Positions 1 to 64,000 of a stretch of DNA of 64,000 nucleotides are shown one piece after another. Made by a program: the position numbers and the translations under genes. The DNA comes from Candidatus Gottesmanbacteria bacterium (lineage in GTDB: Bacteria > Patescibacteriota > Microgenomatia > UBA10105 > UBA927). The stretch spans positions 94,209 through 158,208 of the forward strand of contig CAWEKC010000001.1 of NCBI GenBank assembly GCA_963809665.1, written 5' to 3'. A model generated the notes under the pieces. That model was not told where the DNA came from, did not search any database, and saw nothing but the letters and a program-made list of their open reading frames with translations. How positions within the stretch are numbered: the stretch's first letter is position 1; each line of letters starts with the position of its first letter.

Positions 1-217
1 GCTGTCTCATCTGCAGTGGGACTTACAACTGCCGCACTCGGCGTTCCAGCCACAGGCTGGTCAGCCTGGGGCTGAGGTGTCGCAGTCGGGACCGGAGCCG
101 TCGTAGTTACCGCATTCTGCGGCTGCAGCGTAAATTTATAATTTGTACCTAAATAATATCCGCCTGCAATGCCCAAAACGATAAGAATAATAATGAGTAG
201 CGTTGTTTTTCCGTTCA
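1..217 (-). CDS. partial CDS (N-terminal part; continues past window start): signal-anchored protein with Pro/Thr/Gln-rich linker
   Basis: Reverse complement of 1..217 reads MNGKTTLLIIILIVLGIAGGYYLGTNYKFTLQPQNAVTTTAPVPTATPQPQADQP.... ATG at 217-215, hydrophobic N-terminal helix then low-complexity P/T/Q stretch. Absent from the ORF track because it runs off the edge. Confidence 0.4.
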
Positions 218-254
218 TAGGTTCCCCCTTAAGCGTAATATACTATACTTATAA

Positions 255-1493
255 TTGATGTACAAAGGAACGCTCAACACCAGCAAACTCTACCTCGGAC
301 TCCAGCGGCAGAATGAAATAAGCGAAAAGAAACTACGCCTCCGGCATCCGCATGCCGTAACATTTTTCAGTAAACACGGAATAACACCGGGCCAAATACG
401 ACGGCATGCAGCCAAAGTCGCAGCAACGGCAGGTCTGGCCGGCGCTATGTTGTTTGCCCAACCGCTTACCCAACAGGTACTGTCAACACCTGCCCACCAG
501 ATATCCGCCCTCTCAGCAGACCAGTTACGTAGCGAATTAAAAAACCAGCTTGCTACCCTGTTGCCCAAAGAGGTGATACCGCTTACCGACGCGCAGGAAG
601 CAGCCATTAGTAACGAAATAAAAACAGTATGGGGTATTGATGCTGCGGCATCCATACAGGGTGAACGGTTAAACCGCAGTTACGGATTAATCGGCGCGGA
701 GCAGCATCTTATGCGATATCCGGGTGATGTCGTAGCGAATATGGCACCGGGTAAAGGCGCATGGGGATACTTTGCACAATCGGAAGACCTCCTGACACAG
801 GATCTTATCGAGAAGGAAAAATGGTATGTCGCGGTGCAGACGTTGTACCTGCCGGACTGGTCTCTCCGGCTCAATTATCTGCGGGACTGGTATAAATACC
901 GCAAAGTCCTGGTGGTTAATCCGGTAAACGGGAAAACGGTAGTCGCGGACGTGGCGGATTCCGGACCGGCGGACTTTACCGGCAAGCATTACGGGGGGTC
1001 ACCGGAGGTTATGGCGTATCTGGGCCTGAACGTCCACATGCAGAAGGGACCGGTACTGTTATTTTTCGTCAACGATCCGAATAATGAAATTCCGTTGGGA
1101 CCGGTAGAGTACAATGTACGTACGGGAACTCCGGTAAATTGCACAAAAATTATGAGCAAACTTTTTTACGATCATCTCATTGTTATTGAAGAAATCATTG
1201 CGGTACTGGACGAGCATAAGCTAAAACTCGCGGAACGCACAAAAATTCTCGAACTCATGGATGCCACACTCCAGAACGAGATACTGGACGTCATATTTAC
1301 GTATTTACCGCGCGAAAAGCATGAAGAGTTTTTAAAGAAATTCCATGCGGCTCCGCACGACATCCGCCTCATACAATATCTCAAGGATAATTCTAGCGTT
1401 AATATTGAGCTCGCGATCCTGGACCGGGCCAATAAAACCAAACGGAAACTCCTTAAGGAAGTGCGTAAACACTCGTATGATCGTAAAGCGTAA
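255..1493 (+). CDS. envelope protein with RlpA-like double-psi beta-barrel (DPBB/3D-type) domain
   Basis: 412-aa ORF. Segment VVNPVNGKTVVADVADSGPADFTGKHYGGSPEVMAYLGL resembles the RlpA/MltA-3D DPBB signature (V.N..NGK.V.V.V.D.GP....DLS). Hydrophobic stretch near N-terminus, helical C-terminal tail of unknown function. Confidence 0.45.
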   Translation: MMYKGTLNTSKLYLGLQRQNEISEKKLRLRHPHAVTFFSKHGITPGQIRRHAAKVAATAGLAGAMLFAQPLTQQVLSTPAHQISALSADQLRSELKNQLATLLPKEVIPLTDAQEAAISNEIKTVWGIDAAASIQGERLNRSYGLIGAEQHLMRYPGDVVANMAPGKGAWGYFAQSEDLLTQDLIEKEKWYVAVQTLYLPDWSLRLNYLRDWYKYRKVLVVNPVNGKTVVADVADSGPADFTGKHYGGSPEVMAYLGLNVHMQKGPVLLFFVNDPNNEIPLGPVEYNVRTGTPVNCTKIMSKLFYDHLIVIEEIIAVLDEHKLKLAERTKILELMDATLQNEILDVIFTYLPREKHEEFLKKFHAAPHDIRLIQYLKDNSSVNIELAILDRANKTKRKLLKEVRKHSYDRKA

Positions 1494-1614
1494 AACAGGT
1501 TACTATGTCCTGTCCGAGACTACCAAGCGTAATCTCGGCGGACCGTACAAAACCCGTACCGAAGCCTCAAAGCGTCTGCGCCAAGTGGAATACTTCAAAC
1601 ATCTGCGTCATTAA
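1477..1614 (+). CDS. possible 45-aa basic micro-protein overlapping the 3' end of the upstream gene in another frame
   Basis: ATG at 1477 gives MIVKRKTGYYVLSETTKRNLGGPYKTRTEASKRLRQVEYFKHLRH, stop at 1612-1614. Lys/Arg-rich and non-repetitive. Purine-rich TAAGGAAG lies 15 nt upstream. The upstream part of the 89-aa track ORF looks like frame noise. Confidence 0.3.
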   Translation: MIVKRKTGYYVLSETTKRNLGGPYKTRTEASKRLRQVEYFKHLRH

Positions 1615-2057
1615 TTCAGCATGAGGAGAGAAAAGTTGAGGAAACTGGCAAATGAAACCCACGCCAGATACGGAATTAACAGATACGCGGCAGTTTTATC
1701 TACCCGGTAAAACATTTTAATGATGGCAACAATGAGCACCCACAATACAATTATCATAACCATGCCGCCCGAAATAGAGCGGAACCCGAAAAAAACAATT
1801 GACCAGCCGGCATTGACGGCAAGATGAAGCATAAATATTTTCAGTTCCCCTTTCTTCTGCCACACCAGATACATCGCGATACCCATGAGAACGTAGAGCG
1901 TTGTCCAAACGGGCCCGAAAAGCCAGTTCGGCGGGCTGAAAGAAGGCTTTACGAGCGTTGCGTACCACGTCGGGATCGAAGGGAATGTAGCCAGAGACCC
2001 GATAATTCCCGCCACCAAGCAGACCCCTATCGAAATCAGCAGATTCCGTAGTTTCAT
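1611..2057 (-). CDS. tspO: TspO/MBR family tryptophan-rich sensory protein
   Basis: 148 aa, five predicted TM helices. Motifs WYATLVKPSFSPPNWLFGPVWTTLYVLMGIAMYLVW and LAWVSFASFLN are typical of TspO. Confidence 0.85.
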   Translation of the reverse strand: MKLRNLLISIGVCLVAGIIGSLATFPSIPTWYATLVKPSFSPPNWLFGPVWTTLYVLMGIAMYLVWQKKGELKIFMLHLAVNAGWSIVFFGFRSISGGMVMIIVLWVLIVAIIKMFYRVDKTAAYLLIPYLAWVSFASFLNFSLLMLN

Positions 2058-2324
2058 TTATTTTTTAGCGAGTGTGTTCCAGATAATTCCGGATACCCAA
2101 CCGACAATGTACCCCGCGACAAACGTGATGACCCAGAGCATGATTGCTTTCCCCCAGTCAAATGACTGTACTACAAAAGGATTGCTCACAAAATGCAGAG
2201 AAAAGATAAAATCCAGATACCAATTGGCCACACCAAGCAAAACGGCGAGCGACCACACAATGTGCATGATGGAAACGGTAGCCCCGATTATGAGGCCGAC
2301 ATCATTCGGATGAATCTTTTTCAT
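2058..2324 (-). CDS. small membrane protein (about 88 aa, 2-3 TM)
   Basis: Frame of the 118-aa track ORF. Start placed at internal ATG (MKKIHPNDVGL...) because AAAGGGG lies 7 nt upstream. Hydrophobic segments IIGATVSIMHIVWSLAVLLGV and IMLWVITFVAGYIVGWVSGII. Confidence 0.4.
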   Translation of the reverse strand: MKKIHPNDVGLIIGATVSIMHIVWSLAVLLGVANWYLDFIFSLHFVSNPFVVQSFDWGKAIMLWVITFVAGYIVGWVSGIIWNTLAKK

Positions 2325-2397
2325 ATACATACCCCTTTCATATATAGTATGACGCAGGTCTTTCTTGTTTTGCAACAAGCATGATACAATTTGTTTC

Positions 2398-3297
2398 ATG
2401 CACAAAAGACGCATTCTTCTCTTAACGGCGTGCCTGATGGTTGCTACGGGTGTCTATGTGTTTACGAAGGAAAAAAACCAACCATCCGTATCCCCGCTTC
2501 AGAACGACGCATATACGAAGGTGCTGGGCATTTTCTCGGTCCGGAAAAATCCGGACGATCTCAAAAATAAAATCCAATCCACAATCGGCAATTCGTTCAA
2601 GAATTATTCCGTGTATGTTGTCGACTACCGAAGTAACCTTACCATGGGCGTTAACGAGTCGGAAATGTTTACCGGCGCGTCAATTAACAAACTCGCGATC
2701 ATGGCCGCCCTCTACAACGAAGCGCAAAACGGTTCCGTGAACTTTGACCGTGTGATTACGCTGCAGCCTGAGGATATTCAGGATTACGGGAGCGGGAGCA
2801 TCCGCTATGATCCGCCGGGATCAACGTACACGGTAAAAACCCTGGTGCGCCTCATGATGCAGAAAAGCGACAATACTGCGGCGTTTTTACTGGGTAACTA
2901 CGTCGTGGGATTGCCCAAAGTCCAGTCCCTCATCAACAGCTGGGGGTTAACACAAACGGATATGGCGAACAACAAAACTTCCAATAAAGATATGGAACTC
3001 TTGCTTCGCAAAATTTACGGCAATAATGTCGCCAACCCGTCCCTCACCGCCGAAATGCTCGGATTTCTCAAGGACAGCGATTATGAAAACCGGATACCCG
3101 GGGATCTACCGGACGATGTGACGGTCTATCATAAAACAGGTGATGGCACGACCGGAGAGATTCATGATGTGGGTATTATTATCCAGGGTAATACAGCGTA
3201 TTACATCGGAATTCTGACCAGTGATGTGGGAGATGCTACTGCGGCGGCACAACTGGAAGCAAAAATTTCCAAAATCGTTTACGACTTTATGAGGTGA
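2398..3297 (+). CDS. class A beta-lactamase-like serine hydrolase (penicillin-binding fold)
   Basis: SxxK ([10 protein letters not shown]), SDN (QKSDNTAA) and KTG (HKTGDGTTG) motifs in canonical order, N-terminal signal anchor. The track ORF begins at TTG 2365; ATG 2398 is the alternative start. Confidence 0.7.
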
Positions 3298-5654
3298 CGG
3301 GTGAGTGCAAGCTTCAGGACTTCGTCCATGTGCTCAACAAAGTGAAATTTCAGATCTGTCGCAACGCTTTTGGGAATATCCTCAAGGTCTTTCTTATTAT
3401 TTTTCGGTAAAATCACGGTCGCGATACGGGCCCGGTGCGCGGCAATCACTTTTTCCTTTACTCCGCCGATCTCCAGAACCCTGCCGCGCAGCGTAATTTC
3501 ACCCGTCATGGCAACGGAACGGTGCGTCGGGATTTTAGTAAGTGCTGAAACGATTGCCGTTGCAATTGCTGCCCCGGCCGACGGGCCGTCTTTCGGCACT
3601 GCCCCTTCCGGAACATGGACATGGACATCGATTTTCTGGAAAAACTTCTCCGGCAGCCCCAAAAGTTTCCACCTCGACCGGACATAGGACATTGCCGCCT
3701 GACCGGATTCTTTCATCACGTCTCCCAGTTGTCCTGTTAGCGTCAGGTTACCGCGGCCCGGCATAAGTGCAACTTCGATAAACAAAATATCACCGCCTGC
3801 TTCTGTCCATGCGAGCCCTGTCGACATGCCGATCTCATCCTTTTTCTCGGCGAGCATTGATGTAAACTTCGTAGGCCCGAGGTATTCATGGAGTACGTTG
3901 GGCGTTATCGTAAACATAGGCCGCCTGCCCTTAACATCTGCAATCTTTTTGGCGACTTTACGGAAAATAGTGGCCACTTCACGCTCCAGATTCCGGACTC
4001 CTGCCTCACGCGTATACCGGCGGATGATTTCAAGCATCGCTCCATCCGTTAGCTTCACGCTTTTAGCAGGCACGCCGTGGATTTCCCGTTCTTTCTCAAA
4101 AAGGAAGTCCTTCCCGATATGAAATTTTTCATCCTCGGTATATCCGGGGAAATGAATAACCTCAAGGCGATCCCGCAAAGCGGGAGGAATGGTGTCCAGT
4201 ACATTGCAGGTCGTGATGAAAAAGACGTCGGACAAATCAAAAGGCACTTCCAGGTAATGGTCGGAGAACAAATAGTTTTGTTCGGGATCAAGCGCTTCAA
4301 GAAGGGCCGCAGACGGATCGCCGCGGAAGTCAGTGCCTACTTTATCTATTTCATCCAGCATAAAAACCGGATTTTTCGTGCCGGCCTGCTTAATACCCTG
4401 GATAATACGGCCCGGGAGCGCTCCGACGTAGGTTCTACGATGACCCCGAATTTCCGCCTCATCCCGTATGCCGCCGAGGGACATCTTGACAAATTTACGG
4501 CCTAATGAGCGGGCAATGGATTTGCCGATGGATGTTTTTCCGACTCCGGGCGGACCCACAAAACACAGGATGGTCGGGGCAGATTTAGATTTATGTACGG
4601 CAGTTTCTTTTACAACCTTTTCACTCCGGAGTTTCATGACCGCCAGATATTCAAGAATCCGTTCTTTGATTTTCTTAAGCCCGTAATGATCATGGTTCAA
4701 CACGCGCTCGGCATCCGCAATGATGACGTTGTTCGGGCTGGCAACCGCCCAGGGAAGTTCAACAAGCCAGTCAAGATACGCGCGCACATACGAGGATTCC
4801 GGATTATACTGTGACATCTGGATGAGTCTCGCCAGTTCTTTCTCCGCTTTGGCGCGTACGTCCGCAGGCATACCTGCCTTTTTAATTTTATCTGCAAGCT
4901 CCTTGTATTCCTTGTTCCCGTCATCTTCGCCGAGTTCTTTTTCAATTGTCTTCATGCGTTCCCTGAGTACCTGTTCACGGACGTTTTTATCGAATTTCTC
5001 CTGCGTTTTATTGGCAATTTTCTTTTCCAGCTCGAGAATTTTCACTTCGCGTGATAAATAGGTAATTTCTTTTTCCAGACGTTTCTTGATGGAAACCAGT
5101 TCCAAAAGCTCCTGCCGCTCATCGGGTTTGATATCAAGGACTCCCGCGACCTGGTGGGACAATACCTGCGGAGAAACCCCGGACATGATGTTCATGAAGG
5201 TGAGAAAATCCATGGTCTTCCCGAGTTTTACGGCCTGACGCAGTTCATTGGTAAGCGTGTTAAACAGCGCTTTGGTTTCTTCATCTTCCTCGATGGTATC
5301 GGTGAGCTTTATGGCCCGCGCAACAAAGAACGGCTCCACCGCTTCGTACGAAAGAATTTCAACTTTGGATACGCCCCGTACCAGTGCGTTGATCTCCCCT
5401 TCGTTTTTCATCATCTGGACAATCTCCCCGACGGTGGCAATGTTGTAAAGGTCCGACGGTGTGGGATCATTAATATTGGGATTCCGCTGCATGACGAGGA
5501 TTACGCGTTTACCGGATGTCTGACCCGCTTCTATGGCGGACACACTACGCTGCCTGCCGAAGGTTAAAATCATTTCGGTACCGGGGAATACTATGCCGTC
5601 TCTTATGGGAACCACCGGCAATACTATTTCTGATGGATTTAATATTTCATCCAT
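3279..5654 (-). CDS. lon: ATP-dependent Lon protease
   Basis: 791 aa. LON N-domain ([13 protein letters not shown]), Walker [10 protein letters not shown], catalytic serine motif [20 protein letters not shown]. Confidence 0.95.
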
Positions 5655-5730
5655 AGTTAAAACGTACGTTTATATCTAGCACTCGAGTATATCAACTGCT
5701 AACACATCCGTCAAGAGGTCGTCTTACACA

Positions 5731-6567
5731 TTATATAAACTCGCTGAGGAGCGCCTGAAGATCTATTGTTTGGTCCGTAATGACGGGCTCGTTATCTTCG
5801 CTGGTCGGTTTAATTTCTTTATAGAAAATACCCACGGGAATCTTGTCCCCCCATTCCATGGCCTTTTCCATGGCCTTCAGTTTGTTATCCGGTACGTACT
5901 GCTGGGATTCAAGTGTGTAGAGACGCTGGCGGTACCACTGATATGTATGCACTTTGTCAAACGTCACGCAGGGCTGGAGGACGTCAATAACGGCAAAACC
6001 TTTATGACCGATAGCGGCGGCGATCATTGCAGACAGACCCGGCGCGTCCCCTGCAAATCCTCGTGCCACAAACGTGGCCCCGGAGGCAATGGCAAGCGCA
6101 ACAGGATTGACCGGCTCGTCCACAACTCCTTCGGGTGTAGACTTGGTTTTAAATCCTTCTTTCGCCGTCGGCGAAGCCTGGCCTGTCGTAAGTCCGTAGA
6201 CCTGATTATCATGAATGAGAACGGTGATATCGGGATTACGTTTCGCGGCATGAATGAAATGGTTGCCTCCCTCCCCCAGCCCGTCCCCGTCCCCGGATAC
6301 AACAATGACGGGTAATTTCCGGTTGGCAAGCTTTAATCCCTGTGCGACCGGCAGAGTCCGACCGTGAAGCGCGGCCACCCCGTATATTTTCATCCAGTCG
6401 TACATATTGCCGTGACATCCCACACCGTACACGACAACGCCGTCATCCGTACCGATATTCAGGCTTACCAATGCGTTTTTGAGGGACAACCAGATACCGA
6501 AATCCCCGCACCCCGGGCACCACGTAGGCAAAAATCCTGATTGAAATGTATCAGCGGTTATACTCAT
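5731..6567 (-). CDS. 2-oxoacid:ferredoxin oxidoreductase beta (TPP-binding) subunit, KorB/PorB type
   Basis: WCPGCGDFG N-terminal motif, GDGD TPP-binding region (VVSGDGDGLGEGGNHF). Stop overlaps the alpha subunit gene. Confidence 0.85.
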   Translation of the reverse strand: MSITADTFQSGFLPTWCPGCGDFGIWLSLKNALVSLNIGTDDGVVVYGVGCHGNMYDWMKIYGVAALHGRTLPVAQGLKLANRKLPVIVVSGDGDGLGEGGNHFIHAAKRNPDITVLIHDNQVYGLTTGQASPTAKEGFKTKSTPEGVVDEPVNPVALAIASGATFVARGFAGDAPGLSAMIAAAIGHKGFAVIDVLQPCVTFDKVHTYQWYRQRLYTLESQQYVPDNKLKAMEKAMEWGDKIPVGIFYKEIKPTSEDNEPVITDQTIDLQALLSEFI

Positions 6568-8303
6568 ACATTACTCACTTTCTCCACAATTTCTTCCGGA
6601 TACCATATACGCCCGTCGTACTTCAATAATTTTTCTTTAATAAGAATCCCCGTATGTTCACGGATAAGTGATGCCAGCTGCCCCGTCGCATTCTGTTCGA
6701 CCGCAATAAGACGCGTGGCAGGCGACAGCAGGGTCATTGAATCGGCCGATGGAAACGGATAGATCCATGAATAATGTACGAGTCTTGTTTTTTTACCTTT
6801 CGCGGAGAGCAGTTTCATAGCTTCCAGCACCGGGCCTTTCGTACTTCCCCATGTTACAAACGTAAGCTCAGCCGGATCATCGCCATATACAGTTGGTGCT
6901 TTCACGTCTTTTTTCATCGCTTCAAATTTCTTCATACGCTTAGTAGCCATTGCGATACGCGCTTCGGACTTTTCAGTGACATGGCCTACTTCGTCATGTT
7001 CATAGGAATTTGCGTAATAAAACCCTCCTTTTTGCCCGGGAACACTACGGGTGGAGACACCGTCCGCGGTAGTCAGATCATACCGCTTAAACGATCCGTC
7101 CGAAGGAAGCTCTGAATCTTTTGCCAACTTACCGCGGTCAATTGTTACATCGCCTGACATGAGCGCTTTGGGCACACACCATTGGCTTTCGTTGATATAT
7201 TTATCACTTAAAATAAATACCGGTACCTGATACCTGTCGGCTAAATTAAATGCGTGAACGGTGAGCGTGTACGCATCCGCCGCGTCACTGGGCGCCAGAA
7301 CAATACGCGGAAACTCCCCATGTCCCGCATGAATAACAAACTGAAGTTCTCCCTGCTCGCTCCACGTCGGCATGCCGGTTGACGGACCCGGGCGCATCCC
7401 GAGATCTATAACCAGCGGCGCTTCTATCATTCCGGCCCAGGACAACCCTTCCACCATCAGCGCAAATCCTCCGCCTGACGTTGCTACCATGCTGCGTGCG
7501 CCTCCCAGTGATGCACCGATTGCCATGTTAATGCCGGCTATTTCATCTTCCGGCTGCTTATACACGATGTTTGCACTTTTGGCGTGGTCCGCCAAAAAAG
7601 TAATGAGCGCATTGATGGGAGTCATGGGATATATGGCTGCAAACTTTAAACCGGCCCGTACGGCCCCGATGCCGATTGCTTCGCTGGCATTGACGATAAG
7701 CTGGTCTTCTTTTTTCGTTGCCGGTGAAAGGTTTATGGAATTTTCACTTCCAAAATTTTGTTTCACATAGTCATACCCCGCACGTGCGATATCCACATTG
7801 CGTTTGATAACGTCGGCCCCCTTTTTCTTAAACTGGTCGGTAATGACCGTCTCAAAACTGGCAAACGGCGCACCCATGAGGGCAATACTTGCTGCAATGG
7901 CAACCGTGTTGCGCATCACGGGTTCACCGCCTAATTTCGTCATGAGGTCGGTTAATGGCACGGCAATGAGCTTCACCGGTTTGGGGAAATCGGTACTCTT
8001 TAGTTCGCTATCCTTCGGATCAAATATAACCAAGGCGCCCTCACCCAGTTCCTGTTTGTGCAGGTCTACCGTTTCGCGGTTTAACGCAACCAGGAGGTGG
8101 AGATCACGGTTCATCGCTTCGAAATTGTCCGTTGCGACGCGTACCGTTACGAGATTATGACCGCCGCGGATACGTGAGGGATATTCATTTGTTGCAAATA
8201 CGTGGTATCCGGCGCGGGCGAAGGTCCGGGCAAGCATGGTGCCGCTGGCCATTATTCCGAAACCCGCTTCCCCGCCGATTTTCCAAGTAACAGAATCAAT
8301 CAT
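6564..8303 (-). CDS. 2-oxoacid:ferredoxin oxidoreductase fused gamma-alpha subunit (KorA/PorGA type)
   Basis: N-terminus MIDSVTWKIGGEAGFGIMASGTMLARTFARAGYHVFATNEYPSRIRGGHN matches the gamma domain. The rest is the pyruvate-flavodoxin/ferredoxin oxidoreductase alpha domain. 4-nt overlap with the beta gene. Confidence 0.85.
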   Translation of the reverse strand: MIDSVTWKIGGEAGFGIMASGTMLARTFARAGYHVFATNEYPSRIRGGHNLVTVRVATDNFEAMNRDLHLLVALNRETVDLHKQELGEGALVIFDPKDSELKSTDFPKPVKLIAVPLTDLMTKLGGEPVMRNTVAIAASIALMGAPFASFETVITDQFKKKGADVIKRNVDIARAGYDYVKQNFGSENSINLSPATKKEDQLIVNASEAIGIGAVRAGLKFAAIYPMTPINALITFLADHAKSANIVYKQPEDEIAGINMAIGASLGGARSMVATSGGGFALMVEGLSWAGMIEAPLVIDLGMRPGPSTGMPTWSEQGELQFVIHAGHGEFPRIVLAPSDAADAYTLTVHAFNLADRYQVPVFILSDKYINESQWCVPKALMSGDVTIDRGKLAKDSELPSDGSFKRYDLTTADGVSTRSVPGQKGGFYYANSYEHDEVGHVTEKSEARIAMATKRMKKFEAMKKDVKAPTVYGDDPAELTFVTWGSTKGPVLEAMKLLSAKGKKTRLVHYSWIYPFPSADSMTLLSPATRLIAVEQNATGQLASLIREHTGILIKEKLLKYDGRIWYPEEIVEKVSNV

Positions 8304-8336
8304 AGGCAGTATTACCAGTGTACAGGAAAATCCCGG

Positions 8337-8591
8337 TTAGGGGAAAATCTGTTTTCCCGCCGCGTCGGTGATGAAGATCGCCATGACAGGGCACCCCTTA
8401 GCCGCTTCGATAAGCGTAGCATCAGACTCCTCACCTGCAGTATCGAGAATTATTGCTTTTGCCTCATTGTCGAGCGCCCACGCTTTGGGAGCAATTGCTA
8501 CACAGGTAGCAGCCCCGATACAAAGATTCCGGTCAATACGCATTGTATATGTACGTATTTGACGTTTTACTTTCGGGTCGTTGTCATCCAT
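8337..8591 (-). CDS. small single-cluster ferredoxin (3-Cys, CxxAxxC...CP type)
   Basis: 84 aa. DRNLCIGAATCVAIAP ... KGCPVMAI is a Pyrococcus-type monocluster ferredoxin pattern with Ala in place of the fourth ligand, suggesting a [3Fe-4S] cluster. Lies between sufU and the oxidoreductase. Confidence 0.7.
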   Translation of the reverse strand: MDDNDPKVKRQIRTYTMRIDRNLCIGAATCVAIAPKAWALDNEAKAIILDTAGEESDATLIEAAKGCPVMAIFITDAAGKQIFP

Positions 8592-8595
8592 AGAT

Positions 8596-8964
8596 TTATT
8601 TCAATGATATCACAGCTTTTTGAAGAACTTCCAGAGGCAATGTCGCGCATTTTGTCCGTGACGGGGTCAGCGTCGTGCCCAGCATATCAAAAATGTTTTT
8701 CGCTTTAAGCTTCATGACGTCATGTTGTTTCATTCCCATTACCTTTCCCGTAAGCATAGACGCAGCTGCCTGGCTGATTGCACATCCTACACCGGAAAAC
8801 CGTATATCTTTAATTTTTTTAGAATTATCTATACGGATTTCCATGACCATCTTATCGCCGCAGGTGGCATTATATGCAGCGGCCGTTGCACTCGCATGTG
8901 GTAAATGTCCGAAGTTACGCGGGTGCTTGTAGTGCTCAAGGATAATTTCGCGGTACATGTCCAT
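8596..8964 (-). CDS. sufU: SufU/NifU-like Fe-S cluster assembly scaffold (sulfur acceptor)
   Basis: 122 aa. HYKHPRNFG, CGDKM and GVGCAISQAAASM are SufU/IscU N-domain signatures. Confidence 0.85.
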   Translation of the reverse strand: MDMYREIILEHYKHPRNFGHLPHASATAAAYNATCGDKMVMEIRIDNSKKIKDIRFSGVGCAISQAAASMLTGKVMGMKQHDVMKLKAKNIFDMLGTTLTPSRTKCATLPLEVLQKAVISLK

Positions 8965-8966
8965 AG

Positions 8967-10166
8967 TTACGCAAACATTTTTATCACCTTTTGAAGACCG
9001 ACGCCGAGCGCATCAATGTCGGATTTAGTTGTATATACATAAAATGATGCGCGTACGGTTGGCCCTATCTTAAGAAACTCATGTAACGGCTGGGCGCAGT
9101 GGTATCCCACGCGGACACAGATGTTATCTTCGTCCAGAACCTGGGCAACATCATGGGGATGTATTCCTTTGACCGTAAATGAAACAACACCTGCCCGTGA
9201 CTCCGGATCTTCCGGACCTATCACGGTAACGCCCCTGATGGACGATACCATCTTCAGCGCGTACGTTGTCACAGCCTTTTCATGCGCGCGGACCGCGGCC
9301 ATTCCGATGCGCGACAGGTAATCAACGGCGGCTCCGAATCCTATGACCCCGGCAATGTGCGGGGTGCCTGCTTCAAACTTATGCGGCGGCGGCTTAAACA
9401 CGGTTGTCCCCTCATGTACTTCTTCGATCATTTCGCCTCCGAACATAAATGGTTTCATCCTCTCAAGCAGTTCATATTTTCCCCAGAGGACGCCGACGCC
9501 CGTGGGCCCGAGCATTTTATGGGATGAAAACGCGACAAAATCCGCCTGCCAGTCGGATACGTCCACCTTCGTATGCGGAACAGCCTGCGCTGCGTCTACA
9601 AGAACGAGGACATGAGGGTTCAATGATTTTGCTTTCCGTACAATTTCTTTAACGGGAACTATTGTCCCGAGGACATTGGATACGGCAGTAATCGCAAGCA
9701 ATGTAGTTTTCCTCGTAATGAGCTTTTCCAGGCCCTTCGGGTCCAACCGGCCGGCGGAATCCATGTTCCAGACTTTTAATTTCCCGAGCTGCTGCCAGGG
9801 AACAAAATTAGAGTGGTGCTCCATCACCGATGCGATAACTTCGTCTCCGTGAATTTCGCTGTACGCAACAAGATTGATCGATTCCGTCGTATTCCGTGTA
9901 AAAATAATTTCTTCCGGTTTTTGTGCACCGATAAACTTTGCTACTTTGCTGCGTACGTTTTCATACTCGCGGGTTGCCTCTTCACTTATTTTGTAAATAC
10001 CGCGGAAAATATTTGCCGTATACCGGGTGTAATATTCCCGTTCTTTATTAATCACGGATTGTGGTTTCAGAGACGTAGCAGTTGAATCCAGATACACGAC
10101 CGGCTTGCCGTTAACCAACCGCGCAAGCATGGGGAAATCCTTACGGATAGACGAAGCATCAATCAT
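8967..10166 (-). CDS. sufS: cysteine desulfurase SufS (class V aminotransferase)
   Basis: 399 aa. PLP lysine region SSHKMLGPTGVGVLWG, HHSNFVPWQ, C-terminal RVGYHCAQP active-site Cys loop. Confidence 0.9.
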   Translation of the reverse strand: MIDASSIRKDFPMLARLVNGKPVVYLDSTATSLKPQSVINKEREYYTRYTANIFRGIYKISEEATREYENVRSKVAKFIGAQKPEEIIFTRNTTESINLVAYSEIHGDEVIASVMEHHSNFVPWQQLGKLKVWNMDSAGRLDPKGLEKLITRKTTLLAITAVSNVLGTIVPVKEIVRKAKSLNPHVLVLVDAAQAVPHTKVDVSDWQADFVAFSSHKMLGPTGVGVLWGKYELLERMKPFMFGGEMIEEVHEGTTVFKPPPHKFEAGTPHIAGVIGFGAAVDYLSRIGMAAVRAHEKAVTTYALKMVSSIRGVTVIGPEDPESRAGVVSFTVKGIHPHDVAQVLDEDNICVRVGYHCAQPLHEFLKIGPTVRASFYVYTTKSDIDALGVGLQKVIKMFA

Positions 10167-10474
10167 ACCAAAACCATTACGTCATCCCCTTCTGTTTTGA
10201 CCGTGTATGGTGTTTCGTCTTTCATCGGAGGCGCGGCGATGACTTTACCGGTAACGACGTTAAATTGCCCGCCGTGACATCCGCAGGTCACGATCGTGCC
10301 TGCTAATTTCCCTTCCGTACCGAGAGAGCATCCCTTATGGGTACACGTGTCATCAATCGCGAAAAATTCCCCCCCGACGTTGGCGATCATCAGACGTTTC
10401 CCTCCGGCAAAAACGGTTTTCTTTTCGCCGTTTTCCAAATCCGATGTATGAATCACTTTTACGTAATTTCCCAT
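10163..10474 (-). CDS. Rieske [2Fe-2S] domain ferredoxin embedded in the suf operon
   Basis: 103 aa. CTHKGCSL ... CGCHGGQF is the CxH...CxxH Rieske ligand pattern. Confidence 0.8.
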   Translation of the reverse strand: MGNYVKVIHTSDLENGEKKTVFAGGKRLMIANVGGEFFAIDDTCTHKGCSLGTEGKLAGTIVTCGCHGGQFNVVTGKVIAAPPMKDETPYTVKTEGDDVMVLV

Positions 10475-11061
10475 AGGGACATTATACTGCGTTTCGTGCG
10501 CGTTTCAACGACACGATCCAATGCGCTTTGAATAAATCCCCGGACAAGAAGTTCCCCGGCACGATGCCGGGATAAACCGCGGGACATAAGATACCAGAGT
10601 TGTTCCGTGTCAACAGGCCCGCTAGCGGCGCCGTGCGTACAGTGCACATCGTCGGTAAGAATTTCAAGTGACGGCCGGCTCCGGGCGTATGCGTTGTCCG
10701 AAAGAAGTAAATTATCATTCCTCTGGTGTGCTATGGTTTTCCGGGCGACCTTCTCAACACGGATACTTCCGTCATACAGGCATTCTGCATGGCCGGACAG
10801 GACGGATTTTACCAGCACGTCGCTTGCGGTATGGGGTGCCTCATGGATCTGTATGGTGCGGACGGATACTTTCTCACTATTACTCCCGATGATAATACCC
10901 GTAACAGCAACTGAAGCCCCTGGCCCCACGAGCCTGACGCCGAGGGTAACCGCAGCGCTGCGTACGTTTACGGAGGCAAAAACTATTGAAAGCTTCGAGC
11001 CTGCTTTAACCGTAAAATTGTGATTATTTTCACCCTCTGTAACTTGTATAAACTTGTGCAT
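10459..11061 (-). CDS. sufD: Fe-S cluster assembly protein SufD, short form (C-terminal beta-helix region only)
   Basis: 200 aa. LLLSDNAYARSRPSLEILTDDVHCTHGAASGPVDTEQLWYLMSRGLSRHRAGELLVRGF matches the SufB/SufD C-terminal core. Placed between sufB and sufS as expected for SufD. Confidence 0.75.
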   Translation of the reverse strand: MHKFIQVTEGENNHNFTVKAGSKLSIVFASVNVRSAAVTLGVRLVGPGASVAVTGIIIGSNSEKVSVRTIQIHEAPHTASDVLVKSVLSGHAECLYDGSIRVEKVARKTIAHQRNDNLLLSDNAYARSRPSLEILTDDVHCTHGAASGPVDTEQLWYLMSRGLSRHRAGELLVRGFIQSALDRVVETRTKRSIMSLWEIT

Positions 11062-11103
11062 ATTTTAGTACAAACTAGTACAAACTAGTATAAACGACTA
11101 CAT

Positions 11104-12468
11104 TTAACCTGTAGAGCCTTCGAGCTCCAGTTCGATCAGCCTGTTCATCTCTACGGCATACTCCAGGGGCAGTTCCTTCACAACCGGCTCGATAAACCCG
11201 TTCACGATCAGTGACTGGGCTGCATCCCTCCCTATCCCGCGGCTTTGTAAATAAAATAGTTGTTCATCACCGATTTTGGATACCGTCGCCTCGTGTTCAA
11301 TCTGAGCATGCCTGCCGTGTATTTTCATGTCCGGATACGTATCGCTGCGGGAGTCCTTATCCAGAATAAGCGCGTCGCAGACTGATTTGCATTTGGCTCC
11401 CTCGGCGTCCTGAGAAATAGAAACCAACCCGCGGAAAGATGTCCGGCCGCCGCCGCGGGAAACGGATTTGGATATGATCCGGGACGACGTCTGCGGGGCG
11501 AGATGAATCATTTTTCCTCCCGCATCCTGATGCTGGCCGGAACCTGCGAACGCCACCGACAGCAACTCCCCGCGGGCACGGCGTCCCGCAAGAATTATGC
11601 CCGGGTATTTCATCGTACATTTGCTGCCGATGTTTCCGTCTACCCATTCCATGATTGCCTCTTCACCGGCCCACGCGCGTTTCGTGACTAAGTTATATAC
11701 ATTCGTACTCCAGTTCTGGATTGTGGTGTAGCGGACCCGTGCACCTTTTTTTACAATTATTTCCACAACGGCTGCGTGCAGAGAATCCGTTGTGTACATG
11801 GGAGCGGTGCATCCTTCGACGTAATGCACGAAACTTCCTTCGTCCGCAATGATGAGCGTCCGCTCAAACTGACCCATGGAGGCGGCGTTAATGCGGAAAT
11901 ACGCGTTTAAAGGAAGTTCAACCCGTACACCTTTGGGGATATACAAAAATGTGCCTCCGCTCCACACGGCGCCGTTTAAGGCTGCAAACTTATTGTCAGT
12001 CACCGGCACGACCGACCCGAAATATTTTTTCACTAATTGCGGATACTCACGGAGGCCTGAATCCATGTCCAAAAACACCACGCCCTTTTTTTCAAGCATA
12101 CGATTGATACTTTTGTACACGACTTCCGATTCATATTGTGCGGAGACTCCGGCAAGGAATTTTTTCTCCGCTTCGGGGACGCCGATTCTGTCGTAGGTAT
12201 TTTTTATTTCCTTCGGTAACGCGTCCCATGAACTGACCGGGTGTTGGGTCGGCTTGAGGTAATAATACAGATTGTCGAAATCCAACCCCGACAAATCACC
12301 GCCCCAGGCAGGTAAAGGTGTCTGTTGAAATATCTTCAACGCGCGCAGGCGCTCTTCATACATCCATTCCGGTTCATTCTTGTGCCGGCTGATATCGGCA
12401 ACGACCTCTTTGCTAAGACCCCGTTTGGATCTGAAGACGTACGTATACCGGTCAGCGGTACTCTTCAT
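11104..12468 (-). CDS. sufB: Fe-S cluster assembly protein SufB
   Basis: 454 aa, SufB family length. [32 protein letters not shown]... Overlaps sufC by 17 nt. Confidence 0.9.
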
Positions 12469-13252
12469 ACCCCTTTTCCTCCAGAATCTCCGCTAACCCC
12501 GCATTTCCCGTTTTCACTATTTTCCCGTTTACCAAAACATGAACGACATCGGGCTGTATATATTTCAAAATCCGCCGGTAATGGGTAATGATAATTACCC
12601 CGGTTCCGTTTTTGACAAGTATACGTATTGCGTTGGCAACAATTTTCAACGCGTCCACATCAAGACCCGTATCAATTTCATCGAAGACCGCAAACTTGGG
12701 TCTCAGCGTAAGCGCGGTGAGCATTTCTATCTTCTTTTTTTCTCCGCCGGAGAACCCGTCGTTGATGCCGCGGGACAAAAATGACTCATCGATGTGTAAT
12801 TCTTTTGCATATTTTTTCACCATGTCGGTAAATTCCAGAATCGTCATGCCTGCGGCGACCCACCGGCGCGAAAGCAGTGGATTATGACTCACGGTGCGTT
12901 TGGATCGTTTTGTTGCATGAAGCTCCTGATATGCGGACCGTAAGAGCTGTACGACAGAAACACCCGGTACGGCAACCGGGGACTGTAATGCAAGGAACAA
13001 TCCGCGTTTGGCGCGTTCTTCCGTCGGGAGATCTGAAATATCTTTATTGTTCAGTAAAATTTTTGATTTCGTCGAAACGATTTTTACATCGGGGTGTCCC
13101 ATAAGGGCATACGCAAGCGTAGATTTCCCGCTGCCGTTGGGTCCCATCACCGCATGGACTTCACCGCTACCAACGGTGAGCGTGATGCCGCGAAGAATTT
13201 CTTTACCAGCAACAGACGCGTGAATATTAGAGAGAATTAGTGACATGATCAT
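12452..13252 (-). CDS. sufC: Fe-S cluster assembly ATPase SufC
   Basis: Walker [19 protein letters not shown], signature [13 protein letters not shown], Walker [13 protein letters not shown]. Confidence 0.9.
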
Positions 13253-14012
13253 TTTTCCCCATAAACACTTCCGTCGTGCCGTGCATCCGGAGAATAAAAT
13301 ATTCGTGTTTCAGAAGCGGATTAGTCCGTAGCGACAGGAACCGGTTTACATCTTCCTGTTGGGAAACGTGCGACAGCAGTGCTTTCTTTTTGGCACTACC
13401 GAATTTCATAATGTTTATAACGGTGGTAATATTTTTATCCGGTGTTCCCCGCCAGGGTTTGCCGAACGATTCGGCCGGCAACGTTTTCTTTTTCTGCAAA
13501 TACCGGGCAACGGATTCGGGCATACAGGCATAATAAAGTTTGGGAAACAGCTGTACGGATACTTCCTGATCTTTTAACTGCTCTTCAATCCATGCCGCAT
13601 ATTTCTGGAATGCATATGTGGTTACAAAACACATTTTAATATGGTCAGGGTGATTGCTTATGCCGATTGTGTCCATGGTCACGACCGTGTCCGGCACCAG
13701 TTCTTCCATTTTTTTGTACACTGTATCTTCCAACTCTCCGGGAGTCAGGCTGGACAACGCTGCGTCCCTGTATCCCAAAAACGTAATAGAGTTAATGCCG
13801 AGGGTACTCCCCGCTTTTTGCAGTTCTTTCTGCCGGATATCACCCAATTGGTTTTGGTTAATATCCATGAATGGCCCGTGGCTCCCTTCCTCCCCCCGTG
13901 TGGCGCAGATAAGATCTACTTTCCATCCGGCTGCGACGTATTTTGCAACGGTTCCCCCGCAACTGAAAGACTCATCGTCCGGATGCGCAAAAACCAGTAA
14001 CAAGCGTTTCAT
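13227..14012 (-). CDS. PIG-L/LmbE family N-acetylglucosaminyl deacetylase
   Basis: N-terminal VFAHPDDESFSCGGTVAKY (AHPDDE zinc-binding motif), HPDH further on. Overlaps sufC start by 26 nt. Confidence 0.8.
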   Translation of the reverse strand: MKRLLLVFAHPDDESFSCGGTVAKYVAAGWKVDLICATRGEEGSHGPFMDINQNQLGDIRQKELQKAGSTLGINSITFLGYRDAALSSLTPGELEDTVYKKMEELVPDTVVTMDTIGISNHPDHIKMCFVTTYAFQKYAAWIEEQLKDQEVSVQLFPKLYYACMPESVARYLQKKKTLPAESFGKPWRGTPDKNITTVINIMKFGSAKKKALLSHVSQQEDVNRFLSLRTNPLLKHEYFILRMHGTTEVFMGKNDHVTNSL

Positions 14013-14061
14013 AGTCCATATAGTATCACAATTTGTATGTGATACACTTTACCTAGGGGTG

Positions 14062-14262
14062 ATGAAAATGAAATTAATTAAAACTGCAAGGAAATACCTT
14101 CGTGCTCATTCTGACTTCAACGGGCTCATCTTTTTGCTGTTCGGTGTCGGAATCGGCGTCCTGATAACATATCCGTTTGCGGGAATTCATCCGGTTCGCT
14201 TCGGATTCCTGTTTCTTGCACTTGGGATTTTGGGATACATCTGGGCGGCTACACAACGTTAA
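14062..14262 (+). CDS. small two-TM membrane protein (66 aa)
   Basis: MKMKLIKTARKYLRAHSDFNGLIFLLFGVGIGVLITYPFAGIHPVRFGFLFLALGILGYIWAATQR. AGGGG just upstream. Divergent from the PIG-L gene. The long 202-aa track ORF is mostly antisense to PIG-L. Confidence 0.4.
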   Translation: MKMKLIKTARKYLRAHSDFNGLIFLLFGVGIGVLITYPFAGIHPVRFGFLFLALGILGYIWAATQR

Positions 14263-14807
14263 CGGCTATAGACACCCACCAGAAGCGATTCCATCATGAC
14301 ATGGCCGTGCATTGCCTTTTCCACATCCGCTTTCGTCGCTTTGCCGTCCAATCCCAGCTTTGCATCCAGCGCATACAGCGTAAAGAAATACCTGTGTTGG
14401 CCGCTCGGCGGGCACGGCGGCGTATATCCCACAACTCCTGCTGAATTTGTGCCTTCCTGAGACTCAACCGGCGTCGCACCTTCTGCAACCGTATTCGTAT
14501 CGGTATGAATGTTCCAGATAACCCAGTGTGTAAAGGTCCCGCTGGGTGCGTCGGGATCATCGACTATGAGAGCGAGTGATTTAGCCGAAGACGGGACGCC
14601 GGATATGGAAAGCGGCGGATGTGCTTTGCGACCGTCACAGGTGAATTGAACGGGAATTTTCTGATAATTTTCAAACGCAGGACTTATAAGCTTCATACCT
14701 ATCTGTACCGCCGGTATGACCGGGGTGAGTGCCGGGCGGAAAATATAATATACGCCTAATGCAACTATACAAAGTATACCACCGGCGATCAGTATGCTTC
14801 TCTTCAC
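14259..14807 (-). CDS. YbhB/YbcL family phosphatidylethanolamine-binding (PEBP/RKIP-like) protein
   Basis: VDDPDAPSGTFTHWVIWNI ... PPSGQHRYFFTLYALD are canonical bacterial PEBP motifs. N-terminal signal anchor. Confidence 0.85.
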   Translation of the reverse strand: MKRSILIAGGILCIVALGVYYIFRPALTPVIPAVQIGMKLISPAFENYQKIPVQFTCDGRKAHPPLSISGVPSSAKSLALIVDDPDAPSGTFTHWVIWNIHTDTNTVAEGATPVESQEGTNSAGVVGYTPPCPPSGQHRYFFTLYALDAKLGLDGKATKADVEKAMHGHVMMESLLVGVYSR

Positions 14808-15550
14808 AATTGTATCTTAGAAAACAGGTAGCTCCCGATTGCCAGAACGACAAGGGTCATAACCGCCAACACGCCGAAATCCGTCGCGAGACCGAAATGG
14901 GAAATACCCTCGAGCGCCCCGCGCATACCGTCGACGCCATATGATAACGGATCAATGGAGATAATAACCTTGAGTACTCCGGGCAGGTTATCCAGAGGAA
15001 ACAGCGCACCGGAAAGGAAAAAAAGCGGCATGATAAGAAAATTCATAATCAGCTGGAATCCCTGCATATCCTCCAACACCGACGCAATCGCGGTACCTAC
15101 CGCGGTGAATAGCATCGCGGTAAGGAACATAAAAACGAATGCAAGACCCAGACCCCCCCAACTTGACGGACGGAACCCTGCAAAGAACGAAAGCGCAAAT
15201 ACGATCACGCCCTGTATCATGGCAACGGTCGCGCCTCCCAGCGTCCGGCCGATCATAATTTCATACCGTGAAACCGGAGCAACCAACGTTTCTTTAAGAA
15301 AACCAAACTGCCGGTCCCAGATAATTTCTATACCGGAAAATACTGCAGTAAACAGTACACTCATGGCCACAATACCCGGCACGAGGAACTGGATATAGTT
15401 CCCCTGCCCTGCTTTCTGGAAAACCGGTCCGAGCCCGAATCCTAATGCCACTAAAAATAAAATCGGCTGCCCCAAAGACCCGATGATCCTGGAACGGCTG
15501 CGGAAGTACCGCTTAAGCTGACGAATCCATAAAATATAAATTGTATTCAT
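14804..15550 (-). CDS. ABC-2 type transporter permease
   Basis: 248 aa, 6 TM, ABC-2 family layout. Co-oriented with, and 7 nt from, the upstream ATPase gene. Confidence 0.75.
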   Translation of the reverse strand: MNTIYILWIRQLKRYFRSRSRIIGSLGQPILFLVALGFGLGPVFQKAGQGNYIQFLVPGIVAMSVLFTAVFSGIEIIWDRQFGFLKETLVAPVSRYEIMIGRTLGGATVAMIQGVIVFALSFFAGFRPSSWGGLGLAFVFMFLTAMLFTAVGTAIASVLEDMQGFQLIMNFLIMPLFFLSGALFPLDNLPGVLKVIISIDPLSYGVDGMRGALEGISHFGLATDFGVLAVMTLVVLAIGSYLFSKIQL

Positions 15551-15556
15551 AAATAG

Positions 15557-16360
15557 TTAATGCCGCCACATCCGGCGATTCTGCCGCATATGGTCGGCGG
15601 CAGACGCTTCTTCATCACGTATGGCATGCCCCGTATATTTGAGAAACGCCTCTTCGAGCGTTGCGGTTTTTGTTTTCTTTTTCAGTTCGTCCGGCGTACC
15701 GCTTGCAACGATCTTTCCGTGGTCAATGACGATAATACGCGCGGCAACTTTTTCCGCCTCTTCGATATAATGGGTAGTAAAAAATATGGTGATATGTTCT
15801 TTTTGGTTCAGATTGAGGACGTAGTCCCACATATGATTTCTCGTTTGCGGGTCCAGACCGATCGTCGGCTCATCCAGGAAAAATATCCTCGGGTGATGCA
15901 GGAGTCCGCGCGCAATCTCAAGACGCCGCTTCATACCGCCGGAAAATGTTTTTACCAATGCGTTTTTCCGGTCCCACAGTTCCACAAATTTCATGAGTTC
16001 CTCAATCCGCGACCGCCGGATTTGTTTGGGTACGCTGTACAATACCCCGTGGAATTCCAGGTTTTCCCATGCAGTGAGTTCATCATCCAGACTCGGATCC
16101 TGGAATACGATACCGAAGGTACGGCGGGCATCTTCCTGATTCGCAATAACGTCGCTGCCGTTGAGGTGAACCGCTCCGGTTGTAGGAGCCAGAAGCGTGG
16201 TGAGCATTTTAATCGTTGTTGTTTTTCCGGCTCCGTTAGGCCCCAAAAAAGCAACAATCTCCCCTTTTCCGACAGTGAAGGAAATATCTTTTACAGCAGT
16301 AAAATCACCGAATTTCTTCGTCAGATGGTCAACGGATATAATCGTATCTTTCATACACAA
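15557..16360 (-). CDS. ABC transporter ATP-binding protein (ABC-2 exporter type)
   Basis: Walker A GPNGAGKTTTIKML, signature FSGGMKRRLEIARGL, Walker B FFLDEPTIGLD. Confidence 0.85.
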   Translation of the reverse strand: MCMKDTIISVDHLTKKFGDFTAVKDISFTVGKGEIVAFLGPNGAGKTTTIKMLTTLLAPTTGAVHLNGSDVIANQEDARRTFGIVFQDPSLDDELTAWENLEFHGVLYSVPKQIRRSRIEELMKFVELWDRKNALVKTFSGGMKRRLEIARGLLHHPRIFFLDEPTIGLDPQTRNHMWDYVLNLNQKEHITIFFTTHYIEEAEKVAARIIVIDHGKIVASGTPDELKKKTKTATLEEAFLKYTGHAIRDEEASAADHMRQNRRMWRH

Positions 16361-16478
16361 GAATATTTATTATACATCATTTTAAAAAGATTTCAGCATG
16401 ATGGGAAAACCTATTTTTATCTAATTACCGCGTAAGAACGTGTATATTTGATTAAATACGTTATAATAACGTCCATAT

Positions 16479-17852
16479 ATGGCGAAAGAACGACCCGTAC
16501 GAAAAATTAATTCTTCAGCAAAGTCTCAGAATCATGACCTACACTTAACACATATGTCTCCTAAAGACCGAGCTGTTGCTGCTAAAAACTGGTTTTTTGC
16601 CAGATCACTGATTGTCAAAATCATTATAGTTATTGCGGTACTGGGAATCGGCTGGTTCGCAATTTCGAAATTCCGGGGCAATAGCGCAAAAACAACCTAT
16701 CAAACGGAGACGGTAACAAAAGGTACGCTTATCGTAACCGTGACGGCATCGGGAAATGTATCAAGCGCCAATAGCGCGGTTGTCAACACACAAGCGTCCG
16801 GAGTCGTGTCCCAAATCTTCGTGAAAAACGGCGACCAGGTTACATCCGGCACTGCGATAGCACAGGTTGACCTTGATATGAACGGAAAACAACGGGCTGA
16901 CCAGGCGTTGGCCTCGTATCAGAGCGCACAGAACCAGGTAAACAGCGCTCAGGCGAATATGTATTCGCTGCAATCAGCATTGTTCTCTAAATGGAAAATC
17001 TATACGGACATTGCGGAAAATTCCACATACCAAAATCCGGACGGGAGCGCGAATACAAGTAACCGGACACTCACACAGTTTACGACCGTACAGGATGACT
17101 GGCTCGCGGCCGAAGCGCAATATAAAAACCAGCAGGGCGTCGTAGCTGCCGCCCAAACATCGCTTTCAAGTGCCTGGGCGAATTACCAGCAAACGTCCCC
17201 GACAATTTATGCACCGATTACAGGTACTATCAGCGGACTGTCATTCCAGGTGGGATCGGTACTTACCGCACAGACCAGTTCAACAGGAACATCAACTAGC
17301 CAGCGTATTGCCAACATCAAAACATCGGCTGCGCCGGTGGCCATCGTCGATTTAAACGAGGTTGACGTACCAAAAGTCGTGGTAGGAGACAAAGCAACCC
17401 TGACGATGGATGCATTCCCCAATGAAACCTTTACGGGAAAAATCGTCAGCATCGATACCACCGGCTCCGTCTCATCCGGAGTAACAACATATCCGGCATA
17501 TATCAACTACGATTCTGCAATCGACGGAATTTATCCCAATATGGCGGTGGACGCAAGTATAATAACGACGGTAAAGGATAATGTTGTCCTCGTCCCGAAC
17601 GCTGCAGTCCAGACATCCACAAGCGGCCAGACGACCGTCCGCATAATGAAAAACGGACAGGTGAATACCGTTGATATCACCACCGGAGCAAGCAATGACA
17701 CGCAAACCGAAATTGTTTCAGGGGTCACAGAGGGCGATACCGTCGTCACCGGTGTAACGACCACGGGTACTACCGGCACATCAACGTCTCCGTTCAGCTC
17801 GTTCGGAGGCGGAGGAGGCGGAGGTTTCCGCGCGGTATCAGGAGGCCGGTAA
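16479..17852 (+). CDS. HlyD/MacA family periplasmic adaptor (membrane fusion protein)
   Basis: N-terminal TM anchor, long coiled-coil (QALASYQSAQNQVNSAQANMYSLQSAL...), lipoyl/beta-barrel segments. C-terminal Thr/Gly-rich tail ending GGGGGGG. Precedes MacB-like ATPase and FtsX permease. Confidence 0.75.
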   Translation: MAKERPVRKINSSAKSQNHDLHLTHMSPKDRAVAAKNWFFARSLIVKIIIVIAVLGIGWFAISKFRGNSAKTTYQTETVTKGTLIVTVTASGNVSSANSAVVNTQASGVVSQIFVKNGDQVTSGTAIAQVDLDMNGKQRADQALASYQSAQNQVNSAQANMYSLQSALFSKWKIYTDIAENSTYQNPDGSANTSNRTLTQFTTVQDDWLAAEAQYKNQQGVVAAAQTSLSSAWANYQQTSPTIYAPITGTISGLSFQVGSVLTAQTSSTGTSTSQRIANIKTSAAPVAIVDLNEVDVPKVVVGDKATLTMDAFPNETFTGKIVSIDTTGSVSSGVTTYPAYINYDSAIDGIYPNMAVDASIITTVKDNVVLVPNAAVQTSTSGQTTVRIMKNGQVNTVDITTGASNDTQTEIVSGVTEGDTVVTGVTTTGTTGTSTSPFSSFGGGGGGGFRAVSGGR

Positions 17853-17854
17853 AT

Positions 17855-18586
17855 ATGGCCACCCCAAAACCTATTATTCAGGTTACCCACCTGTCAAAGG
17901 TATATACAACTGAATCCGTTGAAACTACGGCGGTTGATGACGTTTCTTTTACGATTAAAAAAGGTGAATTTGTCGCCATTATGGGACCTTCGGGATCGGG
18001 AAAATCCACGCTTATGCATATCCTGGGGGCGCTGGACCGTCCGACAAGCGGCACGTATATTCTCGACGGGGAAAATGTGGAGAATCTTTCTGATGATCAA
18101 CTCGCGGATATCCGGAATAAAAAAATCGGTTTCGTATTCCAGGCGTTTAATCTGCTTCCCCGTACGACGACCATGAAGAATGTCATGCTGCCGATGATGT
18201 ATGCAGGAGTACCGAAGGCGGAGCGTCAGGAAACAGCAAAAAAATTTCTTGAAATGGTAGGACTGGGCAACCGGCTCTATCACACCTCCAACCAAATCTC
18301 CGGAGGCCAGCAGCAGCGGGTCGCTATCGCACGTGCACTGGTTCTAAATCCGGCACTCCTTCTTGCCGATGAACCGACCGGCAATATTGCAACCACACAG
18401 GCAGAAGAAATAATGGCTATTTTCCAGAAGTTAAATAGTGAGGGACATACGATCGTCATGATTACGCATGAACCGGATATCGCCGAACATGCTAAGCGTG
18501 TGATATACGTCCGTGACGGAAAAATAGTGAAAGACGGAGACGGACATACACAGCGAAAGGCACGGTTTACCTATGGAACTGACTGA
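17855..18586 (+). CDS. MacB/LolD-type ABC transporter ATP-binding protein
   Basis: GPSGSGKSTLMHILGALDRPTSG, ISGGQQQRVAIARAL, LLLADEPTGN. Confidence 0.9.
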   Translation: MATPKPIIQVTHLSKVYTTESVETTAVDDVSFTIKKGEFVAIMGPSGSGKSTLMHILGALDRPTSGTYILDGENVENLSDDQLADIRNKKIGFVFQAFNLLPRTTTMKNVMLPMMYAGVPKAERQETAKKFLEMVGLGNRLYHTSNQISGGQQQRVAIARALVLNPALLLADEPTGNIATTQAEEIMAIFQKLNSEGHTIVMITHEPDIAEHAKRVIYVRDGKIVKDGDGHTQRKARFTYGTD

Positions 18587-19796
18587 ACTCATAGTCGAAA
18601 GTCTGCAAACTCTGAGAACTAATACACTCCGGACCGGTTTGGCAATTTTGGGTATTGTTATCGGTATCGGCAGCGTGATCGCCCTCGTTTCCCTGGGTGA
18701 GGCAACCCAAGCGTCAGTACAAAGCCAAATCCAGTCGCTCGGCGCAAATCTTCTGACGGTCCAGCCGTCCGCCCAAAGAACCGGTGCGGTCCAGGGCGCT
18801 TTCGGCGGGGGCACATCACTCACGCTCTCCGATGCCAAGGCAATCGAAACTTCATCACAGATAACACTCATCCAAAACGTTTCTCCGGAATTAAGCAGAC
18901 GCACACAAGTAACGACGGGTACCAAGAACACCAATACACAAATCATCGGTGTGACACCGGCATATGAAACCGTTCATAAAGTGACGGTTGAATCCGGTTC
19001 TTTTATAACGACCCGTGATGTTGACGGAATTACCAAGGTTGCCGTCATCGGCCCTCAGGTGGTCACGGATCTCTTCGGCGCCGGCACGGCACCTATCGGC
19101 CAGACTATACGCATAAGCGGACAAACATTCAGGATTGTCGGTATTACCCAGTCCAAAGGCGGATCGGGATTCCAAAACCAGGACGATCTCATATATGTTC
19201 CTCTCACCGTTGCGCAAAAACAGCTCTTCGGCGTCGATTATTTAAGTTCCATAGCGCTTGAGGCAAAAAGTTCCGATGTAATGACCCAGGCTCAAAATCA
19301 GGTCGGATATTTTCTTTTGGCACGGCATAAATTTAACACTCCCGCTCAGGCGGATTTCTCGATATTTTCCCAGCAGGATATCCTCAACACCGCAAGTTCT
19401 ATAACAGGGACATTCACATCATTATTGTCCGGCATTGCTGCAATTTCACTCATTGTCGGCGGTATAGGAATTATGAACATCATGCTTGTCACCGTAACGG
19501 AACGGACGCGGGAAATAGGTTTACGGAAAGCCCTGGGCGCCAAAAAACGGACAATAACAGCTCAATTCTTGATGGAATCCATCATGCTCACGTTTGCGGG
19601 AGGAAGTATCGGTATCATTCTGGGTATTTTAACTTCTTATATTCTCTCCAGAATCGTCGGGTTCGGTTTTGTTATGTCATTTTACGCAATCGGCCTGGCA
19701 TTTGTCGTGTCCGCAGCAATCGGTATTCTTTTCGGCTGGTACCCTGCTAAAAAAGCCTCGGATTTACAACCCATCGAAGCACTGCGGTATGAGTAA
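18573..19796 (+). CDS. MacB/FtsX-family ABC transporter permease
   Basis: 407 aa. N-terminal TM, large periplasmic domain, C-terminal FtsX 3-TM bundle (GIGIMNIMLVTVTERTREIGLRKALGA). Overlaps the ATPase gene by 14 nt. Confidence 0.85.
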   Translation: MELTELIVESLQTLRTNTLRTGLAILGIVIGIGSVIALVSLGEATQASVQSQIQSLGANLLTVQPSAQRTGAVQGAFGGGTSLTLSDAKAIETSSQITLIQNVSPELSRRTQVTTGTKNTNTQIIGVTPAYETVHKVTVESGSFITTRDVDGITKVAVIGPQVVTDLFGAGTAPIGQTIRISGQTFRIVGITQSKGGSGFQNQDDLIYVPLTVAQKQLFGVDYLSSIALEAKSSDVMTQAQNQVGYFLLARHKFNTPAQADFSIFSQQDILNTASSITGTFTSLLSGIAAISLIVGGIGIMNIMLVTVTERTREIGLRKALGAKKRTITAQFLMESIMLTFAGGSIGIILGILTSYILSRIVGFGFVMSFYAIGLAFVVSAAIGILFGWYPAKKASDLQPIEALRYE

Positions 19797-19809
19797 TTGT
19801 TTTTTTGTC

Positions 19810-19830
19810 ATCCCCGACTCGATCGGGGAT
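19810..19830. repeat. GC-rich palindromic hairpin ATCCCCGA-CTCGA-TCGGGGAT (intergenic, after the FtsX permease gene)
   Basis: 8-bp perfect stem. The TTTTTTT tract is upstream rather than downstream. Related in sequence to the hairpins at 20482 and 54287. Confidence 0.45.
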
Positions 19831-19876
19831 CTGCCTTTCAGTCAATCCTCAGATAATTTCAATAATATGTATGTAA

Positions 19877-20359
19877 ATGAAAGGTGGTGATATAGATATA
19901 AAAAATAATTTTGTTTTAATTATTATTCTCTCACTCCTTGTCGGTGGCGGTATTGGTTTCTTCGGCGGAATGCAATACCAAAAAGGTCAACGATCTGCGG
20001 CATTTGGACAGTTTACAAACGGCCAATTCGGAGCCCGCGCAGGTACCGGCGCGCTAGGACTGCGCGGGAGGAATGGGAACGGAGCCGTGGGAACGATTCT
20101 GAGTGCCGATGCCAATTCCATAACGGTCAAGCTCGCCGAAGGCGGCTCAAAAATAGTTTTGTTAACAGCTTCCACATCATTCAATAAAGCAACAGCGGCA
20201 ACGGCAGGTGATCTTGCTGTAGGCGGGACTGTCGCTGCATTCGGTACGGAAAATTCAGACGGAAGTATAACGGCAAGTAATGTTCAGTTAAATCCGCAGA
20301 TGCGTGGCCCGAACGGACCAAGTGGTTCAAGCGGAGCAAGCGGCGCGGCAACACCGTAA
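19877..20359 (+). CDS. hypothetical signal-anchored secreted protein (Gly/Ala-rich beta domain)
   Basis: 160 aa. N-terminal TM (FVLIIILSLLVGGGIGFFGG). Central region GTILSADANSITVKLAEGGSKIVLLTASTSFNKA...VAAFGTENSDGSITASNVQL resembles a small beta-barrel domain seen in DUF5666-like proteins. Follows the MacAB-FtsX genes. Confidence 0.4.
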   Translation: MKGGDIDIKNNFVLIIILSLLVGGGIGFFGGMQYQKGQRSAAFGQFTNGQFGARAGTGALGLRGRNGNGAVGTILSADANSITVKLAEGGSKIVLLTASTSFNKATAATAGDLAVGGTVAAFGTENSDGSITASNVQLNPQMRGPNGPSGSSGASGAATP

Positions 20360-20481
20360 GCATTTTCTCAGTTAAAGGTAGTAGTCTACCTTTGCTCCAC
20401 GTTCTTTTGAGCAGCATGAACGGACGCTTTGAAAGTATGTGAAGCGATCCGATAGTAAAGATGTATCGTGATCAAAGATGG

Positions 20482-20500
20482 CCCCGACGTAACGTCGGGG
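20482..20500. repeat. GC-rich palindromic hairpin CCCCGACG-TAA-CGTCGGGG (terminator-like)
   Basis: Perfect 8-bp stem followed by TTGTCGTATTTT on +. Lies between the convergent 19877..20359 (+) and SDR (-) genes. Confidence 0.5.
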
Positions 20501-20513
20501 TTGTCGTATTTTC

Positions 20514-21200
20514 TCAACGTACCATCTTCTTCATCCATTCATGTGCGATGAATTCGGGTTTTCCGGTTTCGATAGCCTTAACGATTAATTTAGCAATATG
20601 CTCCGGAGGATCTGCCGGCGGGATTTTCCCTCCCCCGTCCCAGGATATCCGTATTTCTTTTCCTTTGATTGTATTCTTTTCAAAATTTGTATCCGTGATA
20701 TAGGGATAGATAACGGATACGGTGATATGATCTTCCTTTAATTCTTCACGGGCTGTGAGCGACAGACCGGCAAGCGCACGCTTGAGGGAAGAATATCCGC
20801 CCATATTGGGCAGAGACATGAGGGCAGTAGCACTGCTGATATTAATGATCACCCCACCCCCGACCTTACGCATGTACGGAATAACGAGCTGCATGGCCCG
20901 CAGCGGCCCGACAACATCAAGATTAAATATATCCTGAAATTTCTCCGGATCAAGATATTCAATCGCGCCGTCATACCCGCGGCCGGCATTATTCACCAAA
21001 ATATCTATACGTCCGAACCGTTTTATTGTGTTTTTAACTACCCGCTCAATATCGTGCGGTTTTGTCATATCCGCGACTACCGGACCGTGACGGGAAACCG
21101 ATACGACGGTTGCTCCTTTTTGAGCAAGCAACTGCGCCGTTGCTTTTCCGATACCGCTGGATGTACCGGTAACGATAGCGACTTTCCCTTTAGGATTCAT
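20514..21200 (-). CDS. SDR family short-chain dehydrogenase/reductase
   Basis: Start taken at MNPKGKVAIVTGTSSGIGKATA (TGxxxGIG Rossmann motif). NNAG, catalytic YSSLKRA (YxxxK). The track ORF is extended upstream into bcp. Confidence 0.8.
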   Translation of the reverse strand: MNPKGKVAIVTGTSSGIGKATAQLLAQKGATVVSVSRHGPVVADMTKPHDIERVVKNTIKRFGRIDILVNNAGRGYDGAIEYLDPEKFQDIFNLDVVGPLRAMQLVIPYMRKVGGGVIINISSATALMSLPNMGGYSSLKRALAGLSLTAREELKEDHITVSVIYPYITDTNFEKNTIKGKEIRISWDGGGKIPPADPPEHIAKLIVKAIETGKPEFIAHEWMKKMVR

Positions 21201-21618
21201 ATGATGCCAGATCCCGGAGAATTTCTCCTGCGTGAACGGTGGGATTAACGTTCTTATAAAATTTAGTAATTTCACCCTTCGGATCAATGAGATATGTGAT
21301 GCGCCGCGTACCGAGCGGCCCCTGTGCATGGTACGCCTTAATTACTTCCTTTGATTCATCACTGAGTATCGGAAAATTCAGATGATACTTTTGGGCAAAT
21401 TTTTTATGGGAAGTTACGGAATCCTTTGATACGCCCAGAATAACCACTCCGTGTTTCTGAAGCTGGTCGAGCGAGTCACGGAACTTACACGCTTCTATGG
21501 TACAGCCGGGGGTGTCGTCTTTGGGATAAAAATACAGGACAATCCATTTACCCCGGTACTGTTTCAATGTGTGGACTGAATCGTTTTGATCATGCAGGGA
21601 AAAATCTTTTGTTTTCAT
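21190..21618 (-). CDS. bcp: thioredoxin-dependent peroxiredoxin Bcp
   Basis: 142 aa. YFYPKDDTPGCTIEACKFRD is the peroxidatic Cys motif (PxDxTxxC) of the Bcp/PrxQ family. Confidence 0.85.
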   Translation of the reverse strand: MKTKDFSLHDQNDSVHTLKQYRGKWIVLYFYPKDDTPGCTIEACKFRDSLDQLQKHGVVILGVSKDSVTSHKKFAQKYHLNFPILSDESKEVIKAYHAQGPLGTRRITYLIDPKGEITKFYKNVNPTVHAGEILRDLASYES

Positions 21619-21697
21619 ATATATATTATACCGCTCCTTATCAAGGATCGGAGCTTATTCTCAGCAAATATTCAGTATGCTCAGGTATGGTAACCGT

Positions 21698-22198
21698 ATG
21701 AAAAAAGTCCTCCTCTCGGGTTTTGTTGTTTTTACCTTTATCGGGTATGCCCTGCAGCAACGGGTGGATACGGAACATATCCAGGCTGTTGTCCCCGCTG
21801 TTTTACCTGCCTCAACACCAATACCTCTGCAGCCGACATCCCAACCAACAGCCAGCCAGCCCACAGCCGGCACACCACCGCCCGTACCGACGGCGACACC
21901 CGCACAAACATCCGGTCAGTACCGGAACGGCCAATATACCGGGATTGTCGCTGATGCCTACTACGGAAACGTACAGGTGAAGGCAATAATAACAAACGGG
22001 AAAATTTCCGATGTTCAATTTTTGCAGTATCCCAATGACCGGCAGACTTCGCAGATGATTAATTCCCAGGCGATGCCGTACCTCACACAGGAAGCAATAC
22101 AGGCTCAGAGCGCACAGGTTGACGGGGTGACAGGCGCCACGGCAACAAGCCAGGCATTTATCCAATCGCTCTCGTCCGCACTTAGCCAGGCGAAATAA
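21698..22198 (+). CDS. secreted FMN-binding domain protein with ApbE flavinylation motif
   Basis: Start at MKKVLLSGFVVFTFIG (signal anchor). Pro/Thr/Gln-rich linker. C-terminal FMN_bind domain carrying VDGVTGATATSQAF (D-x-x-T-G-A-T, the Thr-FMN attachment motif used by ApbE). Confidence 0.75.
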   Translation: MKKVLLSGFVVFTFIGYALQQRVDTEHIQAVVPAVLPASTPIPLQPTSQPTASQPTAGTPPPVPTATPAQTSGQYRNGQYTGIVADAYYGNVQVKAIITNGKISDVQFLQYPNDRQTSQMINSQAMPYLTQEAIQAQSAQVDGVTGATATSQAFIQSLSSALSQAK

Positions 22199-22201
22199 TA
22201 T

Positions 22202-22936
22202 ATGAGACAGACGAAGTTAATTATGGATATGCCGGTCATTGTGGAAATTACAGATCACGATAAACAGGAAATCTTCAATTCACTGTTTGAATATTTTCAT
22301 TACGTAGATAACACATTCAGCACGTTTAAAAAAACGAGCGAAATTACTAAAATAAATACCGGAGTTCTCAGCGAATCGGAGTATAGTCCCGATATGAAAA
22401 CAATACTCCGTCTGGCCGGGCAAACGAAAAAGGAAACATCCGGTTATTTTGATATCCTACATGACCGCAAGATTGACCCGTCGGGTATCGTGAAAGGCTG
22501 GGCAATCCGTAACGCCGCAGAAATGCTACACCGCGCCGGCTACGCCGATTTTTATGTGGAAGCGGGCGGCGACATAGAAGTGTCAGGCAACAACCGTGAA
22601 GGAAAGGCTTGGACCATCGGCATTCGTAATCCCTTCAACGTACATGAAATAGTAAAACGAGTCGTACTTCATAATCTCGGAATAGCTACCTCGGGAACCT
22701 ATGAACGGGGAAAACATATATACAACCCAAAAACGGATTCTCCCGTTGATGAAATCGTCAGTCTCACCGTCATCGGCCCGAACATCCTTGATGCGGACCG
22801 GTATGCAACCGGAGCATTTGCCATGGGGCGTCAGGGGATCCGGTTTATTGAGACCCTGAAAGGTTTTGAGGGATATATGATAGACACGCACGGCGTTGCG
22901 ACATGGACGGGCGGATTCGGAAAGTATGTCGTATGA
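22202..22936 (+). CDS. apbE: FAD:protein FMN transferase ApbE
   Basis: 244 aa. ApbE family core (ILHDRKIDPSGIVKGWAIRNAAEML, YVEAGGDIEV, GIATSGTYERG). Short form. Stop overlaps the next gene's ATG (ATGA). Confidence 0.8.
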   Translation: MRQTKLIMDMPVIVEITDHDKQEIFNSLFEYFHYVDNTFSTFKKTSEITKINTGVLSESEYSPDMKTILRLAGQTKKETSGYFDILHDRKIDPSGIVKGWAIRNAAEMLHRAGYADFYVEAGGDIEVSGNNREGKAWTIGIRNPFNVHEIVKRVVLHNLGIATSGTYERGKHIYNPKTDSPVDEIVSLTVIGPNILDADRYATGAFAMGRQGIRFIETLKGFEGYMIDTHGVATWTGGFGKYVV

Positions 22937-24450
22937 ATGCAATTGATGAATTCTTAAATACAATAACGATGTACAGATTACTTCTGTACTACCTTATCAT
23001 CCTCGTTATCGTCGCTGCTTTTTTCTCACTGTTCGGCATATTATCATTTTCATTTTTTCCGTTTGTCATTTCCGTTTTGTTTCTGTTAGCCGTATCACTT
23101 CTCGTTAACGACGTTTTCGCACGCGTGTTTGAGGCACAGACAAATGTAGAATCCGTCTATATATCCGCACTCATTCTTGCCCTTATTATCTCGCCTGCCA
23201 ATACCCTTCATGGCCTGATATTTTTGGGATGGGCAGCGACACTGACGTGTGTCTCGAAATATATCCTCGCTATCGGCAAAAAGCACGTATTCAATCCCGT
23301 CGCAATTGCAGTAGTCCTTACCGCGTATATATTGGGTGATTCCGCATCGTGGTGGATTGCCACTCTCCCGATGCTGCCGGTCGTACTCGTCGGCGGCCTG
23401 CTGATTGTAAAGAAAATACAACGGACCGATTTATTTTTCAGCTTTCTTGCAACCGCGTCCGTCGTTATTCTTACGATTGCCGCTTTTAACGGGACCAACA
23501 ATCTTTCTATTTTCCGGAAAATATTCGTTGAATCCCCGATTATATTTTTCGCGTCCGTCATGCTTACCGAACCCCTGACGACTCCGCCTACTTCACGCCT
23601 GCGGATCTGGTACGGTATACTCGTCGGCGCGTTATTTGCTCCTCAACTCCATCTGGGACCCGTGTTCTCAACGCCGGAATTGGCGCTCGTTGTAGGAAAT
23701 ATCTTCTCATATATCGTCAGTCCCAAGGAAAAATTGATGCTCAAACTGAAAGAAGTAATACCGATCGGGCAAAACCAATATGAGTACGTATTTATCCCGG
23801 ACAAGCCGTTTTCATTTACCCCCGGACAATATATGGAATGGACTCTCGGACACTCCAGTCCCGATGACCGCGGAAACCGCCGGTACTTTACCATAGCATC
23901 TTCCCCTACCGAACGTGCTGTGCGCCTGGGTATCCGGTTTAATACGCCTCAGAGTTCATTTAAAAAATCGTTATTTACGATGGATATCGGCGGCAGGATT
24001 GCAGCAGGCCAGCGGAGCGGAGATTTTGTATTGCCGGAGAATCCGAAACAAAAACTTGTTTTTATTGCGGGCGGGATAGGTATCACACCATACCGGAGTA
24101 TGATTAAATATCTTCTCGATTCGAAACAACAACGGGATATCGTCCTCATTTACTCAAATAGAACGGCACCGGAAATTGTTTACCGCGATATAGTTGACCA
24201 GGCCCGGAACGCGTTGGGTATGAAAACGTTGTACGCTCTCACCGACCGCGAACATATACCGTCCGGTTGGACCGGCCGTGCCGGCAGGATTGACGGCAAT
24301 GTCATTACGGAGGAAATACCGGATTACAGGGAACGGTTGTTTTATATATCAGGACCAAGTTCACTGGTTGACGGGTTCCGGCAGATTCTCGGGGATATCG
24401 GGATTCACCGGAACAACATAAAAACCGATTTTTTCCCGGGTTTTGCGTAA
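22933..24450 (+). CDS. polytopic membrane protein fused to ferredoxin-NADP reductase-like FAD/NAD(P)-binding domain
   Basis: About 290-aa N-terminal domain with 6 or more TM helices. C-terminal FNR module with RYFTIASSP (RxYS/T FAD motif) and FIAGGIGITPYRSMI (GGxGxxP NAD(P) motif). No bis-His heme spacing seen. Confidence 0.7.
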   Translation: MNAIDEFLNTITMYRLLLYYLIILVIVAAFFSLFGILSFSFFPFVISVLFLLAVSLLVNDVFARVFEAQTNVESVYISALILALIISPANTLHGLIFLGWAATLTCVSKYILAIGKKHVFNPVAIAVVLTAYILGDSASWWIATLPMLPVVLVGGLLIVKKIQRTDLFFSFLATASVVILTIAAFNGTNNLSIFRKIFVESPIIFFASVMLTEPLTTPPTSRLRIWYGILVGALFAPQLHLGPVFSTPELALVVGNIFSYIVSPKEKLMLKLKEVIPIGQNQYEYVFIPDKPFSFTPGQYMEWTLGHSSPDDRGNRRYFTIASSPTERAVRLGIRFNTPQSSFKKSLFTMDIGGRIAAGQRSGDFVLPENPKQKLVFIAGGIGITPYRSMIKYLLDSKQQRDIVLIYSNRTAPEIVYRDIVDQARNALGMKTLYALTDREHIPSGWTGRAGRIDGNVITEEIPDYRERLFYISGPSSLVDGFRQILGDIGIHRNNIKTDFFPGFA

Positions 24451-24478
24451 CGAATAGTTTTCAGCTTCTTCTCAGAAA

Positions 24479-24489
24479 TGTGGTATACT
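24479..24489 (+). promoter_or_regulatory. extended -10 promoter (TGtGGTATACT) directly upstream of the response-regulator ATG
   Basis: TATACT at 24484-24489 preceded by TGG/TG. ATG at 24501, which implies a 5' UTR of a few nt and no SD. Same TGGTATACT motif as the rnpB promoter. Confidence 0.35.
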
Positions 24490-24500
24490 ATAGCCTCACT

Positions 24501-25181
24501 ATGCGGATTCTTGTCGTCGAAGACGAACACAAAATCGCAAACTCCATAAAAAAAGGCCTCGAACAGGAATCGTATGCCGTTGACGTCACATATACGGGTA
24601 CGGACGGATTTGATCTTGCAAGTACCGAAGAATACGATGTCATCGTTCTGGACCTCCTTTTGCCGGGAATGGATGGCGTCACCATGTGCAAAAAACTACG
24701 GAGCGAAAGTATCAATACCCCGATTCTCATGCTCACCGCCAAAGGGCAAACTACTGACAAGGTCGAAGGTCTGAATGCCGGAGGAGACGATTATCTCACC
24801 AAGCCATTTGCGTTCGAAGAATTACTCGCGCGCATCCGGGCGCTGGTAAGGAGACCACGAAAAGCCGTCGGTACGACTCTCCGAGTCGAAGATTTGACGC
24901 TGGATACGTTATCATATGAAGTGAAACGGTCGGATAAAGTCGTTCAGCTTTCCAGCCGTGAATTTGCTCTTTTGGAGTATCTCATGAGACATCCCAACAG
25001 CACGCTTACCAAAGATCAGATCATCGGACATGTTTGGAATTATGATGCAGACATATTACCCAATACTGTAGAGGTGTACATCGGGTATCTCCGGAATAAA
25101 CTGGATAAACCGTTTCCGCGGGTGTCGCCGCTTATCCATACAATCCGCGGATTCGGGTATAAGTTGGGAAAAAATACCTAA
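24501..25181 (+). CDS. OmpR-family response regulator
   Basis: MRILVVEDEHKIANSIKKGL receiver domain with phospho-Asp context VIVLDLLLPGMDG. C-terminal winged-helix (trans_reg_C). Confidence 0.85.
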   Translation: MRILVVEDEHKIANSIKKGLEQESYAVDVTYTGTDGFDLASTEEYDVIVLDLLLPGMDGVTMCKKLRSESINTPILMLTAKGQTTDKVEGLNAGGDDYLTKPFAFEELLARIRALVRRPRKAVGTTLRVEDLTLDTLSYEVKRSDKVVQLSSREFALLEYLMRHPNSTLTKDQIIGHVWNYDADILPNTVEVYIGYLRNKLDKPFPRVSPLIHTIRGFGYKLGKNT

Positions 25182-25182
25182 T

Positions 25183-26184
25183 ATGTTTCGTTCAGCCCGT
25201 ATTAAATTAACAGCCTGGTATCTCCTGATTATCATGCTCGTGAGCGTGTCTTTTAGTGCGGCTATTTTCCGCGTCCTTACGACTGAATTGGACCGCATCG
25301 TGCAGGTTGAAAGATTAGAGCTGGAACATAGATTTCCTCAATTTCCTATTTTATTAAATCCTGATCTCCTGGCAGAGACAAAACAACGTCTTTTATTCAG
25401 ACTCGTGGTTATAAATTTGCTGATTTTAGCCGGATCGGCATGGGCCGGCTATTTACTCGCAGGACGCACATTAAATCCAATCAAAGATATGGTTGACGAA
25501 CAAAACCGTTTCATTACCGACGCGTCTCATGAACTGCGCACACCACTCACATCCCTCAAATCCGAAATTGAAGTGAATTTGCGGGACAAGAACCTTTCAC
25601 TCGACCAGGCAAAAAATTTACTCAAAAGTAATCTCGAAGAAGTGAATTCCCTTCAGGTTTTATCCGACGGTCTTATCCGGCTGACGCAATATCAAAAAGG
25701 GCACAGCAATTTGTCAATTGATGATGTGTCCCTTGCCGATGTTTCACGGGAAGCCGTCCGTAAAGTGACAAACGCCGCCAAAGAAAAAAAGATAACGATT
25801 GTCAATGACATCCCCTCTGCCCATATTCAGGGAAATCAAACCGCCCTGATTGAACTGCTCGTTATCTTTTTGGATAATGCGATAAAATACAGCCCGAAAC
25901 AAAGTCCGGTCCGGTTATCCAGTAAAAAGTCAGACGGCCGCATCCGTATCGTCATCGCCGATGGCGGTATCGGGATTGCCGAAAAAGATGTCCCGCATCT
26001 TTTTGACCGTTTTTACCGCGCTGATAAATCAAGAACGAAAACTGACGTATCAGGCTATGGATTGGGACTGTCTATCGCAAAACAAATTGTAGACCAGCAT
26101 AACGGAAGTATACGGGTAACAAGTAAATTCAATAAAGGCACAACGTTCACGATAGAACTTCCGCTAAAACATCATGACCTCTAA
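25183..26184 (+). CDS. sensor histidine kinase (HisKA + HATPase_c)
   Basis: H-box ASHELRTPLTSL, G-boxes DGGIGIAEKD and GYGLGLSIAKQIV. N-terminal TM, short sensor region. Confidence 0.85.
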   Translation: MFRSARIKLTAWYLLIIMLVSVSFSAAIFRVLTTELDRIVQVERLELEHRFPQFPILLNPDLLAETKQRLLFRLVVINLLILAGSAWAGYLLAGRTLNPIKDMVDEQNRFITDASHELRTPLTSLKSEIEVNLRDKNLSLDQAKNLLKSNLEEVNSLQVLSDGLIRLTQYQKGHSNLSIDDVSLADVSREAVRKVTNAAKEKKITIVNDIPSAHIQGNQTALIELLVIFLDNAIKYSPKQSPVRLSSKKSDGRIRIVIADGGIGIAEKDVPHLFDRFYRADKSRTKTDVSGYGLGLSIAKQIVDQHNGSIRVTSKFNKGTTFTIELPLKHHDL

Positions 26185-27199
26185 ATATTTATTAGCAGTG
26201 TTTCTTGTAGTAGTTGCCGCATCTGCCGGATTTTATTATTTCCGGAAACAACCGGTAGCACCGGATACCGCGTCTACTCCCGTTGCTTCAACGGAAAATC
26301 CGTTATCCATTGCCGCTATGCGCGCCCGTTCGTATCCCGGAAGCGATCTCGTTATCGAGCAAACGCTTGCTGATGGCAGTAATTACCATCAATATATCGC
26401 TTCCTATATGTCCGACGGTTTAAAAATTTACGGCTTGCTGACCGTTCCCGACGGCACAAAGCCGCCGACCGGGTGGCCGGTTATCATCTTTAACCACGGA
26501 TATATTCCGCCGGCGCAATACCGTACAACAGAACGATATGTCGCATACGTTGATGCTTTCGCGCGTGATGGGTATATCGTTTTTAAATCCGATTATCGCG
26601 GCCACGGCAGTTCCCAGGGCCAGCCGGAAAGTGCGTACTATTCTCCTGCATATGCGGTTGATGTACTCAATGCCCTTGCGTCCGTAAAACGGTATAAAGA
26701 CGCGGATCCTAACCGTATCGGCATGTGGGGACACAGTATGGGAGGGAATATCACGCTGCGGGATATTATTGTTGATCCCAAAGACATAAAAGCGGCGGTC
26801 ATCTGGGGCGGCGTCGTGGGATCGTATTACGATCTTACGAATAACTGGCAGCGGCGGGTGAGCTACCGGCCTCCCCCTCCGGAACTTGCTAACCGCAATA
26901 GCGGAAGGCAACAGTTCATATCCATGTACGGCCCGCCTGCCACGTCATCGGCATTTTGGCAATCTATAGATCCCACTGCACATCTAACCGACATAACAGC
27001 CCCCATACAGCTTCATACCGGCGGGGCGGACGAGGAAGTGCCGGTATTATTTTCCCAAAATTTATTTACATCTCTCCAAAAGCTGGGAAAAATTGCAGAA
27101 TACTATAACTATCCCGGCGGGGATCATAATATATCTTCGCCGGATTTTGAAGTTGCCATGCAGCGGTCCGTTGATTTCTTTAATACATACCTGAAGTAA
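26174..27199 (+). CDS. alpha/beta hydrolase (prolyl oligopeptidase/dienelactone hydrolase-like)
   Basis: Signal anchor. Nucleophile elbow GMWGHSMGG, C-terminal D/H (GGDHN). Confidence 0.7.
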   Translation: MTSKYLLAVFLVVVAASAGFYYFRKQPVAPDTASTPVASTENPLSIAAMRARSYPGSDLVIEQTLADGSNYHQYIASYMSDGLKIYGLLTVPDGTKPPTGWPVIIFNHGYIPPAQYRTTERYVAYVDAFARDGYIVFKSDYRGHGSSQGQPESAYYSPAYAVDVLNALASVKRYKDADPNRIGMWGHSMGGNITLRDIIVDPKDIKAAVIWGGVVGSYYDLTNNWQRRVSYRPPPPELANRNSGRQQFISMYGPPATSSAFWQSIDPTAHLTDITAPIQLHTGGADEEVPVLFSQNLFTSLQKLGKIAEYYNYPGGDHNISSPDFEVAMQRSVDFFNTYLK

Positions 27200-27246
27200 C
27201 ACCTCGTACTTGAATCCTGACGGGAAAAACTGGATACTAAGGCTAT

Positions 27247-27756
27247 ATGCAGAGATCGGTTGCACGCCTTAAAGGAATCGGATTTATTATCTGGCATGCC
27301 AGACATGAATTTTATCATGTGCTTCTGGGACTTATGTGGGCGTGGTTTCTGAGGGAAATTTGGCAGCAATTTAACACCCGTTGGATCACCATATCAGTCA
27401 TCGGATCTCTCATTCCGGATCTTGACCATTTCTTCTATTTTTTCGTTTATGGAAAGAAAGACGTCTATACCAAACAGGTATTAAGCTTTTTAAAAGGCCG
27501 TGAATGGCGGATACTGACGAAATATCTTGAAACAGGGCACAAATATCAGACTGATCTTGCTACCCACAATTTTTATTTCGTGTTATTTCTCTTCCTTGTG
27601 TCTCTCGCATCATTTTTCTATGACTGGAAAGTGGGTGTTATACTGTTCGGCGCAATGCTCACACATTATCTGTTCGACATTTGTGATGATATCCTGACCC
27701 TTGGGTATGTTAATGTTAACTGGAAGCGCGGATGGAAACGTTTTAAAACGGATTAG
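27247..27756 (+). CDS. YdjM/DUF457-like membrane-bound metal-dependent hydrolase family protein
   Basis: 169 aa, His-rich N-terminus, IGSLIPDLDHFFYF (LPDxDH motif), multiple TM helices. Confidence 0.5.
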   Translation: MQRSVARLKGIGFIIWHARHEFYHVLLGLMWAWFLREIWQQFNTRWITISVIGSLIPDLDHFFYFFVYGKKDVYTKQVLSFLKGREWRILTKYLETGHKYQTDLATHNFYFVLFLFLVSLASFFYDWKVGVILFGAMLTHYLFDICDDILTLGYVNVNWKRGWKRFKTD

Positions 27757-28727
27757 AAACGACGCCTGTTCATCCTAAGCAATAAGTAAGCGCCGATGCC
27801 GGCACACACAACCCCGAGAGCAGTTGCCCCGATCATAATATAACCAATGGGTGAAACCGATCCGCCGACCGGGAGCGCGGGCGTAATAAATTCCACCGGT
27901 ATGGGGGTAGGCGTATCCGCACTTACCTCAGGTGTGTCCGTCAGGATGACGTCCGACTCAACGGGCAAACTTCCCGACGTATCTGCCGGTCCGGGTGTCG
28001 GCGTGGAAGCCACACCTGCAATAGCGGATAGTTCGTTTGATAAGTTGCCCGGTGTGCAACCATTTACGGCACGGACGGCAAAAAAATATTTCTTTCCCGT
28101 CGCGAGACCCCCGACGGTAAACGCTGTCGTCCCCTGCCCGCCCATATTGGGCACTCCGTATATATAATTTCCTGATGAGAGACCGTAAGAAAGCAGATAA
28201 TATGTCACGGGATTAGCTGCATCTGCCCAAGTAAGCGTAATTGCGTGAGCACCTGACGATTCTGCGGAGGTCAATTGCACGGTACTTCCCGGCGCTGTAT
28301 CCGTACACGCACCGGGTGCCGGAGTCGGGGTGGGAGTCGGGCTAGCCGTGCCCGGCTGGAAAAACAAAACAGACCATGTCAGCTGAGTATTGCCTGTTGA
28401 CACGTCGGTCACGGTAATCTGGACGGATCCGACCGTCGTCGTTTTCATTTGCGTTGTGATAGTTCCTGAGCCGTCAAGCGTCAGAGATGACGGGTTAAAT
28501 GACGCAGTTGAGTCAGACGAAGTTATATGTATGGAATCGTTTGACGTTACTGTATTCCCGCCGGCATCTTTGAGGACAATGGTAACCGTAGACACGGAGG
28601 AGCCATCTGCCGCGGCGGCGGTACTGGTTATCGTCGATTTCGTCTGATCCGGAGGATTGCCGGCAAATACCGGCAAACAGATAGCAAAAAAAATAGGTAG
28701 AAATAAAATATATACGAGCCGTCTCAT
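27753..28727 (-). CDS. cell-surface protein with bacterial Ig-like and FN3-like domains and C-terminal TM anchor
   Basis: Start at MRRLVYILFLPIFFAICLPVFA (signal). Thr/Ser-rich Ig-like domain, FN3-like segment (TWADAANPVTYYLLSYG...KYFFAVRAVN). C-terminal TM plus RMNRRRF. Confidence 0.6.
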   Translation of the reverse strand: MRRLVYILFLPIFFAICLPVFAGNPPDQTKSTITSTAAAADGSSVSTVTIVLKDAGGNTVTSNDSIHITSSDSTASFNPSSLTLDGSGTITTQMKTTTVGSVQITVTDVSTGNTQLTWSVLFFQPGTASPTPTPTPAPGACTDTAPGSTVQLTSAESSGAHAITLTWADAANPVTYYLLSYGLSSGNYIYGVPNMGGQGTTAFTVGGLATGKKYFFAVRAVNGCTPGNLSNELSAIAGVASTPTPGPADTSGSLPVESDVILTDTPEVSADTPTPIPVEFITPALPVGGSVSPIGYIMIGATALGVVCAGIGAYLLLRMNRRRF

Positions 28728-28908
28728 TACATTTTCAATAACCCAAGCGCCCGATATATAAGAAGTGCAGGCCATACGATGGCTTTAAGGACACCGAATA
28801 CCCCGTCCCAAAATGTTGCGGCGTGCTGGATAAAATACAACGCCGCTCCGATAAACCCCAACCCGTACACTGCCCCTCCCCCTGCTCCTGCGTGCATATG
28901 TTTCATAC
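28727..28908 (-). CDS. small hydrophobic membrane protein (59 aa), translationally coupled to the downstream surface protein
   Basis: MKHMHAGAGGGAVYGLGFIGAALYFIQHAATFWDGVFGVLKAIVWPALLIYRALGLLKM. Its TAA stop overlaps the ATG of the surface-protein gene (TAATG). The longer track ORF would run into the tRNA. Confidence 0.45.
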
Positions 28909-29004
28909 AATTTTCTCCTTTCGTCATACTAAATAAACTATACCATATGGCCAAATAGCCTGAAAGCTCTTGTTTGGGGTATAATAAGGAGGCTAAAAAC
29001 CATT

Positions 29005-29078
29005 TGCGGGATCGTATAATGGTAGTACGCATCCCTCTGGAGGATGTTATCTTGGTTCGAATCCAAGTCCCGCAGCCA
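29005..29078 (+). tRNA. tRNA-Gln (anticodon CTG)
   Basis: 74 nt with encoded CCA. Acceptor TGCGGGA/TCCCGCA (U1-A72, discriminator G73, as in bacterial tRNA-Gln). D-stem CGTA/TACG, anticodon stem CATCC/GGATG with loop CTCTGGA (U33, anticodon CUG), T-arm CTTGG-TTCGAAT-CCAAG. Confidence 0.85.
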
Positions 29079-29132
29079 TTCGGCTCCTAACATTCGCTCA
29101 TGATCAGGGTCAGTTATGTACATGATCCTGGT

Positions 29133-29699
29133 CTATGAAAATTCTTTGGATTCAGACAACTTTCTTCTCATTAACTCGTCTCTGATTTTGTCCCGTTTCT
29201 TCATTAATATGGAATAATCGGTATCTGATAACCACAAACGCCGGTCATTATTTTTAGAGGTACGGTATTGAATCAGATCTTGGGCAGCATCACGAAGATC
29301 AGGATCATTATTTCTGACTAAGGATATCAAAATTTCATCACTATCGAGACTTTTCCATTCATCTATAAAACTAAAAATTTTACTTAATGCATACTTTAAT
29401 TCATTTCTTCTGTCAGATATTTGTTGCATCTTCTCTGTATTATTATGTTTCTTTACCCTTTTATATTTATTTCTTAGATGTTCTAATTCATAAAAAATAT
29501 TTTCTTTCATTTGATCCGCTTGTTTTTCAGACGAGATATCCACCAAAATATTATCCTGATAAGTGGGCAACCGCTTAAAAGTATCAATGATATTTGGTAA
29601 TTCTCCCCCAGACCGTATTAACCATCTTTCAAACAAATCGTTATTATTTCTTGCTGTTCTTTTAGAATTGTCACTAATAAAAGTTTCTGTTCTTGGCAT
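29133..29699 (-). CDS. hypothetical protein in AT-rich islet (188 aa, charged/helical)
   Basis: ORF in a region of about 30-33% GC against about 50% background. No recognisable motif. Lys/Glu/Asp/Arg-rich. Confidence 0.4.
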   Translation of the reverse strand: MPRTETFISDNSKRTARNNNDLFERWLIRSGGELPNIIDTFKRLPTYQDNILVDISSEKQADQMKENIFYELEHLRNKYKRVKKHNNTEKMQQISDRRNELKYALSKIFSFIDEWKSLDSDEILISLVRNNDPDLRDAAQDLIQYRTSKNNDRRLWLSDTDYSILMKKRDKIRDELMRRKLSESKEFS

Positions 29700-29840
29700 A
29701 TTATTAAATCTACCTACGTGGGTATTCTACAATAAATACTCATCAAAATCCTCAAGTTATATATAAAAGTCCTAATATAGTTCGAGCAGTTTAGCCAAAG
29801 AAAGACTTGACTCTAACCTCTTAAAGATATAAAAGGGCAA

Positions 29841-30077
29841 ATGAATCAAGAAACAGGTAATTCATCTTCAACCGACCAAATAGAAATACAATCACATAAA
29901 GAATTCCGAGAGTATATTAAAAAATCACAGGACAATAAACTTGGTCATCTAGTGAGGATTGTCGTAATGGACGAATTAGCCTTGCTAGCGGAAGATTTAA
30001 TAGAAAACGGGTCAGAACCTTCATCGGTTTATAAATCTTTTATAAAGATAGCAGGAACACTAATAGAACGGCTCTAG
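29841..30077 (+). CDS. hypothetical small acidic protein in AT-rich islet (78 aa)
   Basis: TTGACT-15nt-TATAAA promoter-like upstream at about 29806-29832. 3' end overlaps the CPBP-like gene on the other strand by 18 nt. Confidence 0.35.
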   Translation: MNQETGNSSSTDQIEIQSHKEFREYIKKSQDNKLGHLVRIVVMDELALLAEDLIENGSEPSSVYKSFIKIAGTLIERL

Positions 30078-30686
30078 AAACTTCAATCGGGCGACAAGGC
30101 GGTTGTCCGGGTGGACGAGGCAATAATACAGAGCGCCGAGGAATGCATGTGACAGACTTTGCCAGAGAAGATTCCCGTACGTCATAAACGTCCATATCCA
30201 TACTGTGCCGGCCATTAGACTGAAAATAGTCAGTTTTATCGTGTCCCTCGGCGGGTGGGCCAAACCGAAAAACGAAATCCCAAGCAAAAACACAAGCACT
30301 CTGCTTGCAATAAGCGATGAAAGCGTATTGAGAAATATATATTGAAAAAATATCTGCTGCAAAAAAGCAAACGGGACATAGAGTACAAATAATGTCAGAA
30401 AAAATACGGGATTGAATTTTCTTTGTTTCACTCTGAAAAAAATTACCAGAAGAAATCCGACAATGGTAAATACCAGATGTATGATGCCCGACATCAAAAG
30501 TGTTTCCGGCACATACAGCTTAAACGTAACCTCTTTAAGATATAGTATTGTTAACAAAAGCGCTGATAATCCGAATATTATTATTAAAATCCCGTTTATG
30601 CTGTCATAATTCTTCGTCCGGGTATAGACAATGAGGGTACTAATACAGAGGATCAAAATAAGTGCGTTCAGATACATAAGGTACAC
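30060..30686 (-). CDS. CPBP (CAAX protease/Abi)-like intramembrane protein (tentative)
   Basis: 208 aa, 6 or more TM. ISFFGLAH (FxxxH-type motif) and SLSHAFLGALYY (H-containing motif 3-like). No clear EExxxR motif 1. About 35% GC. Confidence 0.35.
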   Translation of the reverse strand: MYLMYLNALILILCISTLIVYTRTKNYDSINGILIIIFGLSALLLTILYLKEVTFKLYVPETLLMSGIIHLVFTIVGFLLVIFFRVKQRKFNPVFFLTLFVLYVPFAFLQQIFFQYIFLNTLSSLIASRVLVFLLGISFFGLAHPPRDTIKLTIFSLMAGTVWIWTFMTYGNLLWQSLSHAFLGALYYCLVHPDNRLVARLKFLEPFY

Positions 30687-30728
30687 AGTATATCAGATTT
30701 GAAGCCCCGGCCGTGCTACAATGCAGGT

Positions 30729-31688
30729 ATGCTTGTAGATAACATTACCCTCACGGTTAAGGCAGGAAACGGCGGAGCGGGCTCAGCGTCGCTCCTGCAT
30801 AACGGCCAGACCCGCAAAGGCGGTCCGGATGGCGGCAACGGAGGCGCAGGCGGAAACATCTACTTTGTAGGTTCCACGAATATCAACGATCTACGGGAGT
30901 TCCGATACACGAAAATTATCAAAGCAAAACACGGCGGTGACGGGGCACGGCAAAAAAAGAACGGGAAAAAAGCGGAAGATGTTCTGACTCTCATCCCTCT
31001 GGGTACAAAAATTACTGACATCAAAACCAACGCTTCCATTGAGATTACCGAAATCGGCAAACAGGTGTTGATTGCACAGGGCGGGCGGGGAGGCCGCGGA
31101 AATGTTAATTTTAAAAGCTCCGTAAACCAGACGCCTATGACCGCAGAAAAGGGAGAACCCGGTCAGGAACGTGAACTTCTTCTGGAACTGCGCCTCATTG
31201 CGGAAATAGGGCTCATCGGATTGCCGAACGCCGGTAAAAGCAGTCTTCTTACTGTATTGACCAATGCCCATCCCACGGTAGCTGCATACCCGTTTACCAC
31301 CCTTGACCCCACAATCGGTATGCTGGGTAATCACCCTATAGCTGATATTCCCGGGCTTATTGAGGGCGCGTCAAAAGGGAAAGGGCTTGGGATAGATTTC
31401 CTCAGACATATCGAGAAAACAAAAATACTTTTGCACTGCATTGACGTAAACCATGACGATCCTCTGGGCGCGTATAAAACAATCCGGGAAGAATTTAAAC
31501 AATTTGATCCCGCACTACTTGCGAAACCGGAATATATCGTATTAACGAAAATCGATTTGACTGATGCGGATAGAATAAAAAGGGTTACAAGACTCTTTAC
31601 CGGTGAAAAGAAACAGGTATTTATATGTTCTGTGTACGACCCCAAAAGTATAGAAGCGCTCAAAAAAACGCTCGTGAGTCTCATATGA
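30729..31688 (+). CDS. obg: GTPase Obg/CgtA
   Basis: MLVDNITLTVKAGNGGAGSASLLHNGQTRKGGPDGGNGGAGGNIYF Obg fold. G1 GLIGLPNAGKSSLL, G4 LTKID. The track ORF starts at TTG 30699; ATG 30729 fits the Obg N-terminus. Confidence 0.9.
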   Translation: MLVDNITLTVKAGNGGAGSASLLHNGQTRKGGPDGGNGGAGGNIYFVGSTNINDLREFRYTKIIKAKHGGDGARQKKNGKKAEDVLTLIPLGTKITDIKTNASIEITEIGKQVLIAQGGRGGRGNVNFKSSVNQTPMTAEKGEPGQERELLLELRLIAEIGLIGLPNAGKSSLLTVLTNAHPTVAAYPFTTLDPTIGMLGNHPIADIPGLIEGASKGKGLGIDFLRHIEKTKILLHCIDVNHDDPLGAYKTIREEFKQFDPALLAKPEYIVLTKIDLTDADRIKRVTRLFTGEKKQVFICSVYDPKSIEALKKTLVSLI

Positions 31689-32134
31689 AAATTTCCCGTA
31701 TCAGAAAAGAACCGCGGATTCCATTCACTAAAGAAGGCTATCAAAAATTATTGGATGACCGGAAAAAATTTCTTGATGCACGGCCGGAGGCTGTCAAGAA
31801 TCTCTCGGAATCCCGTGCGATGGGTGACTTATCGGAAAACGGCTACTACAAAGCGTCCCGTCAGCAGCTTTCATTTTTGGACTCCCGTATACGGCGGGTG
31901 GAGCGGCTCATTAAGCTTGCCAAAATAATTGAACCGACACGCGTAAAGCTTACTGACGGTACAAAAGAATATGACTACGAAATTGTCGGGGGATATGAAT
32001 CCGATCCGGTCAAACATACAATTTCCCAGCAATCCCCTTTGGGCCGGGCAATTTCAGGGAAGAAAGCCGGTGACGTCGTGGAAGTCATCACCCCCGGCGG
32101 AATAAAAAAATTTACAGTTCTTTTAGTTTCTTAA
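31685..32134 (+). CDS. greA: GreA/GreB family transcription elongation factor
   Basis: Start MKISRIRKEPRIPFTKEGYQKL overlapping obg stop (ATGA). Coiled-coil N-domain, C-terminal FKBP-like domain (YDYEIVGGYESDPVKHTIS..SPLGRAI). Confidence 0.8.
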   Translation: MKISRIRKEPRIPFTKEGYQKLLDDRKKFLDARPEAVKNLSESRAMGDLSENGYYKASRQQLSFLDSRIRRVERLIKLAKIIEPTRVKLTDGTKEYDYEIVGGYESDPVKHTISQQSPLGRAISGKKAGDVVEVITPGGIKKFTVLLVS

Positions 32135-32925
32135 TCCGGTAGCCTGAGTATCCCCTTTTTCCGTTCAACTAATCCGTCTTTTATCAATCCATTAATAACG
32201 CACATGGAAAAATCATGTAAGATAGTATCTTCTTTGACGGGACCTTTGCGTAACAAATCAATTAACCTGCCCCTAAAATATCTGTTGGTTTCTTTAAACG
32301 GAATTGTTGATTTTTTTACCCTTTTTTTTATTTTTAATTTCGGCATTTCAATAGATCCGTAATCCATTAAAGCCTGATGCCATTCCCAGGATTCATCCAT
32401 AGGAACCAGTTTATCCGCAACTCCCTGAATAATTTTATCTTTCTGCGGAACGTCTCTGAAAAAGAAATGCGTAATAATCTGCCTGATATTTGTATCAACC
32501 GCAGCGATATCCTTTTTAAAAGCAAACACAAGAATTGCCCTGGAAGTATATTTCCCCAGACCCGGCAGAGACATAAGTTCTTTCTCGCTATCCGGAAACT
32601 TTCCGTTATACATATCAACAATATTCTGCGCTGCCTTTTTCAGATACAGCGCGCGCCGGTTATAGCCCATCCCCTTCCATACTTTCAGTATTTTCGCCGC
32701 GCTGGCCCGGGCAAGGGTGTACACGTCGGGGAAAAAATACAGGAATTCTTCGTATTTGGGAAGTACCCGCGAAACCTGCGTCTGCTGGAGCATAACCTCC
32801 GATACAAGAATCCTGTACGGATCATGCGTGTGACGCCACGGCAAATTGCGTTTATTGAGTTCCCACCAGGAAAAAATATGCTCCTGAAACTTTATAATCC
32901 GCCCGCCATTCATACTTCGGCCCAT
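32131..32925 (-). CDS. HhH-GPD family DNA glycosylase, MutY/Nth-like N-terminus, without Fe-S cluster cysteines
   Basis: FSWWELNKRNLPWRHTHDPYRILVSEVMLQQTQV (MutY/EndoIII-like), HhH LPGLGKYTSRAILVFAF, VDTNIRQ. Only one Cys in the whole protein, so no Cx6Cx2Cx5C [4Fe-4S] loop. Confidence 0.65.
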   Translation of the reverse strand: MGRSMNGGRIIKFQEHIFSWWELNKRNLPWRHTHDPYRILVSEVMLQQTQVSRVLPKYEEFLYFFPDVYTLARASAAKILKVWKGMGYNRRALYLKKAAQNIVDMYNGKFPDSEKELMSLPGLGKYTSRAILVFAFKKDIAAVDTNIRQIITHFFFRDVPQKDKIIQGVADKLVPMDESWEWHQALMDYGSIEMPKLKIKKRVKKSTIPFKETNRYFRGRLIDLLRKGPVKEDTILHDFSMCVINGLIKDGLVERKKGILRLPD

Positions 32926-32942
32926 TATAGTACAATAGAGGG

Positions 32943-33803
32943 ATGAAATCCGGTATTGTCGCGCTTATCGGCCGGCCGAATGTCGGCAAATCCACTCTCC
33001 TGAATACTCTTTTGGGGCATAAGGTGTCAATTACCAGCCCCAAACCGCAAACCACACGGTTTAATATTCAGGCCGTATACGAGGATGACCGCGGGCAGAT
33101 CATTTTTGTTGATACGCCCGGTATATTCGGCAGAACTCCCGATACGCTTTCCAAACGGATCAACGCACGTGCGGAAGGATCGTTGGTTAGCGGCATTGAT
33201 GTGGTCGTCTATATGGTTGACCACACCCGGCAGCGCGATACCGAGGAAAATAAAGCACTGGGTATCGTACGTAAATTCAACGGGCCGAAAATTCTCGTCA
33301 TCAATAAAACAGACATCCATACCCCTACTCACATCGTGCAGTATAAATTTTTGGAAGATGAGTTTACGACGGTGATTATGCTTTCCGCACTTGCTCACAA
33401 AAACACTAATATTCTGTTATCAACTCTGTTTGACCTCCTGCCTGAGGGAAAAGAATTAGTGGACAGAACTACACTGGCTCAACCGGCACTGAATATGGAC
33501 AGTAAATTATTTATCTCCGAAATTATCAGGGAAAAGGCATTTTTATTTTTGCGTGATGAAGTACCTTATACCCTTGCGTCTGCTGTCGATGAAGTCACTG
33601 AGCGTGATAACGGGACCGTCTATATCAAAGCGAAAATTATTACGAGCGCCGACCGGTATAAGGCGATGATCATAGGGCATGCAGGCGCAATGGTCAAAGA
33701 AATAAGCCAGGCGGCACGAAAAGAATTGGAAACGGCAACTAGCAAAAAAATCTACCTGGAGTTGACGGTTGTTACCGACCCTCATTGGATGGAATACGTA
33801 TAA
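32943..33803 (+). CDS. era: GTPase Era
   Basis: GIVALIGRPNVGKSTLLN (G1), DTPG (G3), NKTD (G4), C-terminal KH domain. Confidence 0.9.
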   Translation: MKSGIVALIGRPNVGKSTLLNTLLGHKVSITSPKPQTTRFNIQAVYEDDRGQIIFVDTPGIFGRTPDTLSKRINARAEGSLVSGIDVVVYMVDHTRQRDTEENKALGIVRKFNGPKILVINKTDIHTPTHIVQYKFLEDEFTTVIMLSALAHKNTNILLSTLFDLLPEGKELVDRTTLAQPALNMDSKLFISEIIREKAFLFLRDEVPYTLASAVDEVTERDNGTVYIKAKIITSADRYKAMIIGHAGAMVKEISQAARKELETATSKKIYLELTVVTDPHWMEYV

Positions 33804-35172
33804 ACGTTTCTTCCTTCCCTAAAATTTCCAGTGATTCCAATAACGGCGGTCCCACTGTTTTGCCGGTGACTGCAACACGGAGTTCCATAAATACATCCTT
33901 TGCTTTCAGTTTTGCAGCTTCTGCGGAATAACGGATCGATTGTTCCATGGCCTCATGTGTCCAAGCGCTTGCCTCAAGAGCTTTCCGTCCTACTTCAAGA
34001 ATTTCTTTTGCCAACGGCCTCTCATATGTTGCCGGACGTACAAAGAAAAATCCGGCAAGCGACTCAAATTCCGCCAATGTTTTCATCCGCTCAACCAATA
34101 GCGGAAGTATTTTCGCGATGTAGTTTTCCGGATATTTATTATTATAAAATTCGTACAGAACACGTATTAACTTTTTACTGTTCATGTGCCGGATATACTC
34201 CCCGTTCATCCAGCGCAGTTTTTCCGTATCGAAAATCGGGGCCGTCGTCTGCAGGTCTTCAAGACGGAATTTAGAGATCATATCGTCAACGGAAAAAACG
34301 TCCTGACCGCCGGGGTACGACCACGCCATAGTCGCAAGATAATTTTTGATCGCATCGGGCAGAAAGCCTTTTGATTTATACTCTGATACCCACACCGGAT
34401 TTTTCCGCTTACTTAACTTACTCCGGTCGGGATTCCGCAGTACCGATACATGCGCAATAAGCGGTACATCCCATCCAAAAAATTTGTAGAGAAGAATATG
34501 TTTAGGCGTTGAAGAAATCCATTCTTCACCGCGGATTATATGGGTAATCTTCATGATATGGTCATCAACAACCACCCCCAGATGATACGTGGGATACCCG
34601 TCGGATTTCAGAATGACCTGATCGTCAATCAGTTTGTTTTCAAAAGATATATCTCCCCGGATCACATCATGAAATATCGTCGTCCCCTCATCCGGCACAT
34701 CAAGACGGATAACGTATTTCTCCCCTGCCGCTATACGTTTTTTTGATTCACGTCTGTCGATTTTTTTACATAACCCGTCATACATCGGGGGTAAATGTCT
34801 GGCTTCCAGGTCTTTTCGCATTTGATCCAGTCTCTGCGGTGTACAGAAACAGTAATAGGCGTGACCTTTCGCGACAAGCGCTTCCGCATGTTTTTTATAG
34901 ATCCCGAGCCGTTCGGACTGGCGGTATGGGGCATATGGTCCGCCGATATCGGGCCCTTCGTCATACGGAATCCCTAACCACATGAGGGATGCCAGTATCC
35001 TATTTTCAGATCCTTTAACGAGCCGCGTGCGGTCTGTATCCTCCACACGGATAATAAATTGACCGTTATTAACTTTGGCAAATACGTAGTTTATAAGTGC
35101 AGTGTAAGCATTCCCGATGTGCAGGTCCTCGCCTGTCGGAGACGGAGCAATACGGGTTCGCACAGCACTCAT
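33772..35172 (-). CDS. gltX: glutamate--tRNA ligase
   Basis: RIAPSPTGEDLHIGNAYTAL (HIGH motif), KLSKR (KMSKS motif), 466 aa. 3' end overlaps era by 32 nt (convergent). Confidence 0.9.
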   Translation of the reverse strand: MSAVRTRIAPSPTGEDLHIGNAYTALINYVFAKVNNGQFIIRVEDTDRTRLVKGSENRILASLMWLGIPYDEGPDIGGPYAPYRQSERLGIYKKHAEALVAKGHAYYCFCTPQRLDQMRKDLEARHLPPMYDGLCKKIDRRESKKRIAAGEKYVIRLDVPDEGTTIFHDVIRGDISFENKLIDDQVILKSDGYPTYHLGVVVDDHIMKITHIIRGEEWISSTPKHILLYKFFGWDVPLIAHVSVLRNPDRSKLSKRKNPVWVSEYKSKGFLPDAIKNYLATMAWSYPGGQDVFSVDDMISKFRLEDLQTTAPIFDTEKLRWMNGEYIRHMNSKKLIRVLYEFYNNKYPENYIAKILPLLVERMKTLAEFESLAGFFFVRPATYERPLAKEILEVGRKALEASAWTHEAMEQSIRYSAEAAKLKAKDVFMELRVAVTGKTVGPPLLESLEILGKEETFIRIPSNEGR

Positions 35173-35214
35173 ACTGTTGATTCTACCACGTCCTAACCGT
35201 ATACTGAACTAACC

Positions 35215-36267
35215 ATGGCAACACTGACTCAAACCGCTTATTTTGCCCGCCGCACGATAAATTGGGGAATCATCGCAATCATCGCCTATATACTCATGCG
35301 TATTTTCTGGAGTATTTTCATTGCGGTATTTTTGCTTATATTCCCCCCGAAGGCCCCGCCGCCCAATCACGCATTCGATAAACTGCCAGTCCTCGTATTT
35401 CCGCTGCAGGCAACCCCATCGGCAGCACTAACGTTTCAATTACAGACAATCGAAGGTACTGTTCCCAAAGCTTCTGAATCCGCAACCGTGTATCTCATGC
35501 CAAAAACGGCACCGAATCTCCTCGGACTTAACACGGCGCAGGATTTTGCATCCGGATTTGATTTTGACCCCACTCCTGTGCAGGAAACCAAGAATATCTA
35601 CCGGTTTAATGATGCTAAGCTTCCGCTGAGGAGATTACGATACGATATTGTATCCAATAACTTTATTATCCGTTATGGCTACGAACAGGATCCGTCTGTT
35701 TTTAACGGAAAAAATCTCCCGCTACCGGATGACGGGACACGTGAGGCAATTAATTTACTTCAATCTCATAACTTGTATCAGACTGACCTTGCAGGCGGGA
35801 CAAATCAGATATTATTTCTGAGGTTAAACGGAACGCAGTTGATTGGTACGACAAGTCTTTCCCAGGCAGATGCTGAACGTATAGACTTCTTCCGGAAGCC
35901 AATCGAAGACACTCAGGTGCTCACCCCATACGCAGATGAGGCTCCGGTATCCATTATATACAGCGGCTCAACCGATACAAAAAAACGGATTATCCAGTTC
36001 GCCTATACATTTTGGCCGATTGATTATCAAACAACGGCAACATATGCACTGAAAACAAGTAACCAGGCCTGGGAAGAACTGCAAAGCGGAAACGGATATA
36101 TCGTACGGTATCCCACAAGCGGAAATGTCGCCGTTATCCGGAATGTATACCTTGCGTACTACGATTCATTTGATCCGCAAACGTATCTGCAGCCTATTTT
36201 TGTGTTTGACGGGGATAACGGGTTCCGTGCGTACGTGCCCGCAGTTTCTTCATCCTGGATTCTGTAG
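35215..36267 (+). CDS. hypothetical membrane-anchored extracytoplasmic protein
   Basis: 350 aa. N-terminal TM (WGIIAIIAYILMRIFWSIFIAVFLLIF). No recognised motif. Confidence 0.45.
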   Translation: MATLTQTAYFARRTINWGIIAIIAYILMRIFWSIFIAVFLLIFPPKAPPPNHAFDKLPVLVFPLQATPSAALTFQLQTIEGTVPKASESATVYLMPKTAPNLLGLNTAQDFASGFDFDPTPVQETKNIYRFNDAKLPLRRLRYDIVSNNFIIRYGYEQDPSVFNGKNLPLPDDGTREAINLLQSHNLYQTDLAGGTNQILFLRLNGTQLIGTTSLSQADAERIDFFRKPIEDTQVLTPYADEAPVSIIYSGSTDTKKRIIQFAYTFWPIDYQTTATYALKTSNQAWEELQSGNGYIVRYPTSGNVAVIRNVYLAYYDSFDPQTYLQPIFVFDGDNGFRAYVPAVSSSWIL

Positions 36268-37233
36268 CTATGTTGACGGCGTGAACACGTTCCACTGATA
36301 ATTTCCGAAGATCCAGTCGATAAGTCGGGATGTATCCCCGAAGCGATCCTGACTGTGAAGGGTAACAATAATAACCTTGTGACTGTTGCGGTCCACCATC
36401 GTGATGAGATTCTCTCCTGCTTCTTCCGTCCAGCCGGTTTTAATGCCGCCAACCCCCGGTATCTTCCCTAAGAGCTCGTTCACGTTTTTAAGCTGGTGGA
36501 AATATGTATGCGACACATCGGAAATGGTAATCTCCGGAATAGCTACCATCTTCGCAATCGTTTTGTTGTTCAGTGCCGCTTCCCCGAGAAGGGCCAGGTC
36601 TACCGGTGTCATTTTATGATTCGGGTCGTCGTACCCTACGGGATTGGTAAATGAGCTATGGGTAAGATGCAGCTCCTTCGCTTTATTGTTCATGGCTTCC
36701 ACAAATTTTGTCTCCCCGCCCGGGTAATAATCTGCCAATGCCCATGCAGCATCATTGCCCGAATATATTAGCGCCCCGTACAGAAGATTTTCCACGGTAA
36801 TTTTTTCACCCGGAATCAGACCCATCGATTGCCCGTCTATATTCTTCTCACCCACCGTTACTACATCATCAAGATTGAAGTTCTCAAGCGCCACAAGAGC
36901 GGTCAATAATTTTGTCGTCGATGCCGGGGATAATTCCACATTTTCATTCCGTTTATACATGAATACGCCGGAATCCATATCCAAGACAACCACGCCGGTC
37001 GCTGTAATCTCAGGTCCGGGATACATGCCGGTTATATTAACCGGATACGGGGCGGGAGTAGGAACCGGGATGGGCCAGGGCGGCAGCACATGTTCTTCAG
37101 ATGCGCGTGCCATCAGATATATGTTTTGTCCGGGAGATAACACGACGAATACGGCCAATAAAACCAGAAATAATATTTTACCCCATGAGACCCACCACCA
37201 CGGAACATGCTTGGGAGTATTCTTTTTCGCCAT
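36268..37233 (-). CDS. D-alanyl-D-alanine carboxypeptidase (serine peptidase S11, PBP5-like)
   Basis: Signal anchor. SxxK ASTTKLLTA, SGN YSGNDAAWALA, KTG GIKTGWTEEAG. Confidence 0.8.
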   Translation of the reverse strand: MAKKNTPKHVPWWWVSWGKILFLVLLAVFVVLSPGQNIYLMARASEEHVLPPWPIPVPTPAPYPVNITGMYPGPEITATGVVVLDMDSGVFMYKRNENVELSPASTTKLLTALVALENFNLDDVVTVGEKNIDGQSMGLIPGEKITVENLLYGALIYSGNDAAWALADYYPGGETKFVEAMNNKAKELHLTHSSFTNPVGYDDPNHKMTPVDLALLGEAALNNKTIAKMVAIPEITISDVSHTYFHQLKNVNELLGKIPGVGGIKTGWTEEAGENLITMVDRNSHKVIIVTLHSQDRFGDTSRLIDWIFGNYQWNVFTPST

Positions 37234-38633
37234 TATTTTTTCTTTTGAGTAAGAATGCGTAAACCCAATTCTGCAAGCTGATCCTCTGTTGCGTTACTGG
37301 GCGCATCTACGACACTTGTCGTTCCTGATGCTGAAGCCGGAAACGCCATAACCTCCCGTATGCTCGGTTCACCAAGGACTGTCATGATAAAACGGTCTAT
37401 GCCAGGTGCGATACCGCCGTGCGGGGGAGTACCATAGGAAAATGCAGTTAGCATATGCTCAAACTGTGCTTTTTGATCCTTTGTAAATCCTATGAGATCA
37501 AATACTTTTTCCTGGATTTCTGCCTGATGGATACGGATACTTCCTCCGCCGACTTCAAATCCGTTGAGGACTAAGTCATGCTGCAAGCCACGCGCCTGTG
37601 ACGGATTTGAGTCTAACAGTCCGATGTCATCGGGGTGAGGCGCAGTAAACATGTGATGCGACGGCGCGAATTTTGCATTCCCGGACCCGAAAAAGAAATC
37701 CGATTCCGACTGTTGGGTAAATAACGGAAAATCTATGGTCCAGCTGAATGCCAATTCGCCGGGATCTTTTTTATTTTTCCGCATATCCGGCTTATCCGTC
37801 CCGTATTTTTTTATTGCATCCGCATGGGACAGGCGCGGCCACGGAGACTGTGTTATATGTTTTTCCGGGAAAATTTGGGTAACGAGTGATGAGAATAGTG
37901 TTTCCGTAAGCTGCAAAATGTCTTCCTGTGTGACAAATGACATTTCCAAATCCAGCTGTGTAAATTCCCCATATGCCCGGTCGCGGCGCGGGTCCTCATC
38001 ACGGAAGCAACGGGCAATTTGAAAATACCGTTCAAATCCCGCAACCATTAAGAGCTGCTTGTACTGCTGCGGAGATTGCGGCAGCGCATAAAATTTTCCG
38101 TTTTGTAATCGTGAGGGTACGAGAAAGTCCCTCGCTCCCTCCGGTGTGGTTTTGGTTAATATGGGCGTTTCAATTTCGACGAACTCCCGTTCAAGAAGGA
38201 AATTGCGGATGTACGCGACAACCTTGGAGCGGATACGGATGTTTTTTGCCATACGCGGGCGGCGCAGGTCTAAATACCGGTATTTGGAACGTATCTCCTC
38301 GTTGATCTGGTACCCGTCTGTGTCAATCGGAAACGGGAGCTCTTTGGCTTTGGATACTACCGTAATTTTTTTTACTTCTACTTCGACCGTACCTGTCGCA
38401 ATATTCGGGTTCACCATTGCTTCCGGGCGTTTTTTCACCAGTCCGGCAACTTCCACCACATCCTCAGGCCTGGCATCGGCGAGTTCACCCGCCGAAACGA
38501 GCTGAATAAGCCCCGCCCTGTCGCGGAGATCCAAAAACATGATTTTCCCGTGATCGCGCCTTGCCTGCACCCAACCCTGAAGTGTGATTTGTTTACCGAT
38601 TTTGGTGACAGCTTCGGAAGATAACGTTCTCAT
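37233..38633 (-). CDS. aspS: aspartate--tRNA ligase, compact form lacking the GAD insertion domain
   Basis: Class II motifs: QSPQQYKQLLMVAGFERYFQIARCFRDEDPRRDRAYGEFTQLDLEMSF (motif 2), GTPPHGGIAPGIDRFIMTVLG (motif 3). Bacterial-type flanks DKPDMR...SWTIDFPLF are joined directly, so no GAD domain. 466 aa. Confidence 0.85.
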   Translation of the reverse strand: MRTLSSEAVTKIGKQITLQGWVQARRDHGKIMFLDLRDRAGLIQLVSAGELADARPEDVVEVAGLVKKRPEAMVNPNIATGTVEVEVKKITVVSKAKELPFPIDTDGYQINEEIRSKYRYLDLRRPRMAKNIRIRSKVVAYIRNFLLEREFVEIETPILTKTTPEGARDFLVPSRLQNGKFYALPQSPQQYKQLLMVAGFERYFQIARCFRDEDPRRDRAYGEFTQLDLEMSFVTQEDILQLTETLFSSLVTQIFPEKHITQSPWPRLSHADAIKKYGTDKPDMRKNKKDPGELAFSWTIDFPLFTQQSESDFFFGSGNAKFAPSHHMFTAPHPDDIGLLDSNPSQARGLQHDLVLNGFEVGGGSIRIHQAEIQEKVFDLIGFTKDQKAQFEHMLTAFSYGTPPHGGIAPGIDRFIMTVLGEPSIREVMAFPASASGTTSVVDAPSNATEDQLAELGLRILTQKKK

Positions 38634-38644
38634 AAACTATACGC

Positions 38645-40249
38645 TTATTGTACCATGATATCCCGTAGCTTCAATTGGAGACTTTTTCTTCCGTTCCAAA
38701 TGTTCATATCGATGGTATAGGCAATATCAATCGGTTTCCCGGTTTTAACCTTTGGATACAAATCCCCCATGCCGAAAGCTATCGCGTCAATTGAAGATAC
38801 CCTCAATTTCAGATGCTTGCCTTCTGCTCCGACCAACCGGGCATCCGAAACAGAGACACCGCGCGTGACAAACACAGGTTCGGGGCTGCCGAAACCAAAC
38901 GGTTCAAAATCCCGGATCTTCTGCCATAAATCATCCGTTACTGCGGCAAGCGGAAGTTCCATGTCTATCCGCAGTTCGCGGGTTAACAGTTTATCGCTCA
39001 GTTTCTTTTCCGCAAGGCGCTCCAACCGTATCTGCAACTCGTTAAGATTTTTCGTCTCTACGGTAAAACCAGCAGCCATCGGGTGACCTCCGACATCCAC
39101 CAATAAATCGCTGCAACTTTTGATTGCCTCCACAATATTAAATCCGGCAATGGAACGTGCTGAGGCTTTGGAAACTTCCGGCCCCTGTGCAACCACAATC
39201 GCCGGCCGGTAATACGCTTCAACGAGTTTTCCGGCTACCAGTCCGATGACTCCCTGATTATATGTTTCATGCGAAACAAATAATAATTTCGGTAACCCCT
39301 CTTTTGAACCCCCATTCACAATGTTTTTTGCATGCAGCGATGTATCGATCGTCAACTGCTGGCGTTCTTTATTGGTCAGGCCTAGTTTGCGGGCCAGGAG
39401 TATGGCTTTATCCTGTCTGTGGGTACAGAGGAGCCGGAGTGCGTCCATGGCATGAACTAAACGACCCATCGCATTGAGTCTGGGTGCCAATATATGTGAT
39501 ACATCATAGGTGGTAAGTTCTCCCGGCGTCACACCCGCGTCCCGCAACAGTGCAAGAAGCCCGACCCGGCGTGTTTGGTTCAGTTGTTTAAGACCATATT
39601 TTACGATCGAGCGGTTTGCCCCTGTGAGAGATACAATATCCGCAATCGTACCGATAGACGCAAACGCGAGAAGTTCTTCATTTTCGGACAGGGCGTTGGC
39701 GACAAACCATGACACTCCTGCGCCGCAGAGTTGTGTCGTGTGTATGATAGTACAATCCGGAAGTTTGTCGGGCGCCACATGATGATCGGTGACAATCACG
39801 TCAATCCCTAGAGACGCGGCGTAGGCAACCTTATCCCAGGCCGTTATCCCGTGATCAACGGTTATTATAAGAGAAGGATTATGTTGTTTTTTTACCGCAT
39901 CGATGCCTTTTACGGATAATCCGTATCCTTCTTCCACTCTGTGGGGAATATACGGCATTGCTCTTGCCCCCAAAGCATTGATCGTCTCCCACATGACAGC
40001 ACCTGCCGTAATGCCGTCTGCGTCATAGTCCGCATACACAACAATCGATTCTTTGTCTTTAACCGCTTTACGGATTCTGGCAATTGCGTTTTTTAACTCT
40101 TTTGGATCAATGCCTACTTCTTTCGCAGTAAAATCCTTTGGATGTTTCGGATGAAGAAAATTGTCACGATCCGTTATCTCTCTGTTTTTTAAGAGAACAT
40201 CAATAATATTTTTGCTCGGTTTATGCAAAATATGCCACTTCTTCTGCAT
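38645..40249 (-). CDS. recJ: single-stranded-DNA-specific exonuclease RecJ
   Basis: DHH motifs VVYADYDADGITAG and VIVTDHH, DHHA1 domain, C-terminal OB region. Confidence 0.85.
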   Translation of the reverse strand: MQKKWHILHKPSKNIIDVLLKNREITDRDNFLHPKHPKDFTAKEVGIDPKELKNAIARIRKAVKDKESIVVYADYDADGITAGAVMWETINALGARAMPYIPHRVEEGYGLSVKGIDAVKKQHNPSLIITVDHGITAWDKVAYAASLGIDVIVTDHHVAPDKLPDCTIIHTTQLCGAGVSWFVANALSENEELLAFASIGTIADIVSLTGANRSIVKYGLKQLNQTRRVGLLALLRDAGVTPGELTTYDVSHILAPRLNAMGRLVHAMDALRLLCTHRQDKAILLARKLGLTNKERQQLTIDTSLHAKNIVNGGSKEGLPKLLFVSHETYNQGVIGLVAGKLVEAYYRPAIVVAQGPEVSKASARSIAGFNIVEAIKSCSDLLVDVGGHPMAAGFTVETKNLNELQIRLERLAEKKLSDKLLTRELRIDMELPLAAVTDDLWQKIRDFEPFGFGSPEPVFVTRGVSVSDARLVGAEGKHLKLRVSSIDAIAFGMGDLYPKVKTGKPIDIAYTIDMNIWNGRKSLQLKLRDIMVQ

Positions 40250-41596
40250 ACCAGCTATAATAGCAGTATGATCCCGTTACCTCAATCTGCCAAACATATC
40301 ATAGATACTCTTACTAAAGCCGGCTATCAGGCATACGCAGTCGGAGGATCCGTACGGGATATACTCATGACCAGGCCGACTCATGGATGGGATTTTACCA
40401 CCAATGCGGCGCCGGAAGAGATTCTTAAACTGTTCCCCGACAGTTTTTACGATAACAAGTTCGGAACCGTCGGAATTAAATTACCCGGGGATATTTATGA
40501 AATTACGACGTACCGGAGTGAAAAGGGGTATACCGACCATCGCCACCCGGACAATATCCGGTGGGGTAAATCGCTTGAAGAGGATCTTTCACGCAGGGAC
40601 TTCACCATAAACGCAATTGCCTTTGACGGTAAGTCTTTCATTGACCCCTATCACGGCCAGGAAGATCTCGCCGGTAAACTCGTACGTGCGGTCGGAGAGC
40701 CGGAGAAACGTATCGAAGAAGACGCCCTCAGAATGATGAGGTCGGTCCGTATTGCATCTGAACTGGGTTTCATGATTGAACCAGAAACTCTGAAAGCAAT
40801 TAAAACGAATGCGCATCTTATCCGAGACATTTCCGCTGAACGGATCCGTGATGAACTTCTGCGGATCCTTGCGTCCCCTTTTGCTGCCGACGGGATTTTA
40901 CTTCTCAAACAGACGGACCTGTTGAAAATTATCATTCCTGAACTGAACGCTGCGTTCGACGTCGGTCAGAAAAGTCCGGCCCGGCATCATATCTATGACG
41001 TGGGAACTCACAGTGTCATGGCCATGAAACTTTGCCCCTCCAAAGACCCGATTATCCGTCTTGCAACCCTTTTGCACGATATCGGAAAGGTACCGACATA
41101 TAAAGTGGACGAAAAAGGAATCATCACATTTTATAACCATGAAATGGTCAGTACAAAACTGGCAAAAGGAATACTTTCCCGCCTGCGGTTCAGCAGGAAG
41201 CAAACGGAAAAAATTCTTACGCTTATCCGGTGGCACCAGTTTACCGTTGACGAACGGCAGACCGATTCGGCTCTCCGCAGGTTTATCCGGCATGTTGGGA
41301 AAGAAAACCTTCCTGATATGCTGGCGCTTAGGACCGGCGACCGGCTCGGAGGCGGAGCCGCGGAGACATCATGGCGTATGGAACTGTTCAAGAAACGTCT
41401 TGAGGAAGTCCAGAAACAACCGTTCACCGTCGCAGACCTGAAAATAGACGGTTTCGACGTCATGAAAACCCTCAACGTCAAACCCGGGCCGATCGTCGGT
41501 AAAACACTCACTGAAATATTTGCCGAAGTTGAAGCGGGAAAACTTAAAAACGAACGGGGCGCATTACTTACGCGACTAACGGATATACATCCATAA
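40223..41596 (+). CDS. cca: CCA tRNA nucleotidyltransferase (class II, with HD domain)
   Basis: AYAVGGSVRDILMTRPTHGWDFTTNA head domain, RDFTINA, HD motif LLHDIGK. Start may be the internal ATG at 40268 (MIPLPQ), which would remove the overlap with recJ. Confidence 0.8.
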   Translation: MQNMPLLLHTSYNSSMIPLPQSAKHIIDTLTKAGYQAYAVGGSVRDILMTRPTHGWDFTTNAAPEEILKLFPDSFYDNKFGTVGIKLPGDIYEITTYRSEKGYTDHRHPDNIRWGKSLEEDLSRRDFTINAIAFDGKSFIDPYHGQEDLAGKLVRAVGEPEKRIEEDALRMMRSVRIASELGFMIEPETLKAIKTNAHLIRDISAERIRDELLRILASPFAADGILLLKQTDLLKIIIPELNAAFDVGQKSPARHHIYDVGTHSVMAMKLCPSKDPIIRLATLLHDIGKVPTYKVDEKGIITFYNHEMVSTKLAKGILSRLRFSRKQTEKILTLIRWHQFTVDERQTDSALRRFIRHVGKENLPDMLALRTGDRLGGGAAETSWRMELFKKRLEEVQKQPFTVADLKIDGFDVMKTLNVKPGPIVGKTLTEIFAEVEAGKLKNERGALLTRLTDIHP

Positions 41597-41888
41597 CCAC
41601 TTCCTCGTAGGGATGCACACGTTTAACCGCTGTGAGTATTTTTTTCAAATCTTTTTTATAACAAACCATTTCTATTCGTTCCTCTGCTACCTCCTCTAAT
41701 TTTCCTGTTTTTCCAATAGTAGGGTGTGCTCCGGGCAGAGGAAAAAATCTTCCCGTTCCTTTCACGGAGAAACTACAGTGAGCATAGTTTCCGACCCGCC
41801 CCGCACCGGCTTTTCCCATTGCATCCCGAACAAAATCTGCGTGCGTCTCAGGTACGAACACAACAATTTTTACTGTTTCATTTTCCAT
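41568..41888 (-). CDS. small PII/CutA-like fold protein (COG3323/NIF3-insert-like), hypothetical
   Basis: 106 aa. KIVVFVPETHADFVRDAMGKAGAG...VKRVHPYEEVVMDVYPL resembles the standalone PII-like domain family. Overlaps cca 3' end by 29 nt. Confidence 0.4.
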   Translation of the reverse strand: MENETVKIVVFVPETHADFVRDAMGKAGAGRVGNYAHCSFSVKGTGRFFPLPGAHPTIGKTGKLEEVAEERIEMVCYKKDLKKILTAVKRVHPYEEVVMDVYPLVA

Positions 41889-42729
41889 GTTTTCTCTTTT
41901 CCCATCTGTCCCACAGGATTAATACAGGAGTTGCAACAAACGGGGAAGAATACGTGCCGGAGACGGTGCCGATTAAGAGCGCTATCACGAACCAGCGGAT
42001 GGTTTCACCTCCGAGAAGCGCTAACGCAAGTAACATAAAAACGATAGTAAATGAATTTGCGGTTGACCGTCCGATGGTTTCCGTCATTGCTCTATCGCAC
42101 AGGGCATCAAACGGCAACTCTTCCCCGCGCCGGAGCATTTCCCTGATGCGGTCAAACACCACGATGGTATCGTGTACGGAAAAACTCATTGTCGTCAAAA
42201 ATGCGGTCACGAAAAGTGTGTCAACTTCAACTCCCCACCAGTGCCCGAATAATGAAAATAATCCGATGACTACCAGCAGGTCATGGATAAGCGCAATGAC
42301 TGCTGATATTCCGAATTTAATATTTCTGAACGCATACGCAACGTAGGCAAGGATTGCAAACATGGCAATGAGCGCCGCGGTAACTGTTTTATTCAAAAGT
42401 TCTTTACCCAATACCGGGCCTACGGTTTCATCGCGGATGATATTGGCAGACAACGAAGCAGGGATCTTTTCGCTGCTCTCCTGCAAGCGCAGGATAAACG
42501 TACTTGTTGAAGTTTTCTGAATACTGATGATCGGGAAATTATCTTTCTTTGCTATTGCACTGATAGAATCCGCAGTTATGTTTTTATCAGCCTTAAGTTC
42601 CACCAGTGTTCCACCGGTAAAATCTATGGAAGGATGAAGTCCCCACCGGATAAGCGAATAAACGCCCGGCACAAGAACCAAGCTGGAAATGATCATATAC
42701 AGCCAGATATATTTTGAAAAACGAATCAT
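41878..42729 (-). CDS. secF: protein translocase subunit SecF
   Basis: 283 aa. SIDFTGGTLVEL and a 6-TM SecDF C-terminal bundle. 4-nt overlap with secD. Confidence 0.85.
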   Translation of the reverse strand: MIRFSKYIWLYMIISSLVLVPGVYSLIRWGLHPSIDFTGGTLVELKADKNITADSISAIAKKDNFPIISIQKTSTSTFILRLQESSEKIPASLSANIIRDETVGPVLGKELLNKTVTAALIAMFAILAYVAYAFRNIKFGISAVIALIHDLLVVIGLFSLFGHWWGVEVDTLFVTAFLTTMSFSVHDTIVVFDRIREMLRRGEELPFDALCDRAMTETIGRSTANSFTIVFMLLALALLGGETIRWFVIALLIGTVSGTYSSPFVATPVLILWDRWEKRKHGK

Positions 42730-44033
42730 GTCTTCTCCTTATACATCACACGTATAAACGTTCTTGTGACTACTATTCCGGTAAATAAACTTGCCAGTAC
42801 TCCGATAAATAATGTCACGGCAAATCCCCGGACCATACCGGAACTCGGTAGAAACTGCCAATTACCCGGGTTGTAAAGAATTGCACAGGTAATCAATGTG
42901 GTAAAATTTGCGTCCCGGATGCTGTCCCACGCTTTACCGAATCCTAATTCCATTGCTACTTTCCACGGACGGCCTGCACGTTTTTCTTCCTTAAACCTTT
43001 CAAAAATAAGGATGTTCGCATCCACTGCCATGCCCATGGATAAAATGAAACCCGCTATCCCGGGAAGCGTAAGCGTTATCGGAATCCAGCGGAAAATCGC
43101 AAACGTAAGAAGTCCGTATACCACGAGGGCCATATCAGCAAACAGTCCCAGCCAGCCATACTGGGCGATCATAAAGAGGGCAACGATCGTGAGACCTACG
43201 ACTCCGGCAGTAATACTTTTTGTCACCGATGAAGCCCCGAGTGTTGCCCCCACGGTTTCCTTCTGGACTACCGTGATAGGCACCGGTAACGCCCCTGCGT
43301 TAAGCTGCAACGCAAGCGCTTTTGCCTCCTCCTGGGTAAATTGCCCGTTGATGACAGCCTGACCGTCAACAATTTCCTGTTTGACAACCGGTGCTGTTAC
43401 CAGAGTGTTATCCAAAAATATAGCAAGAGGTTTCCCAACAAGACGCTTGGTGACATCTGCAAACTTTTTAGCGCCCTCGGAACTGAACGCAATTGCCACC
43501 TGAGGCGCACCGGTCGTGGTATCAAACGAGACCTGCGCACGTGTCAGATCTTTACCGGTAATTCCCACGGACTTGGTCATGGCAAGAAGATCTGCATTCG
43601 TCGTGGTCGCGCTTATGGACGCATTAGGCTCTGTAAACTCACGGAATTCCAATTGCGCAGTCTGACCGATAAGTGCTATTGCCTGGTTAACATCCGAGAT
43701 GCCGGGCAGCTCCACGATAATCCGGTAGCTATTTTGGCTTGTTGCTGTTTGTACAACCGGTTCCGTGACACCGAAAAAATTAACCCTGCGCTCGATAACC
43801 TGTTTGGCAGATTCCAGCGCGGATGCACGGTCTGACGAACCAATGTCTTTCATGTTCGCATCCAAAACCAGTTGCGTTCCCCCCGAAAGATCCAGCCCGA
43901 ACTTCGTCGTAAATTTTTTCGTGAACGGACCGATCTGAAAACCCGGGTGATATTGTTCCGGCAGATCAATATACACTGCAAGAGCAGTGAGTAAAAGGAT
44001 AATAATAAATACACGGCGAGGATCTTTAAACAT
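42726..44033 (-). CDS. secD: protein translocase subunit SecD
   Basis: 435 aa. GLDLSGGTQLVLD, large periplasmic domain, C-terminal 6 TM. Confidence 0.85.
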   Translation of the reverse strand: MFKDPRRVFIIILLLTALAVYIDLPEQYHPGFQIGPFTKKFTTKFGLDLSGGTQLVLDANMKDIGSSDRASALESAKQVIERRVNFFGVTEPVVQTATSQNSYRIIVELPGISDVNQAIALIGQTAQLEFREFTEPNASISATTTNADLLAMTKSVGITGKDLTRAQVSFDTTTGAPQVAIAFSSEGAKKFADVTKRLVGKPLAIFLDNTLVTAPVVKQEIVDGQAVINGQFTQEEAKALALQLNAGALPVPITVVQKETVGATLGASSVTKSITAGVVGLTIVALFMIAQYGWLGLFADMALVVYGLLTFAIFRWIPITLTLPGIAGFILSMGMAVDANILIFERFKEEKRAGRPWKVAMELGFGKAWDSIRDANFTTLITCAILYNPGNWQFLPSSGMVRGFAVTLFIGVLASLFTGIVVTRTFIRVMYKEKT

Positions 44034-44039
44034 AGAAGG

Positions 44040-44621
44040 TCAACTTACCAATTCCTCTTCATCTCCGATAATCATACTGCGCGATCCTTCCAAGATCGAG
44101 AGGGCAAACGGATCACGGCGGCGTTTGCGGAATATGAATTCTTCTTCCGTCATCACGGTGTAATTAATTTCCCGCTCGCGGCGTACTTCCTCTGCTTTTA
44201 CCAGTTGGGAAAGCTCCGGAAGTACAACGTTCCCCACAACCAACAGGTCCACATCTGTTGATGATTTTTTAGGTAACCCCCGCAGGTACCGGCCAGACAA
44301 CATGGCAAACTTGATGCGCCCCAGTTTGGCGCGCTGTTTGATAAGATCCCATCCTAAACCCGATGTCTTTGAAACCAACCCTAACAGATCGAAGTACAAC
44401 GGATAATCCTTACGGAAAGAATAAAACAGCCTATTGGCCCGCTGTTCCTTGGCGACCATGCCGGCTTTCTCCATGTGAGCGAGTTCGCGCCTCACGGCAT
44501 TAATCTCCTCCCCGACTTTTCGCACAATATCACGGACATGAAATATAGTACCGGGGTGGGTAAAAAATAACGTCAGTATTTTTACCCGAACCCTGGAGAT
44601 AATAATATCTTCTAAAATCAT
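44040..44621 (-). CDS. winged-helix transcriptional regulator with nucleotidyltransferase-like C-terminal domain
   Basis: Start at MILEDIIISRVRVKILTLF. wHTH (IVRKVGEEINAVRRELAHMEKAGMV). The C-terminal domain lacks a clear GS...D motif. Confidence 0.45.
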   Translation of the reverse strand: MILEDIIISRVRVKILTLFFTHPGTIFHVRDIVRKVGEEINAVRRELAHMEKAGMVAKEQRANRLFYSFRKDYPLYFDLLGLVSKTSGLGWDLIKQRAKLGRIKFAMLSGRYLRGLPKKSSTDVDLLVVGNVVLPELSQLVKAEEVRREREINYTVMTEEEFIFRKRRRDPFALSILEGSRSMIIGDEEELVS

Positions 44622-44655
44622 AACGTTCATCCCCGGGCAGGGTGATACGTTCCTG

Positions 44656-45834
44656 TTATTGGTACGAAATCGGTGTACCAGTAGGAAGCATCTCAATCCA
44701 AATTTGACCGCGATTAAAGCTTACTTCTTTTCCGGTCGTATCAAAGAATTGAGTACGGGCCGTACGGGTAGGTTTCTTCCAGGTAACTTTAATCGTTTTC
44801 CCGTCCTGATACAGAATGCCTGTTCCTGTGCCGATATTAGCATATAACAGATGCAAATGCTCATCGACCGGCCCCGTTTCAGTCGCAAACAATATAACGA
44901 TGTCTTTTGCCGTCAGCTGTTCTTTTGTTTCCAAATCCGTTTGCGCGGCGCCTCCGTTAAACCGCTTGTAACTATTGGATGCAGGATCATACACCCACTT
45001 TACAGCATAATCCGAATACCCTTTCCAGGCGGTAAATGATGCGCTGAATGATGCCCCTCGCTCCGAAGCGGGAGCATCGTCCTTGAACTTCCACGGGACG
45101 AAATTTTTATCCCATGAGACACCGCTTGCATCTACATTGGTCCATCCGCGCTGGGCAGCGAGAGTGTACAGTTTATCCGATACACACACCATAGTGTGTT
45201 CGGTGGACACCGGATGGTCAAGCCGATCGGGATTCCTGTAGCATGTGGGAAACGAAATACCGAACTGGTCCATATCTTTAATGTTATACTGGTCAATCTG
45301 GCACAGAGCTTTGGCGCGCTCATCCACCGTCGGATCACTGCATACGCCCGCTCCACCTACGTGGTTATATAAAGCGTCATATTCCAACACCCAGGGTAAA
45401 TAGTATGTCCTGGCGCTCCGCACGGGCGCTAAATTCACGTTTCCGGCAGCAATACCGCAATAAAATACACCCATAAACCGCGTTATGCCGCCTTCCGCCA
45501 CTGCCTCATAAACGACATCTGCCAGCGACAATCCTGATTGCGGCCGTGCTTCAGCATGGTTTTCGATCATGACCGCAAGCGGGCGTCTCTTTTGCCAGAC
45601 TGCTTCTTCCTGTTTCGTATATAGTTTGCCGTTTAACGGACATGGTTGAGTCCGCGGGATTGAAGGATCTATATTAAAATGTTGCTGGACTCCGCCGGGA
45701 GTCGCGGTCGTAGTAACAGCAGCCCCACCGGAGGTTTTCCCGATATACGTAAACGCTCCGTACGATAACCCGCTGGCAATTAAATAAACCGCAAGCCCGA
45801 TAAATCCTGTAATCAAAAACTGTTGTTTATTCAT
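44656..45834 (-). CDS. DUF3048 (YerB-like) lipoprotein/secreted protein
   Basis: Signal anchor. RPLAVMIENHAEARPQSGLSLADVVYEAVAEGGITRFMGVF matches the DUF3048 N-domain signature. Confidence 0.6.
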   Translation of the reverse strand: MNKQQFLITGFIGLAVYLIASGLSYGAFTYIGKTSGGAAVTTTATPGGVQQHFNIDPSIPRTQPCPLNGKLYTKQEEAVWQKRRPLAVMIENHAEARPQSGLSLADVVYEAVAEGGITRFMGVFYCGIAAGNVNLAPVRSARTYYLPWVLEYDALYNHVGGAGVCSDPTVDERAKALCQIDQYNIKDMDQFGISFPTCYRNPDRLDHPVSTEHTMVCVSDKLYTLAAQRGWTNVDASGVSWDKNFVPWKFKDDAPASERGASFSASFTAWKGYSDYAVKWVYDPASNSYKRFNGGAAQTDLETKEQLTAKDIVILFATETGPVDEHLHLLYANIGTGTGILYQDGKTIKVTWKKPTRTARTQFFDTTGKEVSFNRGQIWIEMLPTGTPISYQ

Positions 45835-45845
45835 ATATCTATCCT

Positions 45846-46316
45846 TTAAAACGGTTTTGCTTTTTGTATAGCTGTCTGTTCTTCTTTGGACAAAACAAGT
45901 TCTTTTCCTTTTCCTGCTCTCACTTCTTTAATATACCACCGATTACCGGTCCTGGCATAGAGTGACGTCATTACCAGTCCGTTATCGTGCCCGTCTAAAA
46001 GTGAAAGCGTAAAACTCTGGCTTCCCCCCGTATCCGAAAATGGATTAAACCGTACCAGTCCGACCCGTTGAATATGCAGCCTCCCGTCCTTACGGATCTC
46101 ATCCAATACTTTGTACAAATCTTTTGTCTGGCTTTGCAGGCCTTTCTGCGTCACAAGCATTACTTCTAAAACATCTTTTAATCCGGTTTTATTCGTGGCC
46201 CCCGTGAGCGTGTTGTAATGCCGCACCATCCGGAGCACAATGACCGAAAGACCCACCACCCACGCAATTAACACAAAAAAAATAACCCCCGAAACAATAT
46301 CTAAAGTGAACACCAT
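45846..46316 (-). CDS. DUF4446 family protein
   Basis: N-terminal TM. VGLVRFNPFSDTGGSQSFTLSLLDGHDNGLVMTSLYARTGNRWYIKEV...LSKEEQTAI matches the DUF4446 core. Confidence 0.55.
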   Translation of the reverse strand: MVFTLDIVSGVIFFVLIAWVVGLSVIVLRMVRHYNTLTGATNKTGLKDVLEVMLVTQKGLQSQTKDLYKVLDEIRKDGRLHIQRVGLVRFNPFSDTGGSQSFTLSLLDGHDNGLVMTSLYARTGNRWYIKEVRAGKGKELVLSKEEQTAIQKAKPF

Positions 46317-46421
46317 TGGTATTCATTATACTACGATTCTTACCGCTTTTATGTCAATAAGATTCCTTAAGAGTTGACAAGTTAGCCTCAGGCATGCTAC
46401 GCTCTCCGCACGAGGCTAGGT

Positions 46422-46700
46422 ATGCCTAAAAAATCAAAAAAAGAAAAAATCCTTGCAGACCTCCGGCGCAGGGTCCATACGGAGCAATCTCTCACGACCC
46501 GGATTCCCACTCTCGTGAAAGAAGACGAAGATCCTGTATTTAGTTTCCGGGTAAAAAAGGAAGTCATAACGCCCTTGCATATACCACCGCTACAGCAGCC
46601 ATCAGAACTCACTGCCATCAAACGGGACTTATACAAAACTTTCATTCTCGCAGCTATGGCAATTGCAGCAGAAGTCATAATTTATTGGTTCAGACGATGA
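46422..46700 (+). CDS. hypothetical small protein with C-terminal TM helix (92 aa)
   Basis: Lys-rich N-terminus, C-terminal KTFILAAMAIAAEVIIYWF. Possible TTGACA-18nt-TACGCT upstream at about 46374-46403. Confidence 0.35.
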   Translation: MPKKSKKEKILADLRRRVHTEQSLTTRIPTLVKEDEDPVFSFRVKKEVITPLHIPPLQQPSELTAIKRDLYKTFILAAMAIAAEVIIYWFRR

Positions 46701-46720
46701 GAGGAGGTGAATAACGAATA

Positions 46721-46863
46721 TGGCAACAATGTATTGTGTAAAATGCCGCGCAAAGCGCGACGATCCTAAAGCCGTCAAAGTAACGATGAAAAACGGCAAA
46801 CCCGCAATGAAAGGCAAATGCCCGGTTTGCGGCACCGGAATGTATAAAATCGGCGCAGCGTAA
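46721..46863 (+). CDS. zinc-ribbon micro-protein (47 aa, CxxC...CxxC)
   Basis: MATMYCVKCRAKRDDPKAVKVTMKNGKPAMKGKCPVCGTGMYKIGAA. Perfect SD GAGGAGGTG at 46702-46710, 10 nt upstream of the ATG. Followed at once by a canonical terminator. Below the ORF-track length cutoff. Confidence 0.65.
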
Positions 46864-46890
46864 GTTTTTTGCAAAGAATTTTAACTGTCT

Positions 46891-46920
46891 CCCCGCCCTT
46901 CGCGAAGGGCGGGGTTTTAT
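46891..46920 (+). terminator. rho-independent terminator
   Basis: Perfect 12-bp palindrome CCCCGCCCTTCG/CGAAGGGCGGGG followed by TTTTAT. Confidence 0.8.
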
Positions 46921-46928
46921 GGTATACT
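46920..46928 (+). promoter_or_regulatory. extended -10 promoter (TGgTATACT) for rnpB
   Basis: TG at 46920-46921, TATACT at 46923-46928, about 7 nt before the predicted 5' end of the RNase P RNA. Confidence 0.4.
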
Positions 46929-46932
46929 TATA

Positions 46933-47289
46933 GGGTACCTTGGAATCCGAATTCTCGCTCCGCTTCATCTTTTTTAGTTGATTGCGGAGAGGAAAGTCCA
47001 GACAGCAGAATGCAGGGGATCCCGCGTAAGCGGGATGCGGTGACGCCAGGTGTCCCGGCATCGAAAGATGCCGTGAACGATTCCTGAACTGACAGGATGA
47101 GAGAGTCGCAGAGACGATCATTTCCCTGTAGCCTGACGGCTATGGGAGATGGGTGAAACGTGACAATCCCACCCGCTGCAACCGACGACCGGTCCGTTAT
47201 TACCACGCATTCGGGAGGACCAAAGTGTGCGGGCATCAGAGAAATGAGGATATAAAAACAGAATCTGGCTTATGAGATTCCCGGGTACA
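46933..47289 (+). ncRNA. rnpB: RNase P RNA (ribozyme component of RNase P), divergent
   Basis: P4 strands GAGGAAAGUCCAGAC (about 46987) and ACAGAAUCUGGCUUA (about 47259). P1 pairing GGTACC..GGAATC with GATTCC..GGTAC at the ends. GNRA hairpins AUCCCGCGUAAGCGGGAU and GGCAUCGAAAGAUGCC. GCCUGACGGCUAUGG and GGGUGAAACGUG...CCCACC elements. Flanked by terminators on both sides. No credible ORF. Confidence 0.65.
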
Positions 47290-47295
47290 CAAAAG

Positions 47296-47322
47296 ATCCC
47301 TCTTATTTAGAGGGGTTTTTTG
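47296..47322. terminator. bidirectional rho-independent terminator (rnpB on +, AI-2E transporter gene on -)
   Basis: Hairpin CCCTCT-TATTT-AGAGGG followed by G and TTTTTT on the + strand. On the - strand the same hairpin follows the transporter stop codon. Confidence 0.65.
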
Positions 47323-48274
47323 TGAAATATCGTATCAATACCTGAATGACAAGTACCACCGGCACTGCAAGTACCGCACCTGTTACCCCTGCTAGTCTGC
47401 CTCCGATCAGCAGCGCGAGTATGGAAACAAGCGGGGAAAGTCCGACACTCTGCTTCATGATGATCGGTACGACGATATTCCCCTCCACCTGATGGACGAT
47501 GACATACAAAGCTACGACACTGAGTGCTACTATCGGCGACATTGAAAGCCCGATCAAAACAGCCGGGATTGCCGAAATAATAGGACCGATATTCGGAATG
47601 ATTTCCAGAAGACCGGACACGATAGCGATGGGCAGCGCAAAATCCACACGGAGAATTGTAAGGCCGATGTACACAAACAGCCCGATCGAAATCATAAGGA
47701 ATAATTCACCCCGTACCCAAGCGCCCAGGCGGTGTTCTATCGCACGGAGTATAATAATGGCGCGCTCTGCAACAGATTCACCGAATGTATCAGCTATAAT
47801 TTTCTTCGTCCGGCCCCGCTCCAATAGGAAGTAAAATGTGAAAAAAAGCACGGTAAAGGTCGTAACAATATTAGAAAAAAGGCCGACCGTAAACTTCACC
47901 ACGTTTTCTCCGATGGGCGCCAATTGCTGAACAATAGTCGATATATTAACATTCCAGTACGGTAATACTTTTGCAATCACTGCCGGAAGCTCTTCCACTA
48001 ATTTTGTCGTCTGCGTCACAAGAGTGGGTATGGAGCTCACGATCAAAAACCCGAACATCCCGAATATCACGGCATATACGATAATTATCGCAAGCAGCCG
48101 GGGAATCCGTACCTTCTCCAGAAGAACAACCAGCGGATAAATGGCGGTCATCAGAAGAAACGCAATAAACAAAAGAAAGAGAATGTCCCTGATCTGGAGA
48201 ATAAGCCATATCCCCGCAAGGATCGCCAGGGTCGCCAGGACGGTTCGCATGGATATTTCAATCTTCCGGAACAT
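47303..48274 (-). CDS. AI-2E family transporter (UPF0118/PerM-like)
   Basis: 323 aa, 8 TM, family-typical layout with conserved central loop (RAIEHRLGAWVRGELFLMISIG). Confidence 0.7.
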   Translation of the reverse strand: MFRKIEISMRTVLATLAILAGIWLILQIRDILFLLFIAFLLMTAIYPLVVLLEKVRIPRLLAIIIVYAVIFGMFGFLIVSSIPTLVTQTTKLVEELPAVIAKVLPYWNVNISTIVQQLAPIGENVVKFTVGLFSNIVTTFTVLFFTFYFLLERGRTKKIIADTFGESVAERAIIILRAIEHRLGAWVRGELFLMISIGLFVYIGLTILRVDFALPIAIVSGLLEIIPNIGPIISAIPAVLIGLSMSPIVALSVVALYVIVHQVEGNIVVPIIMKQSVGLSPLVSILALLIGGRLAGVTGAVLAVPVVLVIQVLIRYFTKNPSK

Positions 48275-48281
48275 ACGTGCC

Positions 48282-49019
48282 TCAAGTATACCATGCGGCT
48301 ACTGTCGCAGCCACTTTCCGGGAGTATTCCGGATCCGTCACATCATACCAGAGGATACCTTTTTGTTTCTTAAACCACGTCAGTTGCTTCCTAGCTATCG
48401 CATGTTCATTTATAATGTTCTCTTTGTTCATGCCTGCACGAATGCGCTCCTGTAAATGATCGTCAATTCGCTTGTATAAAACCTGAAGCGGAGCCGTTAA
48501 CCCGATAATCAGAACATCATACGGCAAAGGAATATTCCTTTTTACTATTGCTTTTGCTATTTCTATTTTTCGGATCAGGCGGCGGGGATTATTCCAATCG
48601 GAATCATTCATACTTCCCCGCGATGTCATATGTTGTAATTCCTGAAGTGTTAAATTCCGTTTACGAAAATTTTCATCCGGAGGTATATCCACAGTTTCAA
48701 ACGGATGTATTAATGCATGAATATACAACCCGCTGCCGCCCGCAACTATCGGTAATTTCTCACGTCTGAGGATATCACCAGCAGCAGCCCGGGCTAACTT
48801 CAACCAATGGGCTACGCTAAATTCTTCTCCCTGATCCACGACGTCATATAACCAGATGGGGACATCCGGCCGCTCTTTATTAGTTTCCAGATCATTCCCG
48901 CGGTACACCTGCCGGGAATCTGCGGAAATCAGTTCGCCGTTAAATCTTTTGGCAAGCCGGGCAGCAAGTGCCGTCTTTCCCGTTGCCGTCGGGCCGCAGA
49001 TTACCAGAATTTTATTCAT
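48282..49019 (-). CDS. miaA: tRNA dimethylallyltransferase MiaA (short form)
   Basis: ILVICGPTATGKTALAARLA (P-loop), ISADSRQVYRGNDLET. 245 aa. Overlaps the miaB-like gene by 8 nt. Confidence 0.8.
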   Translation of the reverse strand: MNKILVICGPTATGKTALAARLAKRFNGELISADSRQVYRGNDLETNKERPDVPIWLYDVVDQGEEFSVAHWLKLARAAAGDILRREKLPIVAGGSGLYIHALIHPFETVDIPPDENFRKRNLTLQELQHMTSRGSMNDSDWNNPRRLIRKIEIAKAIVKRNIPLPYDVLIIGLTAPLQVLYKRIDDHLQERIRAGMNKENIINEHAIARKQLTWFKKQKGILWYDVTDPEYSRKVAATVAAWYT

Positions 49020-50118
49020 ACGTACCGTTTATTAAATTTGTTTTATTAATAAGTGTCTCAAGAATTTCCCACCGACGCTTCTTTTCCGTATGAGACACAT
49101 CATCCGTATATATGTTGTGTGCCGCGGTCATCGGCCTGTCCGAATACATGGCAACATATGCTTTGGAAAACCCGACCTTTTTGGCAAGATGTACAGTGTT
49201 ATTAAACTGCGCCCTCGTTTCTCCGCAAAAACCGACAATAATATCCGTAGAAATAGTGACACGGGGAATGCGCTTTCGCAATTTCTCCGTTAATAACAGA
49301 TATTCTTCTCTCGTATACCACCGGTTCATACGTTTAAGAACCGTATTGTCTCCCGACTGCAGGGGCAAATGGATGTGCCGAGAGATATTGTTATTTCCCG
49401 CAATAATTTCAACAAGTTCATCGGAAAAATCCCAGGGGTTGCTGGAAATGAAATCTATTTTCTTTAAGCCTTTGATTTTACTGACTTCTTTCAATACATA
49501 CGGAAACAGAGTGGGGATGCGCAGTCTTCCGAGATGTTTAACATACACAGGTTTAATAGAATTGTTCTTTAAATCCGATCCGTACGAGTTTACGTTTTGC
49601 CCGATGAGCGTTATGTGCGTATATCCGCCACGGGCCAGAGTCTTACATTCCGTAAGAATCTCCTTAACCGGCCGGCTCATTTCCCTGCCGCGGGTAAACG
49701 GGACTACGCAATACGTACAGAAATTATTGCATCCGTTGGTGATGGGTACTAACGCATGAGTTTTTTCAGTCCGTACCGGAGTATAATCAAATCCTACTTC
49801 TTCAATGGGTAAAAATTCGTCAACGGCCGGTAATTTTTTCTTCAGTTGCAATAACATTTTCCCGGATGAATCCCTCACAGCCATGCCTACCATGCATCCG
49901 GTTAGAATTATATTTTGTTTTGATTTTTCAAGATTATGAATCAATCCGTAAACCCGGTGGGCTGCCTTTTCCCGTATCATGCACGTATTGATAACCACAG
50001 CATCCGCTTCCTCTATATTTTTTGTCAATGTATGCCCGCGTGATGTATATGCCGCGGCGATACGTTCGCTATCCGCCTCATTGGCTGCGCAGCCGAACGT
50101 CACGATGTGATATTTCAT
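49012..50118 (-). CDS. radical SAM methylthiotransferase (MiaB/RimO family), compact form
   Basis: N-terminal MTTase domain (IVTFGCAANEADSE...INTCMIRE). Radical SAM CNNFCTYCVVPFTRGRE. 368 aa, so probably no TRAM domain. Adjacent to miaA, which suggests MiaB. Confidence 0.75.
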   Translation of the reverse strand: MKYHIVTFGCAANEADSERIAAAYTSRGHTLTKNIEEADAVVINTCMIREKAAHRVYGLIHNLEKSKQNIILTGCMVGMAVRDSSGKMLLQLKKKLPAVDEFLPIEEVGFDYTPVRTEKTHALVPITNGCNNFCTYCVVPFTRGREMSRPVKEILTECKTLARGGYTHITLIGQNVNSYGSDLKNNSIKPVYVKHLGRLRIPTLFPYVLKEVSKIKGLKKIDFISSNPWDFSDELVEIIAGNNNISRHIHLPLQSGDNTVLKRMNRWYTREEYLLLTEKLRKRIPRVTISTDIIVGFCGETRAQFNNTVHLAKKVGFSKAYVAMYSDRPMTAAHNIYTDDVSHTEKKRRWEILETLINKTNLINGTYE

Positions 50119-50138
50119 AGTGGTATTCTACCAGAAGA

Positions 50139-50888
50139 TTATGTATTCAGTATGAACTTCTCGATCACAGTGGCCACGCCGTCTTCTTCCACACTCGGTG
50201 CCACAAAATCAGCTATGGCTTTCAATTCCGGTACCGCATTTCCCATGGCAATTTTAAGCCCGCAAGCCATTAGAAGCGGAAAATCATTGTACCCATCCCC
50301 CACCCCGATCATCTCTTGCGTCTGGATATTAAGTAGTTTTGCCACCTCAACGATACCATGAAGTTTTGACGCCTCCTTAGCTGTAACATCCAGGCTCATC
50401 TCACCGGGGGTCCAGGAAGGTATTTTAAAAATATTTACATCCGCTATCCTATGCAAATCTTTAATCGTCTCATCAGCTTTCAGTATATCGATCTCGGGAA
50501 CATACATGCTCATTATCCTGTTCCGTTTATGTACCCCGTGGAACAGTTTATCCGTTTTTCCGTCAAATGCGTGTACGTCTATGTGATGCGTCCTGAAATA
50601 GGCATAGACGATGTCAACATACTTTTTCTTTAACGGAAATTCTATAATCATCTTTTTCTTAACCGGATCATATATTTGTGTCCCTCCCGTCATGACACAC
50701 GGACCGGATAGTTGAAGGTGTTTTAAAATTTGTTGCGAAATATACAGCGGGCGCGATGTAGCAAGACAGACATGGATTTTTTTCCCCGCTTTTTTTATAG
50801 CCTCCGTAACACGTACGGATGGCAGGTTATCGACCCCATGAATGACCGTAGTACCGTCAATATCTAAAAACAGGGCTTTATACTTCAT
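50139..50888 (-). CDS. Cof-type HAD-IIB family hydrolase
   Basis: ALFLDIDGTTV (motif I), GDGYNDFPLLMACGLKIAMGNA (motif IV). Confidence 0.8.
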   Translation of the reverse strand: MKYKALFLDIDGTTVIHGVDNLPSVRVTEAIKKAGKKIHVCLATSRPLYISQQILKHLQLSGPCVMTGGTQIYDPVKKKMIIEFPLKKKYVDIVYAYFRTHHIDVHAFDGKTDKLFHGVHKRNRIMSMYVPEIDILKADETIKDLHRIADVNIFKIPSWTPGEMSLDVTAKEASKLHGIVEVAKLLNIQTQEMIGVGDGYNDFPLLMACGLKIAMGNAVPELKAIADFVAPSVEEDGVATVIEKFILNT

Positions 50889-50895
50889 GAGGGAA

Positions 50896-51639
50896 TTATT
50901 TTCCGACGATTATCTCAACATCGGCGGAAGCGCTGGCCGGCAGATCGGTGGCAACAGTACCCAGTGTATATGTGTCTTTAAGGTCTGCCTCGAGATTCGC
51001 TACAGCATCTTTCATTGTTTCTTTCCCGTGAATTTCCGTCTCCGTATAGGTATAGTCAGCCGTATTTCCGGTACTGGCTACCGTATACCCTTTCTCTTCC
51101 AAAAATGTTTTCATTTTTCCCGCAGCTCCCGGTGTACCGCCGCCGTTAAGAACCGAAATTTCAAATGATGTTTTGTCAATGGTGGCCGGTGTCGGGGTGG
51201 GGGTCGGCGTGGGTGTTGCAGTCGGAGTGGGAGTTGGCCGCGCAAATAATGTGAGCGGTGATGTTTTCTTGGCCGCGGCATACAAAATCCCTCCCGTGAG
51301 CAGGGCAACAAGAATGGTGACAATTGCCCATACAAATAACGATGCGGCTGGTTTATTCTTGTGAACGGATATTTCCGGCATAACGTGTGACTCCTTTGCC
51401 TCCTGATATAATTCCTCAACTTTCTCTTTACGGATTTCCGATTCCGGTGTTGGTTCCTCATCCGGAACAGGCGGAGTTTCTTCAGGTGCCGGTTCCGGCG
51501 TGGGTAAGGATACAGGCGCTACAATCTCCTCCTCAACCACTTCCACCACTTGTGTAACCGGAGCACGTACCTCTTCCGGCTCCGCAGCTGCCTGCGCTGT
51601 CATTTTATCGGTGAGCGTTTTCCTTCTTCGGGACGGCAT
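50896..51639 (-). CDS. LytR_C (cell envelope-related C-terminal) domain protein with Pro/Thr repeat linker
   Basis: Acidic Pro-rich N-terminus, TM, PTPTPTATPTPTPTPTP linker. C-terminal ISVLNGGGTPGAAGKMKTFLEEKGYTV...GNTADYTYTETEIH matches LytR_C. Confidence 0.6.
   Translation of the reverse strand: MPSRRRKTLTDKMTAQAAAEPEEVRAPVTQVVEVVEEEIVAPVSLPTPEPAPEETPPVPDEEPTPESEIRKEKVEELYQEAKESHVMPEISVHKNKPAASLFVWAIVTILVALLTGGILYAAAKKTSPLTLFARPTPTPTATPTPTPTPTPATIDKTSFEISVLNGGGTPGAAGKMKTFLEEKGYTVASTGNTADYTYTETEIHGKETMKDAVANLEADLKDTYTLGTVATDLPASASADVEIIVGK
51181..51240. repeat. imperfect tandem hexanucleotide repeat (GTNGGN)n encoding the Pro-Thr linker
   Basis: ggtggccggtgtcggggtgggggtcggcgtgggtgttgcagtcggagtgggagttgg on the + strand. 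Confidence 0.6.
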
Positions 51640-51677
51640 ACACGTAGTGTAGCATATTCTTTTATTTTGTCACGCCC

Positions 51678-52469
51678 CTAGCTGGATGCCGATGCATATT
51701 TGGTCAGTGCTACCTTCCAAAGCCTCAAACAGATAAGGAAAAAAAATATACCTAGCATAAACGAAACAATAATTACCCACGGGGTTAATAATCCTAAAAA
51801 AGCTTTCGCCGGTACAGTCATCATGACGCCGACAGGAATAATGAACGTGATGATGGTCCGCATGGGTTCGCGGTATATATCAACCGGTACCCTTCCCATA
51901 CTGGTCAGGTCCCGGTAAATCATCACCGCGTGGTCTATTTCCGTGGTTACAATAGCCAACGCCAATACCAGAATATGAAAAGCGGTTGCTATGAGTAATC
52001 CGTTGGCAATAAGAAGGAGATACAAAATCACATGCAATACGGATACCGTTCCTAATCTTCCGGCAACATACATAAGTATCGCAATGTATGGGATAAGCAT
52101 GAGTAAATCCAAGGGGTCTGCACCGCCCGCCAGCGCTCTGAACAACGGATTCATGGGTTTCACCAATATCAAATCAAAGTCCCCGCTGACAACCATGGGC
52201 CGGAAACGGTACACTTCACGGAAAAAAAGTTGTGTAACGGTATCGATGACCGTATACGTCAAAAAGAAAAATGAAAATTGGATGACACCGTAATCCGCAA
52301 GTTTATTCGTTTGAGAAAATAATACCCAGATAAAACCAAGCATTAATCCGAACCTGAGAATTTTACCCAGCAAATAAATTATTGCGTTAAATTTAGATGT
52401 GAGGGAAATAAGGAAAGAATTTTCCGTCAGTTTCAGCCAAAGATGCAGATATTTAATACATGTTTTCAT
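51678..52469 (-). CDS. ABC-2 family transporter permease (COG4587-like)
   Basis: 263 aa, 6 TM. Tandem with a second permease and an ATPase. Confidence 0.6.
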   Translation of the reverse strand: MKTCIKYLHLWLKLTENSFLISLTSKFNAIIYLLGKILRFGLMLGFIWVLFSQTNKLADYGVIQFSFFFLTYTVIDTVTQLFFREVYRFRPMVVSGDFDLILVKPMNPLFRALAGGADPLDLLMLIPYIAILMYVAGRLGTVSVLHVILYLLLIANGLLIATAFHILVLALAIVTTEIDHAVMIYRDLTSMGRVPVDIYREPMRTIITFIIPVGVMMTVPAKAFLGLLTPWVIIVSFMLGIFFFLICLRLWKVALTKYASASS

Positions 52470-52472
52470 GAG

Positions 52473-53267
52473 TTACCTGCCTTCCGCCGTATAAACACGT
52501 AACCCTTTCTGCCATAATAACCGGACGGCCAGAGCGAATATCCCGATCCAGAGGGACGCTCCGGCAAAGCCGGACACAAGATCCCACCCGGTAATTTTTC
52601 CCATATAGATGCCCAGAGGAAAATACAGAAAATAATAAAACGGCAGGCTTTTGGAAATAAGAAATAATGTTTTGGGCAGTATATCCAGGGGGAATATGCC
52701 CCCCGCTAAAAATTCCATAATGACGAATGATAAAAACCGGGGCGCCCACACATCCTGAGTCCAGAATCCCAGGAAACCGAAAATCATATTGTAAAGAAAG
52801 TACAACACCATTCCCAGGCCTGCCGCTGCCAGTGCGACAAAAATGACAGGCAAACTTGCCTGAAGAAATAACGGCGGACGGAGAATCAAAAATAACGCGG
52901 TTACCTCCACGATTGAAAAGAGCAAATTTAATAATTTATCGCCGGTATCCCGTGCGATGTAATAGGAAAAGAAGGAAAACGGTCGTACCAGGTGATTGGA
53001 TAATTTTCCCTCATTGATGATATCCCCTATTTCCATCGTCGTCGTGCTTAAAATAATAGTCCGTACTATTGAACTTAATAAAATATACGTGAGCATCATG
53101 GATTCCGTATACCCGGCGAAAATCTGCCGGTTTGAAAATATCGCCCACCAGAGGAAATAGGTAACCAATATCTGCATCACCATACGTACCCGCCACAGGA
53201 TAAAATTCAGGCGGTATGCCATATACTCAGCCCAGGTGTCTTTAATTATCTGGAGATAAATTTTCAT
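52473..53267 (-). CDS. ABC-2 family transporter permease (COG3694-like)
   Basis: 264 aa, 6 TM. Part of a three-gene ABC module. Confidence 0.6.
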   Translation of the reverse strand: MKIYLQIIKDTWAEYMAYRLNFILWRVRMVMQILVTYFLWWAIFSNRQIFAGYTESMMLTYILLSSIVRTIILSTTTMEIGDIINEGKLSNHLVRPFSFFSYYIARDTGDKLLNLLFSIVEVTALFLILRPPLFLQASLPVIFVALAAAGLGMVLYFLYNMIFGFLGFWTQDVWAPRFLSFVIMEFLAGGIFPLDILPKTLFLISKSLPFYYFLYFPLGIYMGKITGWDLVSGFAGASLWIGIFALAVRLLWQKGLRVYTAEGR

Positions 53268-53279
53268 AGCAGATACTAA

Positions 53280-54254
53280 TCATCCCGCTTTCGTAAATAC
53301 ATCACGGATAATATCTTCGATATCCGGTTCTTCAATGTTGAGGTCCGCAACCGGAAATTCCTGCAGAATCTGGGCGGCCGCCACATTGGAGGCACACCTC
53401 GGAACACGGATGACGGCTTTGGGGAAATTGTAATCAATCAGATCACCGACGCCGGCGAGTTTACTGGGCGCAACGTACGTTTCCAAAACCACGGATAATA
53501 CTTTATACTTTGCAAATTTACTCACCAGATTATCCAGTTTGCCGTCGTACAAAATGGATCCGTGATCAATAATAATGATGCGCTTGGCAAGCTGCCGCAC
53601 ATCTTCCATATAATGTGATGTAAGGAGAATTGTGGATTTGCGAAGCTGGTTATATGCCAGGATAAAATCGCGCATCTTTTTCTGCATGACAACATCGAGG
53701 CCGATCGTCGGTTCATCCAAAAACATGACCTTGGGTGAATGGATGAGCGCAGCGATGAGTTCCATTTTCATTCGTTCCCCCAAAGAAAGCTTACGTACCT
53801 GAACTTTTAGCAAATTTTCCACTTCGAGAAGTTCTACCAGTTCCGAAAGCGTTTTATTGTATTCTATGTCCGGTATTTCATAAATTTCCTTGTTCAGAAG
53901 AAATGTATCAGCCGCCGGAAGATCCCACCATAACTGATTTTTCTGTCCCATAACCAGGGCGATTTGTTTTAAAAATTGGTGTTTCCGCTGATTTGGTGTT
54001 GCATCCAGCACCCGAACTCTCCCGCTTGTCGGATACAATAAACCGGAAAGGCACTTAAGCGTCGTGGTTTTACCGGCTCCGTTTGGCCCGATAAACCCGA
54101 CGAGCTCCCCTTCTCCGATGTCAAACGAAATGTTATTGACAGCTTTTACCGTCTGGTATTTCCGTGCAACTAATGACTTGAAGGAACCCAAAATACCCGG
54201 TTCTTTCAGAAAAGTTTGGTAGTATTTTGACAGATGAGAAACGGAAATAATCAT
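53280..54254 (-). CDS. ABC transporter ATP-binding protein (COG4586-like)
   Basis: GPNGAGKTTTLKCL, LSLGERMKMELIAAL, FLDEPTIGLDV. Confidence 0.85.
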   Translation of the reverse strand: MIISVSHLSKYYQTFLKEPGILGSFKSLVARKYQTVKAVNNISFDIGEGELVGFIGPNGAGKTTTLKCLSGLLYPTSGRVRVLDATPNQRKHQFLKQIALVMGQKNQLWWDLPAADTFLLNKEIYEIPDIEYNKTLSELVELLEVENLLKVQVRKLSLGERMKMELIAALIHSPKVMFLDEPTIGLDVVMQKKMRDFILAYNQLRKSTILLTSHYMEDVRQLAKRIIIIDHGSILYDGKLDNLVSKFAKYKVLSVVLETYVAPSKLAGVGDLIDYNFPKAVIRVPRCASNVAAAQILQEFPVADLNIEEPDIEDIIRDVFTKAG

Positions 54255-54286
54255 GACCTTATTATAATCCTTATTCCCAAAAAGAA

Positions 54287-54305
54287 TCCCGACGTAACGT
54301 CGGGA
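54287..54305. terminator. palindromic hairpin TCCCGACG-TAA-CGTCGGGA, likely hup terminator (- strand)
   Basis: Same 17-nt core CCCGACGTAACGTCGGG as at 20483..20499. On the - strand it is followed by ATTCTTTTTGGG, just downstream of the hup stop. Confidence 0.55.
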
Positions 54306-54335
54306 CTCCTTTCAATGTAAGTTTTAGGTAACGAT

Positions 54336-54623
54336 TTACCGGACAACTTTTTTCAATGCCTTACCTGCCGTAAATCCGGGGGTTTTCCGTGCCGGAATTT
54401 GTATCGGCGCTCCGGTTTGCGGGTTTCTACCCGTCCGGGATTTCCGTGATCGGACCATGAATGTTCCGAATCCTGTCACGACGACTTTGTCGCCTTTCTT
54501 GAGTGCGTCTGTAATTCCTCCAAAGACTGCTGCGACTGATTCACGTGCTGCTTTTGCGGTAAGATTCGCTTTCTTTGCCACGACTTCGACTAAATCTGCT
54601 TTTGTCATAGAATTGTAATTCAC
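54336..54623 (-). CDS. hup: DNA-binding protein HU
   Basis: MTKADLVEVVAKKANLTAKAARESVAAVF...GFGTFMVRSRKSRTGRNPQTGAPIQIPARKTPGFTAG (beta-arm with RNPxTG). Confidence 0.9.
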   Translation of the reverse strand: MNYNSMTKADLVEVVAKKANLTAKAARESVAAVFGGITDALKKGDKVVVTGFGTFMVRSRKSRTGRNPQTGAPIQIPARKTPGFTAGKALKKVVR

Positions 54624-54769
54624 CTCCTTCGGGCAGAGGGATAGGACAGGAAATTTTTTTTCAGAGATTGCTGCAGCAACCTTTGAGAGGCAATGTAAAG
54701 AATTTAGATTGCTCTGTCAATATATCAATTTTCGCAGATTGTCACAATGCGCTAAAAAATATTATTTTT

Positions 54770-56266
54770 TTACTTAGCTATCTCTGTTGCTCTTAATTCC
54801 CGGATGACGGAAATTTTTATTTGACCCGGATATGTGAGTTTTTCTTCCACTTCTTTTTTAAGATCCTGCGCCATCAGTGTCGCTGCCGCGTCATCAATGG
54901 TTCCGGGATCCACGACAACGCGGATCTCGCGGCCTGCCTGGAATGCGAACGCCTCGCTTACCCCTTTATGCGCCTTTGCAATACCCTCCAGCTCCGCAAG
55001 GCGTTTAATATATTCCTCAACGTTTTCATTGCGGGCGCCGGGCCTGGCCCCTGATATGGCATCTGCAATGTATACGAGTATCGCTTCGCTTGACGTAAAC
55101 GGTGTATCCTCATGGTGCTGCGCCACACAGTCAACAACTTTTTGCGGCATCCCGTATTTCTTCAGAAGCTCAACGCCTAAATCTACATGTGTTCCCTCAC
55201 GGTCCATGATGACTTTACCGATATCATGCAATAAACATCCCAGTCTCACGACATTGACATCTGCCCCGACTTCGCGCGCAAGGGCAATACCTATTTTCGT
55301 TTCCTCAAGTGTATGGGCAATCATATTTTGTCCGTAAGAAAAACGGTATTTAAACCGCCCCAAGTGAGCAACGATCGGTGCGGGTAAATTGTAAACGCCC
55401 ACGGCATGGCAAAGTTTTTGTCCTTCCTCAAACATGATCCGTTCTACCTCTTTCCTTACCTGTTCAACAATTTCTTCAATACGGCCCGGTTGCACGCGTC
55501 CATCGCGAAGTAACCGCTCCAAAGTAACTCTGGCAATCTCACGTCTCACCGGATCAAAGCATGACAGCCGGATCACTCCCTCTTCATCCAAATCCACATC
55601 CACGCCCGTTGCCGTTTCAAACGCACGGATATTACGTCCTTCTTTCCCGATAATGCGGCCCTTCATTTCCTCATCGGGTAATTTGATGACGGACACCGTG
55701 TATTCTGCAACATAATCGGTTGCCCCGTGACGCATGGCATCAACAAGGATATCTTTAGCTTTTGCATCCGCTTCTTCTTTGGCGCGGTCTGACGATTCCC
55801 GGACCTCGCGGGCCAGATTTTCTTTCAGCTGATCCCGCATCGCATCCATAATGACTGCCCGCGCTTCATCGCGCGTAAGATGGGCTACTTTTTCTAATTT
55901 ATCTAAATGTTGCTGCTTAAGCTGTTCCGCCTCTGCAGTTTTCTGTGTAACCTGTAATTCCATTGTTCTCAACCGGAGATCACGGTCTTCCAATGCGCCT
56001 TCTTTGCGCTCAAGATCAATAAGCTTGCCTCTCGATTCTTCCTCCGCATCGCGGCGTATTTTGAATGCCTCGTCTTTGGCTTCCACAACCAGTTCCCTTG
56101 CCTTCGCTTCTGCGATTTTGACAACTGCCTGTGTATCCACGGAAATTGTAGGTGCTTTTGGTTTTACCGGTTGGGGCTGTTGTTTTATTTGGGGTGCGAC
56201 TTGCGGAACTCCCCCCGCTTGTTTATTTTTTACCAACCCGGAAAGGGTTTTAAGTACATCAAACAT
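54770..56266 (-). CDS. rny: ribonuclease Y
   Basis: N-terminal TM/coiled-coil, KH domain (GRIIGKEGRNIRAFE), HD domain (LLHDIGK). Confidence 0.9.
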   Translation of the reverse strand: MFDVLKTLSGLVKNKQAGGVPQVAPQIKQQPQPVKPKAPTISVDTQAVVKIAEAKARELVVEAKDEAFKIRRDAEEESRGKLIDLERKEGALEDRDLRLRTMELQVTQKTAEAEQLKQQHLDKLEKVAHLTRDEARAVIMDAMRDQLKENLAREVRESSDRAKEEADAKAKDILVDAMRHGATDYVAEYTVSVIKLPDEEMKGRIIGKEGRNIRAFETATGVDVDLDEEGVIRLSCFDPVRREIARVTLERLLRDGRVQPGRIEEIVEQVRKEVERIMFEEGQKLCHAVGVYNLPAPIVAHLGRFKYRFSYGQNMIAHTLEETKIGIALAREVGADVNVVRLGCLLHDIGKVIMDREGTHVDLGVELLKKYGMPQKVVDCVAQHHEDTPFTSSEAILVYIADAISGARPGARNENVEEYIKRLAELEGIAKAHKGVSEAFAFQAGREIRVVVDPGTIDDAAATLMAQDLKKEVEEKLTYPGQIKISVIRELRATEIAK

Positions 56267-56433
56267 ATTGTTATGAAGATTTATGGAAGAAGAAGTGCAG
56301 CAAAAAACCCCGCATTTTACGCGATGGCGTCAGTAGGAGCTACATGGAAAAATACAGAAGTGTGCATAATCCTACAATAGTGCTGTTTCAATCTCCAAAA
56401 ATCTACGTATTTACTCTCTATATTGTACGCTTC

Positions 56434-56910
56434 TTACTCTTGTTCGTCAATGAGCTTTCGGATTATTTCGAAGTCAAATCCCCTCCGGCCCAGATAGTCG
56501 TATAGCTTCTTCTTACGCGCCATTGGCGGTAATTTACGCCATAGAGGCATCTTCTTAGCAATAGCATGCCTGGCAGCCTCCAAGAGGCTTACAGAGCCTC
56601 GTGAGGCCAGCGCCGTCGCTATCACGGCATCGGGAACACCCTTACCTCGCAGCTCCATCTGAATATACCGGTTTCCCTTGGGCTTAAACTCGGTCCGCTG
56701 GGCTACCCACCACTCCGCAAACTTTACATCATCTGCGTACCCCAACTCCTCCATCCGACCCATAACTTTAGCCAGTAGTCCGGCGCCGGAGACCTTCCAT
56801 CGGGTAAGTTTCTTGTTCAGGAAGTCGGTAAGCTCTTTTTTGCTACGGGGACGGAAAGACACATACCTAATCGCGGCATTGACAAGAAGTTCATAGTACG
56901 GATTATCCAT
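56434..56910 (-). CDS. recX: RecA regulator RecX
   Basis: 158 aa with three-helix repeat pattern: RSKKELTDFLNKKL, MGRMEELGYADDVKFAEWWV, IQMELRGKGVPDAVIATAL, KLYDYLGRRGFDFEII. Confidence 0.7.
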   Translation of the reverse strand: MDNPYYELLVNAAIRYVSFRPRSKKELTDFLNKKLTRWKVSGAGLLAKVMGRMEELGYADDVKFAEWWVAQRTEFKPKGNRYIQMELRGKGVPDAVIATALASRGSVSLLEAARHAIAKKMPLWRKLPPMARKKKLYDYLGRRGFDFEIIRKLIDEQE

Positions 56911-57535
56911 GGAGTGTTTTTATAATGTTAGGGAGCTCTTTAAACGACGATACATAACCATCCGGGTTGCCAACCGGTGTTTTGGAACAGATAATAACTT
57001 TCATTTTTGCAGCTTTTGCCGCTTGAATATCGCTTTCCATATCACCGATGTACACGGCATCTTGCGGTTTTACGTTAAGCTGGTGCGCGGCAAATGTCAA
57101 AGGTTCCGGATGCGGCTTGTGGTTCACCGTATCTTCGTATGCAATCACAGTAGAAAAATATTGTTGCAATGCCGCCAACTTTGAAAATTCAAATACACCG
57201 TTCTTTATCCTGCTCGTGACAATTCCCAATGGATATTTTTTATGAAGTTTTTTTAATGTTTCAATTACACCGGTATGTAATTTTAGTAAATGAAGCGGAT
57301 AAGGAACTATGCGTTTGCTACCCATTTTCCAAATCCTTTGAATTTCTATTTCAGAACGGGATTTGGTAACTTGTTTGATAACTTCTGTCAGCGTTAAATG
57401 ATACATCCCACTATACATTTCTCTTGTGAGAGGTTCATATCCTGCCTTAGAAAATAGATCTTGACAGAATTTCAAATTCGCATTAAAAGAATCTATGAGA
57501 ACGCCATCAATATCAAATAATATAGCCTTAATCAT
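56903..57535 (-). CDS. HAD-IA family hydrolase (phosphoglycolate phosphatase/beta-PGM-like)
   Basis: MIKAILFDIDGVLIDS (motif I), IVTSR (motif II), GDMESDIQAAKAAK (motif IV). Confidence 0.8.
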   Translation of the reverse strand: MIKAILFDIDGVLIDSFNANLKFCQDLFSKAGYEPLTREMYSGMYHLTLTEVIKQVTKSRSEIEIQRIWKMGSKRIVPYPLHLLKLHTGVIETLKKLHKKYPLGIVTSRIKNGVFEFSKLAALQQYFSTVIAYEDTVNHKPHPEPLTFAAHQLNVKPQDAVYIGDMESDIQAAKAAKMKVIICSKTPVGNPDGYVSSFKELPNIIKTLHG

Positions 57536-57560
57536 GAGTTAGGAGGATACAATAAAATTT

Positions 57561-57637
57561 TGGTCGGGGTGGGCAGACTTGAACTGCCAACCGCTCGCAC
57601 CCCATGCGAGTGCGCTAGCCAATTGCGCCACACCCCG
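57561..57637 (-). tRNA. tRNA-Pro (anticodon GGG)
   Basis: Reverse complement is CGGGGTG-TG-GCGC-AATTGGCTA-GCGC-A-CTCGC-ATGGGGT-GCGAG-CGGTT-GGCAG-TTCAAGT-CTGCC-CACCCCG-A-CCA. C1-G72, G37 and A73 are typical of tRNA-Pro. 77 nt with encoded CCA. Confidence 0.85.
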
Positions 57638-57714
57638 ATTGATTGCTTGTATTCTACCATCTTTTATGTAAAAATGGGATAATTCTTCCCACTTGCCCAC
57701 AAGAAAGGAAACAT

Positions 57715-58749
57715 ATGCCGGTCGATGCAAAACTACAGGCGGTAAAACTCGCGATGGAACAGATTGAGAAACAATATGGCAAAGGTTCCATCATGAAACT
57801 CGGGGAAAAATCAGCCCACGTGGCAATTGACGTTATCCCTACCGGAATATTGCCGCTTGATTTAGCATTAGGGGTCGGCGGATTACCGAGAGGAAGAATC
57901 GTTGAAATCTACGGACCCGAAGCGTCAGGAAAAACAACGGTCTGTTTATCGACCATCGCAGAAGCGCAAAAAGCCGGAGGAACCGCGGCATTTATTGATG
58001 CTGAACATGCCCTCGATCCGCAATGGGCGGAAATACTGGGAATAAAACTCGATGACCTTCTTATTTCCCAACCTGATACAGGCGAACAGGCGCTGGAAAT
58101 TGCCGAAACGTTAATACGAAGCGGCGGTGTTGATATCATCGTTATCGACTCCGTTGCCGCGTTGGTTCCGCGGGCGGAAATCGAAGGAGAAATGGGTGAC
58201 AGCATGATGGGTGTCCATGCCCGGCTCATGTCACAGGCCCTGCGGAAACTTACAGCCGTTATTTCCCGATCAAAGGCGGTCGTCATATTTACCAACCAGC
58301 TGCGCCAGAAAATAGGTGTCATGTTCGGAAACCCCGAAACGACAACCGGCGGTATGGCATTGAAATTTTATTCAAGTGTTCGCATGGATTCACGGAAAAT
58401 TGAAAGTCTGAAAGACGGTGATAAAGTGATCGGCAGCCGGCACCGAGTGCGCGTGGTAAAAAATAAGGTCTCTCCCCCGTTCCGGTTTGCGGAGTTTGAT
58501 GTCATGCATGACGGCGTATCGCAGGAAGGCGGACTTATCGACGTAGGACTAGAATTTAATATTCTTACCAAGTCCGGAGCATTCTTAAAATACGGAACTC
58601 AAATGTTAGGGCAAGGTCGCGAAGCGGCCAAACTGTTCCTCAAAGAAAATTCCAAGGTGATGAAGGAAATAACCGACGCAATCTGGAAAGTGGTGAAAGA
58701 AGGGCGCGCCGCCTCCAAAGTCGCCATGGGAGTGGAAGAGGAAGAATAA
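57715..58749 (+). CDS. recA: recombinase RecA
   Basis: Start [27 protein letters not shown] with AAAGGAAAC SD. Walker [11 protein letters not shown]1/L2 loops. 344 aa. Confidence 0.95.
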
Positions 58750-58973
58750 CTGATTTAAAAAGTAAATTCAAGATTCAAAACTTTTTCTGTAACTAGCTGG
58801 GATTTCTCCAATCTTGACACCTTATCTTGAACTTCTTGGGCTCTTTTCAAAATCCGCGCTTCTATCGCTTCACGGCTATTTGGATCAACTGGTAATTTTG
58901 GAACAGATAGAGACGTATCTTGTCCCGTTGTTGGTGCAAGTTCTTTACGCATATAACTATTATAGTACAAAGA

Positions 58974-59495
58974 TTACCGTTTCGGTGACTGTTTGCGCGC
59001 ACGGGCTTTTCCGGCGAAGCCTGCCTTGCGGCGCTGCTTGGCCCGCGGGTCACGCATCAGGAATCCGTGTTTCTTCAGAATCGGACGGAATTTTTCCAGA
59101 TCTACTTTGATGAGTGCGCGGGATAATGCGTGTATTGTCGCTGCCAGCTGCCCTGTTAGTCCCCCACCCGTGGTCGTCACGGATACGGCGAACCTGCTCA
59201 TCGTGTTGGTTGTGCGGAACGGTTCCTGATACCGTTTCTTAAATATTTCGCCGGGGAAAAACTTCTCGACGGGTAACCCATTAACAATCATACCGCCTTT
59301 TTCCACCGGTTTTCCGCTTATCGTCACGGATTCATCTTTGACCACATACAGACGGGCACGGGCTGAGGCGGTTTTCCTGCGGCCTACCGCTTCGTAGTAT
59401 GAAACCTTATCCTTGTCCGCCGGAGCTTTAGCGGAGGTGGATTCCTTGACGGCTTCTTTCTTTATTTCTGTATCTTTTATCGGTTTATCTGCCAT
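58974..59495 (-). CDS. rpsI: 30S ribosomal protein S9 with about 30-aa N-terminal extension
   Basis: YYEAVGRRKTASARARLYV ... C-terminal GGGLTGQLAATIHALSRAL...RDPRAKQRRKAGFAGKARARKQSPKR. Confidence 0.9.
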   Translation of the reverse strand: MADKPIKDTEIKKEAVKESTSAKAPADKDKVSYYEAVGRRKTASARARLYVVKDESVTISGKPVEKGGMIVNGLPVEKFFPGEIFKKRYQEPFRTTNTMSRFAVSVTTTGGGLTGQLAATIHALSRALIKVDLEKFRPILKKHGFLMRDPRAKQRRKAGFAGKARARKQSPKR

Positions 59496-59497
59496 AG

Positions 59498-59914
59498 TTA
59501 TTTAGTAAATTTATCTTTATACGGGTAATCCGCTTCCGGAAAAATATACAGACGCGTCACGAGTCTGTCGCGGAGTTTATTCTTGGGCAACATCCCCCAC
59601 ACGGCATGACGGATAGGTTCCGTCGGCTTTTCCTGTTTCACCTGCCAGAGCGCTTTTTGCTTGAGCCCTCCCGGATGACCGGAATAATTGCCGTACAGTT
59701 TCTGCTTATCTTTCCGTCCTGTGACAATGAAGTGCGCGGCATTAATAACAACGACATTATCACCGCAATCCAATGAACGCACGAAGTTCCTTTTGCCTTT
59801 GCCCATAAGTTTTTGCGCAATCTCCGTAGCGACGCGGCCCAACACCTTACCTTTCACGTCAACGAGTTGCCAATTATGCTCAAGTTCTGATACTTTGGTT
59901 GCCGGTGTATTCAT
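59498..59914 (-). CDS. rplM: 50S ribosomal protein L13
   Basis: NWQLVDVKGKVLGRVATEIAQKLMGKGKRNF...HFIVTG..KQKLYGNYSGHPGGLK. Confidence 0.9.
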   Translation of the reverse strand: MNTPATKVSELEHNWQLVDVKGKVLGRVATEIAQKLMGKGKRNFVRSLDCGDNVVVINAAHFIVTGRKDKQKLYGNYSGHPGGLKQKALWQVKQEKPTEPIRHAVWGMLPKNKLRDRLVTRLYIFPEADYPYKDKFTK

Positions 59915-59915
59915 A

Positions 59916-60353
59916 TTATTTTTTTGTTATTTTTCGTACCGTCTTTTTAACAGGTTTCTTCACATCTGCTTTTGGTTTAACAATTTCCACTTTTACGCGC
60001 TCATCAACAAGTTGAAATAACACTTCTTCCGTTGAGTCCCCCAGACGTTTTCCTAAATGGATGATCCTCGTAAAACCGCTGGCGCGGTTGCCGAACCGGG
60101 TTTTCGCATCCGCAAGTAACGCATGCTCAATATCTTTGCTGGCAAGTACTTTCTCAATTTGGTTCCGGCTTGCCTGCGACCCGTTTTTTGCCTTAGTAAT
60201 TAGCTTCTCGATCATCGGCTGGGAGGCTTTTGCTTTAGGCAGGGTCGTTTTAATTGATCCGTGAACGAGCAAATCCCGCACAATCCCCTGGAACAGGCGT
60301 CTGCGTTCGTTTTTCGTCCTCGAAAATTTTCGTCCGAATACAGAATGTCGCAT
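59916..60353 (-). CDS. rplQ: 50S ribosomal protein L17
   Basis: MRHSVFGRKFSRTKNERRRLFQGIVRDLLVHGSIKTTLPKAKA...GFTRIIHLGKRLGD. Confidence 0.9.
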   Translation of the reverse strand: MRHSVFGRKFSRTKNERRRLFQGIVRDLLVHGSIKTTLPKAKASQPMIEKLITKAKNGSQASRNQIEKVLASKDIEHALLADAKTRFGNRASGFTRIIHLGKRLGDSTEEVLFQLVDERVKVEIVKPKADVKKPVKKTVRKITKK

Positions 60354-60357
60354 AGGT

Positions 60358-61278
60358 TTATACGGTTAATGCCACTCCCTTTTCCCGGAGTTTTTCTTCG
60401 ACAACCGCCAAAGATTTCGTTCCGAGATTTTTAATTTTCATAAGTTCAGTTTTTTGCGTTCCCAATAATTGTCCTATCGTTTCTATGCCGCCGTTGGCAA
60501 GCGCATTCACGATACGGGTCGGGATATCCAATTCCTCAATACGCATCTTGAGAACTTCATCTGAAACTGCCGGCGTTACGGCAACTGTTTCAGCCGCTCC
60601 CTGGACTTTCGGCTCATAGACCTGCACGAAATATGAATTTAATATTTTTGCCGCGGATTTAAGGGCGTCAAGCGCGCTCAGGGTTGCATCCGTCCAGATT
60701 TCCATGACAAGCCGGTCAAGGTTGGTCATACGGCCCACACGGGTGGCTTCCACCCGGTAATTCACACGGACAACCGGAGAAAACAGCGCATCCACTGACA
60801 TCACGCCGACTTCATCATAATGTTTTTCATCCGCTGATACATATCCCATACCGCGCTCAGCCGTAAGTGTTGCATCAAGCGTTGACTTTTTATCTGCCAA
60901 GTGAGCCAGCACCAGATCTTTGTTTACAATAGTGACATTTCCAGGGACTTCAATATCCGAAGCTGTCACTTCGCCAGGTCCGGTTTTGGAAATAGTCATA
61001 TTCACGGGTTCATTCCCGTCGATAGTAAGACGGACTTTCTTAAGATTCATCAGGAATTCCACAACATCTTCCTTCATGCCCGGAAGCGTGGAGAATTGAT
61101 GTTTAACGCCTTCAATTTTTGCCGTTACGATCGCACTTCCCGGAAGCGAAGCCAGAAGAACGCGCCGGAGACTGTTTCCCAACGTCTGACCATACCCCTG
61201 ATCCAGAGGCTCCAGAATGAATTTCCCGTATCCGGGTTTATCAATTGCCGTTTCTGTTTGAAAATTTGAATCTACCAT
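60358..61278 (-). CDS. rpoA: DNA-directed RNA polymerase subunit alpha
   Basis: PLDQGYGQTLGNSLRRVLLASLPGSAIV, C-terminal domain with TRIVNALANGGIETIGQL. 306 aa. Confidence 0.9.
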   Translation of the reverse strand: MVDSNFQTETAIDKPGYGKFILEPLDQGYGQTLGNSLRRVLLASLPGSAIVTAKIEGVKHQFSTLPGMKEDVVEFLMNLKKVRLTIDGNEPVNMTISKTGPGEVTASDIEVPGNVTIVNKDLVLAHLADKKSTLDATLTAERGMGYVSADEKHYDEVGVMSVDALFSPVVRVNYRVEATRVGRMTNLDRLVMEIWTDATLSALDALKSAAKILNSYFVQVYEPKVQGAAETVAVTPAVSDEVLKMRIEELDIPTRIVNALANGGIETIGQLLGTQKTELMKIKNLGTKSLAVVEEKLREKGVALTV

Positions 61279-61291
61279 ATTTTCTCCTTTC

Positions 61292-61912
61292 CTAACGTGA
61301 ATAATGTTCTACAATTAATTGCTCGCTGATGTCTTCCTTGACGTCACCTCTCACCGGCAGCCGGACGATTTTAATGACCGGCCCTTTCCGTTCTACCCAT
61401 TCCGGCATTTTTATAGTTTTATCTTCCAATAATTTCTTAACAGCCGGAATCTCTAAAGATTTCGATTTCATCGTGATAACCTGATCCTTCTCAATAAGAT
61501 AGGACGGGATTGTCACTTTAGCACCATCCACCGTTACATGCCCGTGATTCACGAACTGCCGTGCGGAGGCTCTGGTTGGGGCTAAACTTGCCCGATACAG
61601 AACATTATCGAGACGCCGCTCCATAAATTCCAGAAGTTTTTCACCGGTATTCCCTTTCCATTTCTTTGCCCGTTCAAATGTTTTTCTGAACTGCCGCTCG
61701 AGTAGGCCATACATCCGTTTCACTTTTTGTTTCTCACGCAGTTGCTCTCCGTATCCGGACACTTTCCGTTTGCCCTTTGCCCCGTGCTGTCCGGGGGGTA
61801 TGTTTGCCCGGCGTAGGTACGACGCATGGGATTTACTACCCACGGTTTTAAGTCCGAGGTCAATACCCTCACGTCGGGATAATCTGGTTTTCGGTCCTGT
61901 ATATCGTGCCAT
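61292..61912 (-). CDS. rpsD: 30S ribosomal protein S4
   Basis: MARYTGPKTRLSRREGIDL ... QHGAKGKRKVSGYGEQLREKQK ... S4 domain RRLDNVLYRASLA. Confidence 0.9.
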   Translation of the reverse strand: MARYTGPKTRLSRREGIDLGLKTVGSKSHASYLRRANIPPGQHGAKGKRKVSGYGEQLREKQKVKRMYGLLERQFRKTFERAKKWKGNTGEKLLEFMERRLDNVLYRASLAPTRASARQFVNHGHVTVDGAKVTIPSYLIEKDQVITMKSKSLEIPAVKKLLEDKTIKMPEWVERKGPVIKIVRLPVRGDVKEDISEQLIVEHYSR

Positions 61913-61923
61913 AATTTATTGTT

Positions 61924-62295
61924 TTATACTCTCCGTTTTTTCTTTGCCCGTACGCCGTTGTGCGGCATCGGAGTCACATCAGCAATGAGCGAAATAATTA
62001 AACCTACTGCTTTCAAACCACGAAGCGCTGCGTCACGACCGGCTCCCGGTCCTTTAATATACACTTCAACCTCACGAAGCCCCTGATCCTGTGCTTTGCG
62101 GGCAACGGCCTCTACTGCAGTCGTTGCGGCATACGGCGTTGATTTGCGTGCGCCCTTAAACCCTGCCATTCCCGAGGATCCCCAGCAAATCGTATTGCCC
62201 TGTTCGTCAGTAATGGTAACCAGCGTGTTGTTAAAGGTCGCAGTAATGAACACCTTTCCCTTTTCTACAACCCGATGTACTTTTTTGACTGCCAT
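61924..62295 (-). CDS. rpsK: 30S ribosomal protein S11
   Basis: [39 protein letters not shown]...[16 protein letters not shown]. Confidence 0.9.
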
Positions 62296-62296
62296 A

Positions 62297-62719
62297 TTAT
62301 TTCTTCTCCTCCGCTGCTGGTGGCGCGGTTGTATCCGTCTTTATACGGTCGTCTTTCTTCATTGCCCCGATTGTCATGCGTTTGCCGCGTTTGGTACGGG
62401 CATTACTGCGTGTACGCTGTCCGCGGGAGGGCAGTTTCTTAACGTGTCTGGAACCGCGATAGGAGCGGATTTCGATAAGCCGTTTAATGTTATCGGAAAC
62501 TTCCTTACGCAGGTCCCCTTCAACGCTATAGCCTTTTTCCAATATTTTTGCGATTTTATTGACTTCTTCGTCGGTCAGAGTTTTCACCCGCCGAGACCCG
62601 TCCATTTGGGCTTCCTTTAAAACGTTAACCACGTTGCTTCTTCCTATCCCGTAGAGATAGGTCAATGCAATATCCAGTCGTTTTTCGTTTGGTAAGTCTA
62701 CTCCTGCGATACGGGCCAT
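62297..62719 (-). CDS. rpsM: 30S ribosomal protein S13
   Basis: [29 protein letters not shown] ... YRGSRH ... [13 protein letters not shown]. Confidence 0.9.
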
Positions 62720-62739
62720 AAATTAATTAATAATAAAAC

Positions 62740-62853
62740 CTAACCCTGTCTTTGTTTATGCTTCGGATTTTCGCAAATGATGTACACCTTTCCGTTCCGG
62801 CGTACTACTTTGCATTTATCACAAATTGTTTTTACGCTTGCTCGTACTTTCAT
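62740..62853 (-). CDS. rpmJ: 50S ribosomal protein L36
   Basis: Reverse complement encodes [37 protein letters not shown] (37 aa, CxxC...C..H zinc ribbon). Below the ORF-track length cutoff. Confidence 0.85.
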
Positions 62854-62892
62854 ATAAATAAAAATAAAATTATTTTATAAAAATATGTTTTT

Positions 62893-63111
62893 TTATTTAA
62901 CCCGATATGTGATTCTTCCTTTTGTAGAATCATACGGTGTGACCTCGACTTTGACTTTATCTCCGGGCATGATCCTGATAAAATTCAACCGCATCTTTCC
63001 CGATAAATGACATAAAATGATATGCCCATTACTTAACTTTACCCGAAACAATGTATTGGGCAGACATTCGGCAACGACTCCTTCTACTTCAATATTTCCC
63101 TGATGGGCCAT
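62893..63111 (-). CDS. infA: translation initiation factor IF-1
   Basis: [63 protein letters not shown] (S1-like OB fold). Confidence 0.9.
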
Positions 63112-63177
63112 AATAACAAAAACAACAAAAATATCCCTCTTTGAATCGAGGTTTCTGTCAATGCAAGCAATTGTACC

Positions 63178-63936
63178 TCAATTTCCCGATTTGGTCAACA
63201 CGACGGGGCCGCCCGTCGTTATGGCCAGGGTATGCTCAAAAACCGAGGTTAGTGAGTGATCCCGGGTCGCCAGGGTCCAGCCATCTTCATTCTGATATAC
63301 GATCTCGCCGCGGCCTTCCGCATAAATCGGCTCAATGGCAATTGTCATACCCTCTTTGAGCGGCAGAGTATTCTCAATTGACCCGCGCAAAAAATTAGGA
63401 ATCTGCGGCTCCTCATGAAGCTCGCGTCCGATACCATGCCCGACAAGAGATTTGACGATACTATAGCCGGCGCCCTCTATCGTTTCCTGCACGACTTTAG
63501 AAATATTTCCGATCCTGTTGCCTATTTTTGACTCCTTAATGGCTCTTTCCAGTGCCAACTTCCCGGTGTGCAGAAATTCTTCATTCTTTTTTGACTGCCC
63601 GATGATTTTAGTTCCCGCCGTATCCGTATGAAAACCTTTATAAATAAGACCTATATCTATCGTCAGGATGTCGCCGTCTTTCAAAACGTATTGTGTCGGA
63701 ATTCCATGAACAACAACCTCGTTGACATTGAGACACGTTGCCCATGTATATCCGGGAACGGATTTAAAAGATGCAGTCGCACCTTCTTTTCCAATCAGCT
63801 CATTTGCACGTTTTTCTATGTCCGTAAGGATAACGCCGGGCGCAGAATGTGCCAATAAATCATCAAGAATAGTACCGAGTTTTCTTCCTCCCTCACGCAT
63901 GAGTGCAATTTCTTCGGGGGTTTTGAGGTGGATCAT
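63178..63936 (-). CDS. map: type I methionine aminopeptidase
   Basis: MIHLKTPEEIALMREGGRKLGTIL; metal ligands in DGDILTIDIG, HGIGRELHEEP, IAIEP; 252 aa. Confidence 0.9.
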   Translation of the reverse strand: MIHLKTPEEIALMREGGRKLGTILDDLLAHSAPGVILTDIEKRANELIGKEGATASFKSVPGYTWATCLNVNEVVVHGIPTQYVLKDGDILTIDIGLIYKGFHTDTAGTKIIGQSKKNEEFLHTGKLALERAIKESKIGNRIGNISKVVQETIEGAGYSIVKSLVGHGIGRELHEEPQIPNFLRGSIENTLPLKEGMTIAIEPIYAEGRGEIVYQNEDGWTLATRDHSLTSVFEHTLAITTGGPVVLTKSGN

Positions 63937-64000
63937 ACGAGTTTATTGTATATCGACTCTAACTGACTCTGAAACGCGGCTTCATCACTGTCATTCACCA
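63933..64000 (-). CDS. partial CDS (C-terminal end only), possibly adenylate kinase by conserved gene order
   Basis: Reverse complement ends ...VNDSDEAAFQSQLESIYNKLV with its stop overlapping the map ATG (ATGA). Identity is inferred only from the usual secY-adk-map-infA order. Confidence 0.25.
   Translation of the reverse strand, partial: VNDSDEAAFQSQLESIYNKLV

Follow-up and report, generated by a model that had tools for sequence, protein, structure and literature searches.

The closest described relatives of the locus analysed here are the 'NQR/RNF-like' systems, a class of flavin-based transmembrane electron-transfer modules that was defined by comparative genomics in 2021 from 127 clusters, mainly in Actinobacteria and CPR bacteria (Meheust et al. 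2021 eLife, PMC8238504), and modelled in 2024 as an NqrF-like domain fused to a membrane domain of NqrB/RnfD fold that lacks the flavinylation Thr (Huang et al. 2024 mSystems, PMC11334425). In the published model, electrons pass from NAD(P)H through flavins to a covalently flavinylated extracellular subunit (PMC8238504; PMC11334425), which an AlphaFold-multimer model docks on the extracytosolic face (PMC11334425); RnfG and NqrC, which are FMN_bind homologues, are periplasmic (PMC8238504; PMC11334425), and VIT1 iron transporters occur in six clusters (PMC8238504). The class is known from bioinformatics only, and our search of the literature found no experiment on any member of the family.

The window, by which we mean the whole 64,000-nucleotide stretch of DNA that was analysed, comes from a Candidatus Gottesmanbacteria bacterium, an ultra-small CPR organism whose GluRS relatives point to the same Gottesmanbacteria-like affiliation, and carries a cassette of three genes, encoding an FMN_bind protein, an ApbE flavin transferase and a membrane-FNR fusion (hereafter protein 3), with genes for a response regulator (RR) and a histidine kinase (HK) beyond it. 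All five are co-directional on the plus strand, at the coordinates first given for them (Table 1). The cassette is a member of the NQR/RNF-like class (Meheust 2021; Huang 2024), contrary to the original prediction that the fusion belongs to no standard named system; it is thus a new member of an existing class and not a discovery in itself.

Table 1. Features of the window; positions are counted from its first letter.
Feature	Position	Strand	Basis or remark
HlyD/YknX-like membrane-fusion protein	16479..17852	+	Pfam HlyD_D23, HlyD_3
ABC ATPase of MacB-type exporter	17855..18586	+	PF00005
MacB_PCD + FtsX permease	18573..19796	+	Pfam; synteny
DUF5666 protein, membrane-anchored	19877..20359	+	PF18914, E 1.7e-7
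Terminator-like hairpin closing the exporter/DUF5666 unit	20477..20505	+	13 pairs
SDR	20514-21200	-	next after peroxiredoxin on minus strand
Peroxiredoxin (AhpC/TSA, BCP-like)	21190..21618	-	divergent from cassette
FMN_bind (RnfG/NqrC-like), signal-anchored, flavinylation motif DGVTGAT	21698..22198	+	PF04205; TIGR01947 rnfG
Compact ApbE flavin transferase, without signal peptide	22202..22936	+	PF02424
Protein 3: NqrB/RnfD-like membrane domain (~1-265) fused to NqrF-like FAD/NAD(P)H domain (~267-505)	22933..24450	+	
OmpR/PhoB-type response regulator (RR)	24501..25181	+	Response_reg + Trans_reg_C
Histidine kinase (HK), intramembrane-sensing type	25183..26184	+	HisKA + HATPase_c
Alpha/beta hydrolase (S9/S15-like), signal-anchored	26174..27199	+	overlaps HK stop
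Box 1 (TCTTCAGCAAAGTCTCAG)	16512..16529	+	39 nt before ATG 16554 (HlyD-like)
Box 2 (CTTTCAGTCAATCCTCAG)	19835..19852	+	39 nt before DUF5666 ATG
Box 3 (TTCTCAGCAAATATTCAG)	21658..21675	+	37 nt before FMN_bind ATG; then TATGGT
Box 4 (TTTTCAGCTTCTTCTCAG)	24458..24475	+	40 nt before RR ATG; then TGgTATACT

The 166-aa FMN_bind product matches Pfam PF04205 (E 4.9e-10) and TIGR01947 rnfG (E 2e-6). The ApbE acceptor motif reported for it is present at residues 142-148 and fits the [DSN]-x-x-[ST]-G-A-[ST] pattern of ApbE substrates. Its N-terminus runs from MKK through a 16-residue hydrophobic stretch into a Pro/Thr-rich linker, and this succession of n-region and h-region, as in a Sec signal or anchor, which was called from hydropathy alone and not with a signal-peptide predictor, agrees with the anchoring signal that had been proposed. 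Both the motif and the hydrophobic N-terminus are found in 76/80 members of the family.

Protein 3 is coupled to ApbE by the predicted ATGA overlap (22933-22936). The 515 aa first assigned to it is the length of the open reading frame from 22903, but the start within the overlap gives 505 aa, and this is the right length, since the homologues are 505-506 aa long and begin M-x-x-ID-x-FLN. The motifs RYFTIASSP and GGIGITPY are both there, as reported, PF00175 is matched with E 1.9e-16, and residues 268-501 are covered by NCBIfam flavin-reductase and NqrF-type models. NqrF is the best PDB sequence relative of the C-terminal domain, and the fold search for this domain was dominated by FNR-type folds including NqrF. 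PF04205, PF02424 and PF00175 were matched, one by each of the three proteins, as anticipated. The membrane domain of protein 3 scanned alone had no Pfam match, even at E<=10, to either of the models suggested for it (NQR2_RnfD_RnfE, Ferric_reduct). Its identity was instead apparent from structure prediction and from a profile built on the family's N-terminal domains, which among all PDB sequences matches RnfD (E 7e-6) and NqrB (E 5e-3) and nothing else. The AF2 model had a pLDDT of 82 and a pTM of 0.82; a Foldseek search with the full-length model gave only FNR-type matches in the best 50, and the N-terminal fold search, which used a separate model of residues 1-270, returned RnfD or NqrB as all of its best 15 matches (TM 0.58-0.73). 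The proposed architecture of a membrane domain joined to an FNR module therefore holds, the membrane part having the NqrB/RnfD fold.

As judged from sequence and helices, the K/R clusters of protein 3 are almost without exception on its FNR side, and this, with the NqrB/RnfD fold, accords with the cytoplasmic FNR domain of the original prediction; we infer the cytosolic placement of the NqrF-like domain from this positive-inside distribution and from its requirement for NAD(P)H. Protein 3 contains no [ST]GA[ST] motif, only GDSASWW is left of the loop that follows the FNP helix, and the membrane domain lacks the flavinylated Thr of NqrB/RnfD, as in the refinement of the class by Huang 2024. A NOX/ferric-reductase (MsrQ-like) identity is not indicated: protein 3 had no PF01794 match, and NOX structures were matched through its FNR part only. 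The features by which Meheust 2021 delineated the class are likewise found: ApbE and FMN_bind (PF02424, PF04205) with at least one predicted signal peptide between them, at the FMN_bind N-terminus; a C-terminal PF00175 NqrF-like domain in the same protein as the membrane domain; and the membrane domain itself, recognised through PF03116 in most orthologues, the family profile and the predicted fold, the window protein remaining unmatched.

Conservation of gene order extends well beyond the window. The three genes keep their order and strand in ~68/80 genomes with a protein 3 homologue, which exceeds chance and supports the synteny that the original prediction had expected of related genomes; in the closest relatives (73-83% identity) gene order is identical to that of the window, and in most genomes the cassette is a self-contained unit. 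Protein 3 has >7,800 homologues, of which the best 120 have the 505-aa architecture, most with PF03116 + PF00175. With at least 595 species-level genomes in this analysis, as against the 127 genomes reported, the family looks wider than the original count implied, and much commoner among genomes of CPR and Chloroflexota. All-against-all clustering of cassette neighbours in 80 loci revealed no conserved acceptor gene: beyond the cassette no neighbour is common to more than ~22/80 loci, and the recurrent ones (ABC, TCS, HlyD, ECF sigma factor, MFS, MarR) include no redox enzymes. The divergent peroxiredoxin/SDR pair occupies the same position in two closest-relative loci (L161 and L163).

As predicted, a compact ApbE (244 aa; PF02424, E 3e-42) follows FMN_bind, its ATG lying 3 nt past the upstream stop. 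It aligns with E. coli ApbE (4xgw) from the start of the mature domain, and keeps the GKGYA-, TSG-, DP.TG.P- and ADA..TG-like blocks of the ApbE fold. To this must be added that the window protein has no hydrophobic or TM segment, signal peptide or lipobox, an export signal being absent also from 66/66 relatives examined, so that it lacks the N-terminal signal peptide or lipoprotein box of an extracytosolic-type ApbE, while the sole motif-bearing substrate in the cassette is the signal-anchored FMN_bind protein. The 'extracytoplasmic flavinylation' of the original prediction is therefore not secure. With ApbE signal-less in every relative examined and the substrate predicted outside, it is doubtful whether the assumptions of extracytosolic maturation and of topology both hold, and one of the two is not as in Nqr/Rnf. 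Export of ApbE as a stop-codon read-through fusion with FMN_bind was considered and rejected: the genes are in frame in the window (TAA TAT ATG), but in only 11/64 loci, fewer than the one-third expected by chance.

The RR gene begins 50 nt past the stop codon of protein 3, at the spacing first described, and RR and HK constitute an OmpR/PhoB-type two-component system (TCS), in which HK has two TM helices, a loop of ~37 aa and no HAMP domain. The alpha/beta hydrolase gene is probably co-transcribed with HK, and recurs in relatives after HK or after FtsX. Reciprocal synteny does not bear out a TCS dedicated to the flavin module. HK orthologues normally lie in RR-HK-HlyD-ABC(MacB/FtsX)-DUF5666 operons, HlyD coming after HK in 34/41 orthologous TCS loci, an ABC ATPase orthologue downstream of HK in 35/41 and DUF5666 in 22/29 with enough flank, while the cassette adjoins an HK orthologue in only 2/44; the conserved partner is thus the HlyD/MacB-type ABC/DUF5666 operon. 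We found no terminator-like site between the cassette and RR, and a generic sigma-70 promoter scan of this gap, which requires a -35 hexamer, gave no match. On synteny alone we had concluded that the TCS was unrelated to the cassette, a view that was revised by the finding of a shared candidate operator.

This candidate is a direct repeat with an 11-bp period, TTYTCAG-N4-TTYTCAG, which in the window stands ahead of four genes, HlyD, DUF5666, FMN_bind and RR, in each case 37-40 nt from the start codon (Table 1; the HlyD-like gene probably starts at ATG 16554, though its open reading frame opens earlier). The box was initially picked out post hoc, from the window together with two close relatives. 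The looser pattern TCAG-N7-TCAG has 5 matches in the 64 kb against 0.95 expected, 4/5 of them preceding the four units, and a stricter pattern has 2 matches in the window against 0 in 100 shuffles. When loci that had played no part in deriving the pattern were scanned, an exact copy was found before RR in 40/63, before HlyD in 22/55 and before FMN_bind in 9/79, with chance at 0.9% per search window; with <=1 mismatch allowed, 11/75 independent cassette loci have a box ahead of FMN_bind, where chance would give 0.85%, and some of these box-bearing loci have no adjacent TCS. The layout is conserved (box, 7-9 nt, TATAAT, 8-11 nt, ATG), the architecture of box 4 recurs in 39/62 orthologous RR promoters, and 107/124 boxes with a downstream open reading frame precede RR, HlyD, FMN_bind or DUF5666. 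A box upstream of the fn3/Big_1 surface-protein gene is present in loci L161-L163; before that gene in the window none was found. As 64/75 cassette loci, including all from Chloroflexota, have no box, the regulatory link is lineage-specific. Within the window's lineage, the putative operator before RR's own gene, HlyD and FMN_bind means that the cassette appears to belong to RR's regulon, and the autoregulatory position of the box suggests that RR binds it. The regulatory link of the original prediction thus stands through a shared direct repeat at a fixed distance; adjacency, as evidence for it, does not.

We consider an NQR/RNF-like electron-transfer cassette, co-switched by the TCS with the exporter units, to be the best explanation of these data and probably the correct one. 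We infer the following path and direction for the electrons, and with them the cofactors, acceptor and inducing signal. In the cytoplasmic, NqrF-like part of protein 3, NADH (or NADPH) would reduce a non-covalently bound FAD; electrons would cross the membrane by way of a flavin in the NqrB/RnfD-like domain, which has lost the loop with the covalent-FMN threonine, and arrive at an FMN placed by ApbE on Thr-148 of the signal-anchored RnfG/NqrC-like subunit, to be passed to an acceptor encoded outside the conserved synteny. In this the proposed transfer from NAD(P)H to the outside agrees with the model already published for the family (PMC8238504; PMC11334425). The genes would form four transcription units (HlyD-ABC-FtsX, DUF5666, FMN_bind-ApbE-NqrB/FNR and RR-HK-hydrolase), before each of which the direct repeat would take the place of the -35 element; upon an inducing signal the intramembrane-sensing kinase would phosphorylate the OmpR-type regulator, which then most likely binds the repeat and switches on the four units together. 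Since cassette, TCS and exporter share this operator, an inducible envelope response is likelier than routine metabolism, which points to an envelope or detoxification role and not to housekeeping energy metabolism.

The cassette might instead be a constitutive stand-alone NAD(P)H:extracellular-acceptor oxidoreductase, by which a fermenter would for example regenerate NAD+ or reduce iron, with the TCS regulating the ABC exporter only and brought alongside by an accidental, lineage-specific rearrangement. The self-contained cassette of most genomes, the exporter operons in which HK orthologues lie (2/44 adjoining a cassette) and the VIT1 genes in six clusters of Meheust 2021 (PMC8238504) all fit this reading, but we hold it unlikely: in the window FMN_bind shares with RR and HlyD both the putative operator and its spacing from the gene, the operator recurs in independent cassette loci (11/75 against 0.85%) of which some have no adjacent TCS, and nothing terminator-like separates cassette from RR. 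Coupling of NADH-to-acceptor flow to ion translocation in the NqrB/RnfD-like domain, making the complex a minimal redox-driven Na+/H+ pump, would let a CPR cell generate membrane potential in a respiratory-like way. The fold allows for it, the invariant intramembrane polar/acidic residues N71, E73, S74, E213 and E249 are kept, and E73 falls opposite the NqrB N-E-G motif, which presumably contains the Glu-144 implicated in Na+ transport. Pumping is a predicted reading only, however, the weak HMM alignment behind E73 is not significant on its own, and NqrD/E or RnfA/E, central to pumping models, are absent from the cluster, so that we regard it as highly improbable.

A different topology would remove the difficulty with ApbE. 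If flavinylation and the FMN_bind domain were both cytoplasmic, the N-terminus merely tethering an RnfG-like subunit to the inner membrane face, the complex would be a membrane-bound cytoplasmic flavin reductase, or a donor to a membrane acceptor, and would export no electrons. This would account for an ApbE that, in the window as in 66 relatives, has neither signal peptide nor lipobox nor TM segment. Against it, CPR bacteria are not, to our knowledge, makers of quinones, and the N-terminus of FMN_bind is built like a Sec signal or anchor, with a Pro/Thr-rich linker after it. Cytosolic ApbEs with cytosolic substrates are known (PMC12052999), yet the homologues RnfG and NqrC are periplasmic (PMC8238504; PMC11334425) and the published multimer model docks the subunit extracytosolically (likewise PMC11334425), and altogether we find a cytoplasmic complex quite unlikely. 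A bolder variant of the preferred reading takes the cassette for a stress-induced, minimal two-subunit NADH-driven redox device, co-induced with the exporter through the intramembrane-sensing kinase, whose FMN subunit is flavinylated in the cytoplasm by the signal-less ApbE before export and whose NqrB-like domain may move ions. It is doubtful; if true, it would mean a maturation route undescribed for any ApbE substrate and, should ions be moved, a respiratory-like function for a 'non-respiring' cell.

Returning to the co-switched electron-transfer cassette, its interest is that in a Gottesmanbacteria-like CPR it carries the putative operator of a TCS tied to a MacB/YknXYZ-like exporter, DUF5666 and a secreted hydrolase, and that the TTYTCAG repeat is a concrete DNA motif for its regulation. 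CPR bacteria are, as far as we know, regarded as lacking respiratory chains, so a membrane redox module in them bears on NADH balance.

Compared with the described NQR/RNF-like systems, the cassette has the same FMN_bind, ApbE and NqrB/RnfD-like domain fused to an NqrF-like NAD-binding domain, the same missing flavinylation Thr and a taxonomic range that takes in CPR and Chloroflexota (Ktedonobacter); it differs in a membrane domain that falls below PF03116 detection when scanned alone. Both papers are silent on an ApbE without export signal and do not mention a link to a TCS, a MacB-type exporter or DUF5666 (PMC8238504, PMC11334425). With Na+-NQR (NqrA-F) and Rnf (RnfA-E,G) it shares the NqrB/RnfD fold, the NqrF FAD/NADH domain, maturation by ApbE and an NqrC/RnfG FMN_bind subunit with the [ST]GA[ST] motif. 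It is not such a complex: NqrD/E, RnfA/E and other subunits are missing among the called genes within ~9 kb on the window contig and in the closest relatives. The cassette lacks NqrA/D/E, RnfA/B/C/E and Fe-S centres, its B/D-like domain has no covalent FMN site, its B-like and F-like parts form one chain, and its predicted electron path leads outward in one direction, where theirs is semicircular. Flavin-based extracellular electron transfer in Listeria (Ndh2, EetA/B, PplA, FmnB) is alike in that an ApbE-family enzyme flavinylates a surface FMN_bind protein in a monoderm and cytoplasmic NADH electrons can be exported; unlike the cassette, with its NqrB-like flavin conduit fused to the dehydrogenase and its signal-less ApbE, it uses a quinone pool, a type-II NADH dehydrogenase and FmnB, an exported lipoprotein.

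On the regulatory side, TCSs are paired with FtsX/MacB-type ABC exporters in BceRS-BceAB, YknWXYZ-like pumps and HssRS-HrtAB. The window resembles these in its short-loop intramembrane-sensing kinase and OmpR-type regulator adjoining a presumably induced HlyD/ABC/FtsX exporter, and its putative regulon adds DUF5666, the alpha/beta hydrolase and, in this lineage, a transmembrane redox module. In PhoB/OmpR-type promoters with pho-box architecture, a pair of direct repeats stands in for the -35 element, ahead of a good -10 hexamer. The boxes described here likewise have their two repeats spaced by one turn of the helix (11 bp) in the -35 position, but with TTYTCAG as the repeat sequence and with very short leaders, in which the -10 ends 6-11 nt before the ATG.

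All five co-directional genes that the original prediction placed at 21698-26184 are present as described. The cassette opens with a FMN_bind protein, which begins with MKK and a hydrophobic stretch followed by a Pro/Thr-rich linker, and which carries the expected ApbE acceptor motif, DGVTGAT, at residues 142-148. Genes for ApbE and for a fusion protein (protein 3) follow, the start of the latter at 22933 confirming the predicted ATGA overlap. The length of 515 amino acids previously assigned to protein 3 belongs to a longer open reading frame from 22903; since its homologues measure 505-506 residues and begin at the position that corresponds to 22933, the protein is better described as having 505. 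An OmpR-type response regulator (RR) starts 50 nt beyond the cassette, close to the 50 bp anticipated, and forms a two-component system (TCS) with a histidine kinase (HK). The wider window is Gottesmanbacteria-like, its GluRS sharing 84% identity with a Candidatus Gottesmanbacteria protein, and also contains housekeeping genes. As proposed, a 2-oxoacid:ferredoxin oxidoreductase is present and none of the annotated genes is respiratory.

Features of the window discussed in the text, with their coordinates
Feature	Coordinates	Details
Two-subunit POR/2-oxoacid:ferredoxin oxidoreductase genes	5731-8303	
SUF Fe-S assembly cluster	8967-12468	SufS, SufB/D, SufC-like
HlyD/YknX-like adaptor, MacB-type ABC ATPase, MacB_PCD/FtsX permease, membrane-anchored DUF5666 protein	16479-20359	just upstream of cassette
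Box 1 to HlyD ATG	16512-16554	promoter span
Box 2 to DUF5666 ATG	19835-19877	promoter span
Terminator-like hairpin after DUF5666	20477-20505	strong; 13 pairs, 8 GC
Peroxiredoxin (BCP-like) and short-chain dehydrogenase	20514-21618	minus strand
Box 3 to FMN_bind ATG	21658-21698	promoter span
Gene 1, FMN_bind	ATG 21698 to 22198	166 aa; PF04205 E 4.9e-10; weak rnfG match TIGR01947 E 2e-6
Gene 2, ApbE	22202-22936	244 aa; PF02424 E 3e-42
Gene 3, membrane and FNR fusion	22933 to 24450	505 aa; ATGA overlap
Short loop of protein 3	23335-23355	residues about 135-141; extracytoplasmic
Box 4 to RR ATG	24458-24501	promoter span
OmpR-type regulator (RR)	ATG 24501	
Histidine kinase (HK)	25183-26184	
Alpha/beta hydrolase (S9/S15-like)	26174-27199	signal-anchored
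fn3/Big_1/Invasin_D3 surface-protein gene	27753-28775	minus strand
tRNA gene	29005-29075	one
GluRS	33772-35172	

In its C-terminal half, protein 3 has an FNR-type FAD/NAD(P)H module, which is matched by PF00175 (E 1.9e-16) and, over residues 268-501, by the flavin-reductase and NqrF models of NCBIfam, and whose closest solved sequence relatives are the FAD/NADH domains of NqrF. The membrane half, scanned alone, gave zero Pfam matches. Homologues of the whole protein number thousands, and the best 120 have the same length, most with both PF03116 (NQR2_RnfD_RnfE) and PF00175. The N-terminal 270 residues of 38 relatives were combined into a profile; compared with all PDB sequences, it matched only RnfD (8ahx_D, E 7e-6) and NqrB (E about 5e-3). 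An AlphaFold2 model of this domain (pLDDT 82, pTM 0.82) returned RnfD and NqrB chains as the top 15 Foldseek matches (TM 0.58-0.73), with urea transporters ranking behind them at E>0.1. For the full-length model (pLDDT 85.8), FNR-type folds, including NqrF, dominated the matches. Judged by the Pfam matches of its homologues, the profile and the modelled fold, the membrane half is an NqrB/RnfD-like domain.

The NqrB flavin site is lost in protein 3. No [ST]GA[ST] motif was found in it, and the loop bearing the flavinylated Thr in NqrB/RnfD has shrunk to a short conserved (N/G)-x-S-A-S-W-W. The nearly invariant S-A-[ST]-W-W of this loop resembles a degenerate G-A-T site in which Ser replaces Gly. 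When Lys and Arg residues were mapped on the predicted helices, nearly all positive clusters (R15, R63, K109/116/117, K160/161/R164, R222/224 and K265 onward) fell on the side of the FNR domain, a distribution that fits an N-in, C-in protein whose dehydrogenase domain is cytoplasmic.

When species-representative genomes were scanned for protein 3 homologues, at least 595 loci emerged, the best 80 of which come from Patescibacteria/CPR lineages and Chloroflexota. About 68 of these 80 have FMN_bind, ApbE and the NqrB/FNR fusion together in this order and on one strand, bearing out the expectation that the three genes are syntenic in relatives; the gaps between them are a few nucleotides or 4-nt overlaps. 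Clustering of all neighbours in the 80 loci revealed no further gene in more than about a quarter of them and no conserved redox partner, so gene context points to no terminal acceptor. In 12/80 loci (e.g. L009, at 3899-4465) FMN_bind is preceded, at a distance of ~1.4 kb, by an ECF-type sigma-70 factor gene, and other lineages may therefore control the same cassette through another regulator.

The TCS keeps different company. Across a set of 80 metagenomic loci with HK orthologues (49-68% identity), RR precedes HK in 66/66, and downstream of HK come a HlyD-like gene (34/41) and a MacB-type ABC ATPase (35/41); of the 29 with enough flank, 22 contain DUF5666, and the flavinylation cassette is found in just 2/44. 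Synteny alone thus argues against a TCS dedicated to the cassette and identifies the HlyD-ABC-FtsX-DUF5666 unit, an operon found with the TCS across dozens of CPR metagenome contigs, as its conserved partner. HK lacks a HAMP domain and has two TM helices with a ~37-residue loop; intramembrane-sensing kinases of this type often accompany FtsX-family exporters. The DUF5666 protein is Gly-rich and contains neither Cys nor His. The hydrolase gene overlaps the HK stop codon by 11 nt and in relatives follows either HK or FtsX, and so behaves as a movable member of the TCS/exporter module. No hairpin comparable to that after DUF5666 was found between the cassette and RR.

A direct repeat, TTYTCAG-N4-TTYTCAG (the box), was first noticed before FMN_bind and RR in the window and in its two closest relatives, L161 and L163, which have an identical gene order. 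Its core, TCAG-N7-TCAG, occurs five times on both strands of the window against 0.95 expected. Four of these matches, on the + strand, precede the starts of HlyD, DUF5666, FMN_bind and RR by 39, 39, 37 and 40 nt, respectively. Based on this spacing, HlyD probably starts at ATG 16554 rather than at the ORF start, 16479. Each box precedes a -10-like hexamer only 6-11 nt from the ATG, so the mRNAs are predicted to be leaderless or nearly so.

Since the pattern had been found post hoc, it was checked on loci outside its derivation. Among kinase-anchored loci, 40/63 carry the exact box immediately before RR and 22/55 immediately before HlyD (chance 0.9% per upstream window), and the RR promoter layout is uniform: box, 7-9 nt, (G)TATAAT, 8-11 nt, ATG, with a modal box position of -38. 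An ORF begins 28-75 nt after each of 124 boxes in the fetched DNA (about 1.9 Mb); 49 of these boxes precede RR, 35 HlyD, 16 FMN_bind and 7 DUF5666, every other labelled gene class accounting for at most two. Such confinement makes the box a putative specific operator, not a general promoter feature. With up to one mismatch, 11 of 75 genome-derived cassette loci have the box between -60 and -15 relative to FMN_bind, against 0.85% by chance; these are of Patescibacteria/CPR type, including L001-L005, the closest to the window, except for L027, labelled Anaerolineae, and several lack a TCS within 8 kb.

Boxes were also seen before the fn3/Big_1/Invasin_D3 gene in the closest relatives (L161 15475, L162 11015, L163 16037, minus strand), with none upstream of its orthologue in the window. 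In L113 a lone box stands before a gene for an FMN-reductase-like protein, and in L021 and L139 before one for a 480-aa membrane protein. The peroxiredoxin and dehydrogenase genes diverge from the cassette, as they do in L161 and L163, and a -10-like TATAAT of the peroxiredoxin is found on the opposite strand, ~30 nt away from box 3, so that this box might act in both directions.

The classic binding site of OmpR/PhoB-family regulators is a pair of direct repeats spaced by one helical turn and overlapping the -35 position. The presence of the box at RR's own promoter makes RR the obvious candidate binder, and phosphorylated RR would activate all four units: HlyD-ABC-FtsX, DUF5666, the cassette and RR-HK-hydrolase. 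The box therefore supports in substance the original prediction that the cassette is wired to the TCS, although the wiring is shared and lineage-specific rather than exclusive. At the level of sequence the regulatory link is real and common to the exporter module, to which that of the cassette is probably secondary. Our best reading is a TCS that ancestrally targeted the exporter/DUF5666 unit and whose regulon has, in the window's lineage, recruited the cassette.

The ApbE raises a separate problem. No signal peptide, lipobox or hydrophobic segment was found in the window ApbE, whose ATG, 3 nt downstream of the FMN_bind stop, leaves no room for a concealed N-terminal extension. Its alignment with E. 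coli ApbE starts at the beginning of the mature domain, ~50 internal residues being missing and the conserved blocks retained. The 66 ApbEs recovered from cassette loci L001-L080 (243-260 aa, starting MKQTK.IMGMP) are likewise compact, at about 245 aa, with a shortfall of ~50 internal residues against E. coli ApbE, and have no export signal; almost all FMN_bind partners have a signal-like N-terminus, and 76/80 the motif. The known ApbEs acting outside the cell are exported lipoproteins, and cytosolic ApbEs serve cytosolic substrates (PMC12052999). A read-through FMN_bind-ApbE fusion was excluded, the two being in frame in 11/64 loci. The remaining possibilities are that the C-terminal motif is flavinylated in the cytoplasm before Sec export, that ApbE is exported unconventionally, or that the FMN_bind domain is cytoplasmic. 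The pipeline of Meheust et al. 2021 needed a signal in just one target gene (PMC8238504), and neither this paper nor PMC11334425 comments on the signal-less ApbE of such clusters, which is a loose end for the whole cassette family.

Onto these computed elements (the domain identities and folds, the partner's ApbE motif, the conserved three-gene operon and the shared, enriched putative operator) a route can be projected from homologous Nqr/Rnf structures and a published model. Electrons would pass from NAD(P)H to FAD in the FNR domain, on to a flavin in the NqrB-like domain, from there to the covalent FMN of the RnfG-like subunit, and finally to an external acceptor. Electron transfer to a flavinylated partner, as originally envisaged, agrees with the published hypothesis; the fusion, thought to be unnamed, in fact belongs to the 'NQR/RNF-like systems' that Meheust et al. 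2021 defined among flavinylation gene clusters, with an N-terminal NqrB/RnfD-like and a C-terminal NqrF-like NAD-binding domain (PMC8238504). For Ktedonobacter, Huang et al. 2024 presented an AlphaFold-multimer model of the complex, in whose membrane domain the flavinylation Thr is lost, and proposed the vacant flavin site as the docking place for the covalent FMN of the partner (PMC11334425). Our literature search found no experimental work on NQR/RNF-like members. The cassette will be instantly recognisable to a specialist, and the useful part is probably the operator-defined regulon together with the ApbE localisation problem; the module itself is a further member of this already described, experimentally untouched class.

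Follow-up and report, generated by a model that had tools for sequence, protein, structure and literature searches.

Phage morons are single genes that have their own promoter and terminator and a deviant GC content, and that lie between resident genes. In other bacteria, proteins of the CPBP/Abi family are bacteriocin self-immunity proteins. A small AT-rich islet next to a tRNA gene is a familiar mark of horizontal transfer. In many hotspots of horizontal gene transfer (HGT) no mobile element can be recognised and the flanking core genes recombine, and an excess of homologous recombination in these flanking genes has been documented (Oliveira, Touchon, Cury and Rocha 2017, Nat Commun 8:841; PMC5635113). 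In homology-facilitated illegitimate recombination, as one account outlines it (PMC3240628), incoming DNA is integrated through homology on one side, while the opposite side is closed by an illegitimate joint.

Here we analyzed the DNA that follows a tRNA-Gln(CTG) gene in a stretch of 64 kb, the whole of which is called the window. The features of the locus are collected in Table 1. The segment from ~29079 to ~30079 is probably a ~1-kb horizontally acquired patch that consists of two unrelated, separately gained units (genes A and B) and that lies in a hotspot of turnover at the 3′ side of tRNA-Gln. From its variable content and its lack of mobility genes, the locus is assigned to the ordinary integrase-less HGT hotspots beside tRNA genes, and no sign of a new mechanism was observed. 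Like the mobile-element-free hotspots of PMC5635113, it is a narrow interval, here between tRNA-Gln and the CPBP/obg block, with a content that differs among relatives, and it holds compositionally foreign accessory genes with no integrase, transposase or prophage. It differs from those hotspots in its very small size (0 to ~1 kb, made up of one or two single-gene units), and in the border between gene B and the CPBP gene, which appears to be an illegitimate joint that altered the C-terminus of a resident protein. With the tRNA-linked integrative islands it shares a start at the tRNA 3′ end, foreign composition, variable presence and, in three of 16 relatives, att-like repeats; unlike them, the window has no integrase, direct repeat or mobility genes at this place, the patch is only ~1 kb, and its genes appear to have been gained at different times. 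As in phage morons, A and B are units that run from promoter region to stop codon, keep the same limits in other genomes and deviate in composition, but they reside in a chromosome rather than in a prophage, and their homologues are absent from phage and viral collections.

Table 1. Features of the tRNA-Gln(CTG) locus, with positions in the window
Feature	Position	Strand	Evidence and remarks
tRNA-Gln(CTG)	29005..29078	+	ARAGORN; Rfam tRNA, 60.2 bits; left border of the slot
Spacer, tRNA-Gln to stop codon of gene A	29079..29132	+	No counterpart in L005 or L006
Gene A, 188 aa	29133..29699	-	ORF; GC 0.31, GC3 0.28
A-B intergenic region, divergent	29700..29840	.	Upstream regions of both genes, each conserved
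Gene B, 78 aa	29841..30077	+	ORF; GC3 0.28; unit from ~29796 to ~30079
CPBP/Rce1-like membrane protein gene	30060..30686	-	PF02517; right border of the slot
obg	30729..31688	+	Pfam GTP1_OBG, E = 9e-47
greA	31685-32134		Core neighbourhood with obg
HhH-GPD glycosylase gene	32131-32925	-	Core neighbourhood with obg and greA

The preliminary description of this DNA had reported a drop in GC content straight after tRNA-Gln(CTG). This was confirmed: the lowest value in the window (GC 0.290, in 500-nt windows with a mean of 0.471 and an sd of 0.038) lies at 29301-29800. It had also treated the AT-rich stretch as a single unit of ~1.6 kb. The low GC is real (0.356 across 29079-30690), but the trough has two parts, 29079-30079 at 32.9% GC and 30080-30690, the CPBP part, at 40% GC, and the CPBP gene has a native GC3 of 0.48. 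Genes A and B both have a GC3 of 0.28. The others of the ~70 ORFs called in the window fall between 0.40 and 0.59, apart from a 106-aa ORF at 41568-41888, with 0.36, and a HAD gene beside the window's other tRNA, with 0.34. A low-GC stretch at 62.6-63.2 kb was rejected as a further islet; it corresponds to rpsM, rpmJ and infA. The foreign sequence begins at 29077-29079, directly past the discriminator base/CCA of tRNA-Gln (the encoded CCA occupies bases 29076-29078). The horizontal acquisition proposed earlier thus stands for genes A and B, which have foreign GC3 and are both absent from the close relative L005, A being absent from L006 as well, but not for the CPBP gene, which lies outside the acquired DNA.

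Gene A codes for a basic (pI 9.2), all-helical protein predicted to be soluble, and its AlphaFold2 model (pLDDT 77) contains helices only. Nine full-length relatives were found among 1.84 billion representative proteins. Hence A, with a family of nine members, and B, for which two homologues were found in addition to the entry of B itself, are not strict orphans as had been thought. The homologue P0001 in the genome L001 is 83% identical to A in nucleotides and 75% in amino acids, and stands in an unrelated gene context; the homology spans the ORF plus ~56 nt upstream and stops at 29755. With a dN/dS of 0.23 (dS 0.58) against this homologue, A is, as judged from its substitutions, a real gene under purifying selection. 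The core proteins of L001, the sole long genome with an A or B homologue, are only ~35-58% identical in amino acids to those of the window; given its nucleotide identity of 83%, A is therefore usable as a marker of gene flow between lineages. The best conserved part of A is the N-terminal motif DDLFERWLxRxGG, which is conserved yet predicted to be disordered, and so would suit a partner-docking motif. No match to A was obtained in Pfam (above the cut-off), PADLOC, PHROGs or NCBIfam, a BFVD search returned nothing at E < 0.001, and GTDB genome contigs gave no match to the A alignment or to Obg; neither the exact Obg protein nor a 125-aa fragment of A is present in the records. Several assignments were tried and rejected. 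LemA scored 17.7 bits in Pfam against a cut-off of 26.2, and this sub-threshold hit was inconsistent across the nine members, as were the sub-threshold scores for PCRF and DUF1198. A weak PDB profile match to uS15 (E = 0.017) was followed by an hhalign probability of 6% against Escherichia coli S15.

Gene B codes for an acidic protein (pI 5.05) with three predicted helices (AlphaFold2 pLDDT 78); the products of A and B are thus of opposite character, basic and acidic. One homologue of B (81%) is in L006, at the same place, and the other (68%; 77.5% in nucleotides) is in L007, where it follows a GDSL lipase gene in a different setting. A dN/dS of 0.25-0.33 indicates that B, too, is a real gene under purifying selection, and over both genes the values span 0.23-0.33. 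No family match to B was found in Pfam, PADLOC, PHROGs or NCBIfam. A PDB profile match to a designed PPR protein (E = 4.5e-5) was not retained; no single stretch passes alone, and the score was taken to be inflated by a helical hairpin that recurs. Both A and B are absent from viral contigs and, by tblastn, from GenBank phages. The two ORFs had been described as convergent. Both exist, but A and B are divergent, with their start codons 141 nt apart, and it is B and the CPBP gene that form the convergent pair. In the region between A and B, the A unit extends to ~29755 and the B unit starts at ~29796-29803 (homology with L006 begins at 29796 and with L007 at 29801), so that the units measure, from promoter region to stop codon, ~620 nt for A and ~280 nt for B. 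Upstream of B, TTGACT (29807-29812) and TATAAA (29828-29833), separated by 15 nt, are conserved at all three B loci and look promoter-like; a consensus promoter scan, which required a spacing of 16-18 nt, left them uncalled. A homologues occur without B in L001 and L008, and B homologues without A in L006 and L007. We conclude that A and B probably act singly rather than as a pair. With low confidence, we would guess that both are small accessory proteins with a role in binding or regulation.

The third gene had been described tentatively as coding for a CPBP-like protein with several transmembrane segments, and this was borne out. The likely start codon at 30677 gives a protein of 205 aa, which passes the gathering threshold of PF02517 (Rce1-like) narrowly (24.9 versus 22.4 bits; E = 2.5e-5) over residues 95-183, or positions 4-90 of the 93 in the profile; its homologues bear the same precomputed Pfam match. 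The protein is multi-pass: in a Kyte-Doolittle scan, residues 1-141 contain five or more segments of strong hydrophobicity, and visual inspection of the sequence suggested two more, which bear the His motifs. The low GC of the gene is attributed to this hydrophobic amino-acid content, and its dN/dS is 0.10. In the PFAFLQQIFFQY stretch, residues Q107, Q108 and Q112 are invariant in seven subfamily sequences, all seven of which have QQIFFQ where the catalytic EExxxR is expected; the stretch was assigned to motif 1 from the surrounding pattern and its spacing to motifs 2 and 3, rather than from an explicit HMM alignment. Motif 2 (FxxxH) is present as an invariant F137-G-L-A-H141. In motif 3, H177 is invariant; the next residues are AFLG or AxLA, so that position +4 is neither Asn nor Asp. 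Compared with the CPBP/Rce1-like (Abi) family, the protein thus has a passing score, several membrane passes, FGLAH and a second conserved His, but QQIFFQ stands where EExxxR would be expected, HxxxN reads HAFLG, and no bacteriocin or toxin gene is linked to it. Since QQIFFQ stands at the expected position of EExxxR, the protein is probably inactive as a glutamate-dependent protease. No PDB structure was matched by its profile.

The CPBP gene is 88% identical in L005, where it directly abuts tRNA-Gln, and it is also present in L006; in L005, L002, L003 and L026 neither A nor B accompanies it. Because its codon composition is native and it is kept in the close relatives, we conclude that the CPBP gene is resident and lies outside the acquired DNA. 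An independent Logan contig (ERR12037368) carries the glycosylase gene, greA, obg, the CPBP gene and B in the order of the window; this contig, of 3,380 bp, seems to stop close to the border between A and B. The genes obg, greA and the glycosylase gene, which make up the conserved core surroundings of tRNA-Gln in this clade, adjoin it, partly or fully, in L010, L013, L023 and L024. Genes B and CPBP overlap by 18 nt, with the 3′ end of B on the strand opposite the last five codons of CPBP (LEPFY, stop). The junction between the two, TAGAA/ACTTCA at ~30079/30080, shows 2-3 nt of microhomology. Insertion of B would seem to have clipped the C-terminus of the CPBP protein.

The close relatives L005 and L006, at ~84% nucleotide identity, do not share the three genes at this place. 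As A and B also show coding constraint (dN/dS 0.23-0.33), neither of the outcomes that the preliminary description had named as refuting its reading was observed. In L005, the tRNA end is followed by ~9-11 nt and then by the CPBP stop codon, with neither A nor B. L006 has B and the CPBP gene, and the position of A is filled by another ORF, of 244 aa, with a Cys/His motif and a GC3 of 0.27. This ORF was left unassigned after an HNH_5 score of E = 0.046, a PADLOC score of E = 0.0034 and no PDB match. The slot thus reads tRNA, CPBP in L005; tRNA, other ORF, B, CPBP in L006; and tRNA, A, B, CPBP in the window. L005, L006 and L007 are short, automatically assembled contigs (1.3-1.8 kb), and any single one of them may contain a chimeric join. 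On a wider scale, L005 and 16 metagenome loci share a 48-nt segment of tRNA-Gln (29029-29076) without any difference, and the sequence diverges directly past its final GCAGC in every locus. The 16 loci have 14 different gene sets on the 3′ side, while the 5′ side again shows obg, greA and the glycosylase gene. In none of these more distant loci do A, B or the CPBP gene lie beside tRNA-Gln. Their 3′ flanks often begin with low-GC3 genes, among them those for a TIR-like effector (L010; E = 1.5e-8), a HEPN protein (in L019, pEK499_p136) plus DUF4160, methyltransferases and hydrolases. Homologues of A and B are found in lower-GC relatives, in unrelated contexts, at 77-83% nucleotide identity. The GC3 of the hosts is 0.28-0.37 in L001, 0.29-0.41 in L008 and 0.28-0.30 in L007, and A and B match it locally. 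As far as GC3 goes, the donors of A and B were most likely lower-GC relatives in the same broad clade.

Mobility signatures were then sought. No integrase, transposase or phage gene was found within ~8 kb on either side of the patch. Pfam annotation covered nearly all ORFs from ~20.5 to 38.6 kb, and only housekeeping or unrelated genes appeared (a HisKA-type kinase at 25183-26184, era and gltX were identified by sequence or tblastn only); among these ORFs, A, B and a 350-aa ORF at 35215-36267 had no Pfam match. In the whole 64 kb, the 3′ end of tRNA-Gln had no second copy as a 23-mer (up to 3 mismatches), a 12-mer (up to 1) or a 20-mer (up to 4), and local alignment of the 45-nt 3′ half scored no better than shuffled sequence. 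The earlier statement that neither an integrase nor a tRNA 3′-end repeat is visible is therefore upheld for the window. Three of the 16 relatives do carry such repeats: a 24-nt direct repeat of the tRNA-Gln 3′ end in L016 (copies separated by 136 nt, their starts 160 nt apart), a 14-nt one in L014 (26 nt between the copies), and a degenerate copy of the 3′ half in L011. These att-like repeats indicate that site-specific integration does operate at tRNA-Gln in the clade. Inspection of ORFs and partial Pfam annotation revealed no integrase beside the tRNA in the 16 loci, and no viral contig matched the 3′ 23-mer of tRNA-Gln. As to integron cassettes, no integrase and no imperfect inverted repeat shared by the ends of the units were detected, and the units have their own upstream regions.

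From the slot states we infer an order of events in which B would have been inserted first, at the extreme 3′ end of the CPBP gene, so that it substituted the last codons of that gene. This step would predate the split between the lineages of the window and L006. The two lineages would then have filled the space between the tRNA and B separately, the window with A and L006 with the 244-aa ORF. The polarity, insertion of B rather than deletion in L005, follows from parsimony and composition. The route of entry that we favour is a recombination for which the invariant tRNA gene provided the anchor, the far end being closed by an illegitimate joint or through microhomology; after DNA uptake, this could proceed by homology-facilitated illegitimate recombination or by flank-mediated replacement. 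The homologues of A and B in L001, L007 and L008 are not beside a tRNA, so a tRNA anchor cannot explain all moves.

The main alternative route would be entry of an integrative element that targets tRNA genes (a prophage, satellite or island) by integrase action at the 3′ end of tRNA-Gln, with the integrase and the distal att site deleted later and one of the deletions clipping the 3′ end of the CPBP gene. Such a decayed element concerns the route only, and A and B would still be foreign. It would account for an insert that begins exactly at the tRNA-Gln 3′ end, for the classic att footprints just downstream of it in L016, L014 and L011, and for the defence-like genes in the slots of relatives, which are typical cargo of mobile elements. 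We nevertheless regard it as an unlikely, though not far-fetched, origin of the patch: the 64 kb has no tRNA-end repeat, no integrase was found in the window or, by ORF inspection and partial Pfam annotation, seen at any of the 16 loci, and no viral contig carries the 23-mer, A or B. In addition, B is common to the window and L006 and A is not, and these different histories argue that A and B were not delivered as one element. A tRNA-anchored acquisition of single units is thus still preferred. The opposite view, in which A and B are old genes of this lineage that L005 and L006 have lost, and owe their low GC to amino-acid content or relaxed selection, is highly improbable. Small genomes do shed genes readily, and B stands at an identical junction in the window and L006, but the anomaly is at synonymous positions (GC3 of 0.28 against 0.40-0.59 in nearly all genes of the window), and A is 83% identical in nucleotides, with a dS of 0.58, to its counterpart in a genome with core proteins that are only 35-58% identical. 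Likewise, the 16 distant loci lack A, B and CPBP beside tRNA-Gln, and L006 has another gene at the position of A rather than an empty site.

The preliminary description had also raised the prospect of a toxin/immunity or defence cassette, in which A, B and CPBP would belong together and the CPBP protein would be the immunity or effector membrane component. The link of the CPBP/Abi family to bacteriocin self-immunity elsewhere, the TIR-like and HEPN genes that at times occupy the slot in relatives, and the pairing of a basic with an acidic product would all fit such a system. It is very doubtful all the same, because A and B are independent of each other and of CPBP: the three do not travel together, with CPBP alone in L005, L002, L003 and L026, A alone in L001 and L008, and B without A in L006 and L007. 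The CPBP gene, moreover, is of native composition and has QQxxxQ where EExxxR is expected; the genes alternate in strand and have separate upstream regions, and A and B have no match in PADLOC, PHROGs, Pfam or NCBIfam. Unlike toxin-antitoxin or toxin-immunity pairs, A and B are divergent, each is found alone, and neither resembles a toxin, antitoxin, immunity or defence family. There is a slim chance that the separately gained units A and B are the first members of new stand-alone accessory functions (in defence, counter-defence or host interaction), which would spread without integrase, as tRNA-anchored single-gene units that extend from promoter to stop codon, among small-genome uncultivated bacteria, with tRNA 3′ flanks as landing pads.

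The annotation of this stretch is corrected accordingly: its foreign part is only ~1 kb long and holds two genes, and the CPBP-like gene is resident. The locus offers a clean, small case of turnover at a tRNA flank without a mobility gene in an uncultivated lineage, in which one joint appears to have rewritten the C-terminus of a neighbour.

Some minor observations concern the spacer, short repeats and the other tRNA of the window. A hairpin at ~29098-29138 folds, as plus-strand RNA, with -20.3 kcal/mol (z = -3.2), and on the minus strand with -12 kcal/mol (z = -0.6); in plus-strand orientation it may be a candidate terminator of tRNA-Gln. An Rfam scan recovered the tRNA alone. An 18-nt direct repeat (29814-29831 and 30527-30544), which is not kept in L006 or L007, and a 15-nt inverted repeat (29452-29466 and 29827-29841) were dismissed as chance. 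A HAD gene beside the A homologue in L001 is unrelated to the low-GC3 HAD gene of the window (22% identity). The only other tRNA in the window is tRNA-Pro, and directly 3′ of it, too, lies a low-GC3 gene.

As the preliminary description had noted, the GC content of the window falls directly 3′ of tRNA-Gln(CTG); it reaches there its lowest value in all 64 kb (0.290 at 29301-29800; mean 0.471, sd 0.038, 500-nt windows). Genes A and B, which that description took to be convergent, are divergent, with starts 141 nt apart; B and the CPBP-like gene C are the convergent pair, with an 18-nt overlap. GC3 was 0.28 for both A and B, and 0.48 for C, compared with 0.48 for obg, 0.46 for greA, 0.50 for era and 0.47 for gltX. 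Of the ∼70 ORFs called in the window, all had a GC3 of 0.40-0.59 apart from A and B, one HAD-hydrolase gene and an ORF of 106 aa (0.36). The low GC of C is accounted for by the hydrophobic protein that it encodes. Since GC3 separates A and B from C, the compositionally foreign DNA is confined to ∼29079-30079 (32.9% GC), so that of the proposed 1.6-kb AT-rich islet the part carrying A and B stands, and C, native-like in composition, lies outside it. A plus-strand hairpin between tRNA-Gln and the A stop codon (-20.3 kcal/mol, z = -3.2) may be the terminator of the tRNA transcript.

Coordinates of the features in the window and in related contigs
Sequence	Feature	Positions	Strand	Remarks
Window	tRNA-Gln(CTG)	29005-29078	+	ARAGORN, Rfam
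Window	gene A	29133-29699	-	188-aa ORF
Window	TTGACT of B to its ATG	29807-29843		
Window	gene B	29841-30077	+	78-aa ORF
Window	gene C (CPBP-like)	30060-30686	-	208 aa; probably 205 aa, from 30677
Window	stretch holding obg, between CPBP and greA	30686-31735		
Window	ORF of low GC3	41568-41888		106 aa
Window	HAD-hydrolase gene	56903-57535		210 aa; overlaps start of recX
Window	tRNA-Pro(GGG)	57561-57637	-	ARAGORN; below Rfam gathering threshold, not reported by Rfam
L003	CPBP stop and tRNA-Glu(TTC)	6157-6855		15 nt apart, convergent
L005	CPBP/greA pair, first gene	625-1056		
L005	place lacking obg	1024-1100		
L005	CPBP/greA pair, second gene	1101-1715		
L011	att-like region with degenerate copy of tRNA 3′ half	940-1047		
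L014	14-nt direct repeat	259-312		26 nt between copies
L016 (oriented)	24-nt direct repeat	13499-13682		136 nt between copies
L026	CPBP 3′ flank	1169-3484		three extra genes

The interval between tRNA-Gln and the CPBP gene (the slot) was compared in two close relatives, represented by automatically assembled contigs of 1.3-1.8 kb, L005 (Logan SRR21721003) and L006 (Logan SRR22388351). In window orientation, the window reads tRNA-Gln, A, B, CPBP, obg, greA, glycosylase; L005 reads tRNA-Gln, CPBP, greA, glycosylase; and L006 reads tRNA-Gln, a 244-aa ORF, B, CPBP. L005, which is 83-85% identical to the window across the glycosylase gene, greA and CPBP, carries neither A nor B, and only a few nt (about 9-11) separate its CPBP stop from the tRNA-Gln end. 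In L006 the ATG of the 244-aa ORF (GC3 0.27, with Cys/His motifs) lies one base past the tRNA end (CCA), and is followed by B (81%) and the CPBP 3′ end. The similarity of this ORF to HNH_5 (E = 0.046) did not reach significance. An independent Logan assembly of ERR12037368 has the window order for glycosylase, greA, obg, CPBP and B. Its 3,380-bp contig appears to end near the A|B border, as estimated from gene lengths only; strains that differ at the slot within the source sample could be the cause. Sample names such as 'Hain-H41-01um', taken with the gene content, suggest that the host may be an ultra-small groundwater bacterium.

Homologues of A and B were found in other surroundings. Over 617 nt, the A unit (the ORF with ∼56 nt upstream, 29140-29755) shares 83% identity with a stretch of L001, a 334-kb ENA contig, where it is flanked by a HAD-hydrolase gene and an acetyltransferase gene, with no tRNA within 20 kb. 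The syntenic core proteins of L001 and the window (DUF4446, DUF3048, SecD and others) are only ∼35-58% identical. A 39%-identical A-family member in L008 occupies yet another context. The B unit (∼29796-30079) is 77.5% identical to L007, where a GDSL-lipase gene precedes B and a different gene follows it. With a local GC3 of 0.28-0.37 in L001, 0.29-0.41 in L008 and 0.28-0.30 in L007, A and B are unremarkable there. The simplest reading is that both were transferred into the window lineage from lower-GC relatives.

At the B|CPBP border, the sequence up to TAGAA is common to the window, L006 and L007, and that from ACTTCA onwards to the window, L006 and L005; therefore, in the window and L006 the last CPBP residues are encoded antisense to the B 3′ end. 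The CPBP protein ends in LEPFY in the window, LKSMY in L006 and FRKR in L005, and in LEER, LRTG, LGNS, LRIG or LGNNQ in other homologues. The border, which shows microhomology of 2-3 nt, is an illegitimate joint.

When 1.84 billion representative proteins were searched exhaustively with HMMER, only nine members of the A family were found. All match nearly end to end and, save for the 125-aa fragment entry of the window's own A, have 182-190 aa. Invariant residues include D21, L22, R25, W26, F111, W115, P133, M177 and R179. Against its 75%-identical homologue in L001 (P0001), A shows a dN/dS of 0.23 (dS 0.58). Apart from its own entry, two homologues of B are on record (81% and 68% identity), with a dN/dS of 0.25-0.33. 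These comparisons show that A and B are real genes. The A product (22.7 kDa, pI 9.2) is basic, and its AlphaFold2 model (pLDDT 77) shows a helical bundle across residues 58-187. Model confidence is low for the 51 residues at the N terminus, although these hold the best-conserved motif, DDLFERWLxRxGG. The B product (8.8 kDa) is acidic, with three predicted helices. Because family and fold searches with A and B gave no informative match, and no conserved partner gene was found at the loci of their homologues, we claim only that A and B act alone; to assign them a role in binding or regulation would be a guess. Upstream of B, a conserved TTGACT is followed after 15 nt by TATAAA. As only 7 nt lie between the end of the latter and the ATG, the predicted B mRNA may be leaderless; alternatively, AAGGG, 4 nt upstream of the ATG, may be the putative ribosome-binding site of a longer transcript.

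To view the tRNA-Gln flanks across the wider clade, JGI metagenomes were scanned for exact matches to the 48 nt that make up the 3′ part of tRNA-Gln. This yielded 16 loci, with core proteins ∼55-65% identical to those of the window. On the 5′ side obg, greA and the glycosylase gene recur, and in L013, L023 and L024 a divergent obg directly adjoins tRNA-Gln. On the 3′ side there are 14 different flanks (L013 equals L023, and L021 equals L025), which diverge right after GCAGC and whose first genes often have a GC3 below that of their neighbours. In L010 the first gene encodes a TIR-like protein (PADLOC E = 1.5e-8), and a metallo-beta-lactamase-fold gene lies farther along; in L019 the gene of a HEPN pEK499_p136 protein precedes a DUF4160 gene; elsewhere methyltransferases, a serine hydrolase and proteins without a family match come first. 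These TIR-like and HEPN/DUF4160 genes and the L006 Cys/His-motif ORF are regarded as defence-like. A, B and CPBP are absent from all 16 loci, so the tRNA-Gln 3′ flank is a long-standing variable slot, and the CPBP-to-tRNA adjacency of the window stems from a rearrangement specific to its genus.

We conclude that: i) A and B are of foreign origin, ii) they have independent histories, iii) the slot is variable, and iv) the CPBP gene is resident. B would have arrived first and A later. For their entry we favour recombination that would have used the invariant tRNA gene as its anchor and closed the far end by an illegitimate joint. Homology-facilitated illegitimate recombination is a concept described in PMC3240628, and PMC5635113 deals with hotspots that lack mobile elements. 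A decayed integrative element is a rather unlikely route, still plausible because att-like repeats of the tRNA-Gln end lie close downstream in three of the 16 distant relatives (L016, with its own hairpin after each copy, L014 and L011). Site-specific integration therefore occurs at tRNA-Gln somewhere in the clade, and the repeats may have been left behind by excised elements or may represent miniature integrative elements. In the window itself, as described before, neither trace is visible: the tRNA-Gln 3′ end has no second copy in the 64 kb, genes for integrases, transposases or phage proteins are absent from ∼20.5-38.6 kb, and no attC-like structure was found at the locus.

A toxin/immunity cassette, with CPBP as the immunity member, is highly improbable: the CPBP gene is resident, so the idea of an immunity partner lacks support. 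That A and B are ancestral and were differentially lost is likewise highly improbable. The A and B patch is a genuine but ordinary small islet of horizontal transfer, at an integrase-less hotspot beside a tRNA gene.

The resident C gene passes the Pfam cut-off narrowly and encodes a multi-pass membrane protein, with a dN/dS of 0.10 relative to an 88%-identical orthologue. At the expected EExxxR place (residues 104-112 of the 205-aa protein), assigned by flanking pattern and spacing, all seven subfamily members have QQIFFQ; FGLAH and the second His are kept, and the Asn is not. The protein is unlikely to be an active glutamate-dependent protease, and its subfamily looks like a conserved non-catalytic branch, as APH-1 is. 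CPBP homologues of 59-65% identity are located elsewhere; the one in L002 has, like the window gene, an S9-type peptidase gene nearby. Other lineages, too, show an unstable CPBP 3′ flank. In L003 the CPBP stop is followed by a convergent tRNA-Glu, and the extra genes of L026 are absent at that place in the 84%-identical L002.

On the other side of CPBP, obg is missing from its window place in L005; therefore, an essential GTPase gene has moved between species of ∼84% nucleotide identity. The L005 CPBP-greA gap is 44 nt (blastn-aligned blocks ∼59 nt apart), and by eye both genes appear to share a TACAAT-type upstream sequence. The sole other tRNA found by ARAGORN in the window is tRNA-Pro(GGG). 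The HAD-hydrolase gene directly 3′ of it has a GC of 0.37 and a GC3 of 0.34, and may be a second acquisition at a tRNA flank.

Follow-up and report, generated by a model that had tools for sequence, protein, structure and literature searches.

The 64-kb stretch of DNA analysed here (hereafter, the window), which belongs to a Microgenomates (Gottesmanbacteria-like) CPR genome, harbors at 46935-47288 a divergent bacterial RNase P RNA gene (rnpB), whose cleavage function is predicted from its sequence and whose product shows full-length homology to type A RNase P RNA. RNase P is a tRNA-trimming ribozyme. It is very probable that the locus comprises two independent transcription units placed head to tail on the + strand, the first formed by orf92 and a DUF5679 micro-gene and the second by rnpB, so that their adjacency does not represent an operon. 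Both the RNase P RNA and the zinc-ribbon micro-gene are ordinary for a CPR lineage, and the modestly new detail is a widespread P10.1/P10.2 module within the RNA, the remainder being already known for CPR. The nearest relative among the compared loci (numbered with L) was L003, a Gottesmanbacteria chromosome. The locus presented the following elements, and all of those listed by a previous annotation made from the letters only (the sequence-only reading) were found at, or a few bases from, the positions it had given.

46422..46700, + strand: orf92, 92 aa, with a basic N-terminus and a hydrophobic C-terminus (ORF list).
46701..46709, + strand: Shine-Dalgarno (SD) sequence GAGGAGGTG, with a 10-nt spacer to the ATG at 46720.
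46720..46863, + strand: DUF5679 zinc-ribbon gene, 47 aa (Pfam PF18930; Cys6, Cys9, Cys34, Cys37).
46891..46918, + strand: intrinsic terminator of the micro-gene operon, CCCCGCCCTT-CGCG-AAGGGCGGGG then TTTT (terminator scan).
46920..46928, + strand: extended -10 element TGGTATACT of rnpB, recognised in the sequence and ending 6 nt upstream of P1.
46935..47288, + strand: RNase P RNA (rnpB), 354 nt (cmscan RF00010; covariation; RNAalifold).
47299..47321, both strands: hairpin 47299-47315 plus T-tract (terminator scan, 6 pairs per strand).
47303..48274, - strand: convergent AI-2E family transporter gene (Pfam PF01594, 194.8 bits).

The stop codon TGA of orf92 directly adjoins the SD of the micro-gene, which suggests co-transcription, and the two genes are probably carried on one transcript. 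No match for orf92 was found in Pfam or NCBIfam, and tblastn recovered weak homologs (30-67% identity) in the equivalent position of ~20 loci. This first unit would end at a strong intrinsic terminator, while the second would start from its own extended -10 promoter, giving rise to the catalytic RNA of RNase P, which, together with the RnpA protein (assumed to be encoded elsewhere, since an RnpA motif search of the window ORFs was negative), would trim pre-tRNAs of their 5′ leader. The first terminator, formerly described as a 12-bp GC palindrome plus T-tract, corresponded to a 24-nt perfect palindrome at 46891-46914 followed by TTTT, in which the terminator scan recognised a 10-bp stem (8 G-C pairs) and a 4-nt loop. 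L019, L025, L035, L044, L055, and L062 have an equivalent hairpin just before the rnpB promoter. The extended -10 promoter was likewise recovered, as ~20 of 25 homologs, and also L007 and L067, have a TGnTAnAMT element 5-9 nt before the 5′ end of P1 (the promoters of L007, L050, L067, and L022 were taken from the alignment and not from the automatic P1 finder). The consensus promoter scan made no call at 46920-46928 because there is no -35 element. At the other end, the hairpin 47299-47315 is the predicted end of rnpB transcription. It was called on both strands, with a strong T-tract on the + strand (TTTTTTG) and a weaker one on the - strand (ATCTTTTG), and it covers the final codons of the convergent AI-2E gene, overlapping its stop codon at 47303, in agreement with the shared bidirectional terminator proposed for this site. 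In the whole region, four terminator-like sites were found, versus 1.4 +/- 1.1 in shuffled sequences.

The identity of the RNA was established by a full-length match to the Rfam family RF00010 (RNaseP_bact_a), comprising model positions 1-367 of 367 with 62.7 bits in cmscan (E=7.8e-19 for the region and E=1e-16 for the whole window, the latter covering 64 kb, both strands, and 4227 Rfam families). All five conserved regions were present, RF00010 was the best-scoring member of its Rfam clan for this RNA, and cmscan revealed no second RNase P-like match within the 64-kb window; the folding z was -3.8. This score lies below the RF00010 gathering score of 100 bits, leading pipelines to skip the gene. 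In fact, a cmscan of the whole window at gathering thresholds returned zero RNase P, the RNA being seen only in permissive mode, which explains why it was unannotated. Five relatives bearing the same insert as the window RNA (L003, L013, L019, L027, and L035) reached 63.7-73.7 bits on RF00010, whereas insert-less relatives reached 91-108 bits. The six insert-bearing CPR RNAs scored, the window included, thus ranged from 62.7 to 73.7 bits, and rnpB will be called missing from such genomes. Such a false absence sets completeness checks and any claim of 'loss of RNase P' on a wrong footing, a problem that a clade-specific covariance model would fix.

Homologs were gathered with an nhmmer profile and aligned with MAFFT, and the alignment was evaluated by RNAalifold and by explicit pair counting. 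In the core covariation alignment of 20 homologous sequences, 88.0% of the cells in 104 pairs were paired, versus 34-43% when the partners were slid. Double-sided changes were observed in 61 of the 104 pairs, versus 38.1 +/- 2.8 in shuffles (0 of 500 shuffles reached 61), and the covariation score was 0.381 versus 0.153. The maintenance of 61 pairs by compensatory change indicates selection on structure, and so the sequence-only proposal of an RNase P RNA was upheld in the homologous loci as well as by the covariance model. Helices P1-P3, P6-P9, P11, P12, P16, and P17 presented covariation support, P4, P5, P10, and P15 were invariant in the 20-sequence alignment, and RNAalifold independently predicted P3, P4, P8, P9, P10.1, P10.2, P11, P12, P15, and P16. 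The helices were delimited as follows.

46935-46947 with 47276-47288, + strand: P1, 12 of 13 pairs, setting the RNA ends.
46994..47002, + strand: P4 5′ strand AAG-U-CCAGA with U46997 bulged, pairing with 47264-47271 (CR-I/CR-V catalytic-core pseudoknot).
47008..47013, + strand: P6 pseudoknot 5′ strand GAAUGC, pairing with GCAUUC 47207-47212 in L17 (a type A hallmark).
47019-47036, + strand: P8 with L8 GUAA; 5 of 7 pairs with compensatory changes; L8 GNRA in 20/20 sequences.
47037-47046, + strand: P9 with L9 GUGA; 3 of 3 pairs with compensatory changes; L9 GYAA in 12/20 sequences.
G47049 and G47050 with C47170 and C47169, + strand: P10; the first pair covaries in a wider sample.
47050/47051-47062 with 47067-47078, + strand: P10.1 hairpin; G47052 bulged; GAAA loop 47063-47066.
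47082..47097, + strand: P10.2 hairpin UCCUG-AACUGA-CAGGA; 5 of 5 pairs with compensatory changes.
47103-47108 with 47161-47168, + strand: P11; 2 pairs with compensatory changes (cmscan alignment).
47119-47151, + strand: P12 with loop UGAC; 7 pairs with compensatory changes (cmscan alignment).
47182-47184 with 47230-47232, + strand: P15; invariant in 20 sequences.
47190-47195 with 47217-47222, + strand: P16; 4 of 6 pairs with compensatory changes.
47203-47204 with 47213-47214, + strand: P17; 2 of 2 pairs with compensatory changes.

The catalytic domain is of type A, as judged from P4, the P6 pseudoknot, and P15-P17 in its sequence. The P4 strand regions pointed out by the sequence-only reading, AGGAAAGTCC (46990-46999) and ACAGAATCTGGCTTA (47258-47272), were confirmed. 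In this helix, CR-I GAGGAAAGUCC and CR-V ACAGAAUCUGGCUUA form eight pairs, which were aligned to the model P4 and invariant in 20/20 sequences, while CR-II CAGAGAC, CR-III GGGUGAAAC, and CR-IV AGAGAAAUGA were also aligned to the model and nearly invariant. Its P1 end-pairing and GNRA hairpins (L8 GUAA, L9 GUGA, and L10.1 GAAA) were equally sound; the length of ~357 nt that it assigned to the RNA was of the right order, but the P1 boundaries gave 354 nt. For P6, compensatory changes were found in 3 of 6 pairs, and the pairing is GGUAGC/GCUACC in L007, L067, and L050. Only 8 nt separate P5 and P7.

Several elements of the type A architecture were missing. P13/P14 were absent, with 1 nt where the model has 43 in the cmscan alignment and only 12 nt separating J12/13 from the 3′ strand of P10. 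P18 was deleted in the cmscan alignment and missing in 19 of 20 homologs, and no helix occurred between P15/P17 and CR-IV, where 47233-47237 comprises 5 nt. In L022, an unrelated ~50-nt insert occupied the P18 site. By analogy with RNAs described in PMC5066622, L8 GNRA is expected to dock on P4 and L9 GNRA on tandem G-C pairs of P1; according to the same source, the L9-P1 contact compensates for P18 loss. In this way, the L8-P4 and L9-P1 GNRA contacts would substitute for the missing L18-P8 contact. Within 47103..47168, J11/12 reads CAGAGACGAU and J12/13 reads GGGUGAAAC, and the P11/J11/12/P12/J12/13 module would recognise the tRNA T-loop, by analogy with the type A and B structures as given in PMC1874661. 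A canonical 11-nt GAAA receptor was sought in P12 and rejected, as UAUGG is present but the opposite strand misfits and the motif is not conserved.

The L15 3′ side reads AAAGUGUG, and the GGU that pairs with the tRNA 3′-CCA was found on this side in none of the 20 sequences. In cyanobacteria, the absence of GGU was proposed to reflect CCA-less tRNA genes. However, both tRNA genes of the window encode CCA, and CCA-less tRNA genes thus do not explain the GGU absence here; as an ARAGORN search of the 80 loci yielded no tRNA genes, this point rests on the two window tRNAs. The enzyme would not base-pair with the tRNA 3′-CCA and would lean more on its protein.

Between P10 and P11, an insert of ~50 nt formed two covarying hairpins at the P10.1 site of types B and C. 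P10.1 presented compensatory changes in 10 of 12 pairs and was also given by RNAalifold. For P10.1, the RNAalifold register, with a bulged G47052, was preferred to one with a bulged A, because in it the pair of columns 164-188 covaries. P10.2 carries a conserved loop motif, GAANNRAC (G47086-C47093, closing G-C pair included), and among the relatives, 34 of the 44 with the insert and none of the 29 without it have a hairpin with this loop. The P10.1/P10.2 module was kept even in relatives without P12, while the specificity domains of sister lineages, at this syntenic locus, were of P13/P14 type, minimal, or P12-less. These classes were assigned by distances and are rough, with 31 of 91 RNAs unparsed. 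The placement of the insert at the P10.1 site follows from the covariation of the first P10 pair in the wider metagenomic sample: G-C was replaced by A-U in L104, L129, L179, L183, and L186, as well as in the insert-less L007, L050, L119, and L145, with G.U in L092 and an A.C mismatch in L180. G47050 fits either P10 or the base of P10.1, both candidate pairs being invariant.

It was also considered that the extra hairpins could have arisen by expansion of P9 or the P7-P10 junction, or could be P13/P14 in a displaced position, the RNA then being a rearranged type A. The cmscan alignment does put the insert before the model P10, the P10 nucleotides do not vary among the 20 aligned sequences, and a GAGAGAG repeat upstream of P11 leaves the register ambiguous. 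However, the nucleotide just 3′ of P9 covaries with the 3′ strand in at least five insert-bearing and four insert-less relatives, indicating that P10 is closed before the hairpins, whereas the cmscan register gives a U47098/C47170 mismatch in all sequences. Moreover, L007 presented separate hairpins at the true P13/P14 site. A rearranged type A is consequently unlikely, and the hairpins are best read as P10.1 and P10.2. They would stand in for P13/P14 as braces of the specificity domain, a role that P10.1 has in types B and C. It is possible, though we hold it rather tentatively, that this module (the GAANNRAC P10.2, together with the GAAA-capped P10.1 in the clade of the window) defines a widespread and unclassified class of CPR RNase P RNA; if so, it would comprise the third independent replacement of P13/P14 by P10.1-site helices, after types B and C. 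Together with its relatives, the locus provides a natural series of specificity-domain designs (P13/P14-type, P10.1/P10.2-type, minimal, and P12-less) on one conserved catalytic core, which could be used to probe the minimal needs of this domain and the holding of tRNA without CCA pairing.

The sequence-only view that the RNA matches neither type A nor type B cleanly was well founded, given the presence of P6/P15/P16/P17, the lack of P13/P14, P18, and the L15 GGU, and the hairpins at the P10.1 site. With type A (RF00010; E. coli M1 RNA) it shares CR-I to CR-V, P1-P12, the P6 pseudoknot, P15-P17, and the GNRA L8, from which it differs by the three losses mentioned and the ~50-nt extra insert between P10 and P11. 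With type B (Bacillus subtilis; RF00011) it shares a helix P10.1 between P10 and P11 instead of P13/P14; however, type B lacks P6/P16/P17 and has P5.1/P15.1/P15.2, whereas the window catalytic domain has the opposite set. In Chlorobium and Aquificales, type A RNAs without P18 occur, which, by virtue of that type, should retain P13/P14 and have no insert at the P10.1 site. They and the window RNA have in common the absence of P18, an L9 GYAA/GNRA loop, and tandem G-C pairs in P1, the arrangement that forms the compensating L9-P1 contact (PMC5066622), and by this analogy we infer a similar contact for the window RNA. The closest textbook layout, judged from published descriptions, is the Chloroflexi type C, defined from Thermomicrobium roseum and Sphaerobacter thermophilus (PMC2858038, Table 3; PMC7191817). 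Both lack P13/P14, carry a helix at P10.1, and keep the type A P6/P16/P17 (PMC2858038, PMC7191817). However, type C has P15.1 (P15.2 in PMC7191817) and P18, both missing from the window RNA, and one hairpin at the P10.1 site where the window RNA has two, and the phylum differs.

A previous study revealed RNase P RNAs of CPR that score under the Rfam thresholds and are devoid of P13, P14, P18, and the CCA-binding UGG/GGU motif, the latter in 23 of 35 genomes; RF00010 with lowered thresholds and manual refolding were needed (Lui, Nielsen & Arkin 2021, PMC8172020). Their set belongs to the same lineage and includes Microgenomatia. Since these sub-threshold, reduced RNAs had already been described, and DUF5679 is a curated Pfam family, the novelty attributed to the locus by the sequence-only reading was overstated, and current understanding is not overturned by any of the present findings. 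However, neither P10.1-site helices nor the GAANNRAC hairpin appear in that paper, whereas the window RNA has both. It also keeps P12, P16, and P17, which some of their RNAs lack, and their highlighted P12-less form fits other loci (e.g., L050, L092, and L104) and not the window.

Upstream of rnpB, the micro-ORF is a real DUF5679 gene under strong purifying selection. Its product matched Pfam DUF5679 with 58.9 bits (E=5.5e-16; cut-off 27; profile positions 1-40 of 40) and presented two CxxC knuckles, whose C6, C9, C34, and C37 were invariant in 34 sequences. In 78 homologous loci, the differences per codon position were 219/148/1683, and ATG and a length of 46-48 aa were kept in 78/78, while an SD-like motif was found within 20 nt upstream of the start in 56/78. 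These results substantiated the claim of a zinc-ribbon micro-gene preceded by a perfect SD 10 nt before its ATG. That it was 'hidden' held for the length-thresholded ORF track only, since its homologs are already named 'DUF5679 domain-containing protein' by NCBI. The AlphaFold model presented five beta strands with pLDDT 83.7. The micro-protein is basic and extremely conserved, and 539 homologs were recovered with 74-94% identity, those with a named source being from Patescibacteria, which places it among the most conserved tiny proteins of CPR across candidate phyla. It represents a typical single-domain member with no distinguishing feature within Pfam DUF5679, a curated family of unassigned function, and the superfamily of this domain comprises 4110 clusters, including multi-repeat proteins and one Woesearchaeota archaeal protein.

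DUF5679 and rnpB do not form a functional unit; they belong to two syntenic blocks whose junction is lineage-specific. A DUF3048-DUF4446-DUF5679 block was found in nearly all 80 loci, with rnpB within 4 kb of DUF5679 in 25 of them and DUF5679 kept without a nearby rnpB in the other 55; the gap between the two varied from ~60 nt to ~3.7 kb, with varying orientation. In relatives, rnpB accompanies the AI-2E gene and a downstream MiaA-like gene. AI-2E followed rnpB in 22 of 25 loci, those whose stored stretch reaches far enough, lying within ~190 nt in 20 of the 22 and ~1.7 kb away in L010 and L022.

It could be argued that DUF5679 is an Rpp21/Rpr2-like RNase P cofactor that stabilises a specificity domain devoid of P13/P14, the adjacency reflecting a partnership. 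In this regard, JGI calls two homologs (P0018 and P0061) 'RNase P subunit RPR2', and the archaeal Rpp21 zinc ribbons 2ki7_B, 6k0a_G, 2zae_D, 1x0t, and 2k3r were among the top fold matches, sharing with DUF5679 a four-cysteine zinc ribbon and a similar strand order. The basic nature and extreme conservation of the protein would also suit such a role, as would the proximity to rnpB in 25 of 80 loci, though rnpB orientation varies. However, Foldseek returned no significant fold match, the Rpp21 structures (E=0.44-1.4, TM 0.46-0.56) scoring no better than NrdR, Cren7, and RNA polymerase zinc ribbons, and DUF5679 lacks the Rpp21 N-terminal helices. At a cut-off of E<=10, the protein matched neither Pfam Rpr2 (PF04032) nor, in a profile search of the PDB, Rpp21. 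Moreover, linkage to rnpB is not conserved, given the 55 loci without it; the conserved partners of DUF5679 are DUF4446/DUF3048 and those of rnpB are AI-2E/MiaA, the two genes are separated by a terminator and a distinct promoter, and the large superfamily includes multi-repeat and archaeal members. An Rpr2-like RNase P subunit was therefore rejected as unsupported by sequence, fold, or synteny, and a cofactor role is most improbable. For the function of DUF5679, its constant partners DUF4446 and DUF3048 offer a better lead than rnpB does.

Even less probable is that rnpB is a decaying relic, while a protein-only RNase P (HARP), or an rnpB copy outside the window, processes tRNA 5′ ends. The sub-threshold Rfam score, the loss of P13/P14, P18, and the CCA-binding GGU, and a view limited to a 64-kb window of the genome would fit such decay. 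However, the catalytic core (P4, P5, P15, and CR-I to CR-V) was invariant in 20 homologs, compensatory change maintains 61 pairs, and the rnpB promoter is conserved. Equal losses are described as normal in CPR, where such an rnpB was the sole one found in circularised genomes (PMC8172020).

Finally, the antisense ORFs 46690-47121 and 46928-47236 (- strand) do exist, with 143 and 102 aa, and the antisense strand of homologs is stop-free for 67-135 aa, but that they are real protein genes, the RNA-like features being incidental, is scarcely credible, given that no Pfam match was found at E<=0.1 and no codon periodicity was detected (282/259/236, p=0.27, and 381/377/384, p=0.92, versus 219/148/1683 for the DUF5679 gene), which bears out their earlier dismissal as spurious, and that indels between homologs of the RNA include lengths that are not multiples of three and variation tracks base pairing.

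The elements described by the sequence-only reading at 46702-47322, namely the Shine-Dalgarno (SD) sequence, the ORF, the terminators, the -10 element, the RNA ends and the overlap with the AI-2E transporter gene, were all present across 46400-47330, and that observation was confirmed. Its interpretation as an RNase P RNA gene (rnpB) and a zinc-ribbon micro-gene was also supported. Both AGGAAAGUCC and ACAGAAUCUGGCUUA were located inside the G/A-rich stretch closed by the 13-position helix P1.

Features of the locus (window positions)
46422-46700, + strand: 92-aa ORF (orf92)
46701-46709, + strand: SD sequence GAGGAGGTG
46720-46863, + strand: 47-aa ORF with two CxxC knuckles
46891-46918, + strand: terminator, a perfect G+C palindrome of 24 nt plus a T-tract
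46920-46928, + strand: TGGTATACT, an extended -10
46935-46947 with 47276-47288, + strand: P1, the 13-position helix closing the G/A-rich RNA stretch
47050/47051-47078, + strand: P10.1, 12 pairs and a GAAA loop, with compensatory changes in 10 of 12 pairs
47082-47097, + strand: P10.2, with compensatory changes in 5 of 5 pairs
47299-47321: hairpin plus T-tract, overlapping the end of the convergent AI-2E transporter gene

At Rfam gathering thresholds, the whole window gave no RNase P match, the sole match being a tRNA. Under permissive filters, 46939-47288 aligned to all 367 positions of RNaseP_bact_a (RF00010) with 62.7 bits (E = 7.8e-19 on the region itself, and 1e-16 when the whole window was scanned with all 4227 families), and a permissive cmscan with these families revealed no second RNase P-like match in the window. 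The covariance-model check of the RNase P claim thus returned a significant full-length match, under the gathering score of 100 bits. The single-sequence fold also surpassed its own shuffles (z = -3.8), and the 354-nt RNA at 46935-47288 (+) is, as judged from its sequence, an RNase P RNA. Five relatives bearing an insert of ~50 nt scored 63.7-73.7 bits on RF00010, and insert-less relatives 91-108 bits; the clade falls under the annotation threshold because the insert occurs together with missing helices. Lui, Nielsen & Arkin (2021) had to lower the RF00010 thresholds for 10 of 35 circular CPR genomes; many of the RNAs so recovered lacked P13, P14, P16, P17 or P18, two lacked P12, and the CCA-binding motif was missing in 23 of the 35 genomes (PMC8172020). 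The window RNA is a further example of the CPR divergence reported there.

The micro-protein used as query retrieved 80 reference-genome loci, labelled mostly Gottesman-, Levyi-, Roizman- and Amesbacteria. In 25 of these loci, a regex search and an nhmmer profile located an rnpB homolog at most 4 kb away. Twenty full-length homologs were aligned with an explicit structure including the P4 and P6 pseudoknots, and pairs were counted on corrected helix registers. Over 104 pairs, 88.0% were paired, vs 34-43% when the 3' partners were slid by 1-3 columns. Two-sided changes were observed in 61 pairs vs 38.1 +/- 2.8 in shuffles, a count reached by 0 of 500, and the covariation score was 0.381 vs 0.153. 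With the alignment as sole input, RNAalifold recovered P3, P4, P8, P9, P10.1, P10.2, P11, P12, P15 and P16. The invariance of P4, P5, P10 and P15 carries no information on pairing, yet is expected of a catalytic core. A decaying rnpB relic is contradicted by this invariant core and by the pairs kept through compensatory change. Lineage-specific expansions occupied alignment columns 352-404, 426-476 and 491-524, and included a ~50-nt insert at the P18 site of L022 (256-665, -), a P19-like hairpin between the 3' strands of P2 and P4 in L032, L025, L047 and L004, and an extended P16/P17 region in L019, L059, L037 and L031.

The catalytic domain is of type A. P15, P16 and P17 were all present, and the P6 pairing GAAUGC/GCAUUC changed among homologs to GAAUAU/AUAUUC, GAAUGU/ACAUUC or GGUAGC/GCUACC. 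P18 of the model was deleted in the alignment of the window RNA, the P13/P14 site held 1 nt vs 43 nt in the model, and the ~50-nt insert from P9 to P11 folded into the hairpins P10.1 and P10.2, which bears out the earlier remark that the RNA fits neither type A nor type B cleanly. As P10 was invariant among the 20 aligned homologs, a wider sample of 120 loci was drawn from a metagenome scan with the P4 3' strand of the clade. There, the nucleotide directly 3' of P9 covaried with the 3' strand: in five RNAs with the insert and four lacking it, GGUG...AAUCCC is replaced by AGUG...AAUCCU, L092 has one G.U, and L180 is an exception with one A.C. Since this nucleotide covaries, the hairpins lie between P10 and P11, where RNAs of types B and C have P10.1; G47050 may either close P10 or start P10.1.

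Relatives appeared as a rough mosaic of specificity domains, in which 60 RNAs were parsed into approximate, distance-based classes.

Specificity-domain classes (rough; of 60 RNAs)
26 of 60: insert and P12, without P13/P14 (the type of the window RNA)
11 of 60: no insert, P12 kept, without P13/P14
8 of 60: insert, without P12
6 of 60: classical P13/P14 type
4 of 60: both insert and P13/P14

Very unlike specificity domains were found even at the same rnpB-AI-2E-MiaA locus: L007 (1967-2286, -) lacked the P10.1 insert and carried two hairpins where P13/P14 classically sit, L067 (5902-6195, -) had only a short P12, and L050 (5236-5510, -) had no P12. Of 44 insert-bearing RNAs, 34 had a hairpin with the loop motif GAANNRAC; none of the 29 insert-less RNAs had one. 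A metagenomic group (L092, L104, L105, L158, L180, L183, L186) had lost P12 and kept P10.1 and P10.2, its P10.1 carrying the large conserved loop UUUAYCCACAUGCGG.

The T-loop recognition module (P9-P11, J11/12, P12, J12/13) and the P4 core appear intact, from which a normal RNase P ribozyme working with RnpA would be expected; the window RNA should act as one. All 20 aligned sequences had a GNRA loop at L8, whose contact with P4 is, to our knowledge, universal in bacteria. L9 was also GNRA (GYAA in 12 of 20), and P1 contained tandem G-C pairs, a combination by which the RNAs of Chlorobium and Aquificales make up for their missing P18 (PMC5066622) and which may play the same role here. Bracing of the specificity domain is presumably the task of P10.1 and P10.2, as it is of P10.1 in type B and type C RNAs (PMC1874661, PMC2858038).

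No GGU was found in L15 of the window RNA or of the aligned sequences, and both tRNA genes of the window, Gln-CUG (29005-29078, +) and Pro-GGG (57561-57637, -), encode 3'-CCA; CCA pairing therefore seems, on this sample of two genes, to have been abandoned rather than made unnecessary. CCA-encoding tRNA genes beside an RNase P RNA without GGU do not fit the simple correlation, put forward for cyanobacteria and also suggested for CPR, in which GGU is missing where CCA is not encoded. Neither cmscan run over the whole window (at gathering thresholds or at E<=0.01) picked up the tRNA-Pro gene (57564-57637, -), which scored 57.9 bits when a 200-nt region was searched alone, so that the miss is a speed-filter artefact of the search, not a feature of the gene.

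The closest layout is that of type C from Thermomicrobia, in which P13/P14 are absent, P10.1 is present and P6, P16 and P17 are retained (PMC2858038, PMC7191817); in contrast, the window RNA lacks P15.1 and P18 of type C and has two hairpins at the P10.1 site. No description of a P10.1/P10.2 module in CPR was found in the accessible literature, whose coverage was incomplete, and the module may mark a new structural class of RNase P RNA, a suggestion we make tentatively. The significance is modest: an annotation gap and a tidy structural story, with no surprise.

An extended -10 (TGnTAnAMT) was found 5-9 nt upstream of P1 in ~20 of 25 homologs, regardless of the upstream neighbour, and where this neighbour is the micro-gene, its terminator hairpin directly precedes the rnpB promoter. 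These signals thus point to rnpB as an independent transcription unit. Antisense to rnpB, a stop-free run of 67-135 codons occurred in 19 of 19 homologs (46690-47236, -, in the window), probably because the RNA strand is rich in purines. The antisense ORFs, already regarded as spurious, matched no family and lacked codon periodicity (p = 0.27 and 0.92). Spurious 'hypothetical protein' annotations over rnpB repeatedly arise from this strand.

The proposed 47-aa zinc-ribbon gene was upheld by a match covering the full Pfam model DUF5679 (PF18930; 58.9 bits vs a cut-off of 27), by conservation of start and length (ATG in 78 of 78 loci, 46-48 aa in every case) and by a clear coding signature, with 219/148/1683 differences by codon position and 1468 synonymous vs 296 non-synonymous codon changes. 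Its 539 close homologs shared 74-94% identity and four invariant cysteines. The AlphaFold model is a zinc ribbon of five strands, predicted with confidence (pLDDT 83.7); no solved structure matched significantly, the best being NrdR, Rpp21, Cren7 and polymerase zinc ribbons (E=0.3-1.5), and sequence searches revealed no Rpr2/Rpp21 relationship. Two DUF5679 proteins (P0018, P0061) carry the JGI name 'RNase P subunit RPR2', a label that reflects the general similarity of zinc ribbons to Rpp21 (Foldseek E=0.44-1.4) and finds no support in sequence or synteny. The superfamily is large (4110 clusters). As P0121, P0122, P0134 and P0125 illustrate, it takes in large tandem-repeat proteins, with up to 38 copies (in P0121, a metagenomic 3179-aa protein named C2H2 Zn-finger protein by JGI), and has members in DPANN archaea (P0125, 531 aa, Woesearchaeota archaeon).

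When the window proteins were compared by tblastn with the 80 loci, a DUF3048(-)-DUF4446(-)-[orf92]-DUF5679(+) block was found in nearly all of these Microgenomates loci (44656-46863 in the window, ~1900-4141 in L001-L080), with a weakly conserved orf92 (+) and the micro-gene divergent from the DUF3048 and DUF4446 genes. This block, the true conserved context of DUF5679, offers a better clue to the function of the protein than rnpB does. AI-2E(-) followed rnpB, usually with MiaA(-), in the 22 rnpB-bearing loci with a long enough stored stretch. The DUF5679 and rnpB blocks lay within 4 kb of each other in only 25 loci, separated by ~60 nt to ~3.7 kb and with rnpB in either orientation; from these sequence comparisons, the adjacency is judged a lineage-specific junction. 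The surroundings of rnpB seem prone to small local inversions in this clade: rnpB was co-directional with AI-2E in L007, L050 and L067 and inverted beside DUF5679 in L010 and L022, and its flanking blocks were inverted in L031 and L034. Many MAGs with the typical Microgenomates locus (L001, L004, L007, L009 and many others; CAY/CAZ accessions) are titled 'uncultured Gammaproteobacteria bacterium', which appears to be a placeholder or a mistaken taxonomic assignment.
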